Origin: Balanoglossus misakiensis
Lineage: Eukaryota; Animalia; Hemichordata
Direction: 5' to 3'
Assembly (NCBI GenBank): GCA_040954595.2
Contig: CM082577.2
Coordinates: 16,065,903 to 16,129,902 of the forward strand
Length of the DNA: 64,000 bases
Shown: positions 1 through 64,000 of the stretch, piece after piece
How the letters are laid out: every line of letters starts with the position of its first letter
Position numbering within the stretch: the stretch's first letter is position 1
The notes under the pieces: generated by a model
Databases searched by the model: none
Told to the model about the DNA's origin: nothing
What the model saw: the letters and a program-made list of their open reading frames with translations, nothing else
Translations under genes and position numbers: made by a program

Positions 1-860
1 GAAGCTACTTACATGTGGTGTGTTTATATTATTTTTCAAAAATAATATTTAACTTGTTCACATCTGTTATTTTACATATTTTACGTGTTTTTCTAATTTT
101 TACCTTGTGCATGTTTAGTACAATCTGGATTCAAAGGTATTCTTACGATGTAAATATTGACAGCCATTCCCTCTTCAACAGAAAAAAAAGGTCAGAAAAC
201 AAAATGGTGTGCCTCAAAGAAAGGCATGTGGGCTATTTCTGCAATGCAAAACGCTGAACTGGCAGTATGAACCACCAATTTGTCTACTTGGAAAGCAGCC
301 CAGATGTGTCACGTACCAACAACAACTCTCCAGAGAAGAGTCCAGGATGGTATATAGTCGGCTGAAAATACGGTTTCACCCCCCCCCCAAAAAAAATGCA
401 ACAAAAGGTTTCTCAACGGTTTTCTGTAGTATTGAATCTCCTTAATAACATATAAAAAGTCTACCAAAATCCGATGGCCGGAAATGTGTAATTTTTAAGG
501 TTTTACCCAAGATGGCCGACGCATACGTAATTTTCCATATTTTAGTATATTCTAATTTTCTTCGTTTTGAAATATATTGTATATCAATGACTTTTTAATA
601 CAATTATAGAGAAAAATTGGGTGTTCCTATGCAACTTTTTTTCAATAAGATGGTCTAAAACCTTGTAACAATGCTGAGTCAGCACTTTTCTGGCGCACTT
701 CATGCTACAGCTTTCCTATGCTGAAAATATCTGAACAGATATCTCAAAATGAAGCGTGATGACATATTATGTTCTTTTCATCATTAAATAACACTTCAAA
801 TAGAAAATGATAATATTAAAACGGTGTTTTCTCATAATTATGCATACAATGGTATGGTTA

Positions 861-1170
861 AGCAATAAAACACCCCCAGCCATGGTATACCACGAGATTT
901 TGACCAGTTCACGACATATACGCACGAGCGATAGCGAGTGCGTATATGGAGTTGAACTGGTCAAAATCGAGTGGTATACCATGGCTGGGGGTGTTTTATT
1001 GCTATTATATTATGCCAGTATATTGAAACTTTGCATAAAACATTTTAAAAAGGCATTTTCTTTGACTATGATATATGACTGTGGTATATGGCTAATATAT
1101 CACGGTCACGTGTCGTGTCTCGACCAATCAAATAGCGTGATTTACACCATCAATATACTGGTATAATATA
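861..1170 (+). mobile_element. Non-autonomous hairpin element, family 1 (terminal 143-bp hairpin 861-1003); possibly Crypton-like
   Basis: AGCAATAAAACACCCCCAGCCATGGTATACCAC (861) is the exact reverse complement of 971-1003. It is followed by TATTATATTAT, and the distal end has CTCGACCAATC...TATAATA, as in the copy ending near 26510-26550. The family name is inference. Confidence 0.7.
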
Positions 1171-2410
1171 ATATATGATAACCCATTGTCTGCTCGCACG
1201 GGTCATTGTTGGGAATGAGATCACTAAAAAGTGGTTGGAAAACCTATTTTAAGGATCTCATTCGAAGGGAAAGGCCTGGAAAAACTCATTACAGATGGGT
1301 TTACGATCAAATTAACCCATGTCCAAACCATCGATTGTGCTCCAGTTGTGTCGATAACTGGAAACCCTTCTCTCTAAAATTTACTGATTTACGAGGTCAG
1401 TATATGCTCCTCAGCTCTATTTGAAGTCAAAGAACTATTTTGGAAAGCCAACAAGCCCCAATTAACAAATCCAGAAGCTTAATTTTCAAAAAAGAATCAA
1501 ACAAATGTGCCATAGATTCTATCCTAACAGGTGATCACAATATCATTGACGGTGGTCCCCGGTTTTATTACTTGCCATGGAAAAGTGGTGGCAATTATTA
1601 CAATGGATAGTCATATACTAACTTTCCCATAAACCTTTATGATAAATCAACTGATCTAGGATGAACAATTAAGTATTTAAGGCAGGGGACTACTCAGATA
1701 TAGTGCATGATTATCATATCCCATTGTCTTACAAGATGTACAATTTTGAGAAAACACCGTTTTAATATTGTCATTTTCTATTTGAAGTGTTATTGCCATT
1801 TTTATGTTTTTTTACAAGTTCTCCATTAATTAGTTGCTTTTTACATTTTTACTTGAAATTGCATTTATTCTGCTTTCAACATCATTTCGGTATCTTAGTT
1901 AGTTATTTACTTGTATGTAAGGTCAATCAAATGTTATTTTGGCCCAATAGCATACTCCTTATGGTTTGTGTGTCTGGCCAAATTTCATAGTAGTTGTTTG
2001 GTAGTTTGGAGATCACATTGAGCACGAAACTTAGTTTTTGATAAACAACTAAGCACATACAGTTCTAGGCAACTTATTCTTATTTTTTCTGTCCTGCTTA
2101 CCCACTCATCCTGCATTCCCTTCAATGGGTATAATAATTTACTGACAGAGGTATTATTGAACTATTTTAGTAATATGAGTTGCAGTTTTAATTTTTTACT
2201 TTCCAAAAGTATATAAAATTGTCCTTTTCAAAGATATACATGTAAAATGTATGCACTTTACATTTGTAAAGATCTCTTGCTTTTTTATGGGAATTTTACT
2301 ACATCTATTACAAAAGTGACACTCATATTGGGTTTAGCATCCCTAGGTAATAGAATAATGATTATATACGTATAAATATGTTCATTTTATTTCTTCATTT
2401 TTTTTCAGAA

Positions 2411-2637
2411 CATTCACACTGGCTACCAGTGCATTTGATACACTGGGTAATTTCCTCACGGATATGAGGAGAGGTTTTGGAGGTGGGTTATTCACTTTTA
2501 GGGTGAATAAAGCCTCCTTCAACCAGTATTATTCACAGCTCGTTGATGAATTCCATGAAGGAGATGAACAGACACTTCACTACAGCAATGTAATTGGCCG
2601 ACAAGATAGTACAAGTTATGTGGTAGTAGGCAAAAAT
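2411..2637 (+). pseudogene. Isolated exon-like coding fragment (possibly N-terminal to a DUF927-like P-loop protein of a large mobile element)
   Basis: Polypyrimidine tract plus CAG acceptor at 2410, an open frame (...VIGRQDSTSYVVVGKN) and a GTAAGT donor at 2638. No partner exons recognised. Confidence 0.35.
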
Positions 2638-4894
2638 GTAAGTATTCCAAACAAATTCAATATAAATATTGATAATTTCATGAATATGTATATATTATAC
2701 AAGTCGGCGTGCGCGCTTTGAAGGTGACTGGTTTGCACTCTTGGGATCTTGAACCACGTTTAACAATGGAAACGCCAACAAAAAAGATGAAAACAAATTT
2801 GCCTTCGTCACCATCCAACACGATGGACATTTCAGGATATGCACACACAACATATCCCCGATTAAACATAGCAAAACTGGACGTGTGCAATACTTTAATT
2901 TCACACTGCAAACAGCGAAGAGTGAATACCATGAAGCAGTATGCTTCAGTCCTGACAAACGGAAGCAGGTTACCACCGTCGCTGAAAGCAAAACACCTGT
3001 AATGTTACATGCGGTAATGAAAACAGTAAAAGATGAAACAATGTGATTAAATGAAACCGATACACATGTACCTGTATGATTGTAGTTTTGTTCAGAAAGT
3101 CTTGGGAAATGTCATACTTTTACTTTTGACATCGATATCATAAGTACTTTGTACATAATAATAAGCGTGGGTTAAAATGATGTAATTTTCAGCATCCTGT
3201 ATGTAAAATTGTACTTGGTTTTGACACATCAACTTTGTACATTATAATAAGAGTTATGCCCGGAATATTGTATATTTAAGACCGGGTTTGTGATGTGTAA
3301 GGGAGAACCGATTTAATGTAACATAAGACTTGGCATGGTGCCCACAACTTACTTTCTGTGCAGTGCTAGTGAATTATGCAAAACTTCAGTTTAGTCAACT
3401 TAGACTCTGTTTATTGTATTTTAGGTCCCATTTGGTATATGTATGTATACCATATTGGGACCTTATCAGTGGCATAAGTATGTAGTTTCGAGCTTAATTG
3501 GCAAAATGGAAGAGGCCCTTCGTGCTCTAAACGATGACATTGAGCCCAGCTCCTGTAACTGTAGAATGTGGAGCTAGTCTCCTTCATAGAAAGATCAAAT
3601 TCTATTGAACTTATAAAGGAAAGCATGTAAAAACTTATTAATACAGAGGTCTCCTGTCCTTGAAAAGACATTTCACTGTAATTGCTCCCTGTGTTATCAT
3701 AATTCATTGGGATAATTCTTTTTTGTAGGGCCTTCATGTGAAAGCAGACAACGTCACGCAATACATGTGACCGCAAGACGTTCCAAGTGTTTTTACTTTG
3801 TTTTGATTCTTCTCACTCTTTCTGCTGTCCTTTTTTTTATTACTATGTTGATGACGTATTTTGGCCAGTAAAGTTTTTTGTAAGTTTCCTGAACTTGTAT
3901 CAAAATCTTTTTAGTTATTTGAGTTGGCTTTCCTTGATTTGCATGTGTATTATATAGTGTACATGTCATTGACATTTTATGGTCCAGTGTGATCAATATG
4001 GCTGTTGTGATGTGATCCAATATGTGTTCGAGATTGCCATTTACCTCCCAGGGTAGACACCAAAATTAACATAGCCAGGCGTGGACTGTGTCATCAACGA
4101 TGACTTGTCTTGGATAGTTGGCCAATCGAGGGAACATGTAGCAGATCACTTGGCTGCGAAGTTAGAATACTTACTATCACAATAGTCCAAGGGAGGAAAA
4201 ACAGTAGCAGAAATAACACTTATTTCAAACAATAGTTTGCAAGTATCTTAGCTTATATATTTTGCAGGGATATGTCAAATTTTCTATTTTTAGTGTTTTT
4301 TTGGTCATTTTTGATCAAAACAACTCTTGTGAAATTGTTAGACGGATAACTGGTTAATATAAATGGGGTGCTAAGATTTTCTTTCAAATTTGTTCAAACT
4401 ATGACAAAATGGACACTGATGTATTTTTGGGTAACTTTTGGTCATTTTGGTAAAAACATTTAATTCTCAGAAAGTGCTTGTCCAATTGCTTTGAAATTTG
4501 GTTTTCTGATTTAAGAAATGTCACCATTATCATGTGAAAACAAATGTTGAAACTATCAATTATATATCTCACAGCAATTTTGCCATTTTTGTCAAAACCT
4601 ATTTCTTTTCAATGGCTTGTAAGATTTCTTTCAAATTAGGCTTGCCAGTACCTAGAGGTGTCCTCATTGTGATGTCCAGTGTGAAAATATCAAGAGCCAA
4701 TTTTTTCCATTTTAGTATTTTTTCCCATTTGTCTGGTACATATAGCATTAAGTTTAAAAATAGGCATTCTATCATGCATTACAAAACCACAAAAAATACA
4801 GTTGATAAACACAACAAATGAGGATGATACCGAAATTCGGTGCTCCTATCCCCTAAACTACTTTATGAGGATTTGCAAAACATTACTTTTACAG

Positions 4895-5100
4895 ACTCCA
4901 AGAAAAGAAAGACTTGGACAAAATGGACAAAAGAAGAATCTGAAGCTGTTCTCACCTACTTCCAACAAGACATAAGGCTTCAGAAGGTGCCGGGAAAGGA
5001 CAAGTGTGAATCATGTCAAAAGGAGTATCCTATATTATGTGGGAAGAAGTGGTCTGACATAAAATATCATGTTTATAATAAGATAAAACGAAAAAAATGA
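4895..5100 (+). pseudogene. Terminal exon encoding a Myb/SANT-like C-terminal domain of the kind found in CryptonV-type tyrosine-recombinase proteins
   Basis: TTTACAG acceptor at 4894, then KWTKEESEAVLTYFQQDIRLQKVPGKDKCESC...KKWSDIKYHVYNKI. This matches the W-x2-EE...KVPGK-x2-C...W-x2-I/VK pattern I recall from such proteins. Confidence 0.5.
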
Positions 5101-5186
5101 TTATTCTAAAAGTTAACAGTGGGATCAGGGCATGAAATACTTTTTTGGCAACATGCACATTGTGATGCACCAGCAGACTTTACTTA

Positions 5187-5328
5187 AGCAATAACCTCCG
5201 CCGAAGGCAGGTATGCACGAGATTTTGGTACAATTCACGACATATAGCATGAGCCGACAGGCAAGTGCTATATGGAGTGAATTGTACCAAAGTCAAGTGT
5301 ATACCCGACTTCGGCGGGGGTTATTGCT
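5187..5328 (+). repeat. Long imperfect hairpin, family 2, with a partial tandem copy at ~5475-5592
   Basis: AGCAATAACCTCCGCCGAAG...CTTCGGCGGGGGTTATTGCT followed by ATTATATTAT. Homologous to 25862-25995 and 27319-27460. Confidence 0.8.
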
Positions 5329-5679
5329 ATTATATTATATCAAAATTTGTGTCTACGTCGTAATCCAATTCTGTGCAGGTTAGGTTTTGCATCAACATGC
5401 ACCAGCAGTGATATCGCCTATATAATGCAAATGAGCATCAACTGATTTATCAAAAATAAAGCCTATGTTGACAAGACTTTACTTAAGCAATAACCTCCGC
5501 CGAAGGCAGGTATGCCGGGGTTTTGGTACAATTCGCAACATATAGCATGAGCCGACAGGCGAGTGCTATATGATGGTGAGTGCTATATGGAGTTTTTGGA
5601 GTTTTTGTTTATCTTCTAATGAAAACAATGTATGTTGTTCATAGACAATGTAGAGTAGAGATTCAGTAAAGTAATTTAA

Positions 5680-6337
5680 GGTAGCTTTAGTTCATGGGGA
5701 CCTACTTGTAGACATGATTTTCAGCACTAAAACAGAGCATTAACCATATATTATATATCACATGAAAACTATTTTTACGAAATTTACAGCTATGGGAAGC
5801 AAAAGAGTGATTGACGAAATGCATTAATGGTTAATATCAAAACGTGTTGGAGTTAGTAAATTTACTTTTAAAAGTACAAATCAAGCCAGACTGGGGCAAC
5901 CATCAATATGTTAATGGTAGTTTACATTTCCTGATGGTGTCTACAGAAACTAAGTTTTCACGCAAACATTCACCAAATTTTGGCACCCCACTATTCTTAC
6001 AATGACTTTGACATCATTGGTGATAACTTGAGACTACGAAAAGTTATCTAAAAATGAGTTACGTTTTTAGACCATATGTTTGACAAGCCTGTGTGAAAAA
6101 TTGGTGGATTTGCGTTCATGCATTATTACGATATACTATTTTATATGAATTGCTAAGCTAAAATGACCAAGCGAGAAAAACTTATTTTTGTACGCGTTCA
6201 AGCAAAAAAGGTCAATGTTTTAGATTTTTGAGAGCGAGTGTACACTAAATAGAGCATCTGAGGGTTCTAGAAATAAGAGTTTGCAATGAAAACAGATCGT
6301 TTTTTTAACAATCCTCATATAAACATCTAAAGCTACC
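5680..6337. mobile_element. Kolobok-type MITE
   Basis: Perfect 11-bp TIR GGTAGCTTTAG/CTAAAGCTACC flanked by TTAA on both sides (5676-79, 6338-41). No ORF. Confidence 0.75.
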
Positions 6338-7904
6338 TTAATGTTCAATTTTCCTAGCTTTTAGGAAAACCAGAACTTAGTTCCGGCGTTGTTTGCATTT
6401 TATCTGATAAGGTTACTGCTATGTTACCTGGTGCTACCACCAGATGTAGGTAATTTTGAAATGCAGTTTAATTATGAATATTTGTTGTACTATAAACATG
6501 CAGTATTGATAGTTGTTCACTATATCTGATACTTTAAGCAAATTTCATATGAAATTTCAAAGTGACAGTGCTTGTCATCTGCATCTTTTGGCCATTTTAG
6601 TATTATATTTTGTATACTAAAACATTGGTGGTCGTCTGATGTGCATATGTGAGATTAACATTGTTTTGCTTGTTTACAAACAATGGAAACTACGGTAACA
6701 GGTCACTTCGACCCCTGACCATTTCGACCGCAGTGATTCACACCTCGGGGCATTCTTCTCTCTGTAAGGTGTTGCAAAGGCAGCCATTTTAAACAAAAAA
6801 AACGGCGTGCTGGTTTCTTTAGTTGGGTGGGGTTGCACCCACCTGAACATGCGCATTGGACAACCCCCCCCCCCCTTATTTAAAGTGGCGTGGTTTTCAC
6901 CTGCAACATTTGGCCATTTTCAGTATTATATCGTGTATACTTGAAGTGACAGTGCATGTCATCTGCATCTTTTGGCCATTTTTGTATTTGTTCTAAAGTA
7001 GTTCAAATAGTTGCAAGAACATTTATTGTTTTTTGATAAGTTCAAATAAAATGTTAGAATTATTGACATATATTTTTGTTTGTGTTATTTCAAGACTCAT
7101 CATAATTTACAAGAGGTACTTTAGGCCAAGAAAAGAGAAAGTTTGTTCCTCACCCCAGACATCTTACAAAAATGATGCGTTGATTCGTTAATTTTTACAC
7201 TCCATTTCTTAGTTGTCACACAATAGAAGTTAAACAACACGAAAACAACTTATGAATGTACGCAGAGATAAAAGTGCAGCAGTGATCAGTACACGGAATA
7301 TATTCGTCCGTTTTGATAATATGTATTGAGAAAGTCTTTGTTACAACCTGGAGAAAACATGGTCTCAACAAAGTCCTCCCATTGATACCAATACAAGATC
7401 TTTTAGATGGCGTCCTCTATTTGATAGTATAGAAATAGGTCCAAGAAATATCCATCAGATCCTTTTACTTCGGTGACTAGGGTATTTTATGCGGTTATTT
7501 GGATTCCATATCAAAAGCACGAGTCTGTAGATCATTGGGAAATGAGGGTCCTCAGAATCCCGGTTACGGGCTGGTTGAAGTTATGGTCCTCGTTAGGCAT
7601 GTGATGACGGTATGTATGTATGAATGTGTGTATGTGTGTTTGAGTGGGTGAATGAACTGACAAGCGTGTGCTCCAAATTAATTGCTACTAGGTGTACATA
7701 ATCATATGTTCAGTGCATGACATTGGTTGTTTGCGTTTAACTGGCCCAACTTGCTGCTCTTGGATATGATTAAAAATAATCCTGAGAATTCAACAGTGCG
7801 GCATTTAACTTGGTATTGTTCAACTGAACAATCTTTACCTGGTGGTCAAGGAAGATGGTGTCCATACATTATCTTACTATCAACACCAAGAAGTCAAGTC
7901 ATAT

Positions 7905-8500
7905 ATTGGTGACATATATTACTGACAGCTCCAGTCCATGTAAAGAGAAACACATATCCAAATCGGAGAAGAGGAACAATGGCACGCTATGTAACAGCTG
8001 ATGAGTTCCTCTACGAATTTGAAGAAAGGGAAGAAAGAAAGGAAAAGAGAAAAGGCAGGAGTCCAGGAAACAGGCGAGAGAGGAAAAAACAGCAGAAGCA
8101 GAAGGAAAAAGAAGAGAAGATGCTATAAAAGAAAAAAATACTCGAAATACTCAAAATGAAAGAGAATGTAGGCCTAAGTGCTGTGAATGTGAATGCTGCG
8201 AAGTCACTGTCGACTGGCCGTGCTGGTAAAGGAAAGTCTCGCACAAACAAGAGCAAAGGCAAAACGCTGCGTAAAAAGACAAACACTGAGCCAATTCCAG
8301 AATCAACCGTAGATTCACAACAGATGTACTCTGGCTACTGTCGTGGATATTACTATGATGATTCTAGTGAGGATGAAGATTGGTGGGTGCAGAAAATGCC
8401 CTAAGTGGTTCCACGAGTCCTGTACTGGAGTGTTTGGGGAAAGTAGCCTGGAACAGTTTTGCTGCGAGGATCACAGTAGCAGTGACGAGTGAAATGACAT
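7905..8500 (+). pseudogene. 3' remnant of a pogo/Fot1-like transposase with a C-terminal PHD finger
   Basis: ...ARYVTADEFLYEFEEREERKEK (charged coil), then YCRGYYYDDSSEDEDWWVQK/CPKWFHESCTG...FCCEDH across frameshifts. Confidence 0.55.
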
Positions 8501-10199
8501 GGTTTGACTTTGAGATTGATATATGGCAGTACCGTATGAGAGGGCAGGATGACCTTGCTGGTCCTTTCTTTTACTTTGTTCTGGATGTGTTGTGCTGTTC
8601 AGTGGCTCAATCGAAATAGGCATCACTACATGAGGAGGTTGATGCTGGCCAACCAACCCCCATACTGACACTGCTCCGGTATTAATATACAGGTATATTT
8701 AAACGAGAGGTCGATAATCTTAAAAAAAACTCAATGACAAAATCAAACAGCCCTTCAGTCATGTAAATCTTTCTGATAGAAAAACGAGACTTTTTACAGG
8801 ATTGCCAAACAAAAAAAAACTTTTGACAGTTTATTTGATAATGTCATTCGAAGTAAGGCATCGAAACTGAAATACTGGAGGGGTCCGAGCAAACTGTCAA
8901 CTAAGGTGTTGTCAGTAAAAAATCTTCTTTTCTAAAATTACTTTCCAAAGTCTTCAAAAAATCATTTGAGGGTGTGTATGATGTAGACAAGTGTTCATAT
9001 AATGTTGCAAACTTCTATTTGCGCGGCTTGCGCATCGTTCAGTGTTTCGGTTGCACTTTACCTTGAAATAAAACCTTGAACTCAAAAATAGTGTGGTTTT
9101 CATTTTATCATTCCCAACAAAGACAACTGTATCATCCTCCAATGGTCGCCAAACAGTCCAATGCACTAGTATCATTGTTTACAACGTGCCATCGCATTGT
9201 TACCTCAAATCACCTAACAGCTGGGACCGCATAACATACATCTTTCAATTTGGCAAAATACTTCCAAAATTTATCGTAACAACAAAGAGTTTTATTTTAA
9301 AATCACAATTCGCGGATCTATGTATGTGATAAAAATATAATTCCCCCGTATTCCTCACTCATGTACATGTGTTGTGAACTCGTGTATTAATTGAAATGGA
9401 ATTATATAATATAATAACATTAGACAGATGGATTGATGTGATGATCTGTGGGGTGTCTGCCTTCTCAAGTTTGGTTGTTGTTGCCAAAGTGTTTGATAGG
9501 GATAATTGATTTCACCAATAGCTTATACCTCAAATCAACATTTTCACCAATGGTTTTGTCTATGGCTAAAAATGTTTAGCAAAGTTTACCTCAAAATAGA
9601 GCATTGACCATAAGTTTACTGATGATTTTTATTATTTGACTCAGCTTTGTACTATCTTTCATGAAAACAACAATAGAAGGGGAAGGTTTTCTCGCCATTC
9701 TCCATGGGAAGTGTCACAGGCACAGTTTAACAGTTGACGTTCTGTGCTAGCATCCTTAATAAAAAAAAACTTTTTACTTGAGAACAACATTTGGTATGTC
9801 TGAAATGTAATAAGTTTTAATTGGCAGTTGCCCAGTAATATTTGCTCTTTCAAAAGAGGTTGATACTGGGAAGACTACAAGCCTTAATTACCTATGCCAT
9901 GTCTTCGGTTTGGCTGAAGGTTACTAGTATATCTGAAGCTGTCATGAAGAAGTTCTGAGTATGTCGACACTACAATGTGTTGTTGATGACATGGATTCGA
10001 AAAACAGAGTCAAAAAGTTAGCAGTCAGATACTTCAACGGGGGCACTCAAACAGACTCGCATGGAACATACACTTCTATTACTACGTTCTTGTGCTCTGC
10101 CAACTATTCTTTGGGTGAAAATGCAAGGTAGGTGATATATATATATATTTGTATTTACTATTTTCACTTATTTTTTATTTACTAATATCTTTAAAAGGC

Positions 10200-10811
10200 T
10201 GGCAACACGGTGTCTGTTGTATGCATGTTCTGAACTTACAAGTTACAAGCGATCACTCAATACCATCGTGAAATTTCAGAGAGCTGCCAAGAAAATGTCT
10301 GGCACACTTGCTACTGGCACACTTGCTACACCTGAAAGAGTTGAAATGGATTTCAGCTGGGCTGTCTTATTGGCGTTCAATGCTGAAGATATCAAAAACT
10401 ATCTACAGAAGTCTTGGGACATAATTAATCGTAAATGTAAGACCCTCACATCATTCATGGTAACACACATCTGTGCTTCCCGTTTTATCCCATGCCATCA
10501 GCCGAAATCTGGTGAAGAAAAGCCCTGAAAACGCTCTACAGAAGTTCATGTTATTTGTTACAGGCCTGTTACAGAGCTGTACCAGCCTAAATGAAGCAAA
10601 TGAAATTGTTCATCACATCACTGTGGTTTCAACATCACAATGGCGCACAGCTACAGTGGAAGCAAGCATGGTAAGGTTAAAAAACTGGATAATGAAACTG
10701 ACTGATGTTGACCCTGAAACTACTGAGGCGACAATGCAAACTACATTTAGTTCATTTCATATAACATTCCTTATTCCGCTACTACTCGAACGCAAGATGT
10801 CTCAACTATAA
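10200..10811 (+). pseudogene. MULE/NOF-FB-like transposase fragment (second copy ~12106-12717)
   Basis: PERVEMDFSWAVLLAFN...YLQKSW...THICAS resembles the DFSWAL...FN...YL...HLC-x-H segment of NOF-like Mutator transposases. Frameshifted. Confidence 0.5.
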
Positions 10812-10964
10812 ATTATAAATCTCTGTTAATGTAGCTGCCACCCATAATGTGCTTCACACCAACACAAGAGTATACAGAATTCAACCTGGTGATATCATTT
10901 AACTTCGCCAACAAATCTGCTTATGTTAATTTAATGCATCTTCTTTACATTCTCCATCTATTAG

Positions 10965-11580
10965 GTAACTGTCCTGGGCAAAGTCGTACATGGTCCAACA
11001 AAAACTGAGAAGACTACAAAAGATGGCAAACAGCTGTATTTAACCAAACATATTATTGCTGATAAAAACAACACAATCGAGGCAAACACGTGAGATTCAG
11101 ATACTGCTTTGCAGACAGGTAGCTCTTACAAATTCCAATATGCCACAATGAAATCATTTGATGACACGAAAAATATGCTTCTCAAGTTCTGTCAAAGAGA
11201 ACAGAGATTCTTGAAATTAGTGATATTGGACATGTACAAGACCATACAGCAGAACAAACCCGTAACCAAAGTACAGTTGGTGGTACATTCTCAGTCCATG
11301 CTAACTTCAATTACCACTGTACATCATGTAAAAGAATCATTTCCAATGTGCCCCCCTGTGCTACTGTTATCAGATGTGAATCGTGTAAAATGAAACAAAA
11401 ATGCCAAGAGTCTTTTACCACACGTGACTATTAAAATACAAACGACATGAAATTCAGTGTTCCCCATTCAGTTATGGATGATTTCTTGAAAAGGATCAAT
11501 AAATCGCACCTGCTCACAGATCCTGAAGACATAGAGGATTATTTTGCTCACTGTTGAAATGGCTATCAGATTACAGCATT
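10965..11580 (+). pseudogene. Decayed OB-fold/RPA-like coding fragment with a Cys-rich ribbon (second copy at +1906)
   Basis: VLGKVVHGPTKTEKTTKDGKQL...IIADKNNTIEANT*...GSSYKFQYATMKSF followed by CPPC...RCESCKMKQK. The fold call is inference. Confidence 0.4.
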
Positions 11581-13580
11581 CTAATAGCCATGTTGAGTAC
11601 ATGCAGTTTGTCTCTCAAACTACTTCAAACTAATTTGTTTTGATGATATCTAAAAGATTTGTTCTCTTCAACAGATGCTCCAATGGGTATAAGATGCACA
11701 GATACACAGGAAACAAAGAGATAACAAATCTGAACAGTCAAATCTGTGAACAGACGAATGCTTCCATATCTAGAATCAAAGTACAACTATCAATTACCTA
11801 TGCCATGTCTTCGGTTTGGCTGAAGGTTACTAGTATATCTGAAGCTGTCATGAAGAAGTTCTGAGTATGTCGACACTACAATGTGTTGTTGATGACATGG
11901 ATTCGAAAAACAGAGTCAAAAAGTTAGCAGTCAGATACTTCAACGGGGGCACTCAAACAGACTCGCATGGAACATACACTTCTATTACTACGTTCTTGTG
12001 CTCTGCCAACTATTCTTTGGGTGAAAATGCAAGGTAGGTGATATATATATATATTTGTATTTACTATTTTCACTTATTTTTTATTTACTAATATCTTTAA
12101 AAGGCTGGCAACACGGTGTCTGTTGTATGCATGTTCTGAACTTACAAGTTACAAGCGATCACTCAATACCATCGTGAAATTTCAGAGAGCTGCCAAGAAA
12201 ATGTCTGGCACACTTGCTACTGGCACACTTGCTACACCTGAAAGAGTTGAAATGGATTTCAGCTGGGCTGTCTTATTGGCGTTCAATGCTGAAGATATCA
12301 AAAACTATCTACAGAAGTCTTGGGACATAATTAATCGTAAATGTAAGACCCTCACATCATTCATGGTAACACACATCTGTGCTTCCCGTTTTATCCCATG
12401 CCATCAGCCGAAATCTGGTGAAGAAAAGCCCTGAAAACGCTCTACAGAAGTTCATGTTATTTGTTACAGGCCTGTTACAGAGCTGTACCAGCCTAAATGA
12501 AGCAAATGAAATTGTTCATCACATCACTGTGGTTTCAACATCACAATGGCGCACAGCTACAGTGGAAGCAAGCATGGTAAGGTTAAAAAACTGGATAATG
12601 AAACTGACTGATGTTGACCCTGAAACTACTGAGGCGACAATGCAAACTACATTTAGTTCATTTCATATAACATTCCTTATTCCGCTACTACTCGAACGCA
12701 AGATGTCTCAACTATAAATTATAAATCTCTGTTAATGTAGCTGCCACCCATAATGTGCTTCACACCAACACAAGAGTATACAGAATTCAACCTGGTGATA
12801 TCATTTAACTTCGCCAACAAATCTGCTTATGTTAATTTAATGCATCTTCTTTACATTCTCCATCTATTAGGTAACTGTCCTGGGCAAAGTCGTACATGGT
12901 CCAACAAAAACTGAGAAGACTACAAAAGATGGCAAACAGCTGTGTTTAACCAAACATATTATTGCTGATAAAAACAACACAATCGAGGCAAACACGTGAG
13001 ATTCAGATACTGCTTTGCAGACAGGTAGCTCTTACAAATTCCAATATGCCACAATGAAATCATTTGATGACACGAAAAATATGCTTCTCAAGTTCTGTCA
13101 AAGAGAACAGAGATTCTTGAAATTAGTGATATTGGACATGTACAAGACCATACAGCAGAACAAACCCGTAACCAAAGTACAGTTGGTGGTACATTCTCAG
13201 TCCATGCTAACTTCAATTACCACTGTACATCATGTAAAAGAATCATTTCCAATGTGCCCCCCTGTGCTACTGTTATCAGATGTGAATCGTGTAAAATGAA
13301 ACAAAAATGCCAAGAGTCTTTTACCACACGTGACTATTAAAATACAAACGACATGAAATTCAGTGTTCCCCATTCAGTTATGGATGCTTTCTTGAAAAGG
13401 ATCAATAAATCGCACCTGCTCACAGATCCTGAAGACATAGAGGATTATTTTGCTCACTGTTGAAATGGCTATCAGATTACAGCATTCTAATAGCCATGTT
13501 GAGTACATGCAGTTTGTCTCTCAAACTACTTCAAACTAATTTGTTTTGATGATATCTAAAAGATTTGTTCTCTTCAACAG

Positions 13581-13800
13581 ATGCTCCAATGGGTATAAGA
13601 TGCACAGATACACAGGAAACAAAGAGATAACAAATCTGAACAGTCAAATCTGTGAACAGACGAATGCTTCCATATCTAGAATCAAAGTACAACTATCATA
13701 CATGCTGCCTGATAATTTCATCTTTCATGCTGCTCTATTTCTTGGTCTTACCAATAAAAAGGTGACATACATTAAATGCCACACTACTATAAAAGGCTAG
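13581..13800 (+). pseudogene. C-terminal exon of a KDZ/HMGXB3-like (CxC5/CxC6) transposase; truncated copy at 11675-11791
   Basis: CAACAG acceptor, then CSNGYKMHRY...LNSQICEQTNASISRIKVQLSYM..DNF..FL..TN, matching the NSQxxEQxN motif of this family. Confidence 0.55.
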
Positions 13801-15186
13801 GCTTATTTAAATATATGAATATTCATTTCGAGACATTGCCATGGAGCATATACCGTATTGTCGAATCAGGTCAAGCATGTCAAGGACAGTTCAAGAGCAG
13901 CTGTCAATATACAGTCCAGAACAATCATCGTCCTTCAAAATTGTTTGAAATTTTTGTGTTTTAGCAGAAAATTGTAAAATTTTCAATAAAGTAACCAATG
14001 AATAATATGTTATCGCTTTACCACCGTCCTTTGATTTTGACCAACGTCAAAGTTGTCAAATCGTACGCGAGACATGGGCAGACGACAATATCTGCATGTA
14101 CACGGTACAGCCTTACAGTATTAGGATGCAGTCTCTCAGACCAAACGATGATAACATTCATGATTATTTAACTTTTATTTTTGTAATTATTTTAATCGCT
14201 GCGTTATTTTTCATTGGCCAACACTGCATTTGGAGGTCATCAGTTTTCGCCAAAAAATGTGGAAACCCACTACATTTCCGTTGGACTGCAACACCGGCAG
14301 AACGAGTCAAGTTGGCAAAATATGTCCGAAAGCCAGTGCGGCAGGCATTTAGAAAGTTGGGTGCACACAATACATCCCGTTTCTGTGAAAATTGTGTAAG
14401 CATAGCACCATCAAGGAGAGAATTCACCAAATTCTACGATGACGTTCGTTGTGTGAAGGTTAGTGAAAGATTTGCTTTGTTTATGGGCCGAGGGCTGTGT
14501 GCCATTTGACCTCTGATCTTTAGAGGAAAGGACGTTGAGAAGCTTCACGTTTACCATGTTATCTTGAGCGATTTCGACTAAAAATGTGTTGTCATTGATA
14601 CGATATGCTGTTAAAAATAGACGCTATAGTATCCTTTTAACCATGCATCGATCCTAACCCTAACCCTCATTATCATCACAGTGCCGTTGCCTAAATAATA
14701 AAATGAAGAAGCTGTAGTTGACATAAAAAAAACAAAAATAGTAAAGAAAATCATCAAGAGTTTTTTTTAAGGTGCAGTACCTGTAACTTTTCATGTTTTT
14801 TTCAATAGTTTTGTTTTAATGACAACTATGGCTTCCATTTCTACTCCACAAAGCATTTTTGAAACACCCACTGAATAGCTTGCCAACACATCATCTGTTT
14901 CTTTAGAATGCTGTCTTATTATTTACATTTGACTTCTTGTTTAGACCCAATTAATTAACATTCAGTTTAAAAATGTACAGAAGTAAATTGACAAATTGAA
15001 TGGTGTGCATCTCAACATGCTTTGGGGAGAAGAACAAGAAGCTGTAGTTGACATAAAAAACAAAAATAGTAAAGAAAATCATCAAGAGTTCTCATCTACT
15101 GGCCCTTCAAGAAATTTTGTATTCAGCACATACCATGAATTTATAATTTTACACATGATTAATTTTTCTCTCAAGATATTGAAACC

Positions 15187-15701
15187 GATGTGGCATTAAC
15201 ACCAGAGGACGTGTACTGATCTGAGTGAATCAGATCCCGTGAGGAGTACGGTGCCCAGAGTACACGTATCCAGAGAAATGCCAATAGTTTTGCTGCATCT
15301 TCACCCGCCATGTTGCAAGGTCGACCTTGCTCTCCGGAAAATACGAGACTGTAGTCGAGCGAGCACGTGCGAGCGGAAAGTGGTGTTGCTACCGTCGATG
15401 AGGCGAATTAAGACATAGCGCTAACAAGTAGTGTCTGTCATGACTATCACACCAAAGGCGGTATTTACGGTAAATATAAGAAAAAAACAGGCTAAGTCGG
15501 CGAGGTCTGTACACGACGTGTCTACACTACCGAGACGCCATTTGTATCTGATCGATTTTGCATACTGGTCAGGAAGCCACGCCTTACAGCCTCGTTCACG
15601 GATGACCTGTTTCATTCAACATTGTAGTGATGCATATGCATATGATGTGGCGTGCATTTAGGCCACTGTCGAATAAGGGATAGTTCAAAAAATACTTCCA
15701 G
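15187..15701 (+). repeat. ~515-bp dispersed direct repeat, copy 1
   Basis: GATGTGGCATTAACACC...AAAATACTTCCAG recurs at +3492 with scattered substitutions. Confidence 0.92.
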
Positions 15702-17650
15702 GGGGGGTATAGATTTTTGCATGAAAATTCTTATGCCTCAATGTGAAGGAATGTTTTCAGTGGTACATTTGTGTGTCAAACTGTCTTTTTAAAAATTTCT
15801 ACATTTTGGGGAACGAGCTTGGACAAGGATGAATGGGTAAAAATGGCAGTGATGCTATAAATTAAAATATAAAAGATTATTAATAAAAACACATACAAGT
15901 GATGAAATGTATGTCCCTAACATTGCCGAGTCACATAGTCATTTTCATACCGCCTAGGAATGTTTGGTATACTTGAACGTTACTTCACCATGGCGAGAAT
16001 GAATTGGTATCAGACTATGTGATGTCAGAAATTTGGACAGCTGAGTACATACTAAACCGCCACTGCTGAGTAATTTGATCAGGCCACAATGATCATAAAC
16101 AGTGGATACAGGAAAATTGAGGCAACCAACCCCTTCAAAATACACACATAGCAACTAAGCGAAGATACCAAATTGGTATTCCAGTGCCATACGTATTTTT
16201 GTAGACTTGGGACATCAACTGGCTATGACATCCAGTGGCGTAAAGGGTTAAACAAAAAACAATATATGACATATTACAGGCTGCCTGGGGCTACAATAAG
16301 CAGCAGCTTATATTGAGCAACTTGAAAAGTAAATTAGTTTATTATCCATCCATAAATTGTGTGCTTCAAATTAAAGCTTCCATTTAATACGTCAGAGAAA
16401 CAATCTATTTGTAATCTTTCTTGGATTGTGTGTAATGATTTTATTTGTATTCCCAACGATCCATATCATTAGGCAGTGAAACAGTTATTTGGTACTTTTT
16501 CGTGCACTCTCAAGATGAATCTTGAAATAACTTCCATATAATTAGGCAGTCAAACAGCAATTTAATAATTTTTCCGCATTCCCCAAATGCACCTTTAAAT
16601 AGCATCCAAACATATCAGGCCTTTATACACAATGAAGACAGCTACCTCTTACAAATTTAAACATGATCAGCATCTTTTCTTCTCAGTGAATAAAGAAACA
16701 TGTTGGTTATGTTTGGTGGATACTGTGTAAAGATTTCCTAAAAAAAAGCATTCTCAAGGGACAAACTGAAACAGTATACAACACAAAAGCAGGCAAACAG
16801 CTTATTCTCACCAAGTACAACATTACAGATAAAGACATTTTGTAAGGAATATACTCAAAGTACAAAAGGGCCTCCACTTCTTTACATACATGTAAAGCTA
16901 CAGTATTAATTTCCTCTGCTCTTTCCGAAGCAAAATCTAGTCTGTATATCTGCCTGAGTGCTTCTACTACAAGCCTAAATAGAAACATTTTGACTGTACG
17001 AAATAAGTACATGTATGTACAATTTACACTGTGAGTGTGGGATTTAACCCTAGCTCATAATTTCATAAAATGTCATGTCAAACTGCACTATACCTAATAA
17101 TAGTATGCCATGCCGACGTCTAGCTCTGTATTGTGCCTCTTTCGCTGAGAGGGGCGGCGGCCGTTGAAATATGATGCGGACGCCCGGGAAGTAAACAGGC
17201 ACTTGAAATGGATGCCGCCCGCCCATGTCCTCGCCCCTCGCCGCTCCTAGCAGATCCCCCCATTCGCTCTCCCCTGTGACAGCACAAGTCCACGAGCACC
17301 TGTGCCCTCGCTATGCTATCCTAGCAGGCGAAATCCTCAAAAATAGCGTAGACGCCAGAATCACAATTAAATATTTCACAAAAGCACTGGTGAAAAAAAT
17401 TTTCTTGTTGACCCGGTAGCAAGTTTGACTCATGCTTTCTTGTTTTGAATTGACAGGATATCCCCAAACAGCGTATTTGACCCCAAAATTTACATTTAAA
17501 AAGAAAAGGTCGTGATTTTCTTAACAAAAGGCGGGTAAATAGGTGAGTGGCGCGGCTTTCCGGGCGCGTCATTGGTCAGATCGCGTTCTACAGATTAATG
17601 ATATGTTAATTTTTACGCTAATAAGCAACTCCTAATGTAGGTCATGACTG

Positions 17651-18510
17651 AATAATTCGGCACCTAATCATAAAGCTGCTAATAATTCAGCACCAAATTT
17701 TTCACCTACTAATAATGAGGCACCTAATCATAACGCTGCTAAAATAATTCAGCATCAAATATTTTACCTACTAATAATTCGGCACCTAATCATAAAGCTG
17801 CTAAAATAATTCAGCATCAAATATTTTACCTACTAATAATTCAGCACCTAATCATAAAGCTGCTAATAATTCAGCACCAAATTTTTCACCTACTAATAAT
17901 GCGGCACCTAATCATAACGCTGCTAAAATAATTCAGCATCAAATATTTTACCTACTGATAATTCGGCACCTAATCATAAAGCTGCTAAAATAATTCAGCA
18001 TCAAATATTTTACCTACTAATAATTCGGCACCTAATTATAACGCTGCTAAAATAATTCAGCATCAAATATTTCACCTACTAATAATTCGGCACCTAATCA
18101 TAACGCTGCTAAAATAATTCAGCATCCAATTTTTTATCTACTAATAATTCGGCACCTAATCATAACGCTGCTAAAATAATTCAGCATCAAATATTTTACC
18201 TACTAATAATTCGGCACCTAATCATAACGCTGCTAAAATAATTCAGCATCAAATATTTTACCTACTAATAATTCGGCACCTAATCATAAAGCTGCTAATA
18301 ATTCAGCACCAAATTTTTCACCTACTAATAATGCGGCACCTAATCATAACGCTGCTAAAATAATTCAGCATCAAATATTTTACCTACTGATAATTCGGCA
18401 CCTAATCATAAAGCTGCTAAAATAATTCAGCATCAAATATTTTACCTACTAATAATTCGGCACCTAATTATAAAGCTTTGAAAAATTCAGCGCTAAATCG
18501 TTTACCTGCT
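17651..18510 (+). repeat. Minisatellite of 60-62-bp dimers of two related ~30-bp monomers (about 14 units)
   Basis: Alternating AATAATTCGGCACCTAATCATAA(A/C)GCTGCT and (AA)AATAATTCAGCA(T/C)CAAAT(A/T)TTT(T/C)ACCTACT. Confidence 0.95.
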
Positions 18511-18678
18511 TATAATTGAGCACATAATTGCTAATATTAATCAGCACATATCTATGCAAATATAAAATGTTTAGCAAATAATGATAAAAATAGTCAATAA
18601 TACTAAATAGCAAAAAGCATTAATCGAATTATTTAGTTTTGGCGGGGATCTCACCCCATAGCTATGCGCTCCAAAACT

Positions 18679-19193
18679 GATGTGGCATTAACACCAGAGG
18701 ACGTGTACTGATCTGAGTGAATCAGATCCCGTGAGGAGTACGGTGCCCAGAGTACACGTATCCAGAGAAATGCCAATAGTTTTGCTACAACTTCGCCCGC
18801 CATGTTACAAGGTCGACCTTGCTCTCCGGAAAATACGAGACTGTAGTCGAGCGAGCAAGTTCAAGCGGATGGTGGTGTTGCTATCGTCGATGAGGCGAAT
18901 TAAGACATAGCGCTAATGAATAGTGTCTGTCATGACTATCACACAAAAACCGTCCTTTACGGTAAATATAAGAAAAAAACAGGCTAAGTCGGCGAGGTCT
19001 GTACACGACGTGTCTACACTACCGAGAAGCCATTTGTATCTGATCGATTTTGCATACTGGTCAGGAAGCCACGCCTTACAGCCTCGTTCGCGGATGACCT
19101 GTTTCATTCAACATTGTAGTGATGCATATGCATATGATGTGGCGTGCATTTAGGCCACTGTCGAATAAGGGATAGTTCAAAAAATACTTCCAG
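18679..19193 (+). repeat. ~515-bp dispersed direct repeat, copy 2
   Basis: Homologous to 15187-15701. Confidence 0.92.
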
Positions 19194-19909
19194 TGGAGGG
19201 GTGGAGGATTTCCAGGGGGCATAGATGTTTGCATTAAAAATGTTAAGCCTCAATGGGATATGTCCTCGTGAATGTGAAGGATTTTTTTCACTGGCACTAC
19301 CTACAAAACTTTATTTCACTCTCCCTGTTAGAATTCCTATAATACCCACAGCAAAATGCAGATTGAGCAAAAGTAATCAAAAACTACATAATAGAAATAA
19401 GAAATTCAATTGTTTGTTGGTGTTTATATTATACTCTGAAAAAGTTGCTGCTCTTGGTGTCTCAATTATACTTCGGTGCAGTCGACGATGTGTCTGCAGA
19501 TATTTTGCGTTTGAAATTTGATGGGCAAATGTTGAACTGGTATTTCTTTCGGGGATTATTTATGAGAAATTTAAAATTCTTTGGATTGTGTTTATTATTT
19601 TGCTCACAGAAAGGACTTACCGAAACGAACAACACTTCCCAGTCGTAATTTCATATTATACCCAGGATTCAGAGTGGTCCTAAAATATGCCAATAAGTTA
19701 TTTTGGATGATTTGTCCTTTAACATAGCTGTCCATTGCGATTAGGCAACCCTGCGGAAACCTTAAAGTTTACATTCTTATTTTACATCTAGCGCAGTTGG
19801 TTGTTGATTGGTCGTTTATCCAGATCTTGACACGTCTGTTGTGTGACATCCTGCGTCCACCTTTACGACGACCACCAACCATATACAACCTGCTTTTTTT
19901 TTCTCAAAC

Positions 19910-20168
19910 GATGATGGTATTGGCCGAGGTAATGGCGTAGATGTTTGGACATCATTACAAGGACGTCCGCGCCATTTCTGGATGTTAACTGGAGAAACCA
20001 TTCAATCGATGGAAGCTATTATACATGACCTGGAACCGAATTTTATTCGTCATCTTGCCATGGATTCAAGAAATCATTTTCTTCTCACTTTTATTTGGCT
20101 ACGGCATTTATTCTACTCTAGACTTACTGGCAGAATGGTTTGTGGTAAGCAACACGACTGTTCAAAGT
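19910..20168 (+). pseudogene. PIF/Harbinger (ISL2EU-like) transposase N-terminal HTH fragment
   Basis: FWMLTGET...RNHFLLTFIWLRH/YSTLDLLAEWFVVSNTTVQ across one frameshift resembles HTH_Tnp_4. It is cut off by the hairpin element at 20170. Confidence 0.55.
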
Positions 20169-20213
20169 GAACACCTATTGCCTGGCCATGAGGGCCATAG
20201 CGGCCGTTTATTA

Positions 20214-22110
20214 TGGAGTGTAATTCATTCCAAGATTAGCACCCAGCTTTTCGATGAGAGTACGTCAGCTTTTCGATGAGAGCACCCTCTTTTCGATGAG
20301 AGTACGTCAGCTTTTCGATTAGAGTATTCACTTTTCGATGAGAACACCCTCTTTTCGATGAGAGTACCTCAGCTTTTCGATTAGAGTATTCACTTTTCGA
20401 TGAGAACACCCTCTTTTCGATGAGAGTACCTCAGCTTTTCGATAAGAGCACCTAGCTTCTTGATCAGAGTTACCATCCCACTTTTCGATCAGAGTACCCG
20501 CTTTTCGATCAGAGCACCAAGCTTTTCGATGAGAGTATTCAGGTCTACTGGGGTGGGCTTAGGGGGTCTTATAGCGGTGACCCGGAAGTTTAAAGTTTTG
20601 AAACTTTGACAGTGTGGACGCCCAATTTGTTTGCCGTTGCGTCGTGGACGTAGCCCAGTGATCAAATGCACGGGTTGGATTTTACAAGAAAATACTTGTG
20701 TCCGGGGCCGCACTTGCGTTTGTGTGTCTCTGGGGACGCCAAGAATGCATATGCTTCTTTTTCTAATTTGAATATTTTAAATGGGTTAATTTAATGCTTA
20801 CAAATTGATACATTTTAGGTCTGCTTTGACTGGAACGCGTCAAGTGTACATGTTGTTATGGAAGTTTATTTTAGAACCGCTCGTGGCTTGCCCTTCAAAA
20901 AAAAGCTTCTGTCATTTTTTGGCTGTCCGATCGGGCAAGTATTTAATGTTGACAATTTACTTGCCGTGTATCATTATATAGTTGCTCCGGGCAATCGGGC
21001 GAAGCTTAATTTCGACCCCTGTTAAATAAATATACAAAACTCTTAAGCCCTAGTAACTAACTTTAAGCGATTTTTCAACTGTTTTTTTTTTCTTTTAGAA
21101 TTTGTTTTCTTCGCGCAGACGATTCATGCCAAACTGCTACAGTGAATATACGCGCGCGCACAACGAAACCACAAAAGATCGAAACCTCAAAATGCGGCAG
21201 CAACTGACACTATTTCCTTAAATACCACAAGGCGGGGAGGCATGAATTGCAATTAAGATAATAAAGAAATTTCGACAATGATACTGTGTTGTGTGAGTTA
21301 CATGTGTTTCTATATATAACTACTACTCTTACCCCCCATCAGTGTTTGACCCTCGAAAGCTTACGGACACTACTGCTTTGTTTCAACTAATCCTTCGCCC
21401 TGTGAATATACTCGTACATTGACCTTTTGGGGCGGGATTCTTTTTTGGCGCGCAACCACTAGTACCAGGCCCCAGACCAGGAACTGGCGACCCGCCGTTT
21501 GTTTCCAAATTTGTTTCTAATGTTGAATTTCCGAGAAAACAATTTATCTGACCTGTAGTTTTCTTGGCTCGCTTACGTTTTAATTTGGAAACTTTTAAAA
21601 AAATCATACGCCACCGTCTTGATGACTGGCCCCTACTTTAATAATGGTATCGCCATGTTTCGTTGTTTCGCGGTTTCGTTGTTTCGCAAAGTATAACTAG
21701 CTCAGATTCCATGAACTCGAGATTCTATGCTATTTTCCTCAATCTACTGGCCGGCGTTTCCCACGCACATGGTCAAAGTTTGACCTTCCGGTTTACTGAT
21801 CTCCCTAGCATATTACTATTAATTTGATGGAAATTCCAGTGACGCGTTGTGACGTAGCCATGACGCGTTGTGACGTAGGCAAAACGCCAGCGGGCCGAGT
21901 TGTAAAAACTCTTCAGTGAACTAGGCGTCTGGGGTGCTCTCATCGAAAAGAGGGGCGCTCTTTAATCGAAAAGAGGGTGTTATCATCGAAAAGCTGAGGT
22001 ACTCTCATCGAAAAGAGGGTGTTCTCATCGAAAAGTGAATACTCTAAACGAAAAGCTGACGTACTCTCACCGAAAAGCTTGGTGCTAATTTTGGCATGAA
22101 TTACACTCCA
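20214..22110. mobile_element. Non-autonomous TIR DNA transposon with inverted subterminal minisatellites
   Basis: TIR TGGAGTGTAATTCATTCCAAGATTAGCACC / GGTGCTAATTTTGGCATGAATTACACTCCA with TA on both sides. 20-22-bp CTTTTCGATGAGA repeats lie at 20245-20540 and, inverted, at 21935-22080. Confidence 0.85.
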
Positions 22111-22112
22111 TA

Positions 22113-22280
22113 GTCCTACGGCCTCGGGAAATAGCATATGATTCTGGTAACTCAAAGCCACGAGGGGGTAAAAACGGCTGCTATGGCCCGAATATAGGCC
22201 AGGCTATAGGTGTTTTATAATAAACCTCATGCTAACAGTTTGGGAAATCATGCAATTTTCTCTTGAGGTTGGCAGACGAC
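22113..22280 (+). repeat. Right arm and flank of hairpin family 3 (left-arm start at 20170-20213)
   Basis: Homologous to 54100-54250. 20170-20213 matches 54004-54046. Confidence 0.85.
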
Positions 22281-22666
22281 ATCTTCAGCAGTGCACTGTA
22301 AATTTAGATGTTCAAAAATGGAACACAAATTGCACGCCTTTTTGTAACACTTTTTGAACGCGTCTGGATGTTCAGAATGTTAACACTACGTGTTCAAATA
22401 TGTTTAACACCAATATTCAATTCATGAACACACGTGTACAAATTTTGAACACTACATGTTTATCATCCAATTATATTGAACACTGTGGTGTTCTGCGGCT
22501 GAACACACATTGCACACCGGAAGGTGTTCAAAAATTGAACGCATTTACGCGTTCAAGGGGATGTAACACTTTTTGAACGTATTTACGCCATTCAACGAAA
22601 AATGTGTTAAAATGTAGAACACTTAAATGTTAAAGCTGAACACCTTCAGTACATCTTCAATTTTAA

Positions 22667-24631
22667 AGAGCCTATCTTACCTCGAAACACACTTTTGAGG
22701 ATAAATAATAATTGGGCTTGTGTGTTAAATGCTGGTGTCCTTTTACTTATTTCATGTGGATAAATAAATGTTAAATTTAAAAATGTTCAGGGCCTGAGAA
22801 AAAAGTTCTGTTTTGGCCACGCCCATTTCCGTGACGTCACAAGAGGAACCATTTACGTTTGCAACAGACTTAGCACTGTACATTGCAGTGGTTGAATTGC
22901 AACCATACATGCCTGTGATCTAAACGGCTTTGCTGTGTCTGCCTGGGTACAACTCTGTATCCCCCGTACCCTTCAAAATAAACGTACATATGTCTACCTT
23001 ATCATCTAGGGGAGATGCGATTATGAAAAAAAAAACTCGGCCCGGTTAGGCTACGGCTTCGCATTGCAAGCAGTACACAACATGCAATGGCAGCGGATGT
23101 GTATAGGCACCTTAAGCTTACACATACAATGATTGCTGCCTCGATTAAACCGTGGAATATAGCCCAGATGTTTAGGTCTAGAGTGTTGGGACTAAATCTA
23201 CTTATCTTGGACAATGTCAACTTATTGATAACTGATCGTGGTCTTTTTGGCGATTTTCAATGACTGCCTTAACAGACAAAATACGCGTGTGTTATTGTAC
23301 AAGGTCAAGGGAACTCCATCAGCGCCGATCGGCAGCGATGACACATATCGCGCCGCGATGTATATTTACTACCAGCACTAAAATTCTGTCTTTTGAATTA
23401 CATGTAAGCTATGCCTTTTTGGTGATGACAAACAGAAACATTTATGACTTGTCGCTGTAATCATGGAAGTACCTTGACATGCTTCATACTGCATTATAAC
23501 AAAATGAAACCATACAACCAACAGCAACAGGCGATCATGCCAGGCCGACCCACTCACGCTCACAAAGCATGAAACATTTTCATTGATACACACGAATATC
23601 TAAGTTTGGAAACAGTTTTCACTCACACGAGGCAAAATTTATTCAACATATTTTGTTTCAAAATTTGTACAGTGTGTTTTGGAGCCGATGAGTCGGACAT
23701 AGCGCGACGTAAAACTTGTAAACAAAGAAATTAGAAAAGAAAGATGGCGACCATTCAGCCGAAGCCATACAAAGGTACGACTGAAAAAAAACGTGAAATA
23801 GTAACGGTAATATTTTGAACGTTCAAGTTTTTACATCGATTGCTGTCAACCTTAATTATCGTAGTTTGCGGTCACTGGGTACCGGTTAGCCAGACGGAAG
23901 CGTGAATAATAATAAACAATCTCAACATGATGTCGGCCAACGCAAAATTGTGTTTACGCATCCTGCCAGTTCACCTACTACATGTACTACTTGTCTACAG
24001 TACTGTGTAAATCGCGGTCGCTGGAACATTGTATGAACACCAATACCGGGCATAAACGATCTGTTGGTCGACCTCTCCTGCTGACAGGCTTCTATTTTCC
24101 TGTATGGGTGGGGATTGTCTTCTCGTGATTCGAACCTGGCCGATTATCGTTCAACCATGGTTCAACGGTCATGCATTGACAGTTACGGCCGCGGCCGTCA
24201 CCGGTGCCGCGCCGGCTTCATATCCACCGTACGATGTTGATGATCGTGGCATAGACTTTCATTCGTTTTTGTGGAACTCACACGGGTGACTCCCGTCTAG
24301 GTAATGTGTTGCTGCAACCACGGCAAACAACTCCTTTCCCCATTGTGGTATTACACAGAAAAGCACGAAAACACCGTATGACACCTGTGAGCATCGCTAA
24401 AGCTGGTCTACCTGACCGGTTCCTCTTGTGACGTCACGTCACGTGACCAAAATGCAGCAAATCTGAACTCGGACTTTTCAGGACGGGGTGGATTTTGAAG
24501 CATTTTATGAGAACAAAACAAATATTATAGAAATCGATACCCGAAAAATATTGTCACTTTTGGAAAATAGTATATTTCTTTTGAACATTTTTTAACCTTC
24601 TGATAAGATTTAAAAAGGCAAGATATGCTCT
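22667..24631. mobile_element. Kolobok-type non-autonomous element nested in the EnSpm
   Basis: TTAA on both sides, TIR AGAGCCTATCTTACCT vs AGAGCATATCTTGCCT (14/16), and an internal inverted motif GTGACGTCACAAGAGGAACC at ~22831 and ~24419. Possible decayed THAP start on the minus strand near 24345. Confidence 0.8.
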
Positions 24632-25423
24632 TTAAGGTGTTCAAGGGGTGTTCAAGATTCAAGATAATAAAACAGACCAGTGATATTCTCTGAAATGAAG
24701 ATTTATTAAGAAAATAAAAAGATCTCTTGAATAAAATACAAGTAAACTTCTGTAAATAAACAAATAAATAAATATGAACATTTTTCTGTTAGTTACATGC
24801 ACACACCAACAGTGTGAACACCTCTTCTTTAAAAATAAACAGGAAAATCCAAATAAACATAGTGAAACACTTTAGAAAAATATAGCTACAGGCAGCAATG
24901 GTGGGGCCCAAGCTTGACTGGCACATGGGGTCAGTGAGGTCAACATAAGTCAAGGGGATCATGGGGTAACCAAGATGTATGCTTCATCCCACCAAATATG
25001 TAGTCTGTAGTTCACAAAAAAGTTATATCAAGGTAAAAAGGTCATGAAGGTCACAGGATAGCACTTTAAAACAGATTTCCTTGTCTAACAGTCTTTCAAA
25101 AACAACATTTGTTTGTAAATACTTCCATGATAAACATCTGAAATATATCACAGAATAACGATGCATATTAAAAATCTAATTTTGCCTTCTTTTCATTTGA
25201 TGCACAATCTGGTTCAAATATGTGTCACAACTGAAAGTCATTTTTAAGGAAACATGTTGTTTGGAACTTCTTGCAACAAGCTAAGTACATGTACTAACAA
25301 TTTAAACACCAATATAGAAAATTTACCAAACAGTTGTTAATCCTGACCAAAAACACACAAAAAATCTTATCACAATGCAGTTTGTTTATTTGTATGTGTT
25401 TATCAAGCTGGTTTTCAGTGAGC

Positions 25424-28400
25424 TTATTTGTGCTGGTCAAAAACTGGTCGAAATTTTTTTACAAAAAACTTAAACTTTTTTGAAGTTTCATGGGTCAATG
25501 GTTCCCCAAATACAAAAAGCTGGAAAAATCCCAACATCATTGCATAGCATTTTGGGTAGTCTAAATCAAAGATGTAATAAATTGACATCAATTGCATCAG
25601 ACCTGCTGTAATGCTGTTGCTCTGGCACTTTATGCTGACAGTATCTCCAACAATGTATATGCCGGTAACATGCATGTTTTCTCTGAACAGTACGATATGG
25701 GGTGGCAACATGTCCTTGGTTTTTAGCTTTTCCTTGATGACTCTATCTTCAATATCCTGCGTGGAAGACAAGGAAAATTATAAGTAATATTATTTATAAA
25801 TATAAAGCAAGAGTTAAGATATGCTTGTTCAAGACACATAAGCAGACTAATAACATATTTAAGCAATAACCCCCGCCGCAGGCATACACGAGATTTTGGT
25901 ACAATTCGAGACATATAGCACGAGCCGTAAGGAGCTATATGGAGCGAATTGTACCCAAATCGAGTGTATACCCGACTGAGGCGGGGGTTATTGCTATTAT
26001 ATTATATCAACAATTGATTTTTGTTGCATATCATTGTAGAGTGTAAAATATAAAATATGCTCGACCGCAGTTCCTGTCTTCTGAATGATCTTTATTTAGA
26101 TCGAGCATATTTTATATTTTACACTCTGGGTCGAGCATATTTTATATTTTACACTCTGTTCTACGTCCGATGTGCTCCCACCTTCCGCTGAAAACTTCGA
26201 TAGTTGTAGTTGGACTGACTTTCCTACCTATCCTTTATATCATTGTAGTTTTCTTAACGAAACAGCGTGCCCGAGCGGCCCGGGATCGAGCATTCAACAT
26301 GAAGCAGATGACAAAAGTGACAAAAGTGAAAAAAATTCAGAGCAGAGCAGTTCCAAAATAAAATGTTATTAAATTCAAGTATTTTCTGTTATTTATTTGG
26401 TTTAATCTCGTGCGACTGTGGTTTAACCGCACATTTTCCCTGTTGCATGCTAGTTCAGGGGCCCGTTTTACCACTGCCAGCAGTGGTAAAACAGTATTTT
26501 ACCATCGCTCTCGACCAATCCGAATCGCGGACAGTAGCATGATAAAATATATTATATTATATATATATATATTATATAATAGCATGCTACCGTCCGCGAT
26601 TCTGATTGGACGAGAGCTATGGTAAAATACTGTTTTACCACTGCTGGCAGTGGTAAAACGGGCCCCTGAACTAGCAAGCAGCAGGGAAAATGTGCGGTTA
26701 AAGGGACAAAGTCTCTGTGTCGCTGCCCTTTTTCCATTAATTATATTTGATACAAGACACCGTTTATATTATTCTACATGTGGATATATAGTGATTCAGC
26801 ATTCAACTACACACAACTTCCATCCCACTTGCAGACACGTGAGTGAAAAACTCGCCAAAATGAATAATCGGTGTTTACCTTTTATTCATTTTAGTGGGAC
26901 TTTTACTCTCATATGCTACAAACGGGATGGAAGTTGTGTGTGGTTGAACGCTGATTCACTATATATCCACATGTAGAATAACATAAACAGTGTCTTGTAT
27001 CAAACATAATTAATGGAAAAATGGCAGCGAGAGAGAGACTTTGTCCCTTCAAACCACAGTCGCGCGGGATTAAACCAAATGAATAGCATAAAAACACTTG
27101 AACTTACGAACGCTTTATTTTGGTACTGCTCTGCTGTGAATATTTTGCACTTTTGTCACTTTTTGTTGTCTGCTTCGTGTTTAATGCTCGATCCCGGGCC
27201 GCTCGTGTTTACATTCACCGTCGCCATGTTGGTTCACGATCATAATTTCTCTTTCTGACGCCGTTTCGGTAAGAAAATGACACTGATATGCCACAAAAAC
27301 AACTGTTGATATAATAATAGCAATAACCCCCACATCAGTCGGGTATACACTCGATTTGGGTACATTTCGCTCCATATAGCACTCGCCTAACGGCTCGTGC
27401 TATATGTCTTGAATTGTACCAAAATCTCGTGTACACCCGCCTGTGGCGGGGGTTATTGCTTAAATATTATTTTTATTACTCGAGTCAATCTGAATATGTA
27501 TGTTGCTATTTAAAACACAATGGCAAGTGCTGTTTGGTGATTTTTTTCAGTTTTTGTTTTGTGTCTTAAATGTTCTAGTCCCAAATGCATGTTAGGACCT
27601 TGTGTCCAGCTACATACAAATAGTACTGAGTTGGACTGAGATCACTGTGTACTTACATCAAACACTTCAATGATACTTCTGAAATGTTGAGTATTCTTTC
27701 CACCACGGTCAAATTTGGTTTCTTTCTCAACAAACTGTACAATCTCCAATATTATACCAGGATCCTGAAAAAATACAAGATCAAGTGATTCTTAAATACT
27801 CTGACAGGGTAATTTGGCATATTTTTGTATCTGGACAACAATGTACATAATACAATCACACTATGTTTGCTTCAACATGACAACAAGCCTAATAATCATT
27901 TCACCACCAGGATTTGATGCATCTCACTGCTTTGATAAGAATGCCGGATTACATTATGCGGTATGTAAGATACAGTCAAACCTGTTTTATTGGCTACTTT
28001 GTACAGTCCTTGTGCATTTTACATTTCCATTTATTGACCTGTCTACAAAGGTCAGTATGGGAAAGTCTCTTGACAGTCCAATATAGAAAGGTTTGACTGT
28101 ACATGTAATAGGGTTGACAGGGTTCAGGAAACTATGTCCATCAACCAATAAAGCACCCTACTCTTGTGGTTGATGCTGCTACAAAATCTGAAATCATCAG
28201 TACCACCAATTAATATGTTACTTACATCTGTGCTGTCTCCTTCATCCACAGTTTTCCCTGTCATGACCATACTTGTTGCAATTACTTTCTTCATTTGTTC
28301 AGATATTTCTTTTAACCTTTCATTACCAAATCTGACAGCAAATTCAAATAACACCTGTTGGATGGGAGGAAAAAACGTTACAAACAGTGACACAGTGGGT

Positions 28401-30103
28401 GTATGGTCGATTAAGTCTCAATATTAGGAGGATACTCTGTGAATCATACATCATCATCATCTGAATTTAACTTACAAAAACACCATCAGCGAAACAGGGA
28501 AACTCTTCCACGACATCCTTCAACAGACTCTTGTCATTCTTCTTTAGTATTTCATCTCTGTACTTGACTGTCTCCCTCAATAAAGCCTTGATATGGGCTG
28601 TGTTTCTACTGTTCTTGCTCTTAGACCACTCCTCTCTTAATTCTGTGACATGTGCCTTGATGTCCTCCTCTGATTTCTCAGCTGATGGAGCTGCCACGGC
28701 TGACTTGAATCTCTTGCCTGGTGTGGCTGTTGGGGTATCCAGACGCATTGGTAGCTTACTCTTGACTTTCAAACTGTGACGTATGTGCCTTATCTTCTGT
28801 GATACTGCTTTTGAGAAGAAGGACTAGAGAAAAAATCACTGAAATTAGAGTTTGACCATTTGTAAATTAATTGGTTAATGGGGAGAAGGCTACCTTTACA
28901 TGAAATTGTTAAGTCTAAGTTTGTTGTTTCAAGAAGTAGCAAATATAGAGAAAGTAAAATCATAATAGATTGGTGATTATGAACCCCGATGGTATATCTT
29001 ACCAAGGGATGGTTTCCTGACTCCATCCTTATGCATGGCCAAACAAGATACATTTTTTCACCCAATTTTCTGTAGTGACTGGTTTCTCCAATCTCAGGGC
29101 ATCTTGAATAATAATACTCAGCTGTTTCTGCAATGAACTTGTTCCATACCAACTTAATGTTCTTCTCCCTCAAATGTTGTATGACTAATGGTGAAAATGC
29201 TGGTAGGCTACTATCAATGATGGTTTGAAGAACATCTCCTGTCAAGATTCAAACAAACAGATAAAGAGGAACACTTACTGAAAAAATATTGCAAATTAAT
29301 ACATGTACATGTACATGATTTCTAAGGAAATACAGACTGACAATTTGACATATTGAACAATATGTCAAACAGCGTAGCTATTTACTTACCTGTATGCTGA
29401 AATGTTGGACTAGCGCACTGGCTGTGTGTTCCACTTGGTTCTCCGACTTCAGCATCTTCCGCAGGAGGTTTGGTGGGTGTCATCTTTAAGTGGCCAATTC
29501 TGTCTGCATCGCCTGATGGTGATGTCATGCTTTCACTTGGATGTGAGATCTGTATTGGTCTTGATTCATTCATATCTCTTTCTACCCTAACTTCAGAATC
29601 TTTCAGGAAAATCAAAATTTCCCCTGCCATTTCTACCAGTATATCATCTTCTTCAATTTCTGTACCGTCTGCTTCTGTAACGATTCTTACATTTCCAATT
29701 AAATCCAACTTTTCACATCCTCAAATAATGCAAAAATAAGTAATAGGGTGACGTGTGACTTAAGAAAGATCAGATGTCCTGGTTCAGAAATAGGGGTGAC
29801 TTTCATGTTTGATTACGTTAAAAGTGATGTCTTAACTGTCACGATGAAAAATCAAACAAAACATGTCCATGCAATGATGCATATCATTGAAACATGTGTT
29901 TAGTATGCCAGGCATGGAAAGAACAAAGATTTTTTTCTATTATTTCACAATTATTTTTCAAGGGATGAGAGTACAGATAATACCTCAACATTTTCCACAT
30001 ATTACTGTTTTGAACGTACCTTTTTTATCAGATCTTCCAGTGTTTTTGCAGCAACGCACTTCTTAATGCTTCTGTCAGCATTCCAGACTTTGTAAACAGG
30101 CAT
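25424..30103 (-). CDS. EnSpm accessory gene (7 predicted exons): N-terminal CIDE-N-like domain and SAMD3-like C-terminus
   Basis: Exons 30103-30020, 29719-29390, 29238-29003, 28823-28476, 28354-28226, 27764-27657 and 25756-25424 have GT-AG ends. Phases are consistent except exon 1 to 2, which is 1 nt short in an A-run. The C-terminal LMSIYYIFDLDYPK...LGFFQ motif is typical of EnSpm ORF2/SAMD3-like proteins. Confidence 0.75.
25862..27460. mobile_element. Two family-2 hairpin elements joined tail-to-tail (1.6-kb foldback) in the last intron of the EnSpm accessory gene
   Basis: Hairpins at 25862-25995 (+) and 27319-27460 (-). 26420-26550 is the reverse complement of 26575-26701, around a TA-rich centre. 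Confidence 0.85.
26702..27048. mobile_element. Kolobok-type MITE with ~125-bp TIRs
   Basis: AGGGACAAAGTCTCT...AGAGACTTTGTCCCT with TTAA on the left and TCAA on the right. The empty site (TGTGCGGTTAAACCACAGTC) is visible in the opposite arm at ~26415-26434. Confidence 0.85.
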
Positions 30104-30170
30104 GTTAATAAACTGTTTATATTGTTTTTGATACCAAATGTCCTTCAAATTTAGTAGAAATAATTTGGAG

Positions 30171-32645
30171 TTAAAATATTTGACATACATGGGCATTGAT
30201 GTTCATTGTAACTAGCTTCCCATCATATCTGTATACATTTAGAGGCCACTGAAATTTCAGAGACTGAACCAATTGAATAATGTGTCTGCCATTTGCTTCC
30301 AGTACATAGTGAAGGATGTGAGTGTCAAACACAGATGGCGTGGCTGTACACTCAATTACAAAATACTTCACTTTATCATATACTATTATATCCCTTACCA
30401 AACCAAACAATGGTTCATCCTCCTCATAATCAAATACAAGGGCACAACCCAATTGAAACTCAAGACCATGGACAGTGATAGATGTAGTTCTGTACATTAG
30501 CCATTCATCACATGGTTCTTTTTCACATAAGACACTCATATCATGTACCAAAGCAGGATAATCATTGCTGAAATTGAACTCACGACCACTCTTTACCACA
30601 TCACCATCATATAGAAAGTTACAAGACATTTCTCCATCAACTCCAGTTTGTCTCAGACACATGTACAACTGATGATGCATGCTGAGAGAGTAAGGAAGAT
30701 TCTTGAAGTTTTTTCTTTTCACAGCTTTGATAAATGAGTGCTTGCCTTCAAACCTCATACACCAATGGTGTCTTAGTGGGCCATACATAAGCATTTGATT
30801 AGGGAAATGTACTACGTAGTGTTTTTTGGGGATAAATGATGATTTAGGGTATAGTGCCTGGCTTGTCCTGAGGTAGATTCCAATAAGGATGCGAAGAACT
30901 TGTGCGGTTTCTCTAGTACAATAGGTGCTTGTACATAACAAGAGAATTTGTACAAGTCTGAGAAAATTTACCCAGTTTTCATTTTGTTGTGGTACCTTTT
31001 GTCCGAGAATTAAAGGGATGATTTGACACAGTGTATACAGAGCTGATGATGATTGTTTCACAGCCAAACAGTTTTCAACATCCCCTTTATCAAATGTAGC
31101 TTCAGGCTTACTTTTCCGATGTATGTATGAATAGGGAAATTTGTTTATTTGACCATTAAACCATTTCAGTGAGAACAACTTCAAATTGTAGACACAATGA
31201 TACAACAGACTGGATAGGTCTCTTGGAATTATTCCTTCCAAAAACACATGCATCGGATCTTGTACCAAGCCAGTTGTGATTGAAAAGTTTTCCAATTTCA
31301 TCAAACAACTTGTACCATTAATGCCCCACATTTTGCTCCAATATCTCCGAGTACGCTTTGAAAGCTCCTCCAGCGTTTCACAACGCTGTTTATGTACTTC
31401 ACCATTCCTCATTGGGCATGTAGAATCAAGCAACCTGTTTTTGAGGTCATTACCAGACAAGTCACACATTCTGCAATTTTTATATGCAAAGCCTACTCCT
31501 TCCTTAAACTTTCCAAGCCAGTTTGCAGCCAAAGTATCAGCTGGAACAATCACTAACCCGCCATGAATGTGATGGTGATTACCTCCAATAACCATATCAA
31601 CACCTACACCTGATAGTTGATTTATCATTGAGATGAAATCATTTAACATCTTCTCTAAAGCTCCACTTTCTCTGATGTCTCTTGTTTTTGCTATTCCAAC
31701 AAGTTGTATTGCACTTAACCTTGATCGATATTGAGGTGGAATATTTGCCAACAAATAATAAAATATTGTTATTTTATGCTTCTTAGTATGGCTCCCTAAT
31801 GGATTCACAATTTCCAAATCATCAGTATTCAAGATTAGCATCAATGCTTGGGGATTTTGCTGGAAAAGGGGATTATTTCGAATATAGTCCCCATCACAAA
31901 TGTCGAACATGAATTCATTTTGGGAAACATGTGGATGTTGAACAAAATCCCATACCTCTGGCAACTCCAACAACTTCTGCAAAGACTGACAAAGGGGAAT
32001 GTAATAGCCAACTTTTTCTTTTTCAAGCAAGCAGTTATTCCTTGTTACATGATCTATCCCCAACACAACCTCCAAAGGCTTCACAAAAGGTAAATCTCCA
32101 CATTTCTCATAAAACACCAACCTTTTACTCTGTGTATCCAATCCATTCAACATGTGATCAGCAGTGAAATTGTCAACAAATTCAGAATCAACTCCCCGTT
32201 CATCAAGTTCTTGCTTTAACTTTGTTTTGAAGTATTCTTGCTGTGCATCAAGCAATATGCCCATGGATGAAACTACATCATTTATTGCTATTTGGGACAG
32301 ATTGTGTCTTGCCTCTAAGGCCAAAGTAAACATGGCATTTTGAAAAGATAAACCATCTCTGTCATTGAAAGGCACAGGATTGTCAAAATCTGCCATTTCG
32401 ATGTCGCCTGCATCTCCAAGAGGTGCAGGTCTTGGAATATCGACTATTCTGTGCTTTCTGTGGACATGAACCTTAAACGTATTCCATCGGCGGGTAGTAT
32501 AACTACATGATCCTATACCACAAGTGACTGAAAAGTTGGGATCGTTTTTGTGACGCCTTATATAATGTGTTTGATAATAATCAAAGAAATTCGTGCTATA
32601 AGAACACAAATTACACATGAATGTGTCTCCTTCCATTGGAAACAT
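30171..32645 (-). CDS. EnSpm/CACTA transposase, 824 aa, intronless and apparently intact
   Basis: Two N-terminal C2H2 fingers, then DDLEIVNPLG, ADTLAA, CRMC, DPMHVFLEG, PKKHYVVHFP...YGP...WCMRFEGKH. Confidence 0.93.
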   Translation of the reverse strand: MFPMEGDTFMCNLCSYSTNFFDYYQTHYIRRHKNDPNFSVTCGIGSCSYTTRRWNTFKVHVHRKHRIVDIPRPAPLGDAGDIEMADFDNPVPFNDRDGLSFQNAMFTLALEARHNLSQIAINDVVSSMGILLDAQQEYFKTKLKQELDERGVDSEFVDNFTADHMLNGLDTQSKRLVFYEKCGDLPFVKPLEVVLGIDHVTRNNCLLEKEKVGYYIPLCQSLQKLLELPEVWDFVQHPHVSQNEFMFDICDGDYIRNNPLFQQNPQALMLILNTDDLEIVNPLGSHTKKHKITIFYYLLANIPPQYRSRLSAIQLVGIAKTRDIRESGALEKMLNDFISMINQLSGVGVDMVIGGNHHHIHGGLVIVPADTLAANWLGKFKEGVGFAYKNCRMCDLSGNDLKNRLLDSTCPMRNGEVHKQRCETLEELSKRTRRYWSKMWGINGTSCLMKLENFSITTGLVQDPMHVFLEGIIPRDLSSLLYHCVYNLKLFSLKWFNGQINKFPYSYIHRKSKPEATFDKGDVENCLAVKQSSSALYTLCQIIPLILGQKVPQQNENWVNFLRLVQILLLCTSTYCTRETAQVLRILIGIYLRTSQALYPKSSFIPKKHYVVHFPNQMLMYGPLRHHWCMRFEGKHSFIKAVKRKNFKNLPYSLSMHHQLYMCLRQTGVDGEMSCNFLYDGDVVKSGREFNFSNDYPALVHDMSVLCEKEPCDEWLMYRTTSITVHGLEFQLGCALVFDYEEDEPLFGLVRDIIVYDKVKYFVIECTATPSVFDTHILHYVLEANGRHIIQLVQSLKFQWPLNVYRYDGKLVTMNINAHVCQIF

Positions 32646-33630
32646 TAAATAAAGAATGAATTCATTGAAGAAAAGGACATATGATTATGCAATGCTCATG
32701 AAAAATGCAACAGCAGAGTGCAGTAAGGTGCATACTTCACTACCCGCTACCGTTGATAGGTCTGATGATGAATAAATTTGACGTTAAAAGCCGATGGGAA
32801 GCTCCAACAATGACGTGTATCAACATATTTCATAGAAGGTTTTGGTGTTTCATTCAAAAAATGCCTTACCAAAGTCTGGTCTTGCTTCCGCACGACTGCC
32901 TTCTGCAGCGCACCTCATGCATTCGCGCGTTTCCACAAAATGTCGTTCTTTCGAAATGATGCATGATGGGATGAAAAAAGGGCGCCAAAATTAAACACCA
33001 AGTGTTTAGGGATAGAACGCCACCTTGCACGCCAATGTTAGAAGTAACAAAACGAAATGGTTTTCTAATGTTTTTTGCAATTTTTCAAATTTTCAACCGG
33101 AACTAAATATCTGAAAAACTATTGTGTGGACCTTCTTTTCAGGAAAAAACATGCTTTTGGCAACTGTAGACCGGAGATATTTTTCACTTGGTGTGCCACA
33201 CCTTATATCAAAATCGTATATGTTTGCCGGGCAGCCAGGTAATTGCAAATTTGACAAAACCATATTAGACTAAAACAACCGAAAATTGTTGATTCTTTCA
33301 CACATATTGCAAAATTACGATCTTGCATTGGTTTTGAACACTTGAGGGAGATGGGTTGTTAACGCCTTGTGTGCAGGTTAAGAACATCAGTGTGTGCAAT
33401 ATTTAACATGGCGTTAACACTATGAACACTATGTGTTCAAATTTGAACACCAACGTCTAAAGTTTGAACACGTAATTACGCGTCTGGCGTCCGCTATTTT
33501 TACAGTGTGGCCATTGTGTCAGACGACGCGACCGTGATTGACGTGACCGAGTCTGCGCACTTACGCTGGTCATGTGACCGGTTTATATTTTTTCTGCTAT
33601 TTCCCTAGAGGGATTCATAGTCGATTCTAC

Positions 33631-33890
33631 TTTTAGCTCACGTGAAAATCACGTGAGCTTATAGTTTAGCAATGTCTGTGTGTGTGTATGTGTGTGTGTA
33701 TGTATGTATGTATGTATGTATGTGTGTGTGTGTGTGTGTGTCTGTCTATATACCCGATATCTCAAGAACCGCTGAACCGATTTCAACCAAATTTAGTACA
33801 CAGGTTCAGATATCATATGGCAAGAACTGAAAAGGTTTTGGTAGGTGTGGCTTGGATAGTAATGAAATTATCAAATTTTTAATTTTTCTA
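33631..33890 (+). mobile_element. Helentron-associated (HINE/DINE-like) repeat with TG/TATG microsatellite (33675-33745)
   Basis: TTTTAGCTCACGTGAAAATCACGTGAGC stem-loop start, then a microsatellite, then GATATCTCAAGAACCGCTGAACCGATTTCAACCAAATTT. The right end is undefined. Confidence 0.55.
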
Positions 33891-35446
33891 ATGCACGGTA
33901 TCGCCACGTATGACCAGTGTAAATGATTCATCGAAGAGATTGACTGTGAGGGCGCTGTGAAATGAGACATTCCTGGTGATATTGCCGTGGTTCTGTCCAC
34001 AGGCGCCGATTGCTTCGCGATGGGGGGGGGGGGCTGCAGTACTGAAGCCCCCCACCCCCACCCATCACGAACTGCAGCCCCACCATCGCGAAGCTATCGT
34101 CTTAAGCGCCTGTGGTTCTGTCCATGCTCAGACGCTGTACCCGTCGTTACGAATAACTTCCCTACGTGAATCCACAAGGTAGCTAACATTGTTCAGTTGC
34201 TTCATAGAGCGTAAATTGTTAATCTACAGGACCGTCAGACGAATACTCTTTTCAAATGAAGTTTGAAACTACTTACGAGTAAGTTAGTGGAGACAATATG
34301 GCGGATAGTTGGCGTGCAGCCGAATCCGTGTTATGACTATGACGTGACCCATTCATCAAGACAAACCGTAAATGATTCACGCATATTGTGGTCCTCACGC
34401 AGTCAATCTCAAAATGTCACCAGGCTTTCTATTTGTCTATTGTTCAGAGAAAAATAACATGGCGGTTGATCACACTCAACAGTAAAATCCGTTTTGTGTG
34501 TTTATAGACAGTCTGTTATCGCCAATACTATATAGCGATTGCTAGATGGCCTACCCAATATGTGATCGAGCGAGAATGATAACATTGAATGTCTGTTCAG
34601 ATCTCATTCCGTACGTCATACGTCAACATTTCGATTTCGATTTAATCCATTCATAAAGAATTTAGAGAAAGTCGTCTTGAATTGTGACCCTGACTATCAA
34701 TTTTACAATGATTTTTTGGCGACGGAATACACGAGACGCCATAGTCTAGAATCTATCCGTTCATAGTCACATTCACCCTATCACGTCTAGGAATGCCTAA
34801 CCAAAATCTAGTAAGGCCATAAAAATGGTAATTTGAATGTGAATAGTCTCCAACTGAGCAATCTGATGTCAAGCGTCACCACGTGATCATGATTATGTAT
34901 CATTCAGGGCGGAGCTACATTGTAAACATAATTAACATTCAACGTCATCACCTCATTAACATTGATAGCGACTGCGAACATGGCGTCCAAAGAACTACCT
35001 CATCAAGCTATTTCAGAAACGATAACACACACTTTAAAAGCAACCCCAGGTATTTTTTCACTGAAAAAACAACAAGAGGATGCGTTGTCTGGCTTTATAA
35101 AAGGGAGAGATGTCCTATGTGTGCTACCAACGGGGTTCGGAAAGTCTCTCATTTATCAACTCTCACCGAAGGTGGTTAGGGCTATGAACGCTGAAAGTCA
35201 AAGCTGGAGACTTGACGGTGTTACCAATCCTATCGTTCTCGTAACTAGCCCTCTGAACGCACTGATCAAGGATCAGATTCAAAGCTGTGTGAAACTTGGC
35301 GTGCAGGCAACGTGTCTTGGGAGAGACAACGAAGGTATTGCCAAAGGGAAGTACGAGTTGGTGTATGGCAGTCCAGAACAGTGGATTGAAAATCCGAAAT
35401 ACGCGCGAATACTGCAAAGCGGCATATACCAGCAAAATGTCATAGG

Positions 35447-35834
35447 TGTAAGGACGCCCAGTTCTTAGAGAAACTGAAATATTTAGTCTAGCGCCCTCGC
35501 GCTGTGAGTACATTAGCGCATGCGCATTTTGTTTAGAAAATATATAGAAAATTCCATGGCGCACATGTGAGGACATTTGCACAGTTAGCCTGGGGATTTT
35601 TGCCAGTTTTCTAAGGAAACTTCAACCACCGCGACGCATCATCCAGTGCCTGTGTTGTATGTTCAGTCATTAAATGTTCGTGTAAAGTTGCGATCAGCGT
35701 TTTCTGTGACATCTGACAAGGAATGTTCGTCGGCGATGGTGAGCTCCAGTTAGTTAACGGCAAATTCTATAGAACCCTGTGACCTTTGATGTGAATTCGG
35801 GCGCCATTTCAGACGGCACATCAAGGTTACTACA
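35447..35834 (+). repeat. BEL 5' LTR (388 bp)
   Basis: TGTAAGGACGCCC...GGTTACTACA. Confidence 0.92.
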
Positions 35835-38800
35835 GTAGAAAACTGTGATCGACCGGGCAGAAACTGTCACCTTCTGAAGATTGGTAGAAAGAATCTGGTA
35901 GGACAGCGATTTATTATCAGTATTTTCCTGTCTAGCAGTACATTGGTCTCGGTTCAGCCGAGGAAAAGTGGCGTACGTGGTCAAGACGCCACTGCGCATG
36001 TCAGAAGCTTCAAGGTCATTGTGTCATACTAGTACTCGACCGCGCATATCGTACGTACAGGGCACATTGGGTATCATTCAGCACAGTGAATTTATACAGA
36101 ATAAGAAGCAAAATGGCCACCAATGATGATACAAAGGTCATGGTGGAAACAGAGGAAAATGATTTGTTTACTGATAATCCAGAAAATACCAAGCGTGTCT
36201 CCATAAAAACAGACAAGCACAAAGAAGCTGAAAGAGAAAGATTGAAAACTACCAGATCACACATCTATGGCAGAGTAACAACATTGATGAATAAGATAAC
36301 ATCGCTGATGGAAGATAAGGTCAATGGTATTTTGGTGAAAACTAAAATGAAAGAATGTGAAGTTGCCTTTGAAAATTTCAAAGAGGCTGATGTCAAATAC
36401 CATGAGTCGTTGGATGAAAAAGAAAAACAACATATGTATACCAGTTGGTCATTACCACGTATGACTGGGCTTGATGAATTTCAGCATGTAGTTGACACCT
36501 GGCTATTTCGCCATGGGTTGCATGATTCCATGTTGGCAGACACTGTGAAGCCAGAAGAAAGCGTGTCCCATATTGGTAGTAAGACACCTAGATTTAAATC
36601 AGCAAGATCAAGCAGAGTGTCATCACACGTGTCCTCACGTGGTAGTAGCATTAATAGCAAGGCATCTATAATCGCAGCCGCAGTGAAACGGGCGGAACTG
36701 ATGACTCGTATGGCAGGTTTGGAGGAAAAACAGAAATTAGACGAATTGGAATTCAAAATAAACGAACAACAGTCCAAAATAACCGAACAACAATCCAAAA
36801 TAAACAAACAAAAACAATTGTTGGAAATCAAAACAGAAATTCCTGAACAGAATGCAAAAATCGAAGTGTATCGTCATTTTTAAAATGGTGAAGATGAAAG
36901 TAGTTTACAAGAATACAACCTACAAGATCTCTTTAAGACACCCGCTGCATTTTGGGGCAACATCAAGATGAAGAGTTCAAGTGCTAGCAACTTGGGTAGT
37001 TTCCACACATGTGATAGTCCCAATGTTACTAAGTCTGATAGTCCTGTCGACAGCATTGTATGCAGTCCAGAAAAAAGAAAACCCGATGTAAACAAGCAGA
37101 CAAAATTTAGTCCTGACCTTGATTCGTGTACAGGTAGCAATAGCAGCCACAGTTCCTGTAGTGATCATAACCTAGCCACAGTTACTAAACTGGTGATTGA
37201 GCATAACAAGCGTGCCGCTTTACCGCCGCAATCGATACCCGTGTTCGATGGGGACCCATTGTAGTATAAATCATTTATACGTGCCTTTCGGCCTTGCATA
37301 GAATCCAACACTGAAGATCCTGATGATCGTTTGTATTACTTGGAGCAGTATACACGTGGTGAACCGAGAGAAATAGTGAGCAGTTGCATTCACATGGAAG
37401 CGAATGAAGGATACGAAAGAGCCAGAAAATTGCTTGAAACTGAGTTCGGCAATCCATACGTGACGGCCAGAGCCTACACCAAGCAAGCAGAAGATTGGCC
37501 GGACTTGAAATCCGAGGATAAGACCGCATTGAAAGATTTCGCTCTTTTCTTGACCAAGTGTGAAAATGCTATGAAAGGTGAATCGCATCTGAGAGAGCTC
37601 AACCACTACAAAAACTTGCAAATGTTGGTTTACGAACTGCCTTTCAAGTTGAGAGACCGATGGCGCAGCAGAATATACAGCATCGTACAACAACGATCAG
37701 TGCAGTTCAAAGATCTTGTGGAATTTGTCAACAGGGAAGCCAAGATAATGTCCCAAGAGGTGTTTGGTAACCTCGCCGGCATTCCATCCAAGGACAAGGG
37801 AGCAAAGAACATCAAGAAAGCAACTAGTGGTACACAAAGACGCAATGCCTACACAGTCAGCACAGAGACTGTTACTCCGTGTTTGTGTTGTGCAGACAGT
37901 ACACATGAAATTCAAGACTGTCAAGTGTTTGCCTCCAAGGCTTACGATGACAAAAAAACGGCTCATAAAAACGAAAGGGTTATGTTTTGGTTGCCTGAAA
38001 AATGGAAAACATATGGTGAAAGACTGTACAAGCAAGCTGACTTGTGAAAAATGTGGCAAGATGCATCCGACCGTGTTGCACTTCAACAAAACCAAAGACC
38101 AGTCTGGAAAACCCGTGTTAACGAATGTGGGGATGATTGACGCATCATGTAGATCTGCGGGGAATGGAGAGTGTGCATATAAACCCGTGATTATTCCCGT
38201 CAAGGTCAAATGTAGATCGAGTGGTCTTAGTGTACAAACGTACGCCTTTATTGACAACAGCAGTGACACAGTATTCTGTACGGAAACACTTCGTCGACAA
38301 CTGAACGTCGGTGGCAAGAAAACAAAGATTATGCTGAACACTATCACTGGAAGTAAATCAGCTGATAGTCGTGTTATCAAGGGTCTAGAAGTTTCAGATC
38401 TTGATGAGCATTACATCATCAAACTTCCAGCTACATATACGCAAGAGAAAATTCCTGCTTCGAAAGATCTCATCGTTACGCAAGATGACATAGGCAAGTA
38501 TCCTTATTTGTGTAAGGTACGCCTGCCTGAGATAGATGCGGAAATAGGCCTACTCATCGGTGGTAACGTTCCTGAAGCGTTTGAACCATGGGAAGTGATA
38601 AACAGTAATGGAGATGGACCATTTGCTGTACGTACCCGTTTAGGCTGGTTCGTAAATGGTTTCCTTACAGGGGCTGGCGTGTCAGAAAATGAAACTGCCG
38701 CAACAGTCTGTAGAATACAAGTTGGACCGGCGATGGATCAGTAGTTAATCAACCTCTTCAATCACGAGTTCAGTGAGCGCATCATAAATGACAAACCCGA

Positions 38801-41128
38801 AGATTCGGTTGAAGATAGAAAGTTCATGAAGATTGCCAACGAACAAACGCAGTTTGTTGATGGGCATTATCAGGTGCCATTACCGTTTCGTGATGACGGT
38901 GTTAGGATGCCAAACAACAAAGTGGCAGTAGAGTACCGGCTTTCTCAGTTGGGAAAGAAATTTAGAAACAACGATGACTATCGTCAAGAATATACTACCT
39001 TCATGGAAAGTATTATAGACAAAGGCTATGCTGAAAGGGTGCCACAGGAAGAATTGGAAGGCAATCCTGGAAAGAAATGGTATCTTCCCCATCATGGAGT
39101 ATACCATCCACAGAAACAGAAAATCCGGGTAGTCTTCGACTGTGGTGCAGAATACAAGGGAACTTCTTTGAACAAGGAGTTGATGCAAGGACCGGATCTG
39201 ACCAGTTCACTTGTAGGAGTGCTTATACGTTTTCGTGAAGAGCGGATAGCACTGATGTCAGATATAGAGGCTATGTTCTCTCAAGTTGGCGTGTCGCAAG
39301 AAAACCGAGATTTCCAGCATTTTCTGTGGTGGCCTAATGGTAATGTAGAGAAACCTCCTGTCGAGTACCGAATGACAGTGCACATCTTCGGGGCTACATC
39401 GTCACCCAGTTGTGCAAACTTCGCGTTGAAGAAAGCCGTAGACAATACTTCTGATCTGAGTGCAAGAACACCATATCTAGAAACTTCTACGTTGATGACA
39501 TGTTGAAGGCAGCATCAACAGTGATGGAAGGAAAGACTTTGGCTGAAGGGCTGACAGACACCTGTAAGAAATCAGGGTTCAAGCTCACAAAGTGGATCAG
39601 CAATACGCGTCCAGTTTTGGAAGCAATACCTGAAGAACAAAGGGCGACAGAGGTGAAGAACTTAGACTTGGAGCGAGATGACTTGCCCACGGAGCATGCA
39701 CTCGGTATGCAATGGAACGTGGAATCTGATGAATTCGGATTCAGAAATCGTACTAAAGAGAAACCAGCGACCAGAAGAGGAATTCTGGGAGTGGTTAGTT
39801 CATTATACGACCCACTGGGCATGGCAGCACCAGCGCTTCTGCCACCCAAGATGCTTTTGCAGCAGTTGTGTAAAGCAAAACTAGGCTGGGATGATGAAAA
39901 CAACGCAAAGTGTGGGAGAATTGGTTGAGTGATCTACCGAAATTAGAAGAGTGTTTCGCAGTACCCAGATGTATAAAGCCCGAGCACTTTGGTGAAGTAG
40001 ACACAGCTCAGCTACATCACTTTGCTGATGCCAGCGAAAATAGTTATGGCGCTGTATCGTATCTTAGGTTGATCGACAAAAGCGGAAACATCCACAGCAC
40101 TTTGATGATGGCCAAAGCAAGAGTGGCTCCATTGAAGCAAATATCGATTCCACGAATGGAATTAACTGCAGCTACTGTAGCAGTGAGGCTTGACAAACTT
40201 CTCAAAAAGGAGATGGATTTGCCAATCAATGAATCTGTGTTTTGGACGGATAGCAAAACCATGCTGCGGTACATAAACAACGAAACCACAAGATTTCATA
40301 CCTTCGTGGCGAATAGACTAGCGGTGATTCGAGGAGGATCAGACCCAGCGAACTGGCGCTACATTAATACCAGTGACAACCCGGCAGATGAGTGCTCTAG
40401 AGGTCAGAAAATAGATGCTTTTCTGAAGAACGAAAGATGGATAGGTGGTCCTGATTTCTTGTGGAAGACACAGGACAAATGGCCAAGTGATAGCTACAAT
40501 ACACAGCTAGATCCAGAAGATCCCGAGGTGAAGAAATCTGCACTAGTGCATAGAATATCCTTGAGGTCGGAAGAAGAAACTGTACCCGTTGTGTTGGGAA
40601 CAGTACCTGTTGTTTCGGGAGAACGACAGACGCCTGACGAAGGGGCGGGTCGATCCATGTCCGTTAATGCAGAGGAGACGGTTCAGAAATTGATAGACCA
40701 CTACTCCAGTTGGTATAAACTGAAGAAAGCAGTGGCCTGGATACGCAAAGTGGGTGACACATTGTTGAGATGTGCCAAGAACAAAAGTCGTCGTACAGAG
40801 GGACCGCATGAAATTACAGTGGAAGACATGAAAGCGGCAGAGACTGCAATCGTCAAGTTTGTACAACGCCAAGCGTTTCCCAGAGACGTTGACAGTTTGT
40901 CAGTGTGTAACGGACGTATTGTATCATAGTGCCTGTGTGAGGGCGCTTGACATGAGACTCTGATTTTGAAGGAGGGGCAACCCCTGAGGTGACCCCTGAC
41001 CTAGGAACTGTTCTGTTTGGTGTGTTCAGTTATGGCCGCGGCCATTTAAACTAGTCAATGTATATTTGTGTTGGCTGTGTCTGAGTATTAAAGACTCTCA
41101 TTTAATTCACCCTCGGCTGTGTTATATT

Positions 41129-41150
41129 TGGTGGCAGCGGTGGGATTCGA
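41129..41150 (+). promoter_or_regulatory. Primer-binding site complementary to the 3' end of tRNA-Leu
   Basis: TGGTGGCAGCGGTGGGATTCGA is the reverse complement of TCGAATCCCACCGCTGCCA-CCA, the metazoan tRNA-Leu 3' end. Confidence 0.85.
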
Positions 41151-41233
41151 CGGTCATCATAAAGACAGTAAGTGGGCGACCTGGAAAGGATTGGAGTGTG
41201 TTTCTCGTCATTCAGCACAACCGGACAACAGGC

Positions 41234-42187
41234 ATGGCTTCTGCGTATGTTCAGCTACCTGATAAGTTCCGGGGGTTGGAAGGTGAGAACTTTAGTGACT
41301 GGGTGAGAAAATTTGAAGTTGCAGCAAGGGCAACAAAAGACTTAACTACCAAAGAAGCCAAACTTGGACTGTTGCCTGCCTTATTGGACGGCCATGCCTT
41401 TCAAGTGTATGAACAATTGGCCGATACGGACAAAGACAATTATGACAGGTTGAAGGCTGCCCTTGAAGGAAAATTTAGCAGTAAAGAACATGTGAGTTTG
41501 CATCGCCTGTTGTTTAGGGAACGAACTCGTCAAAACGGGGAATCTGCCGAGGAATATCAGACTGAGCTAGTTCGACTAGCTGATATTGCCTATCCAACGT
41601 TGGACCCAGGTGTTAAAGCGGACATTGTAATGGACCAATTTATCTGCGGACTTGGAAATACTGCACTCCAGGAGAGGATTTTGAATTCGGACAAGAAAAC
41701 GCTTGATGAAGAAGTGCTGATGGTGCGAAAAACTGAAGCCGCACATCATGCGGCCACAAAAATGTCAGCTAGTAAAGTACCACATGGAACTGGGTGTACA
41801 CCGAGTGTTAATGCAGTTGACAATGTGCACATCAACGAATTGATAGATAAAAGATTCCGAGAATTGGAAAGCACCCTCCTTCAGAAAATAGAACAATTGA
41901 CAGTTGGAAAGGAAACAACTAATACGAGTAATGCCTATAACCAAGCAAGTGGGTATACCCGAAATGTTAGTAGAGGGGCCAGAAGTTATCGGGGTAATCG
42001 TGGTAATGGTGCTCGGCAAACACCAGCGAGAAATGTATTCAGAGGGAACTGCTACATTTGTGGGGAATACGGTCACCGAAGAATCCATTGCCCTCTGCAA
42101 GGGGAACATGATGTTCAAACTGGTTATGCTCAACACGGGCCACCTCAACCCAGCCAATATCAACCACAACAACAGGGAAAATGGTAG
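41234..42187 (+). CDS. gag: Gypsy Gag with CCHC zinc knuckle
   Basis: CYICGEYGHRRIHC; first ATG after the PBS. Confidence 0.9.
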   Translation: MASAYVQLPDKFRGLEGENFSDWVRKFEVAARATKDLTTKEAKLGLLPALLDGHAFQVYEQLADTDKDNYDRLKAALEGKFSSKEHVSLHRLLFRERTRQNGESAEEYQTELVRLADIAYPTLDPGVKADIVMDQFICGLGNTALQERILNSDKKTLDEEVLMVRKTEAAHHAATKMSASKVPHGTGCTPSVNAVDNVHINELIDKRFRELESTLLQKIEQLTVGKETTNTSNAYNQASGYTRNVSRGARSYRGNRGNGARQTPARNVFRGNCYICGEYGHRRIHCPLQGEHDVQTGYAQHGPPQPSQYQPQQQGKW

Positions 42188-42232
42188 CTGCTGATGTAAG
42201 GGGTCAGGCATTGGCAGCGCAAGGTGAGGCCC
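42175..42232 (+). promoter_or_regulatory. -1 ribosomal frameshift signal
   Basis: G GGA AAA heptamer in the gag frame, 5-nt spacer, and a 10-bp stem (42187-96 with 42209-18). pol is in the -1 frame. Confidence 0.8.
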
Positions 42233-45200
42233 AATTGGAATCTGAATTAATGACAGCTCCTAAATCTACCAAACCAGACTTTACAAATATGGTGATGATA
42301 GTAGTTGGTGACACTGATGTAAGAGCCCTGGTTGATACAGGGTCAGGTATAACACTGATAAGTGAAGAATTTAGGATGAAGAGTCCATACCTGAGAAAGA
42401 AATATTTGAACACTACCGTAAATACGGTTGCGACGTCGGTTCTGGGACAAAAGTTAGACATCATGGGAACACTACAAACCAGAGTACGGGTGGGCAGTAA
42501 TGAGCTATACCATACTGTGTTTGTGGTACGTGGGATGACCAGCCCTGTGATACTTGGTTGGGACTTCTTTGTGCAGCATGCAGGTAATGTGGATAGTAAC
42601 AATGGCATGTTTTGGATATACGGCGAATCAACTCCATTTCTGCGGAAAGACCAATTAATACCGGACATATGTGGAGCGGTAGTGAATAAAACTGTCATAA
42701 TACCACCCCGAACCAAAATGCCAGTGCCAATACGATTACAGCCAACAACGGCTGGGGAGCCATTGCCTCATGGGTATACCGGAGTTTTGGATCCGGAGGA
42801 TATTTTTAAAGATGGCAGGGGCCTAGCTGTAGCCCGAACCTCTTCCACTGTCAGCAACGGCATGGCATTGGTGCAGATCTTGAATGTAACAGAACAACCC
42901 GTAAATCTCTATCAAGATACACCTGTAGGAACTTTTATTGCCGCTACATCTGGAGAGGAGACTTGTATGGTCTCCCGTATACATACCTATGAACTTTGTG
43001 AGCTAAAAAGAGAAACTACTAGTACTGTGGTATCCAATATAGACACAACGAATAAAGTCAGAAATCAGACTGAACCTATGCCTGAAATTCAACTTGAGGG
43101 GGCAGCAATTTCAGGGCCCCAAAAGACAGAAGTAAGGAAATTGCTGAATAAATATCATCATATTTTTAGTCAATATCCAGGTGACCGGGGACGTACACAT
43201 CTGGTGCAACACCGCGTGAATACAGGAGAGGCTACGCCAATAAAGCAGCGGCCCAGACGTGTACCAGTACATCTACAAGCCGAAATACAGAACCAGGTGA
43301 GAGATATGTTAAAGAATGAAGTCATTGAAGAGAGCTGCTCGGCCTGGGCATCACCGGTCGTATTGGCGAGGAAGAAGAATGGCGCAATTCGATTTTGTGT
43401 AGACTATCGAAAATTGAACTCAGTGACAGTTCGAGATGCGCACCCGCTCCCTAGAGTTGATGACACTATTGATGCGTTGTCAGGGTCAGCACTATTCTCA
43501 ACAATTGACTTGGCATCGGGATATTGGCAAGTTGAGGTTCACCCAGATGACAGAGATAAAACTGCCTTCACGACGGGAGTTGGGTTGTACAACTTTAAAG
43601 TCATGCCGTTTGGTCTCACCAACGCACCCCCTACCTTCCAGCGGCTAATGGAATTGGTATTAGCAGGGCTGGACTGGCAGACATGTTTAGTGTATTTGGA
43701 TGATGTAATTATTTTCAGCCGAACGTTCAACGAGCACATGCAAAGCCTAGAACAAGTATTTAAACGTATTGAAGAAGCAGGCCTCAAGTTGCAGCCATCG
43801 AAATGTACATTCTTCAAGGATACAGTAGTCTTTCTCGGACATAAAGTATCCAAGGACGGTGTGTCCCCAGATCCAGCAATTACTGAGCGTATATGGTCTT
43901 ACCCTACCCCATTATGTCCAGCTGATGTACGACGATTTATGGGGTTAGCGTCGTACTATAGAAAATTTGTGAAGGATTTTGCATTGATTGCGACACCATT
44001 ACATCGGCTATGTGAAAAAGACATTACATTTCAATGGTCAGATGAATGTAGTAATGCATTCCAGGTTCTGAAGTCTGCGCTAGCCAATCCGCCGATACTC
44101 GGTTACCCTGACTTTACCAAACCATTTTGTCTACACACCGACGCATCTCATTCAGCAGTTGGGGTAATCCTGTCCCAAAAAGGGGAAAAAGGGGAAAAAG
44201 TTGTTGCATATGGAAGTCACAGCCTGAATAAGACGGAGAAGAAATGGGCCACATATGACAAGGAGTTATTTGCTGTTGTATGGGGTATTCGGCATTTTCG
44301 ACCGTATTTGTGTGGTGCTAAATTTGAAGTAGTGACGGACCACAAACCACTAATCGGGCTGAGGGATATCAAGGCGGGCCATGATCCTACAGGACGTAGA
44401 GAGAGATGGGCGATTGAATTAAGTATGTACGATTTTGCAGTCACACATAGAGCTGGAAAATTACATTCTAATGCTGATGCCATGTCCAGGTTGGGAGTGC
44501 AAAGCGACATGGCAGTCCAGGATGACGACGATGAACAGGAAATAGGCTGGTGTATTCCAGGACAGGTATCAACAAAACCAATTCAACAACATGTCCCCAA
44601 GGTCAATCAGGTTCAAAGTTCAGAGGCTGCAAGGTCACACGGTGCTACAGTGGTGAATGATGTCAATTTATGTGCCCTGAGGAAGGAACAACAGGATGAT
44701 GAGGTGTTACCGGAAGTGCTCTCATGGCTAAGGAGTGAACGGAAACCAGACAAACAAACCTTGCGCAGAAAAGACTGGCGATTGAAATCGCTGTGGCATA
44801 ACTTTGATAAACTGAAACTACAACACGGTATAATATACCGGAAGTGGACACTACCTCGTGGCGAGTCAGTAAATTTAATACTCTTGCCAAGTAATATGGT
44901 GCCCAACATACTGAAAGAACTGCACGGTGGTGTGGTGTCTGGGCACATGGGAGCGAAGAGAACATTGGCCCGATGTAGACAGAGATTCTATTGGCCAGGA
45001 ATGCATCGGGATGTTCAACAGTGGGTCCAATGTTGCCAGATTTGTCAACGAAGGAAATCTCCGGCACCGAAAGCGAGGGCTCCTATGCAGAGCATATCTG
45101 TGAAACGACCTTTTGAGATGGTAGCAGCTGACCTCACAGAGTTGCCACAGTCCAGGAGAGGGAATAAATATGCATTGGTAGTGATGGATTATTTCACGAA

Positions 45201-46113
45201 ATATGTTAATATTTATGCACTTCCAAATCAGATGGCCGTAACACTGGCAAAGTGTGTAGCTCAGTACGGCGACGAATGGGATGATCATGTGTCGAAAATT
45301 GCACTGGCATATAACACCAGCGTCCATGAAAGTACTGGCCAAACCCCATATTTCCTCACTCATGGGAGGGAAGCTCGGCTACCCATAGATATAGTGTACG
45401 GTACACCAGAACCATCCCAAACAACCACTACCTATGCCAGACGTATGGTCGGAAAACTGAGGGACGCTTTCAAATACGCTGCTGAAACACTCGGTCAGTC
45501 CCAGCGGAGACAAAAGACAGGATATGATAGGTGGGCGAATCATCACCCTTATGAGGTCGGCGATAAAGTCTGGTTACATGATCCTACAGCAAGGCGTGGC
45601 AGGGCCCAGAAATTAGGACTACCATGGGCGGGCCCATTTATCGTGAAGAAGCGCATCCCAGACCCAGATGGAAAACCAGGTGTGATATATCGTATCCAGG
45701 AAGATAGTGAAAGGCGCCGTAGGCTAGTTGTTCATCATAATCGGTTAAAGCCGTGTCGAATCGGACATCACAGTGACTCAACGCTGATTGACCGCCGGGA
45801 GGAGCAAATGGGTGAAATGCAAAATAGCCCAAATAACTTGTCTGCGGAGAAAGCCATAAATAGAGCCCCCAAACGGCCAGATAAGGGGGGAGTTATCATC
45901 CTAGGTCGGCAACCGGAACCAGAGGAGGACCAGGAAATAGCGGGACATGAGTTGGAAGAGATTGAGCCAGAGGAAGATAATAGTGATACTGACAACGTGC
46001 CGGAAGACAACAGTGTAGCGGAGGACGAAGGTCAAGGTGAACAACAATTACTGCGCCCCCAAGTGACCAGATCAGGGAGGATAACGAGGGTCCCTGCCAG
46101 ATACACCGAGTGA
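42181..46113 (+). CDS. pol: Gypsy Pol (protease, RT, RNase H, integrase with in-frame core deletion)
   Basis: LVDTGS, FCVDYRKLN, YLDD, TDAS, TDHKPL, HHCC zinc motif and GPF motif. The second catalytic D and the E of integrase are absent. Confidence 0.93.
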   Translation: MVAADVRGQALAAQGEAQLESELMTAPKSTKPDFTNMVMIVVGDTDVRALVDTGSGITLISEEFRMKSPYLRKKYLNTTVNTVATSVLGQKLDIMGTLQTRVRVGSNELYHTVFVVRGMTSPVILGWDFFVQHAGNVDSNNGMFWIYGESTPFLRKDQLIPDICGAVVNKTVIIPPRTKMPVPIRLQPTTAGEPLPHGYTGVLDPEDIFKDGRGLAVARTSSTVSNGMALVQILNVTEQPVNLYQDTPVGTFIAATSGEETCMVSRIHTYELCELKRETTSTVVSNIDTTNKVRNQTEPMPEIQLEGAAISGPQKTEVRKLLNKYHHIFSQYPGDRGRTHLVQHRVNTGEATPIKQRPRRVPVHLQAEIQNQVRDMLKNEVIEESCSAWASPVVLARKKNGAIRFCVDYRKLNSVTVRDAHPLPRVDDTIDALSGSALFSTIDLASGYWQVEVHPDDRDKTAFTTGVGLYNFKVMPFGLTNAPPTFQRLMELVLAGLDWQTCLVYLDDVIIFSRTFNEHMQSLEQVFKRIEEAGLKLQPSKCTFFKDTVVFLGHKVSKDGVSPDPAITERIWSYPTPLCPADVRRFMGLASYYRKFVKDFALIATPLHRLCEKDITFQWSDECSNAFQVLKSALANPPILGYPDFTKPFCLHTDASHSAVGVILSQKGEKGEKVVAYGSHSLNKTEKKWATYDKELFAVVWGIRHFRPYLCGAKFEVVTDHKPLIGLRDIKAGHDPTGRRERWAIELSMYDFAVTHRAGKLHSNADAMSRLGVQSDMAVQDDDDEQEIGWCIPGQVSTKPIQQHVPKVNQVQSSEAARSHGATVVNDVNLCALRKEQQDDEVLPEVLSWLRSERKPDKQTLRRKDWRLKSLWHNFDKLKLQHGIIYRKWTLPRGESVNLILLPSNMVPNILKELHGGVVSGHMGAKRTLARCRQRFYWPGMHRDVQQWVQCCQICQRRKSPAPKARAPMQSISVKRPFEMVAADLTELPQSRRGNKYALVVMDYFTKYVNIYALPNQMAVTLAKCVAQYGDEWDDHVSKIALAYNTSVHESTGQTPYFLTHGREARLPIDIVYGTPEPSQTTTTYARRMVGKLRDAFKYAAETLGQSQRRQKTGYDRWANHHPYEVGDKVWLHDPTARRGRAQKLGLPWAGPFIVKKRIPDPDGKPGVIYRIQEDSERRRRLVVHHNRLKPCRIGHHSDSTLIDRREEQMGEMQNSPNNLSAEKAINRAPKRPDKGGVIILGRQPEPEEDQEIAGHELEEIEPEEDNSDTDNVPEDNSVAEDEGQGEQQLLRPQVTRSGRITRVPARYTE

Positions 46114-46459
46114 AAGGAGAAGAGGAATGTGTTGTGTTTGCAGAATAGAAGAGGAATATGCCGAACATAGGAGGAACATTATAGGAGAGAAGAGGAATGT
46201 GTTGTGCTTGCAGAATATGATGACGGTGACATTACAGGATATACGGCAGTGTTGATTTTGCTTTCGTGTTTAATGTTTAGTGGATTTATCATTGAACTGT
46301 GAACTCTGTGTACGAACTGATTTACTGACACTTATGATTACATATATACAAAAAAAAAAAAAAAAAAAGAAAGAAAAAAAAAAAAATTTAGTTTGTTTAA
46401 ATGTACTGTATGAACTGTTGGGGATGCTCCCGACGTGTCCAGGAGGACACTATTATATT

Positions 46460-46470
46460 GGGGGGAGTGA
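46460..46470 (+). promoter_or_regulatory. Gypsy polypurine tract
   Basis: GGGGGGAGTGA directly before the 3' LTR. Confidence 0.8.
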
Positions 46471-48332
46471 TGTAACGGACGTATTGTATCATAGTGCCTG
46501 TGTGAGGGCGCTTGACATGAGACTCTGATTTTGAAGGAGGGGCAACCCCTGAGGTGACCCCTGACCTAGGAACTGTTCTGTTTGGTGTGTTCAGTTATGG
46601 CCGCGGCCATTTAAACTAGTCAATGTATATTTGTGTTGGCTGTGTCTGAGTATTAAAGACTCTCATTTAATTCACCCTCGGCTGTGTTATAAGTGGATGA
46701 CTATACTGATAAGAAGACACGAAGAAATAGTAACATCTATAGGCTGGACCCTGTCATGGGGGCAGATGGTTTGTTACGCGTAGGAGGACGTCTGAGTTTG
46801 TCCGCAGTAGCGGAAGAAGCAAAGCACCCTGTGATTTTGCCAAAGCGTTCGCATGTTGCAGAGTTGCTGTTGCGTGAAATACATGAACGAGGGCAACACT
46901 TTGGACGAGCCTACATCCTGTCAAAGTTACGCGAGAAATATTGGATCCTAGGCGCGAACTCGGCAGCTAGAAATATGGTCAGTAAATGTGTAACTTGTAG
47001 ACGTCAGCGAGCCAGACTGTGTGAACAGAAGATGGCAGACTTGCCTGCTGATCGTTTGCAGTCGAATGAACCACCATTTACCAATGTTGGCGTTGATTAC
47101 TTTGGTCCTATCGTAAAGATGAAAAGGAGTACAGTAAAGCGATATGGTGTGATATTTACTTGCTTAGCCATACGGGCTGTTCACATAGAGATGGCGGAAT
47201 CACTTAGTACGGACTCTTTCATCAATGCGTTGAGGAGATTTATATCCAGGAGGGGACCAGTGAAGTCCATGAGATCTGATAATGGTACCAATTTTGTCGG
47301 AGCGAATAGAGTGTTGAAGGAAGAGCTCGAGAAATGGAACCAGACAAAGATCAGGGAAAACCTACTGAGAGAAGGCATAGAATGGAAGTTTAACCCGCCC
47401 TATGGATCCCATTTTGGTGGAGTATGGGAAAGACAAATTCGCACTATCAGACAGTTGCTGAACGTCATCGTTAGGCAGCAACAGCTGACAGATGATAGTC
47501 TACAGACTTTCTTGTGCGAAGTGGAGCATACTATTAATAGCCACCCGATTACAGTATCGTCGGACGACGCTAGAGACTTAAAAGCATTGACACCCAGTAT
47601 GTTGCTAACTATGAAGGGAGCAGCAACACTGGTGTGACGGAGAAGAACGACTTGTATGCTGTACATAGATAGAAGCAAGTGCAGTATCTGTCAGATTTGT
47701 TCTGGAAAAGATGGACAAAGGAATACCTACCCTCTCTGCAAGAAAGGCAAAAATGGTTGAAAGTCAAGAAAAACTTACACGTTGGAGACGTGGTATTGGT
47801 GAAGGATGAGAACACCTCCAGAAATGCTTGGCCTTTGGGTGTAATCGTCAAAGTTATGCCTGATCGGAAAGGGGTGGTGCGACGGGTATTGGTGAAGACC
47901 AGATCCAGTGTTTTAGAAAGACCATATGATAAGTTGTGCACATTGTTGGAAGCACAGACTTAGTGGTATTGGTATGGTTGCAGTTACCAGCAGCTGTAAT
48001 AACAACGATCTCAAGTAGTGGCCAGTCAATCCACTACGTCCAGCGTTTGATCTCATCTTTGAAGTACAGATGTGTTGGATATCATGCTTGGCAGCATAAT
48101 TGACCGGACGAGGTCTGGGCATGGTCTAGGATGTATCATCACATTCATGAAGAAAAGGATTCTTGTATTCGCGTTTCCAGAAAAACCTTTTCGACTTCGC
48201 GTTTCGATTTATAGATATTGTTGTGTAATTTCTATTTGTTATGTAATTTCGGCACATATGGATGTTGGCGTTTTGAATTTGCTAGGATGGAAATTGTTAA
48301 TGTTTTTTTTTCATGAACAATTTGGGGGCTGG

Positions 48333-48579
48333 TGTAAGGACGCCCAGTTCTTAGAGAAACTGAAATATTTAGCATGCGCATTTTGTTTAGAAACAACCAC
48401 CGCGACGCATCATCCAGTGCCTGTGTTGTATGTTCAGTCATTAAATGTTCGTGTAAAGTTGCGATCAGCGTTTTCTGTGACATCTGACAAGGAATGTTCG
48501 TCGGCGATGGTGAGCTCCAGTTAGTTAACGGCAATGTGAATTCGGGCGCCATTTCAGACGGCACATCGAGGTTACTACA
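48333..48579 (+). repeat. BEL 3' LTR (247 bp; three segments shorter than the 5' LTR)
   Basis: TGTAAGGACGCCC...GGTTACTACA. Confidence 0.92.
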
Positions 48580-50758
48580 ATTGGTATTGTTGCCGATGAA
48601 GCACACAAAACGTACAAATGGTGAGTCAAGTTCTCCTTATGTGTATTTACACAAACCTTATTTTGTCCCGCATTGCTAATGATCAAGGTCTCTTGTTGAA
48701 GTGTTATTGTTATTGACCGTAACGTCAAATGTGGGTCACCCTAAGTAGGCCACTCTGCCTATTCACTGCGTATAGCGTCTTCCTCGTAGCTCAATGAATT
48801 CTCTTTCAGTATTTTTGATTAAAAATAAAATCACATTTACTTATCATAATTATTGTTCTCACATAGGGGTTTTGGCAAAGGGAGAGATGGTGCGTTCAGG
48901 AAAGCCTTTTCTAGATTAGGAGAAATGAGGTCACTGTGTAAGGAAGGTAAGAGAATTGAATTGTGAAATGAATGTCTTATTTCAACCGTCCCAAAAGTTC
49001 TGACACGTTTAGAAAATACCACAAAGAATAGCAAGTGACAACTTTGATAAAAAATGTAACCACTGCAAATTGTTAATATAGTAAGGGGGAGTCCTAAATT
49101 CCTGGTTCTGACAATGGATATGTATACGCCATGCTAGTCCTTTGATTTCCAATTGAAATTTTTATCAAGTTGGTCAGTTTGCTTATAGCTAGAGCTGATA
49201 AATGATCTCCCCTTTACAGTCAATGCTCATATATGGATTTTTTTGTGAACATTTTGTTGTAGGTACACCAGTGTTAGCTGTTACTGCAACTGCAGACCGC
49301 GAAACCAAAGAAATGATTGTGAAGATATTACATTTGTACCAACCTAAATTAGTTGAGGCTAGTCCAGACAGAAGTAATATCCGACTGAGTATTGTTCGGG
49401 TTCCGAATGAAAACTTTGATTGTTTTCAATGGCTGGTAGATGAGCTGAAACAAAACAGTGCTACTACTGCACAGTGCATCATTTATTGCAAGTCTATCAA
49501 ACATGTTGGAATAGTCTACAATCGGTTGAAGATGAGGCTTGGAGACCAATTTTATGCAAATGGTATTAAATCACCTGAAAATAAATTAGTTGGTATTTAC
49601 CATAGCAATACCTTAGAAAAATACAAACAAAGGGTGGTGTCATCATTTCACAATAATGGCATATGTAGAGTTGTTGTTGCCACCACAGCTTTAGGGATGG
49701 GTTTGAATTTCCAAAATGTGAGATACCTAATTAATTACGGTCCACCAATTGGGCTTGACGACCTTATCCAACAAATAGGAAGAGCAGGTAGAGACAACAG
49801 TGATTCTCATGCAATCCTGTATGTACATGGCCAACAGCTGATAAAGTGCGAACAATCTGTCAAAGACTATTGTAGTAGCAAATCCTGTCTAAGGGCAGCT
49901 TTGTTATCAAATTTAGAATCTCCAAAGTCATCAGTCGTGCCACTACATAGGTGTTGTACCTTCTGTCAGCAGTTGTGTAATTGTTCAGAAAACTGCCCAA
50001 GGGATATCCCAATATTTGAGTCCACACAAATCAAAAGTGACAATAAGCCATCACTTCAGAGAAGTGTTACAGCTGAACAGAAGGCACTACTGAGGGAAAT
50101 CATGCATGATTATCAGGAAAGTCTGCATCAAGGGAAGACATTCACCCCTGTAGAAGCTGCTACTGGGTTCAATGACAAACTTGTAGGACTGATAGTAGAA
50201 AACTGTGACAGAATGTTTTGCATTGATGATATCACAGCACTTGTGCCAGTTTTCAGTTTAAGGCATGCTCGACAAATCCTAATTATAATAAATGACATAT
50301 TTGAGGATGTTGAAAAACTTGATGAATTATTGCAAGTCCTAGATACTGATGACATGGAGGAAATTGATTTCAATTTTACTGGGTATTATGACACTGATAG
50401 TGATGATTGGGATCAGGATAGTGAACAAACAGATGATGACACTATATCATAGAAAAACAATTGGTCACATTATTCATTCATTGCATTTTTGATTTAGTTT
50501 CATACATAACAGTAATTCTGAAAAAAAAAATCACAAAAACATCTGCCAGGGGGTAATTACAGGAAAATTAAGCTATGTAATTATCACTTTTACAAATGAC
50601 AATAAAATTACTTCCTATTAATCATACAAGAGACTCGGTTGCCATTTCACTCAAATGTGGGTTAAGTTTGATACTGAAAGACATACACACAGATATGCAG
50701 ACTTTTTTCATTTCATACAATGCCATATATAACCTTAAACGGTTGGATAAAGACTCGA

Positions 50759-51724
50759 CTAGCCTTGCTCCTCATAAACAGCATGCCAGAATTTAACTTT
50801 ATCTTTTATCCATTTCCATAGACTGCCATAATTTATATTTGACAACAAGTTTCGTTTGAAATTCTTAAATGTTGTCAACGTGCGCCCTGGTGTGACCTTA
50901 ATTGCCCCTATTCTGGTTATCTCATTTACCAAGTGTATTACATCAGATTGTAATGCAGCAGTGTTATGGTGACCCCCTGTACTGGCCATCTCAACATCTT
51001 CATCAAAGTTTGCTAGGGTAGCTTCCATGAAGGCAAGACTTCGGCTGATCCTACTGGCTGATTCTTCATTAAGATTTGGCCCTAACCCTTTCAAGAATGA
51101 CTTCAAGAAGATATTCATATGCTCTAATCTTAAATCTAGTGATATGTTTCTACCCCTCTTTCCTCTGAGATTGAAAAATCTATTCCACATCATTCCCGCT
51201 GGTAGCAAACAATTCAGCTGGACAAAGGTTAAAAGAATTATGTAAGCATACATGGTATTTTGTGTGACCGTGAGCTTTGTAATACAAAAGTGCTACTTTA
51301 TAGCAACGAAAAAGACGTTCCCCATCTCCCTCTCGGATCGAATCATGCATATTGCGCAACAACAGACCAAAACTTAATCTTCCCAAGGAATAATTGTACA
51401 AATCATCATCTATTTTGCAGTCCCTTTGTATCCCAGAGGTATGCTGATTAGAAGCTGTAGTGTCAATTTCTAAATTGTGTTGATTTCTTTCATGATTAAC
51501 TCGTACTTTATTGTACACATATGACTTCTCACAGCCAGGGAATCTACAGTTGTACTTAACGTTGGTTTCAGCCTCCTTTGCATTGACGCCAGCTACAATA
51601 CTGCTCAATACACCTGACTCTTCATTCATGATGTAGTCATTGACTATTTCAATGGCTTTACCATGTAGCCAATCCCTGCGGACGTGTTGATTTGCGCAAC
51701 TGACCAGGGGAGGGATAGGATTAT
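50759..51724 (-). pseudogene. DUF6589/Academ-like transposase A, 3' exon only, with one frameshift
   Basis: C2H2 finger, then DDLYNYS...DSIREGDGERL...TKY/AY...WNRFFN.RG..GRNISLDLRLEHMN. Convergent with the helicase. Confidence 0.75.
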
Positions 51725-51984
51725 CTAAAAAGGAAACAAAATAGTATTGGAACACATAGAAAAGAGAAATTATAACATGTCAATGCTATAAAATTGTTAA
51801 TGACATGAAACAGTTCAAACAACCACATTGGTATATGTGTTTAATCATGTTACAAGGTACAATATTTCACTCTATTTAAATGTCATATGAAATAAATTCA
51901 CCCTTTATGCCAAGGGTTCCATATTGGATGTCTCAAATCACATTCATCAATTACAGTTAGCACTTGAACGCCTCTGTAGGGATG

Positions 51985-52685
51985 CAGGGCTCGAAATTAG
52001 CGGTAGTCCCGCGTCCACAGACTACCAACTTTTCCCTGGGGCTACCAAAATCTGCGTAATGGTAGCCCCCGCGGACTACCAAAACTTTGCGTGTGCGATC
52101 GACGCGATGTTGATCGCTTTGACCTGATCAACGCTCACACGCGTACACGGCCCGATCAAACCAGCACTGTACAGCGAGACTGTGACATTGTTATGCAAAT
52201 TAAAATCCACAGTGCGTGCAGGAGAATGTTTGATACAAACTTTCAATAAAAGTATCAATATCTGAACTGACTAATAACTGTAGTCTATTTTTAGTCTTGT
52301 TATGTCTCCTCCCCTGCTGAACACTGTGGTCGTTGTCATGGCGAATGTAAAAATTTGCATATAACCTCTGCGTATTAATAGGTCATCAAACTTTTGGGTG
52401 TCGCCCTTGTCTGGACATGTACATGCTATTCTTATACAGGGTATGATCTGCATGCAGCCAGCCAGGTACTAGAAAAAAAAATTCATGAGCACAAGTCAAT
52501 CATGAAAAAAAAATATTTTTATTTTTTTCTTATGAGATTGATGAAAAAAATATCCTTCACAGAAAAAAAATATCACTCTTCATTGAAAAGGTGTGCGGGC
52601 TACCAGACCTTGTCACGGGGCTACCAACTTCAGAAAATGGTAGCCCAAGTGGACTACCAGTGAAAAAAGTTAATTTCGAGCCCTG
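51985..52685. mobile_element. hAT-like MITE
   Basis: Perfect 15-bp TIR CAGGGCTCGAAATTA, repeated GGTAG/CTACC subterminal motifs, flanked by GGATG on both sides. Confidence 0.85.
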
Positions 52686-52862
52686 GGATGGATCATCACT
52701 GCTAGAGCAGGAACCTGTTTTTAATGTTGAGGTAATTCCACTTGTAAAGGATGAAATCTATGCAAGTCTGTTCAGTGATACGGATGAAGAAATGCATGCG
52801 TTAAATCTAATTAACTTCCTTCCTTTCACTCCTGTACAGTAAACAAATAAACCCAACGTACC

Positions 52863-53090
52863 ATGGCTGATATATCAATAAAGTTCAAGATACTGGAGGA
52901 ACCAGAACCCAGAATGTCAGCAACGGGAACATTCCACACCGTAATGGCCCTCGACAACCACGGAACTATACGCGAAATCAAAATTTGGAAGGAGTCATGC
53001 GTACCGAAAATCAAAAAAGGAGTTTACATCGAACTACGCCACTTTGGCACATGCCATGATGGTGGGATATCCATCAACAGAAACACAAAG
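52863..53090 (+). CDS. First exon of a small OB-fold-like protein
   Basis: ACCATGG start, ISIKFKILEE...ALDNHGTIREIKIW...KIKKGVYIELRHF...ISINRNTK, and a GTGAGT donor at 53091. Downstream exons not found. Confidence 0.4.
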
Positions 53091-54003
53091 GTGAGTAGAT
53101 GAGGATTGTGCGGAAACAGTGACACACCAGAATAAAAATTACATGTGACATTGCAAGCAGATATGATCTTATGATATAGAAATATGGAATGTAAAAAAAT
53201 TAACAAAGAACATGCTCAATAAACTGTCATGTGTCATGTCAGTCTTACAAGTGGTGCGAGAAAAATTATTTTTTGACAAAAAATTGTCTGTACAAACACG
53301 TATGAGAAGCAATTTCTTTCAGTCAGCCCTGGAACAGACAGACAGACACACACACACACACTAACCTGCCACTGGTAATTAACAATTTAATAGCCGGTGG
53401 TCTCTGTAACAGCTGGCCTATTAAAGTTATGTAAACATGTCTAAGTTGGGGGTCACAACTCCTTGTAAACAGTAACTTTCAAAACACAGCTAGAAAATTG
53501 GTTTAGGAGAAGATTTGCTAACCAAAAACAAAGAAACTTACAAAAAAACTCGCTAAATATTGAATATTTCTGATATCAGAATTGAATAAATGTTGCACAT
53601 ATACAAGGAACATGCCTGCAAAAGGTCAATGCAATATGACAAGCGGTTTCAGAGAAAACAATTTTTGACAAAAATTGCAAAAGTTTCCCCGATAACACAT
53701 TTATGAAAATATCACATTTTTTTTACAACATTAAGATTGTCAAGTTTTTTATCCTAAAAGGACCACCTCTATAATTTATTAACTCTGGTGTCGACAGTAG
53801 AACTAGGGCCTAATTATATGGCCTAAAACATTAACGTCGAATGCAATCGAAAGTCAACAAAGTATTGAGCTATACCGTTACCCCTTGAATAGATTCACGT
53901 GGACAGCAGTTAATTTGCCACATTTTTAGACAAATGAGCGAAATTCACTTTTCAGCTAACCACGTTTGAAATATTTATGCACCCGCTCAGCATTAGGCTA
54001 TTG

Positions 54004-54250
54004 AACACCTATTGCCTGGCCATGAGGGCAATAGCAGCCGTTTATTACACCCGAGGGGCTGTGAGTTACCAGAATCATATGCTATTTCCTGAGGGTCGAG
54101 GGAAATAGCATATGATTCTGGTAACTCACAGCCACGAGGGGGTAAAAACGGCTGCTATGGCCCAAATATAGGCCAGGCTATAGGTGTTTAATAATAAACT
54201 TCATGCTAACAGTTGGGAAAATCTTGCAATTTTCTGTTGAGGTTGGCAGA
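54004..54250 (+). repeat. Hairpin family 3 (185-bp hairpin 54004-54188 plus flank)
   Basis: AACACCTATTGCCTGGCC...GGCCAGGCTATAGGTGTT with a long perfect core GCTGTGAGTTACCAGAATCATATGCTATTTCC. Homologous to 20170-20213 and 22126-22276. Confidence 0.88.
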
Positions 54251-55558
54251 TGGACAATGAAATTTACTGATCTTGTTGTAATTTTGGATGATCTTCTCAG
54301 TTGTATCCAAACTACAAGATACACGGTCAAGGTTTCGTTGAGTTATCTCCCCCCTGTAACTTTTGACATCATTCTTGAAAGCTTTGTTGTCATGTTCAAC
54401 ATCAAGATCCATGGGATGATTGGTATTCATAAGCCCTTTATGATTAACAAATCGATTCCAAGTTAATTGATAGGCTTTCCTCGGACTTAGCCAGCACATC
54501 GTTTGAGCAAGTAGTTCTAAAGTTGCATATGCATATTTAGGACACCCAGATACCTTGTAGAACAGGTTGAAATATTTATACAGACGGATCACTCTGGCCC
54601 CATCTCCCATATGAATAGCATCATCATGGTTTTTGTGAAGAAGACATAACAACAGAGAAGTGTGAGTGAAGTTTAGAATCTGATCTTGTGCGTCACAGAT
54701 AACTGGCGCGTTAATAGCATCTGCACCACTTTCCTGGTGATTTTGCTCATGCCTCTTCAAGACAGCAGGCTGCGGAAATTCTTTGGCACAGTAACAGCAT
54801 CGCTTTGTCACTACAGGCAACTCTGGAACCTTATTTGTGACATATTTGTCCACAAACTTTCCGGCTTCACTCAGATTGTAGTCTTTTGCATCACTTTCTG
54901 AGTCCAGGTTACCTAAAAAGAACAATACAAAAAAAAAAATACAAAAAACATATCTATAGTCAGTTTGTCTGTGAAATCTGTCATTGGGGTCTGCAGATTG
55001 TTAGATTTATCTTGGAGGAATGAGGGGTTCAGACAAATCAATTCAAAAAAGAATGCAGCGACCCCTATGTTTTATTTGACCAAATGAATTTATATTTACT
55101 GGACTGAGCTTTATGTTTTCCAAACAGCCAAGACTCAGCAAAGCTAAAGATGGTGCCCAACGCTACATCTGATTTTAATCAGACTGAGGTTAAAGTAAAC
55201 AAACTCATATACATATCTGAAATCTAGATGACAAATCATTACCTTCAAATTAATTTCTTGTTGGTTCTGAATGAACGTCTTCCATTCCAAAATGATGCAA
55301 TGCCCCTGATACCAAATAAGCATCAGTATACTTATCAAGAAGTTCAGCTGAGGCGTAGAAGTTATTGGCTGGTACAGTTGTGCATTAATTGCATTCCGAG
55401 CAGCATACAACGTTACTATATTGCGGCCTGATGCAGGAGAATACAGAAATTTCCAGATAACCTGAAATATGTAAGAAATAATGAAAGGTATGTATTTTGA
55501 TAAATGTGACAGATTAATCTAGCTGACAGCTGAAAAATGCCTCATCTCAGTGTCAAAC

Positions 55559-55627
55559 TAGTCTGGTATCCAGACCCCTCTATGTGTGAGTCTGTCTAAA
55601 GCACTGTGGGGTGTGGATACCAGACTG
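55559..55627. mobile_element. 69-bp Academ-like MITE
   Basis: TIR TAGTCTGGTATCCAGACCCC (18/20 match) with 9-bp flanking duplication GTGTCAAAC/GTGTCACAC. Confidence 0.7.
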
Positions 55628-56892
55628 GTGTCACACATAAATGTTGTTGTGGTTTAGTTAAAGACTGAACTGAAATATAAGGAATACATTGAGAAATGTG
55701 TAAGATATTTTGAGGTTGACAAATTTTGGGTAGTTGTAACCCATGTTCTACCCATGCTTTTGAGTGTTATACATACATGCACACATGTAAATACCTTTTG
55801 CCATTCTGCTTGAACATGAAAATCTTCAATCTTTGGAATTAATCCCTCAAGCCTTTTGCTTGGTGTACGGCCATCTACTTTTGCTGACTGGGCCTCTTTG
55901 TGTCTCTCAAATGTCAAGTAGTCTCCTCCACCGAGTATCTTGACAGGTGCTGTTGTACTGTCTGCAGATTCGGTGTGATTTGGTACATACTTGTGAAGAC
56001 ACTGCACAATATCTATCATATCATCCCCACACTGCTAATTTTTCTGAAGGACTCCAAGGAGCACCTGCATTATAAAATATGCTGGAATATCAATATGTAA
56101 ATTTTGTCTAAGAAAATTTGAGCAAGATCCTTAAAGTGGATTTAATTACAAAAGATGTACTACACCCCCCCCCCCCCCCATGTGACTCCCATGCTTTTAA
56201 GATCAATAATGTAATTATTAGAAGGTCATTCTCTCCTGCTGTTTTAGATCATTTATTTGTCTGGAAAAATTACCTTTTCTGTTTTCTTCTCAACTTTGTC
56301 AGAGAATATGCCAAGTGCAGGGATGTGTCTCCCCCATATCCATACAACAATAATTGCCAACTCATTAGCAAGTATTTCATTGTCGTTGACATCAGTGAGA
56401 AACTTCATCAGTTCCATTTTGGAGATATCCCCTTGTGGTTTCTCATCAGACAGATGGTTCCCTGACACAAGATTCTTATATGCGACCATGTTGAAAAAGT
56501 GGTAGTCCTTGTTGCGATTGGACTGTGTCATCTGCCTCACTTTCATCCATAGATCCACATTATCACCTGTAAAGGAGTAACCAGGATGCAGAGTATCTCT
56601 GCACACCTTGAGTTTTTCTTTTATCTGTGCGATTCGCAATTTTGTGTCTGGTACCAGCCTTTCATCTAACTCAGCATCAGCAAGCATTCCTAACAGCTTC
56701 GTTTCTCTCTCATAACCTTCTTCTATTGCCCTTTTCCAGGAAAGAAGAGGCTGGTCAAAACCATGGCGTTAGCACAGTCATAACTCATTACCATGGACTG
56801 ACCAGCCAGACGATCGATACTGACTCTCTTAGCACCACCTTTCTTCATAATAATGGTGTTTAGTCGTTTAACAGTACACATATCTCTGTTAA

Positions 56893-57858
56893 AGGTCCCA
56901 TGTCATGCTTTGGAAAGTTTTCATTTTTCCACGTCAAAAGCTCACCTAGGGTACCTGTCTATGCATTGCCTATTGTGTCGGTTCCGAAAAATGTGCGCGA
57001 ATGCAGGAATTTGCCCCCTTTTTTCATGCCTGTGATCAGGGAGCCACTTCGCACTCGAGCCAGGCAAAGGTATTTGCATATGGACAAACAAGTACACTAC
57101 GTCCTAGTGTACCATTCTGCTAACAGTAAGGTGTAATTAGCGGTCCATGCGTTATTAAGTCCACAGACAAAGACAAGCTATATAAACAGTGTTCGCAGAC
57201 GCAAAATAAACACTTGTAAGGAAGCCAATTGTCGGACTGGGTACAGCGTTGCTTTTCAACTTGGGTCGACGTTTGTAGCCATACTGATCGGCTACAAAAG
57301 CGCGAGCTAGAGTAAGAACGTCGTTCTGCTTTCCGCGATGGAATGACTCTTCCGGAAAGTTTTCGCTGCAAACAACGCTGTACGGCTTTGGACCATCCCA
57401 ATCGGGCCGAGTCTGTTCGACTGCCTCTGACCACTGAGATCGTTGAGAAACATTTGATGGAAAACTATAAAGTGAGACATCGGAACTGCCTTTGTTGGCG
57501 CAACCTCCAAAAGAACAACGTCTTACCATGGTGTCATGACCGTAGTAGGAGATTGAATGAGAAGTTGCCCTAAGTGTACACGGTCAAAGCAAAGGAAGCC
57601 CTTGTTTCACATTACGGGCAGAGGATTTGCGAAGGTGTGAAAGACTATTTGTCCACATCAAGATAAGCCTTCGACTGAACTTCGAAAAGCAGAAAAACTC
57701 GACTGAGTTGGGTTAGGGGTACACGCCCACCCGTCACTTTTACATGCTTGTTATCTAAGCACAAGGGGCAAAACGCATTGCAAGATAGTAACATACGTTA
57801 ACTTCAAGACCCAAATAGTGATTTTACGCGTGGTTGTATAGGGCATGGCATGGGACCT
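56893..57858 (-). mobile_element. Kolobok-type non-autonomous element carrying a THAP domain
   Basis: TTAA on both sides and TIR AGGTCCCATG(T/C)CATGC. Removing it rejoins transposase B (LISVFN/RDMC). Confidence 0.88.
57155..57529 (-). CDS. Stand-alone THAP zinc-finger ORF
   Basis: MVRRCSFGGCAN...YSFP...W...VCSENF...F...LKSNAVPS. The zinc-liganding His appears replaced by Asn. Confidence 0.75.
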   Translation of the reverse strand: MVRRCSFGGCANKGSSDVSLYSFPSNVSQRSQWSEAVEQTRPDWDGPKPYSVVCSENFPEESFHRGKQNDVLTLARAFVADQYGYKRRPKLKSNAVPSPTIGFLTSVYFASANTVYIACLCLWT

Positions 57859-58808
57859 TTAAACACAGATATAAGTTGTGATACAGCAGATGAGGTACAA
57901 GTGCCACACCCCTCTTTTGCTTGTTTCTTGTCTGGGATCTATTGTTAATATATCCATGAAATATTGGTGCATGTTCCTGTAGTTCCACCATGGCTGCTTC
58001 CCAATTAACATTTACATGGCATTCTGAACCTATACAAAAATAGAGAAATTATGCTGAATAAACACTTGATACGGGATGAAGATCCTAAGAGCATTATTAG
58101 AACATAATAACAAATCAAGGTCACACACTTGGAAATATCAACATAGCCTGCATGTACTGATTACATGTGACAAATGAATTCAAATCAAGATTACACTTCA
58201 ACTGTCAACAATTACATAGTGATTGCAAACATACCATGCTTTTTGGTGTTAACCAAGAAAATGTACTTGTAACAAGGAATAAAACAATAGTGACAAAAAT
58301 AGCTAAACATTTCTGATACTGCATCTCTGTTTTTTGTATCCGTTTATGATAGTTTTACAATCATTATTGGTACCTGTGTAGCGAAAATTTGATGGGTGAC
58401 CAGATGAACAAATCTGACTGACTTCTCTAGTGATTGTTCGATAAACTTCTGTCATAATCCCTTCTTTCAATGGAGCTATGCTTAATAGTTCCCTGCTTAC
58501 ACTCTCATTTGATGTCAAGACCAATTTCTTGATAAGGTTTTGCAGATTGATATCTATAGTGAAAGTTCTTACTCCAGAATTGGGAAACTTGAGAGAAACC
58601 TAAAAATTAAATATATGTGAATGTCAACATATTTATGCATTATTATACATCCGTACATACAAGCTGTACGGAATGGTACGTACGGAACGCGTGTTAAATA
58701 CGCCTAATGTTTCAAGGTGCCCCAACTCACTGTGTACAGTTATGCGCTGTTATGCGGATGGTTTCAAGACACCCCCACTCCAACGCGCGTAAACAAAAAA
58801 GAAAGATG

Positions 58809-59589
58809 CCCTTATGAAAATATAGGCCTTGCCGCGATATATTGCAGCAGCTCTTCAGCAGGTTTGCTGCAGCTCTACAGCAGGTAGACGCAGCAGAGCC
58901 GATTTTTCGCATGAAAATTAGGTGATTCTGCAGAGCTGCCGCAGAGACTGCCGCATCCTTGCCGCATCCAGTACATACGCTACAGAAATGCTGCAGCCCT
59001 GCTGCACTGACAGCTCTGCAATAGGTTTGCTGCAGCTCTCCAGCAGTGGAGATGATCAGTGTCTTCTGCTGTACCTCCGTGTTGGCTTCTGGTACATCCA
59101 AAAGCATTAAATGAAAGGCAGTCCACCTGAACATACTCATGACCTGGCAGCTAGCTGGAGACACTTGTAGTTTGAAGCTTGCAAGTTTAGAAAATGGCGG
59201 CAAAATGACTTTGGCCAATTACTAGCTTTGTTTCACATCACCTGATATCAATTAAGGTCAACCAAAGTTGGAGATCATAAAAAAGGATAATTATTGTGTC
59301 CCTGCTGCATGGATTTGTACTTTGCGAATTATTCTTGCATCATTTCTGCATAGAGAAAAGCCTTGCATCTTTGCGGCTACTTTGCGGCAAGCTCTTGTGT
59401 CCTTATTGCAGGGATTACCACCTCTACTGCAGAGCCACATTTAGTTGCGACCTGCCGCATTGCCTCTGCTGCAGAGACACTCTCTGCGAGAACACCACAG
59501 CGTGTCTGCAAGAGCACCACAATGCCTTCACAGCAGAACTGCTGCAGAGCTGCTGTGGAGCTGCTGCTTTGTGGGCATTTTTGTAAGGG
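58809..59589. mobile_element. CMC/EnSpm-like MITE with CTGC/GCAG subterminal repeats
   Basis: Termini CCCTTATGAAAAT / ATTTTTGTAAGGG with a 2-bp TG duplication. Confidence 0.75.
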
Positions 59590-59698
59590 TGGCTGCTCAC
59601 TGAGTCAACTGAGCGGTTTTCGATCGCTTGTATGGCGTTTTGAAAGCCAAGTAACATGCAACACAAGAACTAACAGAGATGTAAGATGTATAATAATA

Positions 59699-59827
59699 AG
59701 GTTATTACAAAAATACCGCAAAGTATGCACTCAGACAATAGCGCACGGCATTGCCCTCCGCTACGCGTCGGGCGATACATGACGCTAATGTCCTCTTGCA
59801 TACTTTGCCGTATTTTCGTAATAACCT
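59699..59827 (-). repeat. Hairpin family 4
   Basis: AGGTTATTACAAAAATACCGCAAAGTATGCA...TGCATACTTTGCCGTATTTTCGTAATAACCT. The apex on the minus strand is GCCC-GA-CGC-GTA-GCG-GA-GGGC. Confidence 0.85.
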
Positions 59828-61429
59828 CATAATATCACTTTCAGCTTGTGCATGTCAATTGCAAGATCTTGTTATACTTCATGAATGTCCTAACAGGGTC
59901 TTCCAAATTCCAACTTGACATTTGAATGACCTTCTCGAACTTTCCAAATATTTTCGGAATATATACAACTATGAAATAACAATGTCTTGTGACAACTGGG
60001 TACTGGGGATTTAACTGTTCCAATTAATGCATATTAGCCATAATATGTAGCATTAACTTGTTAAACATTGATCAATCTGACAATCTGATTGGTTCCACCA
60101 TGGAGCACTCTCAAAGCTGGGTACCTCATTTGCATGCATAATTAGGGGTTTTATTTCAAATGAAGGACGCCCTATTCTCATTATCGGTGACCGTTCGACG
60201 ATTTTTCAGCGCAGAAAAAATCGTCAAAATACAGTTTGAAAGGTGAGTGATTCTCATGATTTTGGTATCTTCCAAATGTTTAAGGTCTCCGGTTTCGCCC
60301 ACGAAAAAAAATTGTGAAAATGACGAGTATTTTTTGAAACATGGGTTAAATACAAGTTTTGTAGGCCTGTGTACACGGCCTGATAAAACACTGCGTCATT
60401 TTCGTTGGCAAGCCATTTTTTTCGTTTAAGTAACTGTTTTAATCCGTTTTGGACATTTATAGTGAGAAAATGTATGGTTGTAGGGTGTTCTTGATCGTTA
60501 CTCAAGGAAGACGTACCTCTGAAGTTAGGTCAGTCGATCGGAGAATTTCGCGTAATCCAAAATGGCGGCCAGTGTTAACAGTGTGCACAGCACAGCCCTA
60601 GCCAAACCAAACCGCGAGGTGTGGCATTGCACGATTGTGTGCATTCGGCATTGTCTTTGCGAGCGCTTGTTGCGAGTTTTTTTCTAAACGGTAGTTTTCT
60701 GTGCCTTATTTTGCAGATTGTTAAAGTAACCAATTCGGCCAGTACAGATGTGTACGTGGATCAACATTTGAATTAGTCATAGACCAGTATTTTCTCTTTT
60801 TAATGACAGTGTTGATTGAGAAAGTATTCCTGTAATATTCAAATATCAAATATATCATTTGATTGTGGATGATATTTGATTTCATTCAAATAAAATGTTG
60901 GAAAGAAACGTATTTTGTTGGAAAAGGAGAGTGTGTGGATCACTGGCATTGAGCATATCCAGTAAGGAAGCTTAATTGCTAAAATTCCATAACGTCTGTT
61001 GTGCTGCTGGATATGTTTCCCAACAGGAGTTAAACCTTACTGCAACAAGACTTCTCATGTGGAAGGCATCTTCCTGTACTAGTAAGTTGCAGAAGTGGCA
61101 TTTTAATCTGTTTATCCGGTTTGTGGCTGAAAGAATTCGGTTTTCAGAAGGAAAAGGCAGATTTCTGTGAAAGATTCCATGCGTGTGAAAAAGCATCTTA
61201 GCAGTGTCTGTAAAACCTACCACAGTGTCTCAAAAGCAGTTGAACATTGTCAGAGACTCCGCTGTCAAGGAGTCCTAAATTCAACCCAGATTGCAAAGTG
61301 TGTCAAAAACACTTTCCTAGTCAAGGAAAAGACACTGATAAACAAAAGATTGATGCAATTACGCAGTGGAAATAAACATAGCACATCCCTTTTGCTTACA
61401 CATATTGAAGCCCGACTGTCAAAGTAGAA

Positions 61430-62445
61430 ACTTCATACAGAGAAGATGCTTGAGCTATCAGAAGCATCATGTGACAGTTGTGTTTGGAGAGGGAGAATCT
61501 GTTTTACACTTGAAACCATCCCATTCATGTGACATTCATAAAGAGGTGGCAAACAGTCTTGGTTTACCAGAAAAACAGTTTTAAATTGACTTCTGATGGT
61601 CGGCCTATGTATGGCTCTTTTCAGTCACACAAACTGCACACAAAAGTGTTGCATGTAAATATCTCTGGGCTTGGTGGTGTACGGTCTCTGAAAGCAAAAG
61701 CTCATCCAGATCAAGAGACATGTGACCCATGTGGCAAGTGTGGATTGGCAAAAGCAAATCAACGGTATCATGTTGTGGACAAACCCCAGGAATACATACA
61801 GTGGTTGAAAACTAAGGCTGGTAATCATAATTGTTGCTTGTGCAATTTTTGTTGATTAGCATTAGAAAGAGAGTTTTCAGGAAAAGAAAAACCCAAAGGG
61901 AAAAATCCCTTAAGCACGGAGGTGATATGTTTCATTTGTAATTCTGGTAGCCCGGTTTTACATTCTACTGAAGTTGAGGACAAAAATCTTTTCCTTGCCC
62001 AGTTCAACCTCCACACTCATGATATCCGAACAATTCCTAAAAGTGTGTCTCTTTGCACAGAGCACTATAACAGATGGATGGAGAAAAACAAAAAACACTG
62101 CAGCATGCCAGATTGTGGGAAACGTATTACATCAACTGTAAAGTGTCATTATGCCTAAAATGTTGATTTGGTGAACGGTTTTTTCATGATCATGGTATGC
62201 ACATGAACTTAAGCCTTGAAGAAAAAAGTCCACTGTGTGGAAAATGTTAAATGCGTCATTACAATCTAGTGGAAAAGTTAAAAAAAATGTAGGTGGAATT
62301 TCACGTGACCATGATGTTCGGCAACTCATTGACGGTATTGCCTCACACATTATGAACGCAACTGATATTACAGAAAAATCACTCAATAAAATGTCAATTT
62401 TTATTGGGGAAAAATTGTTGAAAAGGGAGCCAATCCTCTTACAGT
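61430..62445 (+). pseudogene. Decayed ORF: ubiquitin-like domain ending GLGG followed by a Cys-rich region (possibly an Academ-type transposase N-terminus)
   Basis: VTVVFGEG...EVANSLGLPEKQF/KLTSDGRPM...LHVNISGLGG, then CDPCGKC, CCLCNFC, CFIC, CTEHY, CSMPDC. Contains stops and frameshifts. Confidence 0.45.
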
Positions 62446-64000
62446 TTTCGGACGTTTGGATTGGAGAACGTCCAAGTAAATTTCTTTGGAGATGTCATTG
62501 ATACGCTTGTTGACCCCTTTGCTAGAAACTTTGTCGTTGGTGCCACCAAAGCAGTAATAGCACTTACTGTTGAGAGCGATGATGCCCTTTCCACTTTAAA
62601 CAAACCAGTTGTTCTCTTGTCGAACTGCAGGTGTTCTCGCCTTGGAAACCAATGATGGTTTTCGGCATCATATTGGGGTCGGAGATCTGGTTTGACAAGG
62701 CTGTCGAGGGTGTCTGTCGAAATCGCAATGTATGCGGAATTTGTATCCATTTCCACGTATTGGAAATCAGATCGGTTGAAAAATTTGCACATGAAATCAT
62801 AATAGAACTCTAACATGCATAGCTTGGCGTATTGATACACAAAAAGACCAATCTGCATGGGTTGATCGATACTGATGATTTTCTTGCTGCTGGATACTCC
62901 ATACGAGTCTTCGGAGATATCTGTCAATCTCCTAAAGTTTGGTGAGTTGACCAATTTGCTGGCTACCACCAAATTGCAGATCTTCACATCTACGTGTCTT
63001 TCTTTGTTCATGGGGGTTTTTCTGTATGCGCTGTTGCCGAGGAGTTTCATCATATCTCCCAGTACAGCTTTCGTCGCATCGACATCCCCTTGTCTACGGG
63101 CTCCCGGTACAGACTCACCGAACTGTTTAATACATGGTTTCGGTGTATATTCCAGAACCTGGTGCACTTTTGTTACCACAAGGCCGTGTTCAAGGTACCA
63201 CTTAAGTAGAGGAGTAGTGATGAGCAGATGTTCTTCGTGAAGGCTTCCTATCAAAGAGCGACAAGGAGATCTCAGCTGGTCATGCTCCGCAGCAAACGAA
63301 CACATGTGTTCGCCTATATCCGACCTGCATATTTGAACATTTTTAAATATGGGACACATCTCGGAGAAATAATCTATCAGGCATTCAGGCACATTGATGT
63401 CGCATTCGAGCATACCAAAGACATTGCCCTAGCGGACGGCTTCTAAAATTTCTTCCTCCTTGACCATGTACGCTCTGTCGAGGTATCGATCATTTCTGCC
63501 CTGCCTGAACGCTTTCAAACTGGCATCTGTACGTCTCATGCCTCGATTACACTCCCACATGATGACCAATTCAAATCCAATGTCTTGAATGTACCTGTCG
63601 TTCTTGAGCGTGTCTCTGTAGAGCTCTTGCATGGACTTTCCTCGAATTTCATTGACATCTTCCCCCCCCCCCCCCCCAATTCAAATCGCAATCATGTCCG
63701 TGCCAATAGCACCCATGAAACTGATAAACGGTGTTGGTACTTCGACAAAAGCCATCCACGAGGAGTTGTCGACTGCCAAGAAGTTGTTCTCTGGCATTTC
63801 CTTTGTGCTGGATGTGAATGCCGTCGTTTGCTGCCCCATATTCGAGCCATTTCACAGCTATGGGTTCGGATGATCGGCGTCGGAAGTGGTCACCAGCCGT
63901 TCTGCGAACATAGAACCCCGTGGGCATGTCCTGCATCAATGCCCATAAGTATAATGCATTGGCGTCATATCCGACAATCTTCTCACAGCATTTCTCATTT
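62439..64000 (-). pseudogene. Polinton/Maverick-type protein-primed DNA polymerase B, decayed; runs off the window
   Basis: YDANALYLWALMQDMPTG (motif A), KLLGNSAYRK (motif B), EMDTNSAY (motif C), and an inserted VDGF...YQFHGCYWHGHDC Vsr-like nuclease segment. Frameshifted. Confidence 0.88.

What the first reader, a model, noticed from the sequence alone, without database searches (positions are those of the whole stretch)
861..1003. Long hairpins of different sequence share strand-specific tandem GA/GA mismatches and GNA/GNNA loops
Seen: the 861-1003 stem is interrupted at three spaced positions where both arms read GA (CAC-GA-GATTTT/AAAATC-GA-GTG; TTCAC-GA-CATATA/TATATG-GA-GTTGAA; GCAC-GA-GC-GATA-GC-GA-GTGC). 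The same GA/GA layout is largely kept in family 2 (5187, 25862; as TC/TC in the inverted copy at 27319), which is a diverged relative with compensatory stem changes. It also appears in family 3 (54004) and family 4 (59699, minus strand, GA-CGC-GTA-GCG-GA), which look unrelated in sequence. Each hairpin is followed by a TATTAT/TAATA-type motif. Known: tandem sheared G.A pairs and GNA loops strongly stabilise single-stranded DNA hairpins. Inference: structure rather than sequence is under selection, on one strand only, like integron attC or REP/IS200 ssDNA substrates. This would point to mobilisation through a folded single-stranded intermediate, possibly by a Crypton-type tyrosine recombinase.
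Basis: partly seen in the sequence, partly recalled or inferred. Interest (0 to 1): 0.85.

Follow-up and report, generated by a model that had tools for sequence, protein, structure and literature searches.

The report
Crypton transposon ends built for ssDNA
The hairpin is one end of a 314-base, high-copy animal jumping gene with no gene of its own; its ends match those of a tyrosine-recombinase (Crypton) element, and its one-strand G·A pattern and self-pairing ends suggest it likely moves as a folded single DNA strand, as bacterial integron cassettes do.

Summary
861-1003 is a hairpin with three GA/GA loops and a GC-GATA-GC tip. In six window hairpins, oriented by anatomy, 9 of 12 two-by-two loops are GA/GA and none TC/TC; one further split copy has a flipped tip. 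The hairpin is the 5' part of a 314-bp element (858-1171): contig depth is about 1,000-fold above its flanks, and an empty site shows no target duplication. The 'TATTAT motif' is the inner arm of an asymmetric inverted repeat whose partner is the far end, so one strand folds into a dumbbell that brings both ends together with a 2-nt bulge. Families 2 and 4 share this layout; family 3's far end was not found. A search anchored on the ends alone retrieved a 2.1-kb element carrying an intact DUF3504 tyrosine recombinase. Verdict: non-autonomous CryptonA-type elements (about 0.85), likely recombined as folded ssDNA (about 0.55, inferred). The family is known; I found no description of this end code in nine paper searches (Repbase and Dfam not searchable). 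This scan has reported the same design in other genomes.

The parts
858..1171 (+). Family-1 element, 314 bp, no gene; the end may equally be read 859-1172
   Evidence: Depth 1.7e5-5.7e5 over bins 874-1179 against about 100-400 (X1) beside it; empty-site join 857 to 1172 in runs X1 and X2, one sample; one letter fits either side
861..1003 (+). Long 5' hairpin with GA/GA loops at 894/969, 913/949, 926/936 and tip GC-GATA-GC
1004..1026 (+).
   Evidence: 22 of 23 bases complementary to 1150-1172; the exception is a G-T pair on the + strand
1124..1129 (+). CCAATC box about 45 nt before the 3' end, also in both full family-2 copies, L006 and L021
1150..1172 (+). Terminal arm of the asymmetric inverted repeat, 3' end of the element
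5184..5350 (+). Family-2 copy: hairpin 5187-5328 and inner repeat; far end not located
5483..5590 (+). Partial local duplicate of the family-2 hairpin, GA-GCC-GACA-GGC-GA tip kept
25859..26551 (+). Family-2 element, about 700 bp, hairpin 25862-25995, ends in a (TA)n run
26570..27463 (-). Family-2 element, about 900 bp, hairpin 27319-27460, tail to tail with the previous copy
53999..54250 (+). Family-3 hairpin (53999-54193) and 57 further shared bases; different terminus, far end not found
20168..22276 (+). Split family-3 copy (20168-20213 and 22122-22276) around another insertion; tip flipped to TC
58642..59835 (-). Family-4 element: hairpin 59693-59833, 10-nt inner and terminal inverted repeat, about 790 bp inserted at 58801-59590

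Best explanation
These hairpins are the 5' ends of short, gene-less, high-copy DNA transposons whose end design matches a CryptonA tyrosine-recombinase element, and they are likely moved in trans by that enzyme acting on one folded DNA strand. Shown: element limits, insertion without target duplication, the hairpin, the inner-plus-terminal inverted repeat, and the same ends around an intact recombinase gene in another animal. Inferred: (1) the GA strand, once single-stranded, folds quickly at the GNA/GNNA mini-hairpin tip and zips through sheared tandem G-A pairs, while the other strand carries unpaired TC/TC loops; (2) the 5' end pairs with the hairpin foot and the 3' end with the inner repeat, so both ends lie on one continuous splint; (3) the recombinase joins them into a closed single-stranded dumbbell whose junction is a duplex with a 2-nt bulge; (4) one strand exchange with an AT-rich double-stranded target, resolved by host replication, inserts it without a duplication.
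For: Empty site 857 to 1172 with one ambiguous letter. Dumbbell fold of 858-1172, z about -20; as a circle the junction pairs except for 2 nt. The inner repeat matches the far end in 6 of 6 elements examined, over 23, 12, 8, 10, 11 and 14 nt, and 9 of 9 hairpin-opening ends read TTAAGCAATAA although the search fixed only TAAGCAATAA. The end pattern fetched 51 loci; 7 are hairpin elements (5 distinct); 2 of these 7 carry CryptonA recombinase sequence against 0 of the other 44. L021: 2,115-bp element, ORF with DUF3504 E=3.7e-8 and Phage_integrase E=9.7e-7, catalytic R, H, R, H, Y present; published CryptonA lengths are 1.2-2.3 kb (PMC3212892 supplement 1). GA/GA on the anatomy-defined strand in 11 of 17 two-by-two loops, 0 TC/TC. 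Tips GCGATAGC and GCGTAGC fit the GCGNNAGC/GCGNAGC DNA mini-hairpins, far less stable as RNA (PMC13037366 passages); CGAG opposite CGAG forms sheared pairs in DNA hairpins (PMC10085684 passages). In L021 and L034 the recombinase reads from the TC strand, so an mRNA would not carry the GA code. Precedent: attC sites recombine on one folded strand (PMC2727003 abstract).
Against: No recombinase in the window (best E=0.57) and no genome to look for the cognate partner; L021 shares only its ends with the window elements. No exact 1171-to-858 join was listed; two joins had 11 and 21 extra letters. The 2-nt bulge forms on both strands, so the junction itself does not choose a strand. The GA sites start 33 nt from the hairpin foot, outside a usual recombinase core. 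The model is closest to QRICH1 and Cre; integron integrase ranks 40th. Flipped tips exist (22118; L016/L026) and L034 has lost its GA/GA loops. Arm-to-arm copying can mimic covariation. G-T over A-C bias among single mismatches is weak, 12 against 7 of 39. Short-word contigs cannot phase a flip of the whole hairpin at its foot.
Confidence: 0.55

Rival explanations
1. CryptonA elements that follow the classical route: excision as a double-stranded circle and two strand exchanges. The inner repeat is an extra binding site, and the hairpin is an accessory structure extruded from duplex DNA.
For: The excised-circle model is the published proposal (PMC3212892 passages). The fold is Cre-like. The junction bulge is strand-neutral.
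Against: It does not explain why mismatches are GA/GA on one strand with DNA mini-hairpin tips across unrelated arms, nor why the element carries a complement of its own joined ends. The 4-6 bp terminal direct repeats of fungal Cryptons are absent.
Confidence: 0.2
2. Copy-out route: the recombinase releases one strand as a circle, the GA hairpin serves as a protected priming or second-strand origin, and integration uses the double-stranded circle.
For: Mini-hairpins occur at phage and plasmid priming sites and bind SSB poorly (PMC13037366 passages). Bacterial SE elements circularise one strand with tyrosine recombinases (PMC9345347 passages). The GA sites lie far from the crossover.
Against: The splint complementary to the joined ends would serve only the first step; no priming signal was tested.
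Confidence: 0.13
3. Non-autonomous Helitron2/Helentron-type elements moved by an HUH RepHel protein.
For: Read from the other strand the layout is terminal repeat, subterminal repeat, hairpin, as in Helitron2, also without duplication (PMC3627910 passages). Earlier scan notes report Helentrons in this genome (unchecked).
Against: The inner repeat lies 146 nt from the end, not 20-30; the target is GG|TA, not a T run; the same ends flank a tyrosine recombinase in L021.
Confidence: 0.07
4. Palindromic MITEs whose mismatches reflect RNA structure, escape from palindrome instability, or a direct-repeat protein site.
For: Tandem GA pairs also stabilise RNA (established knowledge); interrupted palindromes are less fragile (established knowledge).
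Against: Tips GATA, GACA, GTTA, GTA, GAA and GCA are not GNRA loops; escape from instability does not favour one mismatch type; no Rfam match; no terminal inverted repeats at both ends and no target duplication.
Confidence: 0.05

Closest known systems
CryptonA DNA transposons and non-autonomous derivatives (Kojima and Jurka 2011, PMC3212892; passages, section 8 and supplement 1 read)
   Same: DUF3504 tyrosine recombinase in an element of 2.1 kb with the same ends (L021); abundant gene-less derivatives; no target duplication; three families listed from the acorn worm Saccoglossus.
   Different: The paper reports no terminal repeats in animal Cryptons ('n.d.' for all eight CryptonA rows) and has no occurrence of 'palindrom'; here there is a 140-nt hairpin, an asymmetric inverted repeat and a one-strand GA code.
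Eulor5/Eulor6 and salmon Crypton-N1_SSa, CryptonA-N2_SSa (Kojima 2018, PMC5753468; passages read)
   Same: Gene-less Cryptons recognised by conserved termini across distant animals.
   Different: No 'hairpin' or 'palindrom' in the main text. Their sequences are in a figure and in Repbase, which I could not read, so identity of ends was not tested.
Integron attC sites (PMC2727003 abstract; PMC3458562 search listing)
   Same: Tyrosine recombinase, structure kept while sequence drifts, one strand chosen, unpaired bases, replicative resolution inferred here.
   Different: attC uses extrahelical bases read by IntI; here the strand marks are sheared GA pairs and the site is made from the element's own joined ends. 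The enzyme model is no closer to IntI than to other recombinases.
DIRS retrotransposons with an internal complementary region (named in PMC13465315 passages; its role is recalled)
   Same: An internal copy complementary to the joined ends, and a tyrosine recombinase.
   Different: DIRS passes through RNA and reverse transcriptase; nothing here points to that.
Helitron2/Helentron (PMC3627910 passages)
   Same: Asymmetric inverted repeats with a hairpin at one end; single-stranded intermediate; no duplication.
   Different: HUH enzyme, T-run targets, inner repeat 20-30 nt from the end.
Strand-biased circularising integrative elements, SE (PMC9345347 passages)
   Same: Tyrosine recombinases that circularise one strand only.
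   Different: Bacterial, four genes, no folded attC-like site detected by the authors.

Membership tests
CryptonA | Autonomous member encodes a DUF3504 tyrosine recombinase with R-H-R-Y | tested here: met
   Met for L021, which has the same ends; the window elements are gene-less and the window holds no such gene
CryptonA | No target-site duplication | tested here: met
   One empty site, one ambiguous letter; family 1 only
CryptonA | Derivation from a cognate autonomous element in the same genome | not testable with these tools
   No genome held; L021 shares only the termini
CryptonA | Ends match Repbase CryptonA/Eulor consensus termini | not testable with these tools
   Repbase, Dfam and paper figures not available
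CryptonA | Family 3 and family 4 termini equal the TTAAGCAATAA type | tested here: inconclusive
   Family 4 shares layout and tip but not the terminus; family 3 has another terminus and no located far end
Crypton (fungal F/S type) | 4-6 bp direct repeats at both termini | tested here: not met
   One letter only; not reported for CryptonA either
Crypton | Extrachromosomal circle | tested here: inconclusive
   No exact end-to-start join listed in contigs; contigs drop rare forms
Helitron2/Helentron | Asymmetric inverted repeats of 8-15 bp, inner one 20-30 bp from the end | tested here: not met
   Repeats present, but the inner one lies 146 nt from the end
Helitron2/Helentron | Insertion in a T run; RepHel partner | tested here: not met
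   Empty site GG|TA; partner gene in L021 is a tyrosine recombinase
MITE of a DDE superfamily | Inverted repeats at both termini and a target duplication | tested here: not met
Integron attC system (works-like only) | One folded strand is bound and recombined | not testable with these tools
   Inferred from sequence design only
Integron attC system (works-like only) | IntI-type integrase | tested here: not met
   Fold search ranks QRICH1 and Cre first, IntI 40th

The most novel reading that the evidence does not exclude
Animal CryptonA transposons are a eukaryotic ssDNA site-specific recombination system: one strand, marked by sheared G-A pairs and a mini-hairpin cap, splints and seals its own ends into a dumbbell that a Cre-like enzyme inserts by a single strand exchange, a structural code kept from cnidarians to fish while sequence turns over.
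Probability: 0.5. Interest if true: 0.85.

Novelty: new variant of a known kind. Interest (0 to 1): 0.66.

Why it matters
How Cryptons move rests on a tentative double-stranded-circle model, and animal Cryptons were described as having no terminal repeats. The anatomy here defines the ends, names a 314-nt substrate, predicts which strand is used and which bases matter, and so makes the mechanism testable with oligonucleotides and one protein. If true it adds a folded-ssDNA tyrosine-recombinase route to eukaryotic DNA transposons, gives a structural rule for classifying many unassigned palindromic repeats, bears on the ancestral DNA preferences of the domesticated DUF3504 proteins (ZMYM2/3/4, QRICH1, KCTD1), and offers a one-protein, duplication-free integrase for ssDNA cargo.

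Tried and rejected
No genome is held for the window, so copies could not be collected genome-wide and no covariance model was built; four related hairpins were aligned, too few for a pair-count test. Rfam at gathering thresholds: 0 matches. Pfam on six-frame readings of 1-14400: 0 families; a profile from 120 homologues over all six frames of the window found no recombinase. Viral contigs: family-specific pattern 0 hits; end pattern 1 hit, a chance match in a gene; tip pattern 2 hits, no long hairpin; recombinase queries 0 loci from 39 and 38 candidate stretches; second tip pattern 21 prokaryotic loci, none with the recombinase. Genome contigs: 15 hits, none a hairpin element. Metagenomes: 28 of 35 hits were chance matches. 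A pattern over the first 53 loci found nothing. The L034 fragment gives no Pfam hit; it rests on my profile, E=8e-6. PDB sequence search: only E about 0.4. A control scan of other dinucleotide caps was not discriminating (AA 7, GA 4). The idea that family 3 is the end of the DUF6589 (Academ-like, name recalled) element was rejected: that reading frame is cut near 54250 and runs on into the shared repeat. The guess that the prokaryotic caps mark ssDNA phages failed for L057, a tailed-phage head cluster; four L058 proteins had no match. No look-alike in earlier findings by sequence.

Full report
Setting. The window is animal DNA rich in transposon remains: Gypsy and BEL frames, DUF6589 with RecQ-type helicase frames. 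No genome is held. An earlier scan note calls the host an acorn worm (not checked by me).

Observation. 861-1003 folds as DNA at -71 kcal/mol with 0 of 200 shuffles as good. It has GA/GA loops at 894/969, 913/949 and 926/936, one bulged T and the tip GC-GATA-GC. Family 2 is 74-76% identical; families 3 and 4 give no blastn hit to it. I oriented each hairpin by the strand on which the TATA-type repeat follows it, not by GA. In the six window hairpins 9 of 12 two-by-two loops are GA/GA, 2 GA/AA, 1 CA/AT and none TC/TC; with four hairpins from fetched loci the count is 11 of 17 (L003 and L016 left out as duplicates, L021 because its right arm is deleted). Chance is about 0.01 per loop, but families 1 and 2 share ancestry. 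Against strictness: the split family-3 copy has a TC tip, L016/L026 have a TC/TC tip in a side hairpin that my aligner did not count, and L034 has lost its GA/GA loops. Between families 1 and 2, 6 of 11 and 5 of 9 left-arm substitutions keep pairing; arm-to-arm copying could give this.

The unit. Contigs of two runs of one sample (X1, X2) laid on 500-1500 show summed depth of 1.7e5-5.7e5 over 874-1179 against about 100-400 beside it in X1; the tool warns that this is no copy number, but the step is a thousandfold. Loose ends pile up at 858 and 1180. Both runs hold a contig joining 857 to 1172; in X1 the 458-nt record has 329 letters on one side after its first 100 and 29 on the other, so nothing lies between. 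One letter fits either side. The element is therefore 858-1171, 314 bp, polymorphic, with no target duplication. The only variant listed inside it at 5% or more is at 1129 (40 rows shown, 52 not), so the GA loops are family consensus, not accidents of this copy; 31-letter words cannot, however, phase a flip of the whole hairpin. Families 3 and 4 are also high-depth (4e4-6e4 and 2e4-3e4 in X1 against 20-100 in unique stretches).

Anatomy. The TATTAT motif is the inner arm (1004-1026) of an inverted repeat whose partner is the far end (1150-1172), 22 of 23 matched. Folded as one strand the element is a dumbbell, two helices meeting on a continuous splint, with the 5' and 3' ends side by side; closed into a circle the junction pairs but for 2 nt, on either strand. 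The inner repeat matches the far end in 6 of 6 elements examined (families 1, 2 twice, 4, L006, L021: 23, 12, 8, 10, 11, 14 nt; the two family-2 matches are short and AT-rich). A CCAATC box precedes the 3' end in five of them. 25859-27463 is two family-2 elements tail to tail at a (TA)n run. Family 4 runs 59835-58642 with about 790 bp inserted. Family 3's far end was not found.

The enzyme. A pattern fixing only the two feet of the hairpin matched 4 places in the window, 0 expected, and 51 loci in three collections. Seven are hairpin elements, five distinct. L021 is a 2,115-bp element with the same 5' end, left arm, GA-GCC-GCA-GGC tip, inner repeat, CCAATC box and 3' end, and between them a reading frame with DUF3504 (E=3.7e-8), Phage_integrase (9.7e-7) and QRICH1 (7.2e-6, under its cut-off). 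Its 443 homologues include sea-anemone and coral proteins; R145, R288, H296 and Y305 are invariant in 60 aligned. A profile from 120 homologues hits L021 and an N-terminal fragment beyond the L034 hairpin (E=8e-6), none of the 44 chance loci, and nothing in the window. In both loci the gene reads from the TC strand toward the hairpin. The predicted fold (pLDDT 80.6) is nearest QRICH1 and Cre, with integron integrase 40th. The link from the window families to this enzyme is by end design only; it is firm for families 1 and 2, weaker for 4, open for 3.

Mechanism. GCGNNAGC and GCGNAGC are very stable DNA mini-hairpins with a sheared G-A pair, much weaker as RNA (PMC13037366, passages); CGAG opposite CGAG forms tandem sheared pairs in DNA hairpins (PMC10085684, passages). 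Two of family 1's three loops are in that context; the middle one is CGAC/GGAG. The tips seen are not GNRA loops and lie on the strand opposite the mRNA. So the code is most simply read as selection on one DNA strand. With a complement of the joined ends inside the element, no duplication and a tyrosine recombinase, the best model is self-splinted closure of that strand and a single strand exchange resolved by replication, as for attC (PMC2727003, abstract). I put this at 0.55. Rivals: the classical double-stranded circle (0.2), one-strand copy-out with the hairpin as a priming site (0.13; cf. PMC9345347, passages), Helitron2-type HUH mobilisation (0.07; PMC3627910, passages), RNA or stability effects (0.05). 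No circle, binding or cleavage was seen; no exact 1171-to-858 join is listed.

What is known. CryptonA elements and their gene-less derivatives are known, including in Saccoglossus; Kojima and Jurka report no terminal repeats in animal Cryptons and cite the excised-circle proposal (PMC3212892: passages, section 8, supplement 1). Eulor5/6 were assigned to Crypton by their termini (PMC5753468, passages). The Glomhopper paper found no repeats around fungal CryptonA and has no occurrence of 'hairpin' or 'single-stranded' (PMC13465315: abstract and passages). Nine library searches, read as listings, showed no paper describing this end code or an ssDNA route for Cryptons. Repbase and Dfam entries, paper figures, subscription papers and other supplements were not seen and may describe the hairpins. 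This scan has noted the same design in other genomes (eight notes, unchecked); I had written my reading down before that look-up and count them as agreement, not evidence.

Verdict. A real feature, a known transposon family, and an end architecture that points to an unshown mechanism: new variant of a known kind, interest 0.66.

Noticed in passing
window 864-1173, runs X3/X4 (organism B): A differently labelled organism holds two pieces of the family-1 element (137 and 203 nt) at 100% identity and low depth, one running into a different right flank: recent horizontal transfer or contamination.
   Followed up: no
window 25859-27463: Two family-2 elements meet tail to tail at a (TA)n run, making a 1.6-kb foldback; their AT-rich ends may attract further insertions.
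   Followed up: partly
window 1076-1109: A second small hairpin (14-bp stem) lies inside the family-1 body.
   Followed up: no
L006 1658-1832: Another long hairpin with a different terminus, carrying the same GA-CGC-GAA-GCG-GA cap on the minus strand.
   Followed up: partly
L006 3-1232: Gene-less element of the same anatomy with a cysteine-rich 165-codon frame (THAP-like by recall; no Pfam hit) and an inner hairpin at 514-651.
   Followed up: partly
L021 about 2235-2312: The conserved CCAATC box lies about 70 nt upstream of the recombinase start on the opposite strand and may be its promoter element.
   Followed up: no
L055, L057, L058, L059, L060, L065, L066, L073: Eight of 21 prokaryotic viral contigs carry REP-like palindromic repeats with the same CC-GA-CGC-GNA-GCG-GA-GG cap; L057 is a tailed-phage head cluster.
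   Followed up: partly
window 20214-22121: An element with terminal inverted repeats and subterminal 20-22-nt repeat arrays splits a family-3 hairpin.
   Followed up: no
window 49202-56768: Broken DUF6589 and RecQ-type helicase frames (Academ-like, name recalled), twice.
   Followed up: partly
window 30171-32684 (-): Intact-looking 837-codon frame resembling a CACTA-type transposase by recall; no Pfam family above cut-off.
   Followed up: no
window 35936-47637: A Gypsy element with 226-bp direct repeats (40906, 46471) nested in a BEL/Pao element.
   Followed up: no
window 56890-57870: High-depth repeat whose two ends are inverted (GGTCCCATG...), with a 392-bp optional part.
   Followed up: no
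window 62439-63428 (-): Decayed frame resembling a Polinton-type DNA polymerase by recall; no Pfam hit.
   Followed up: no
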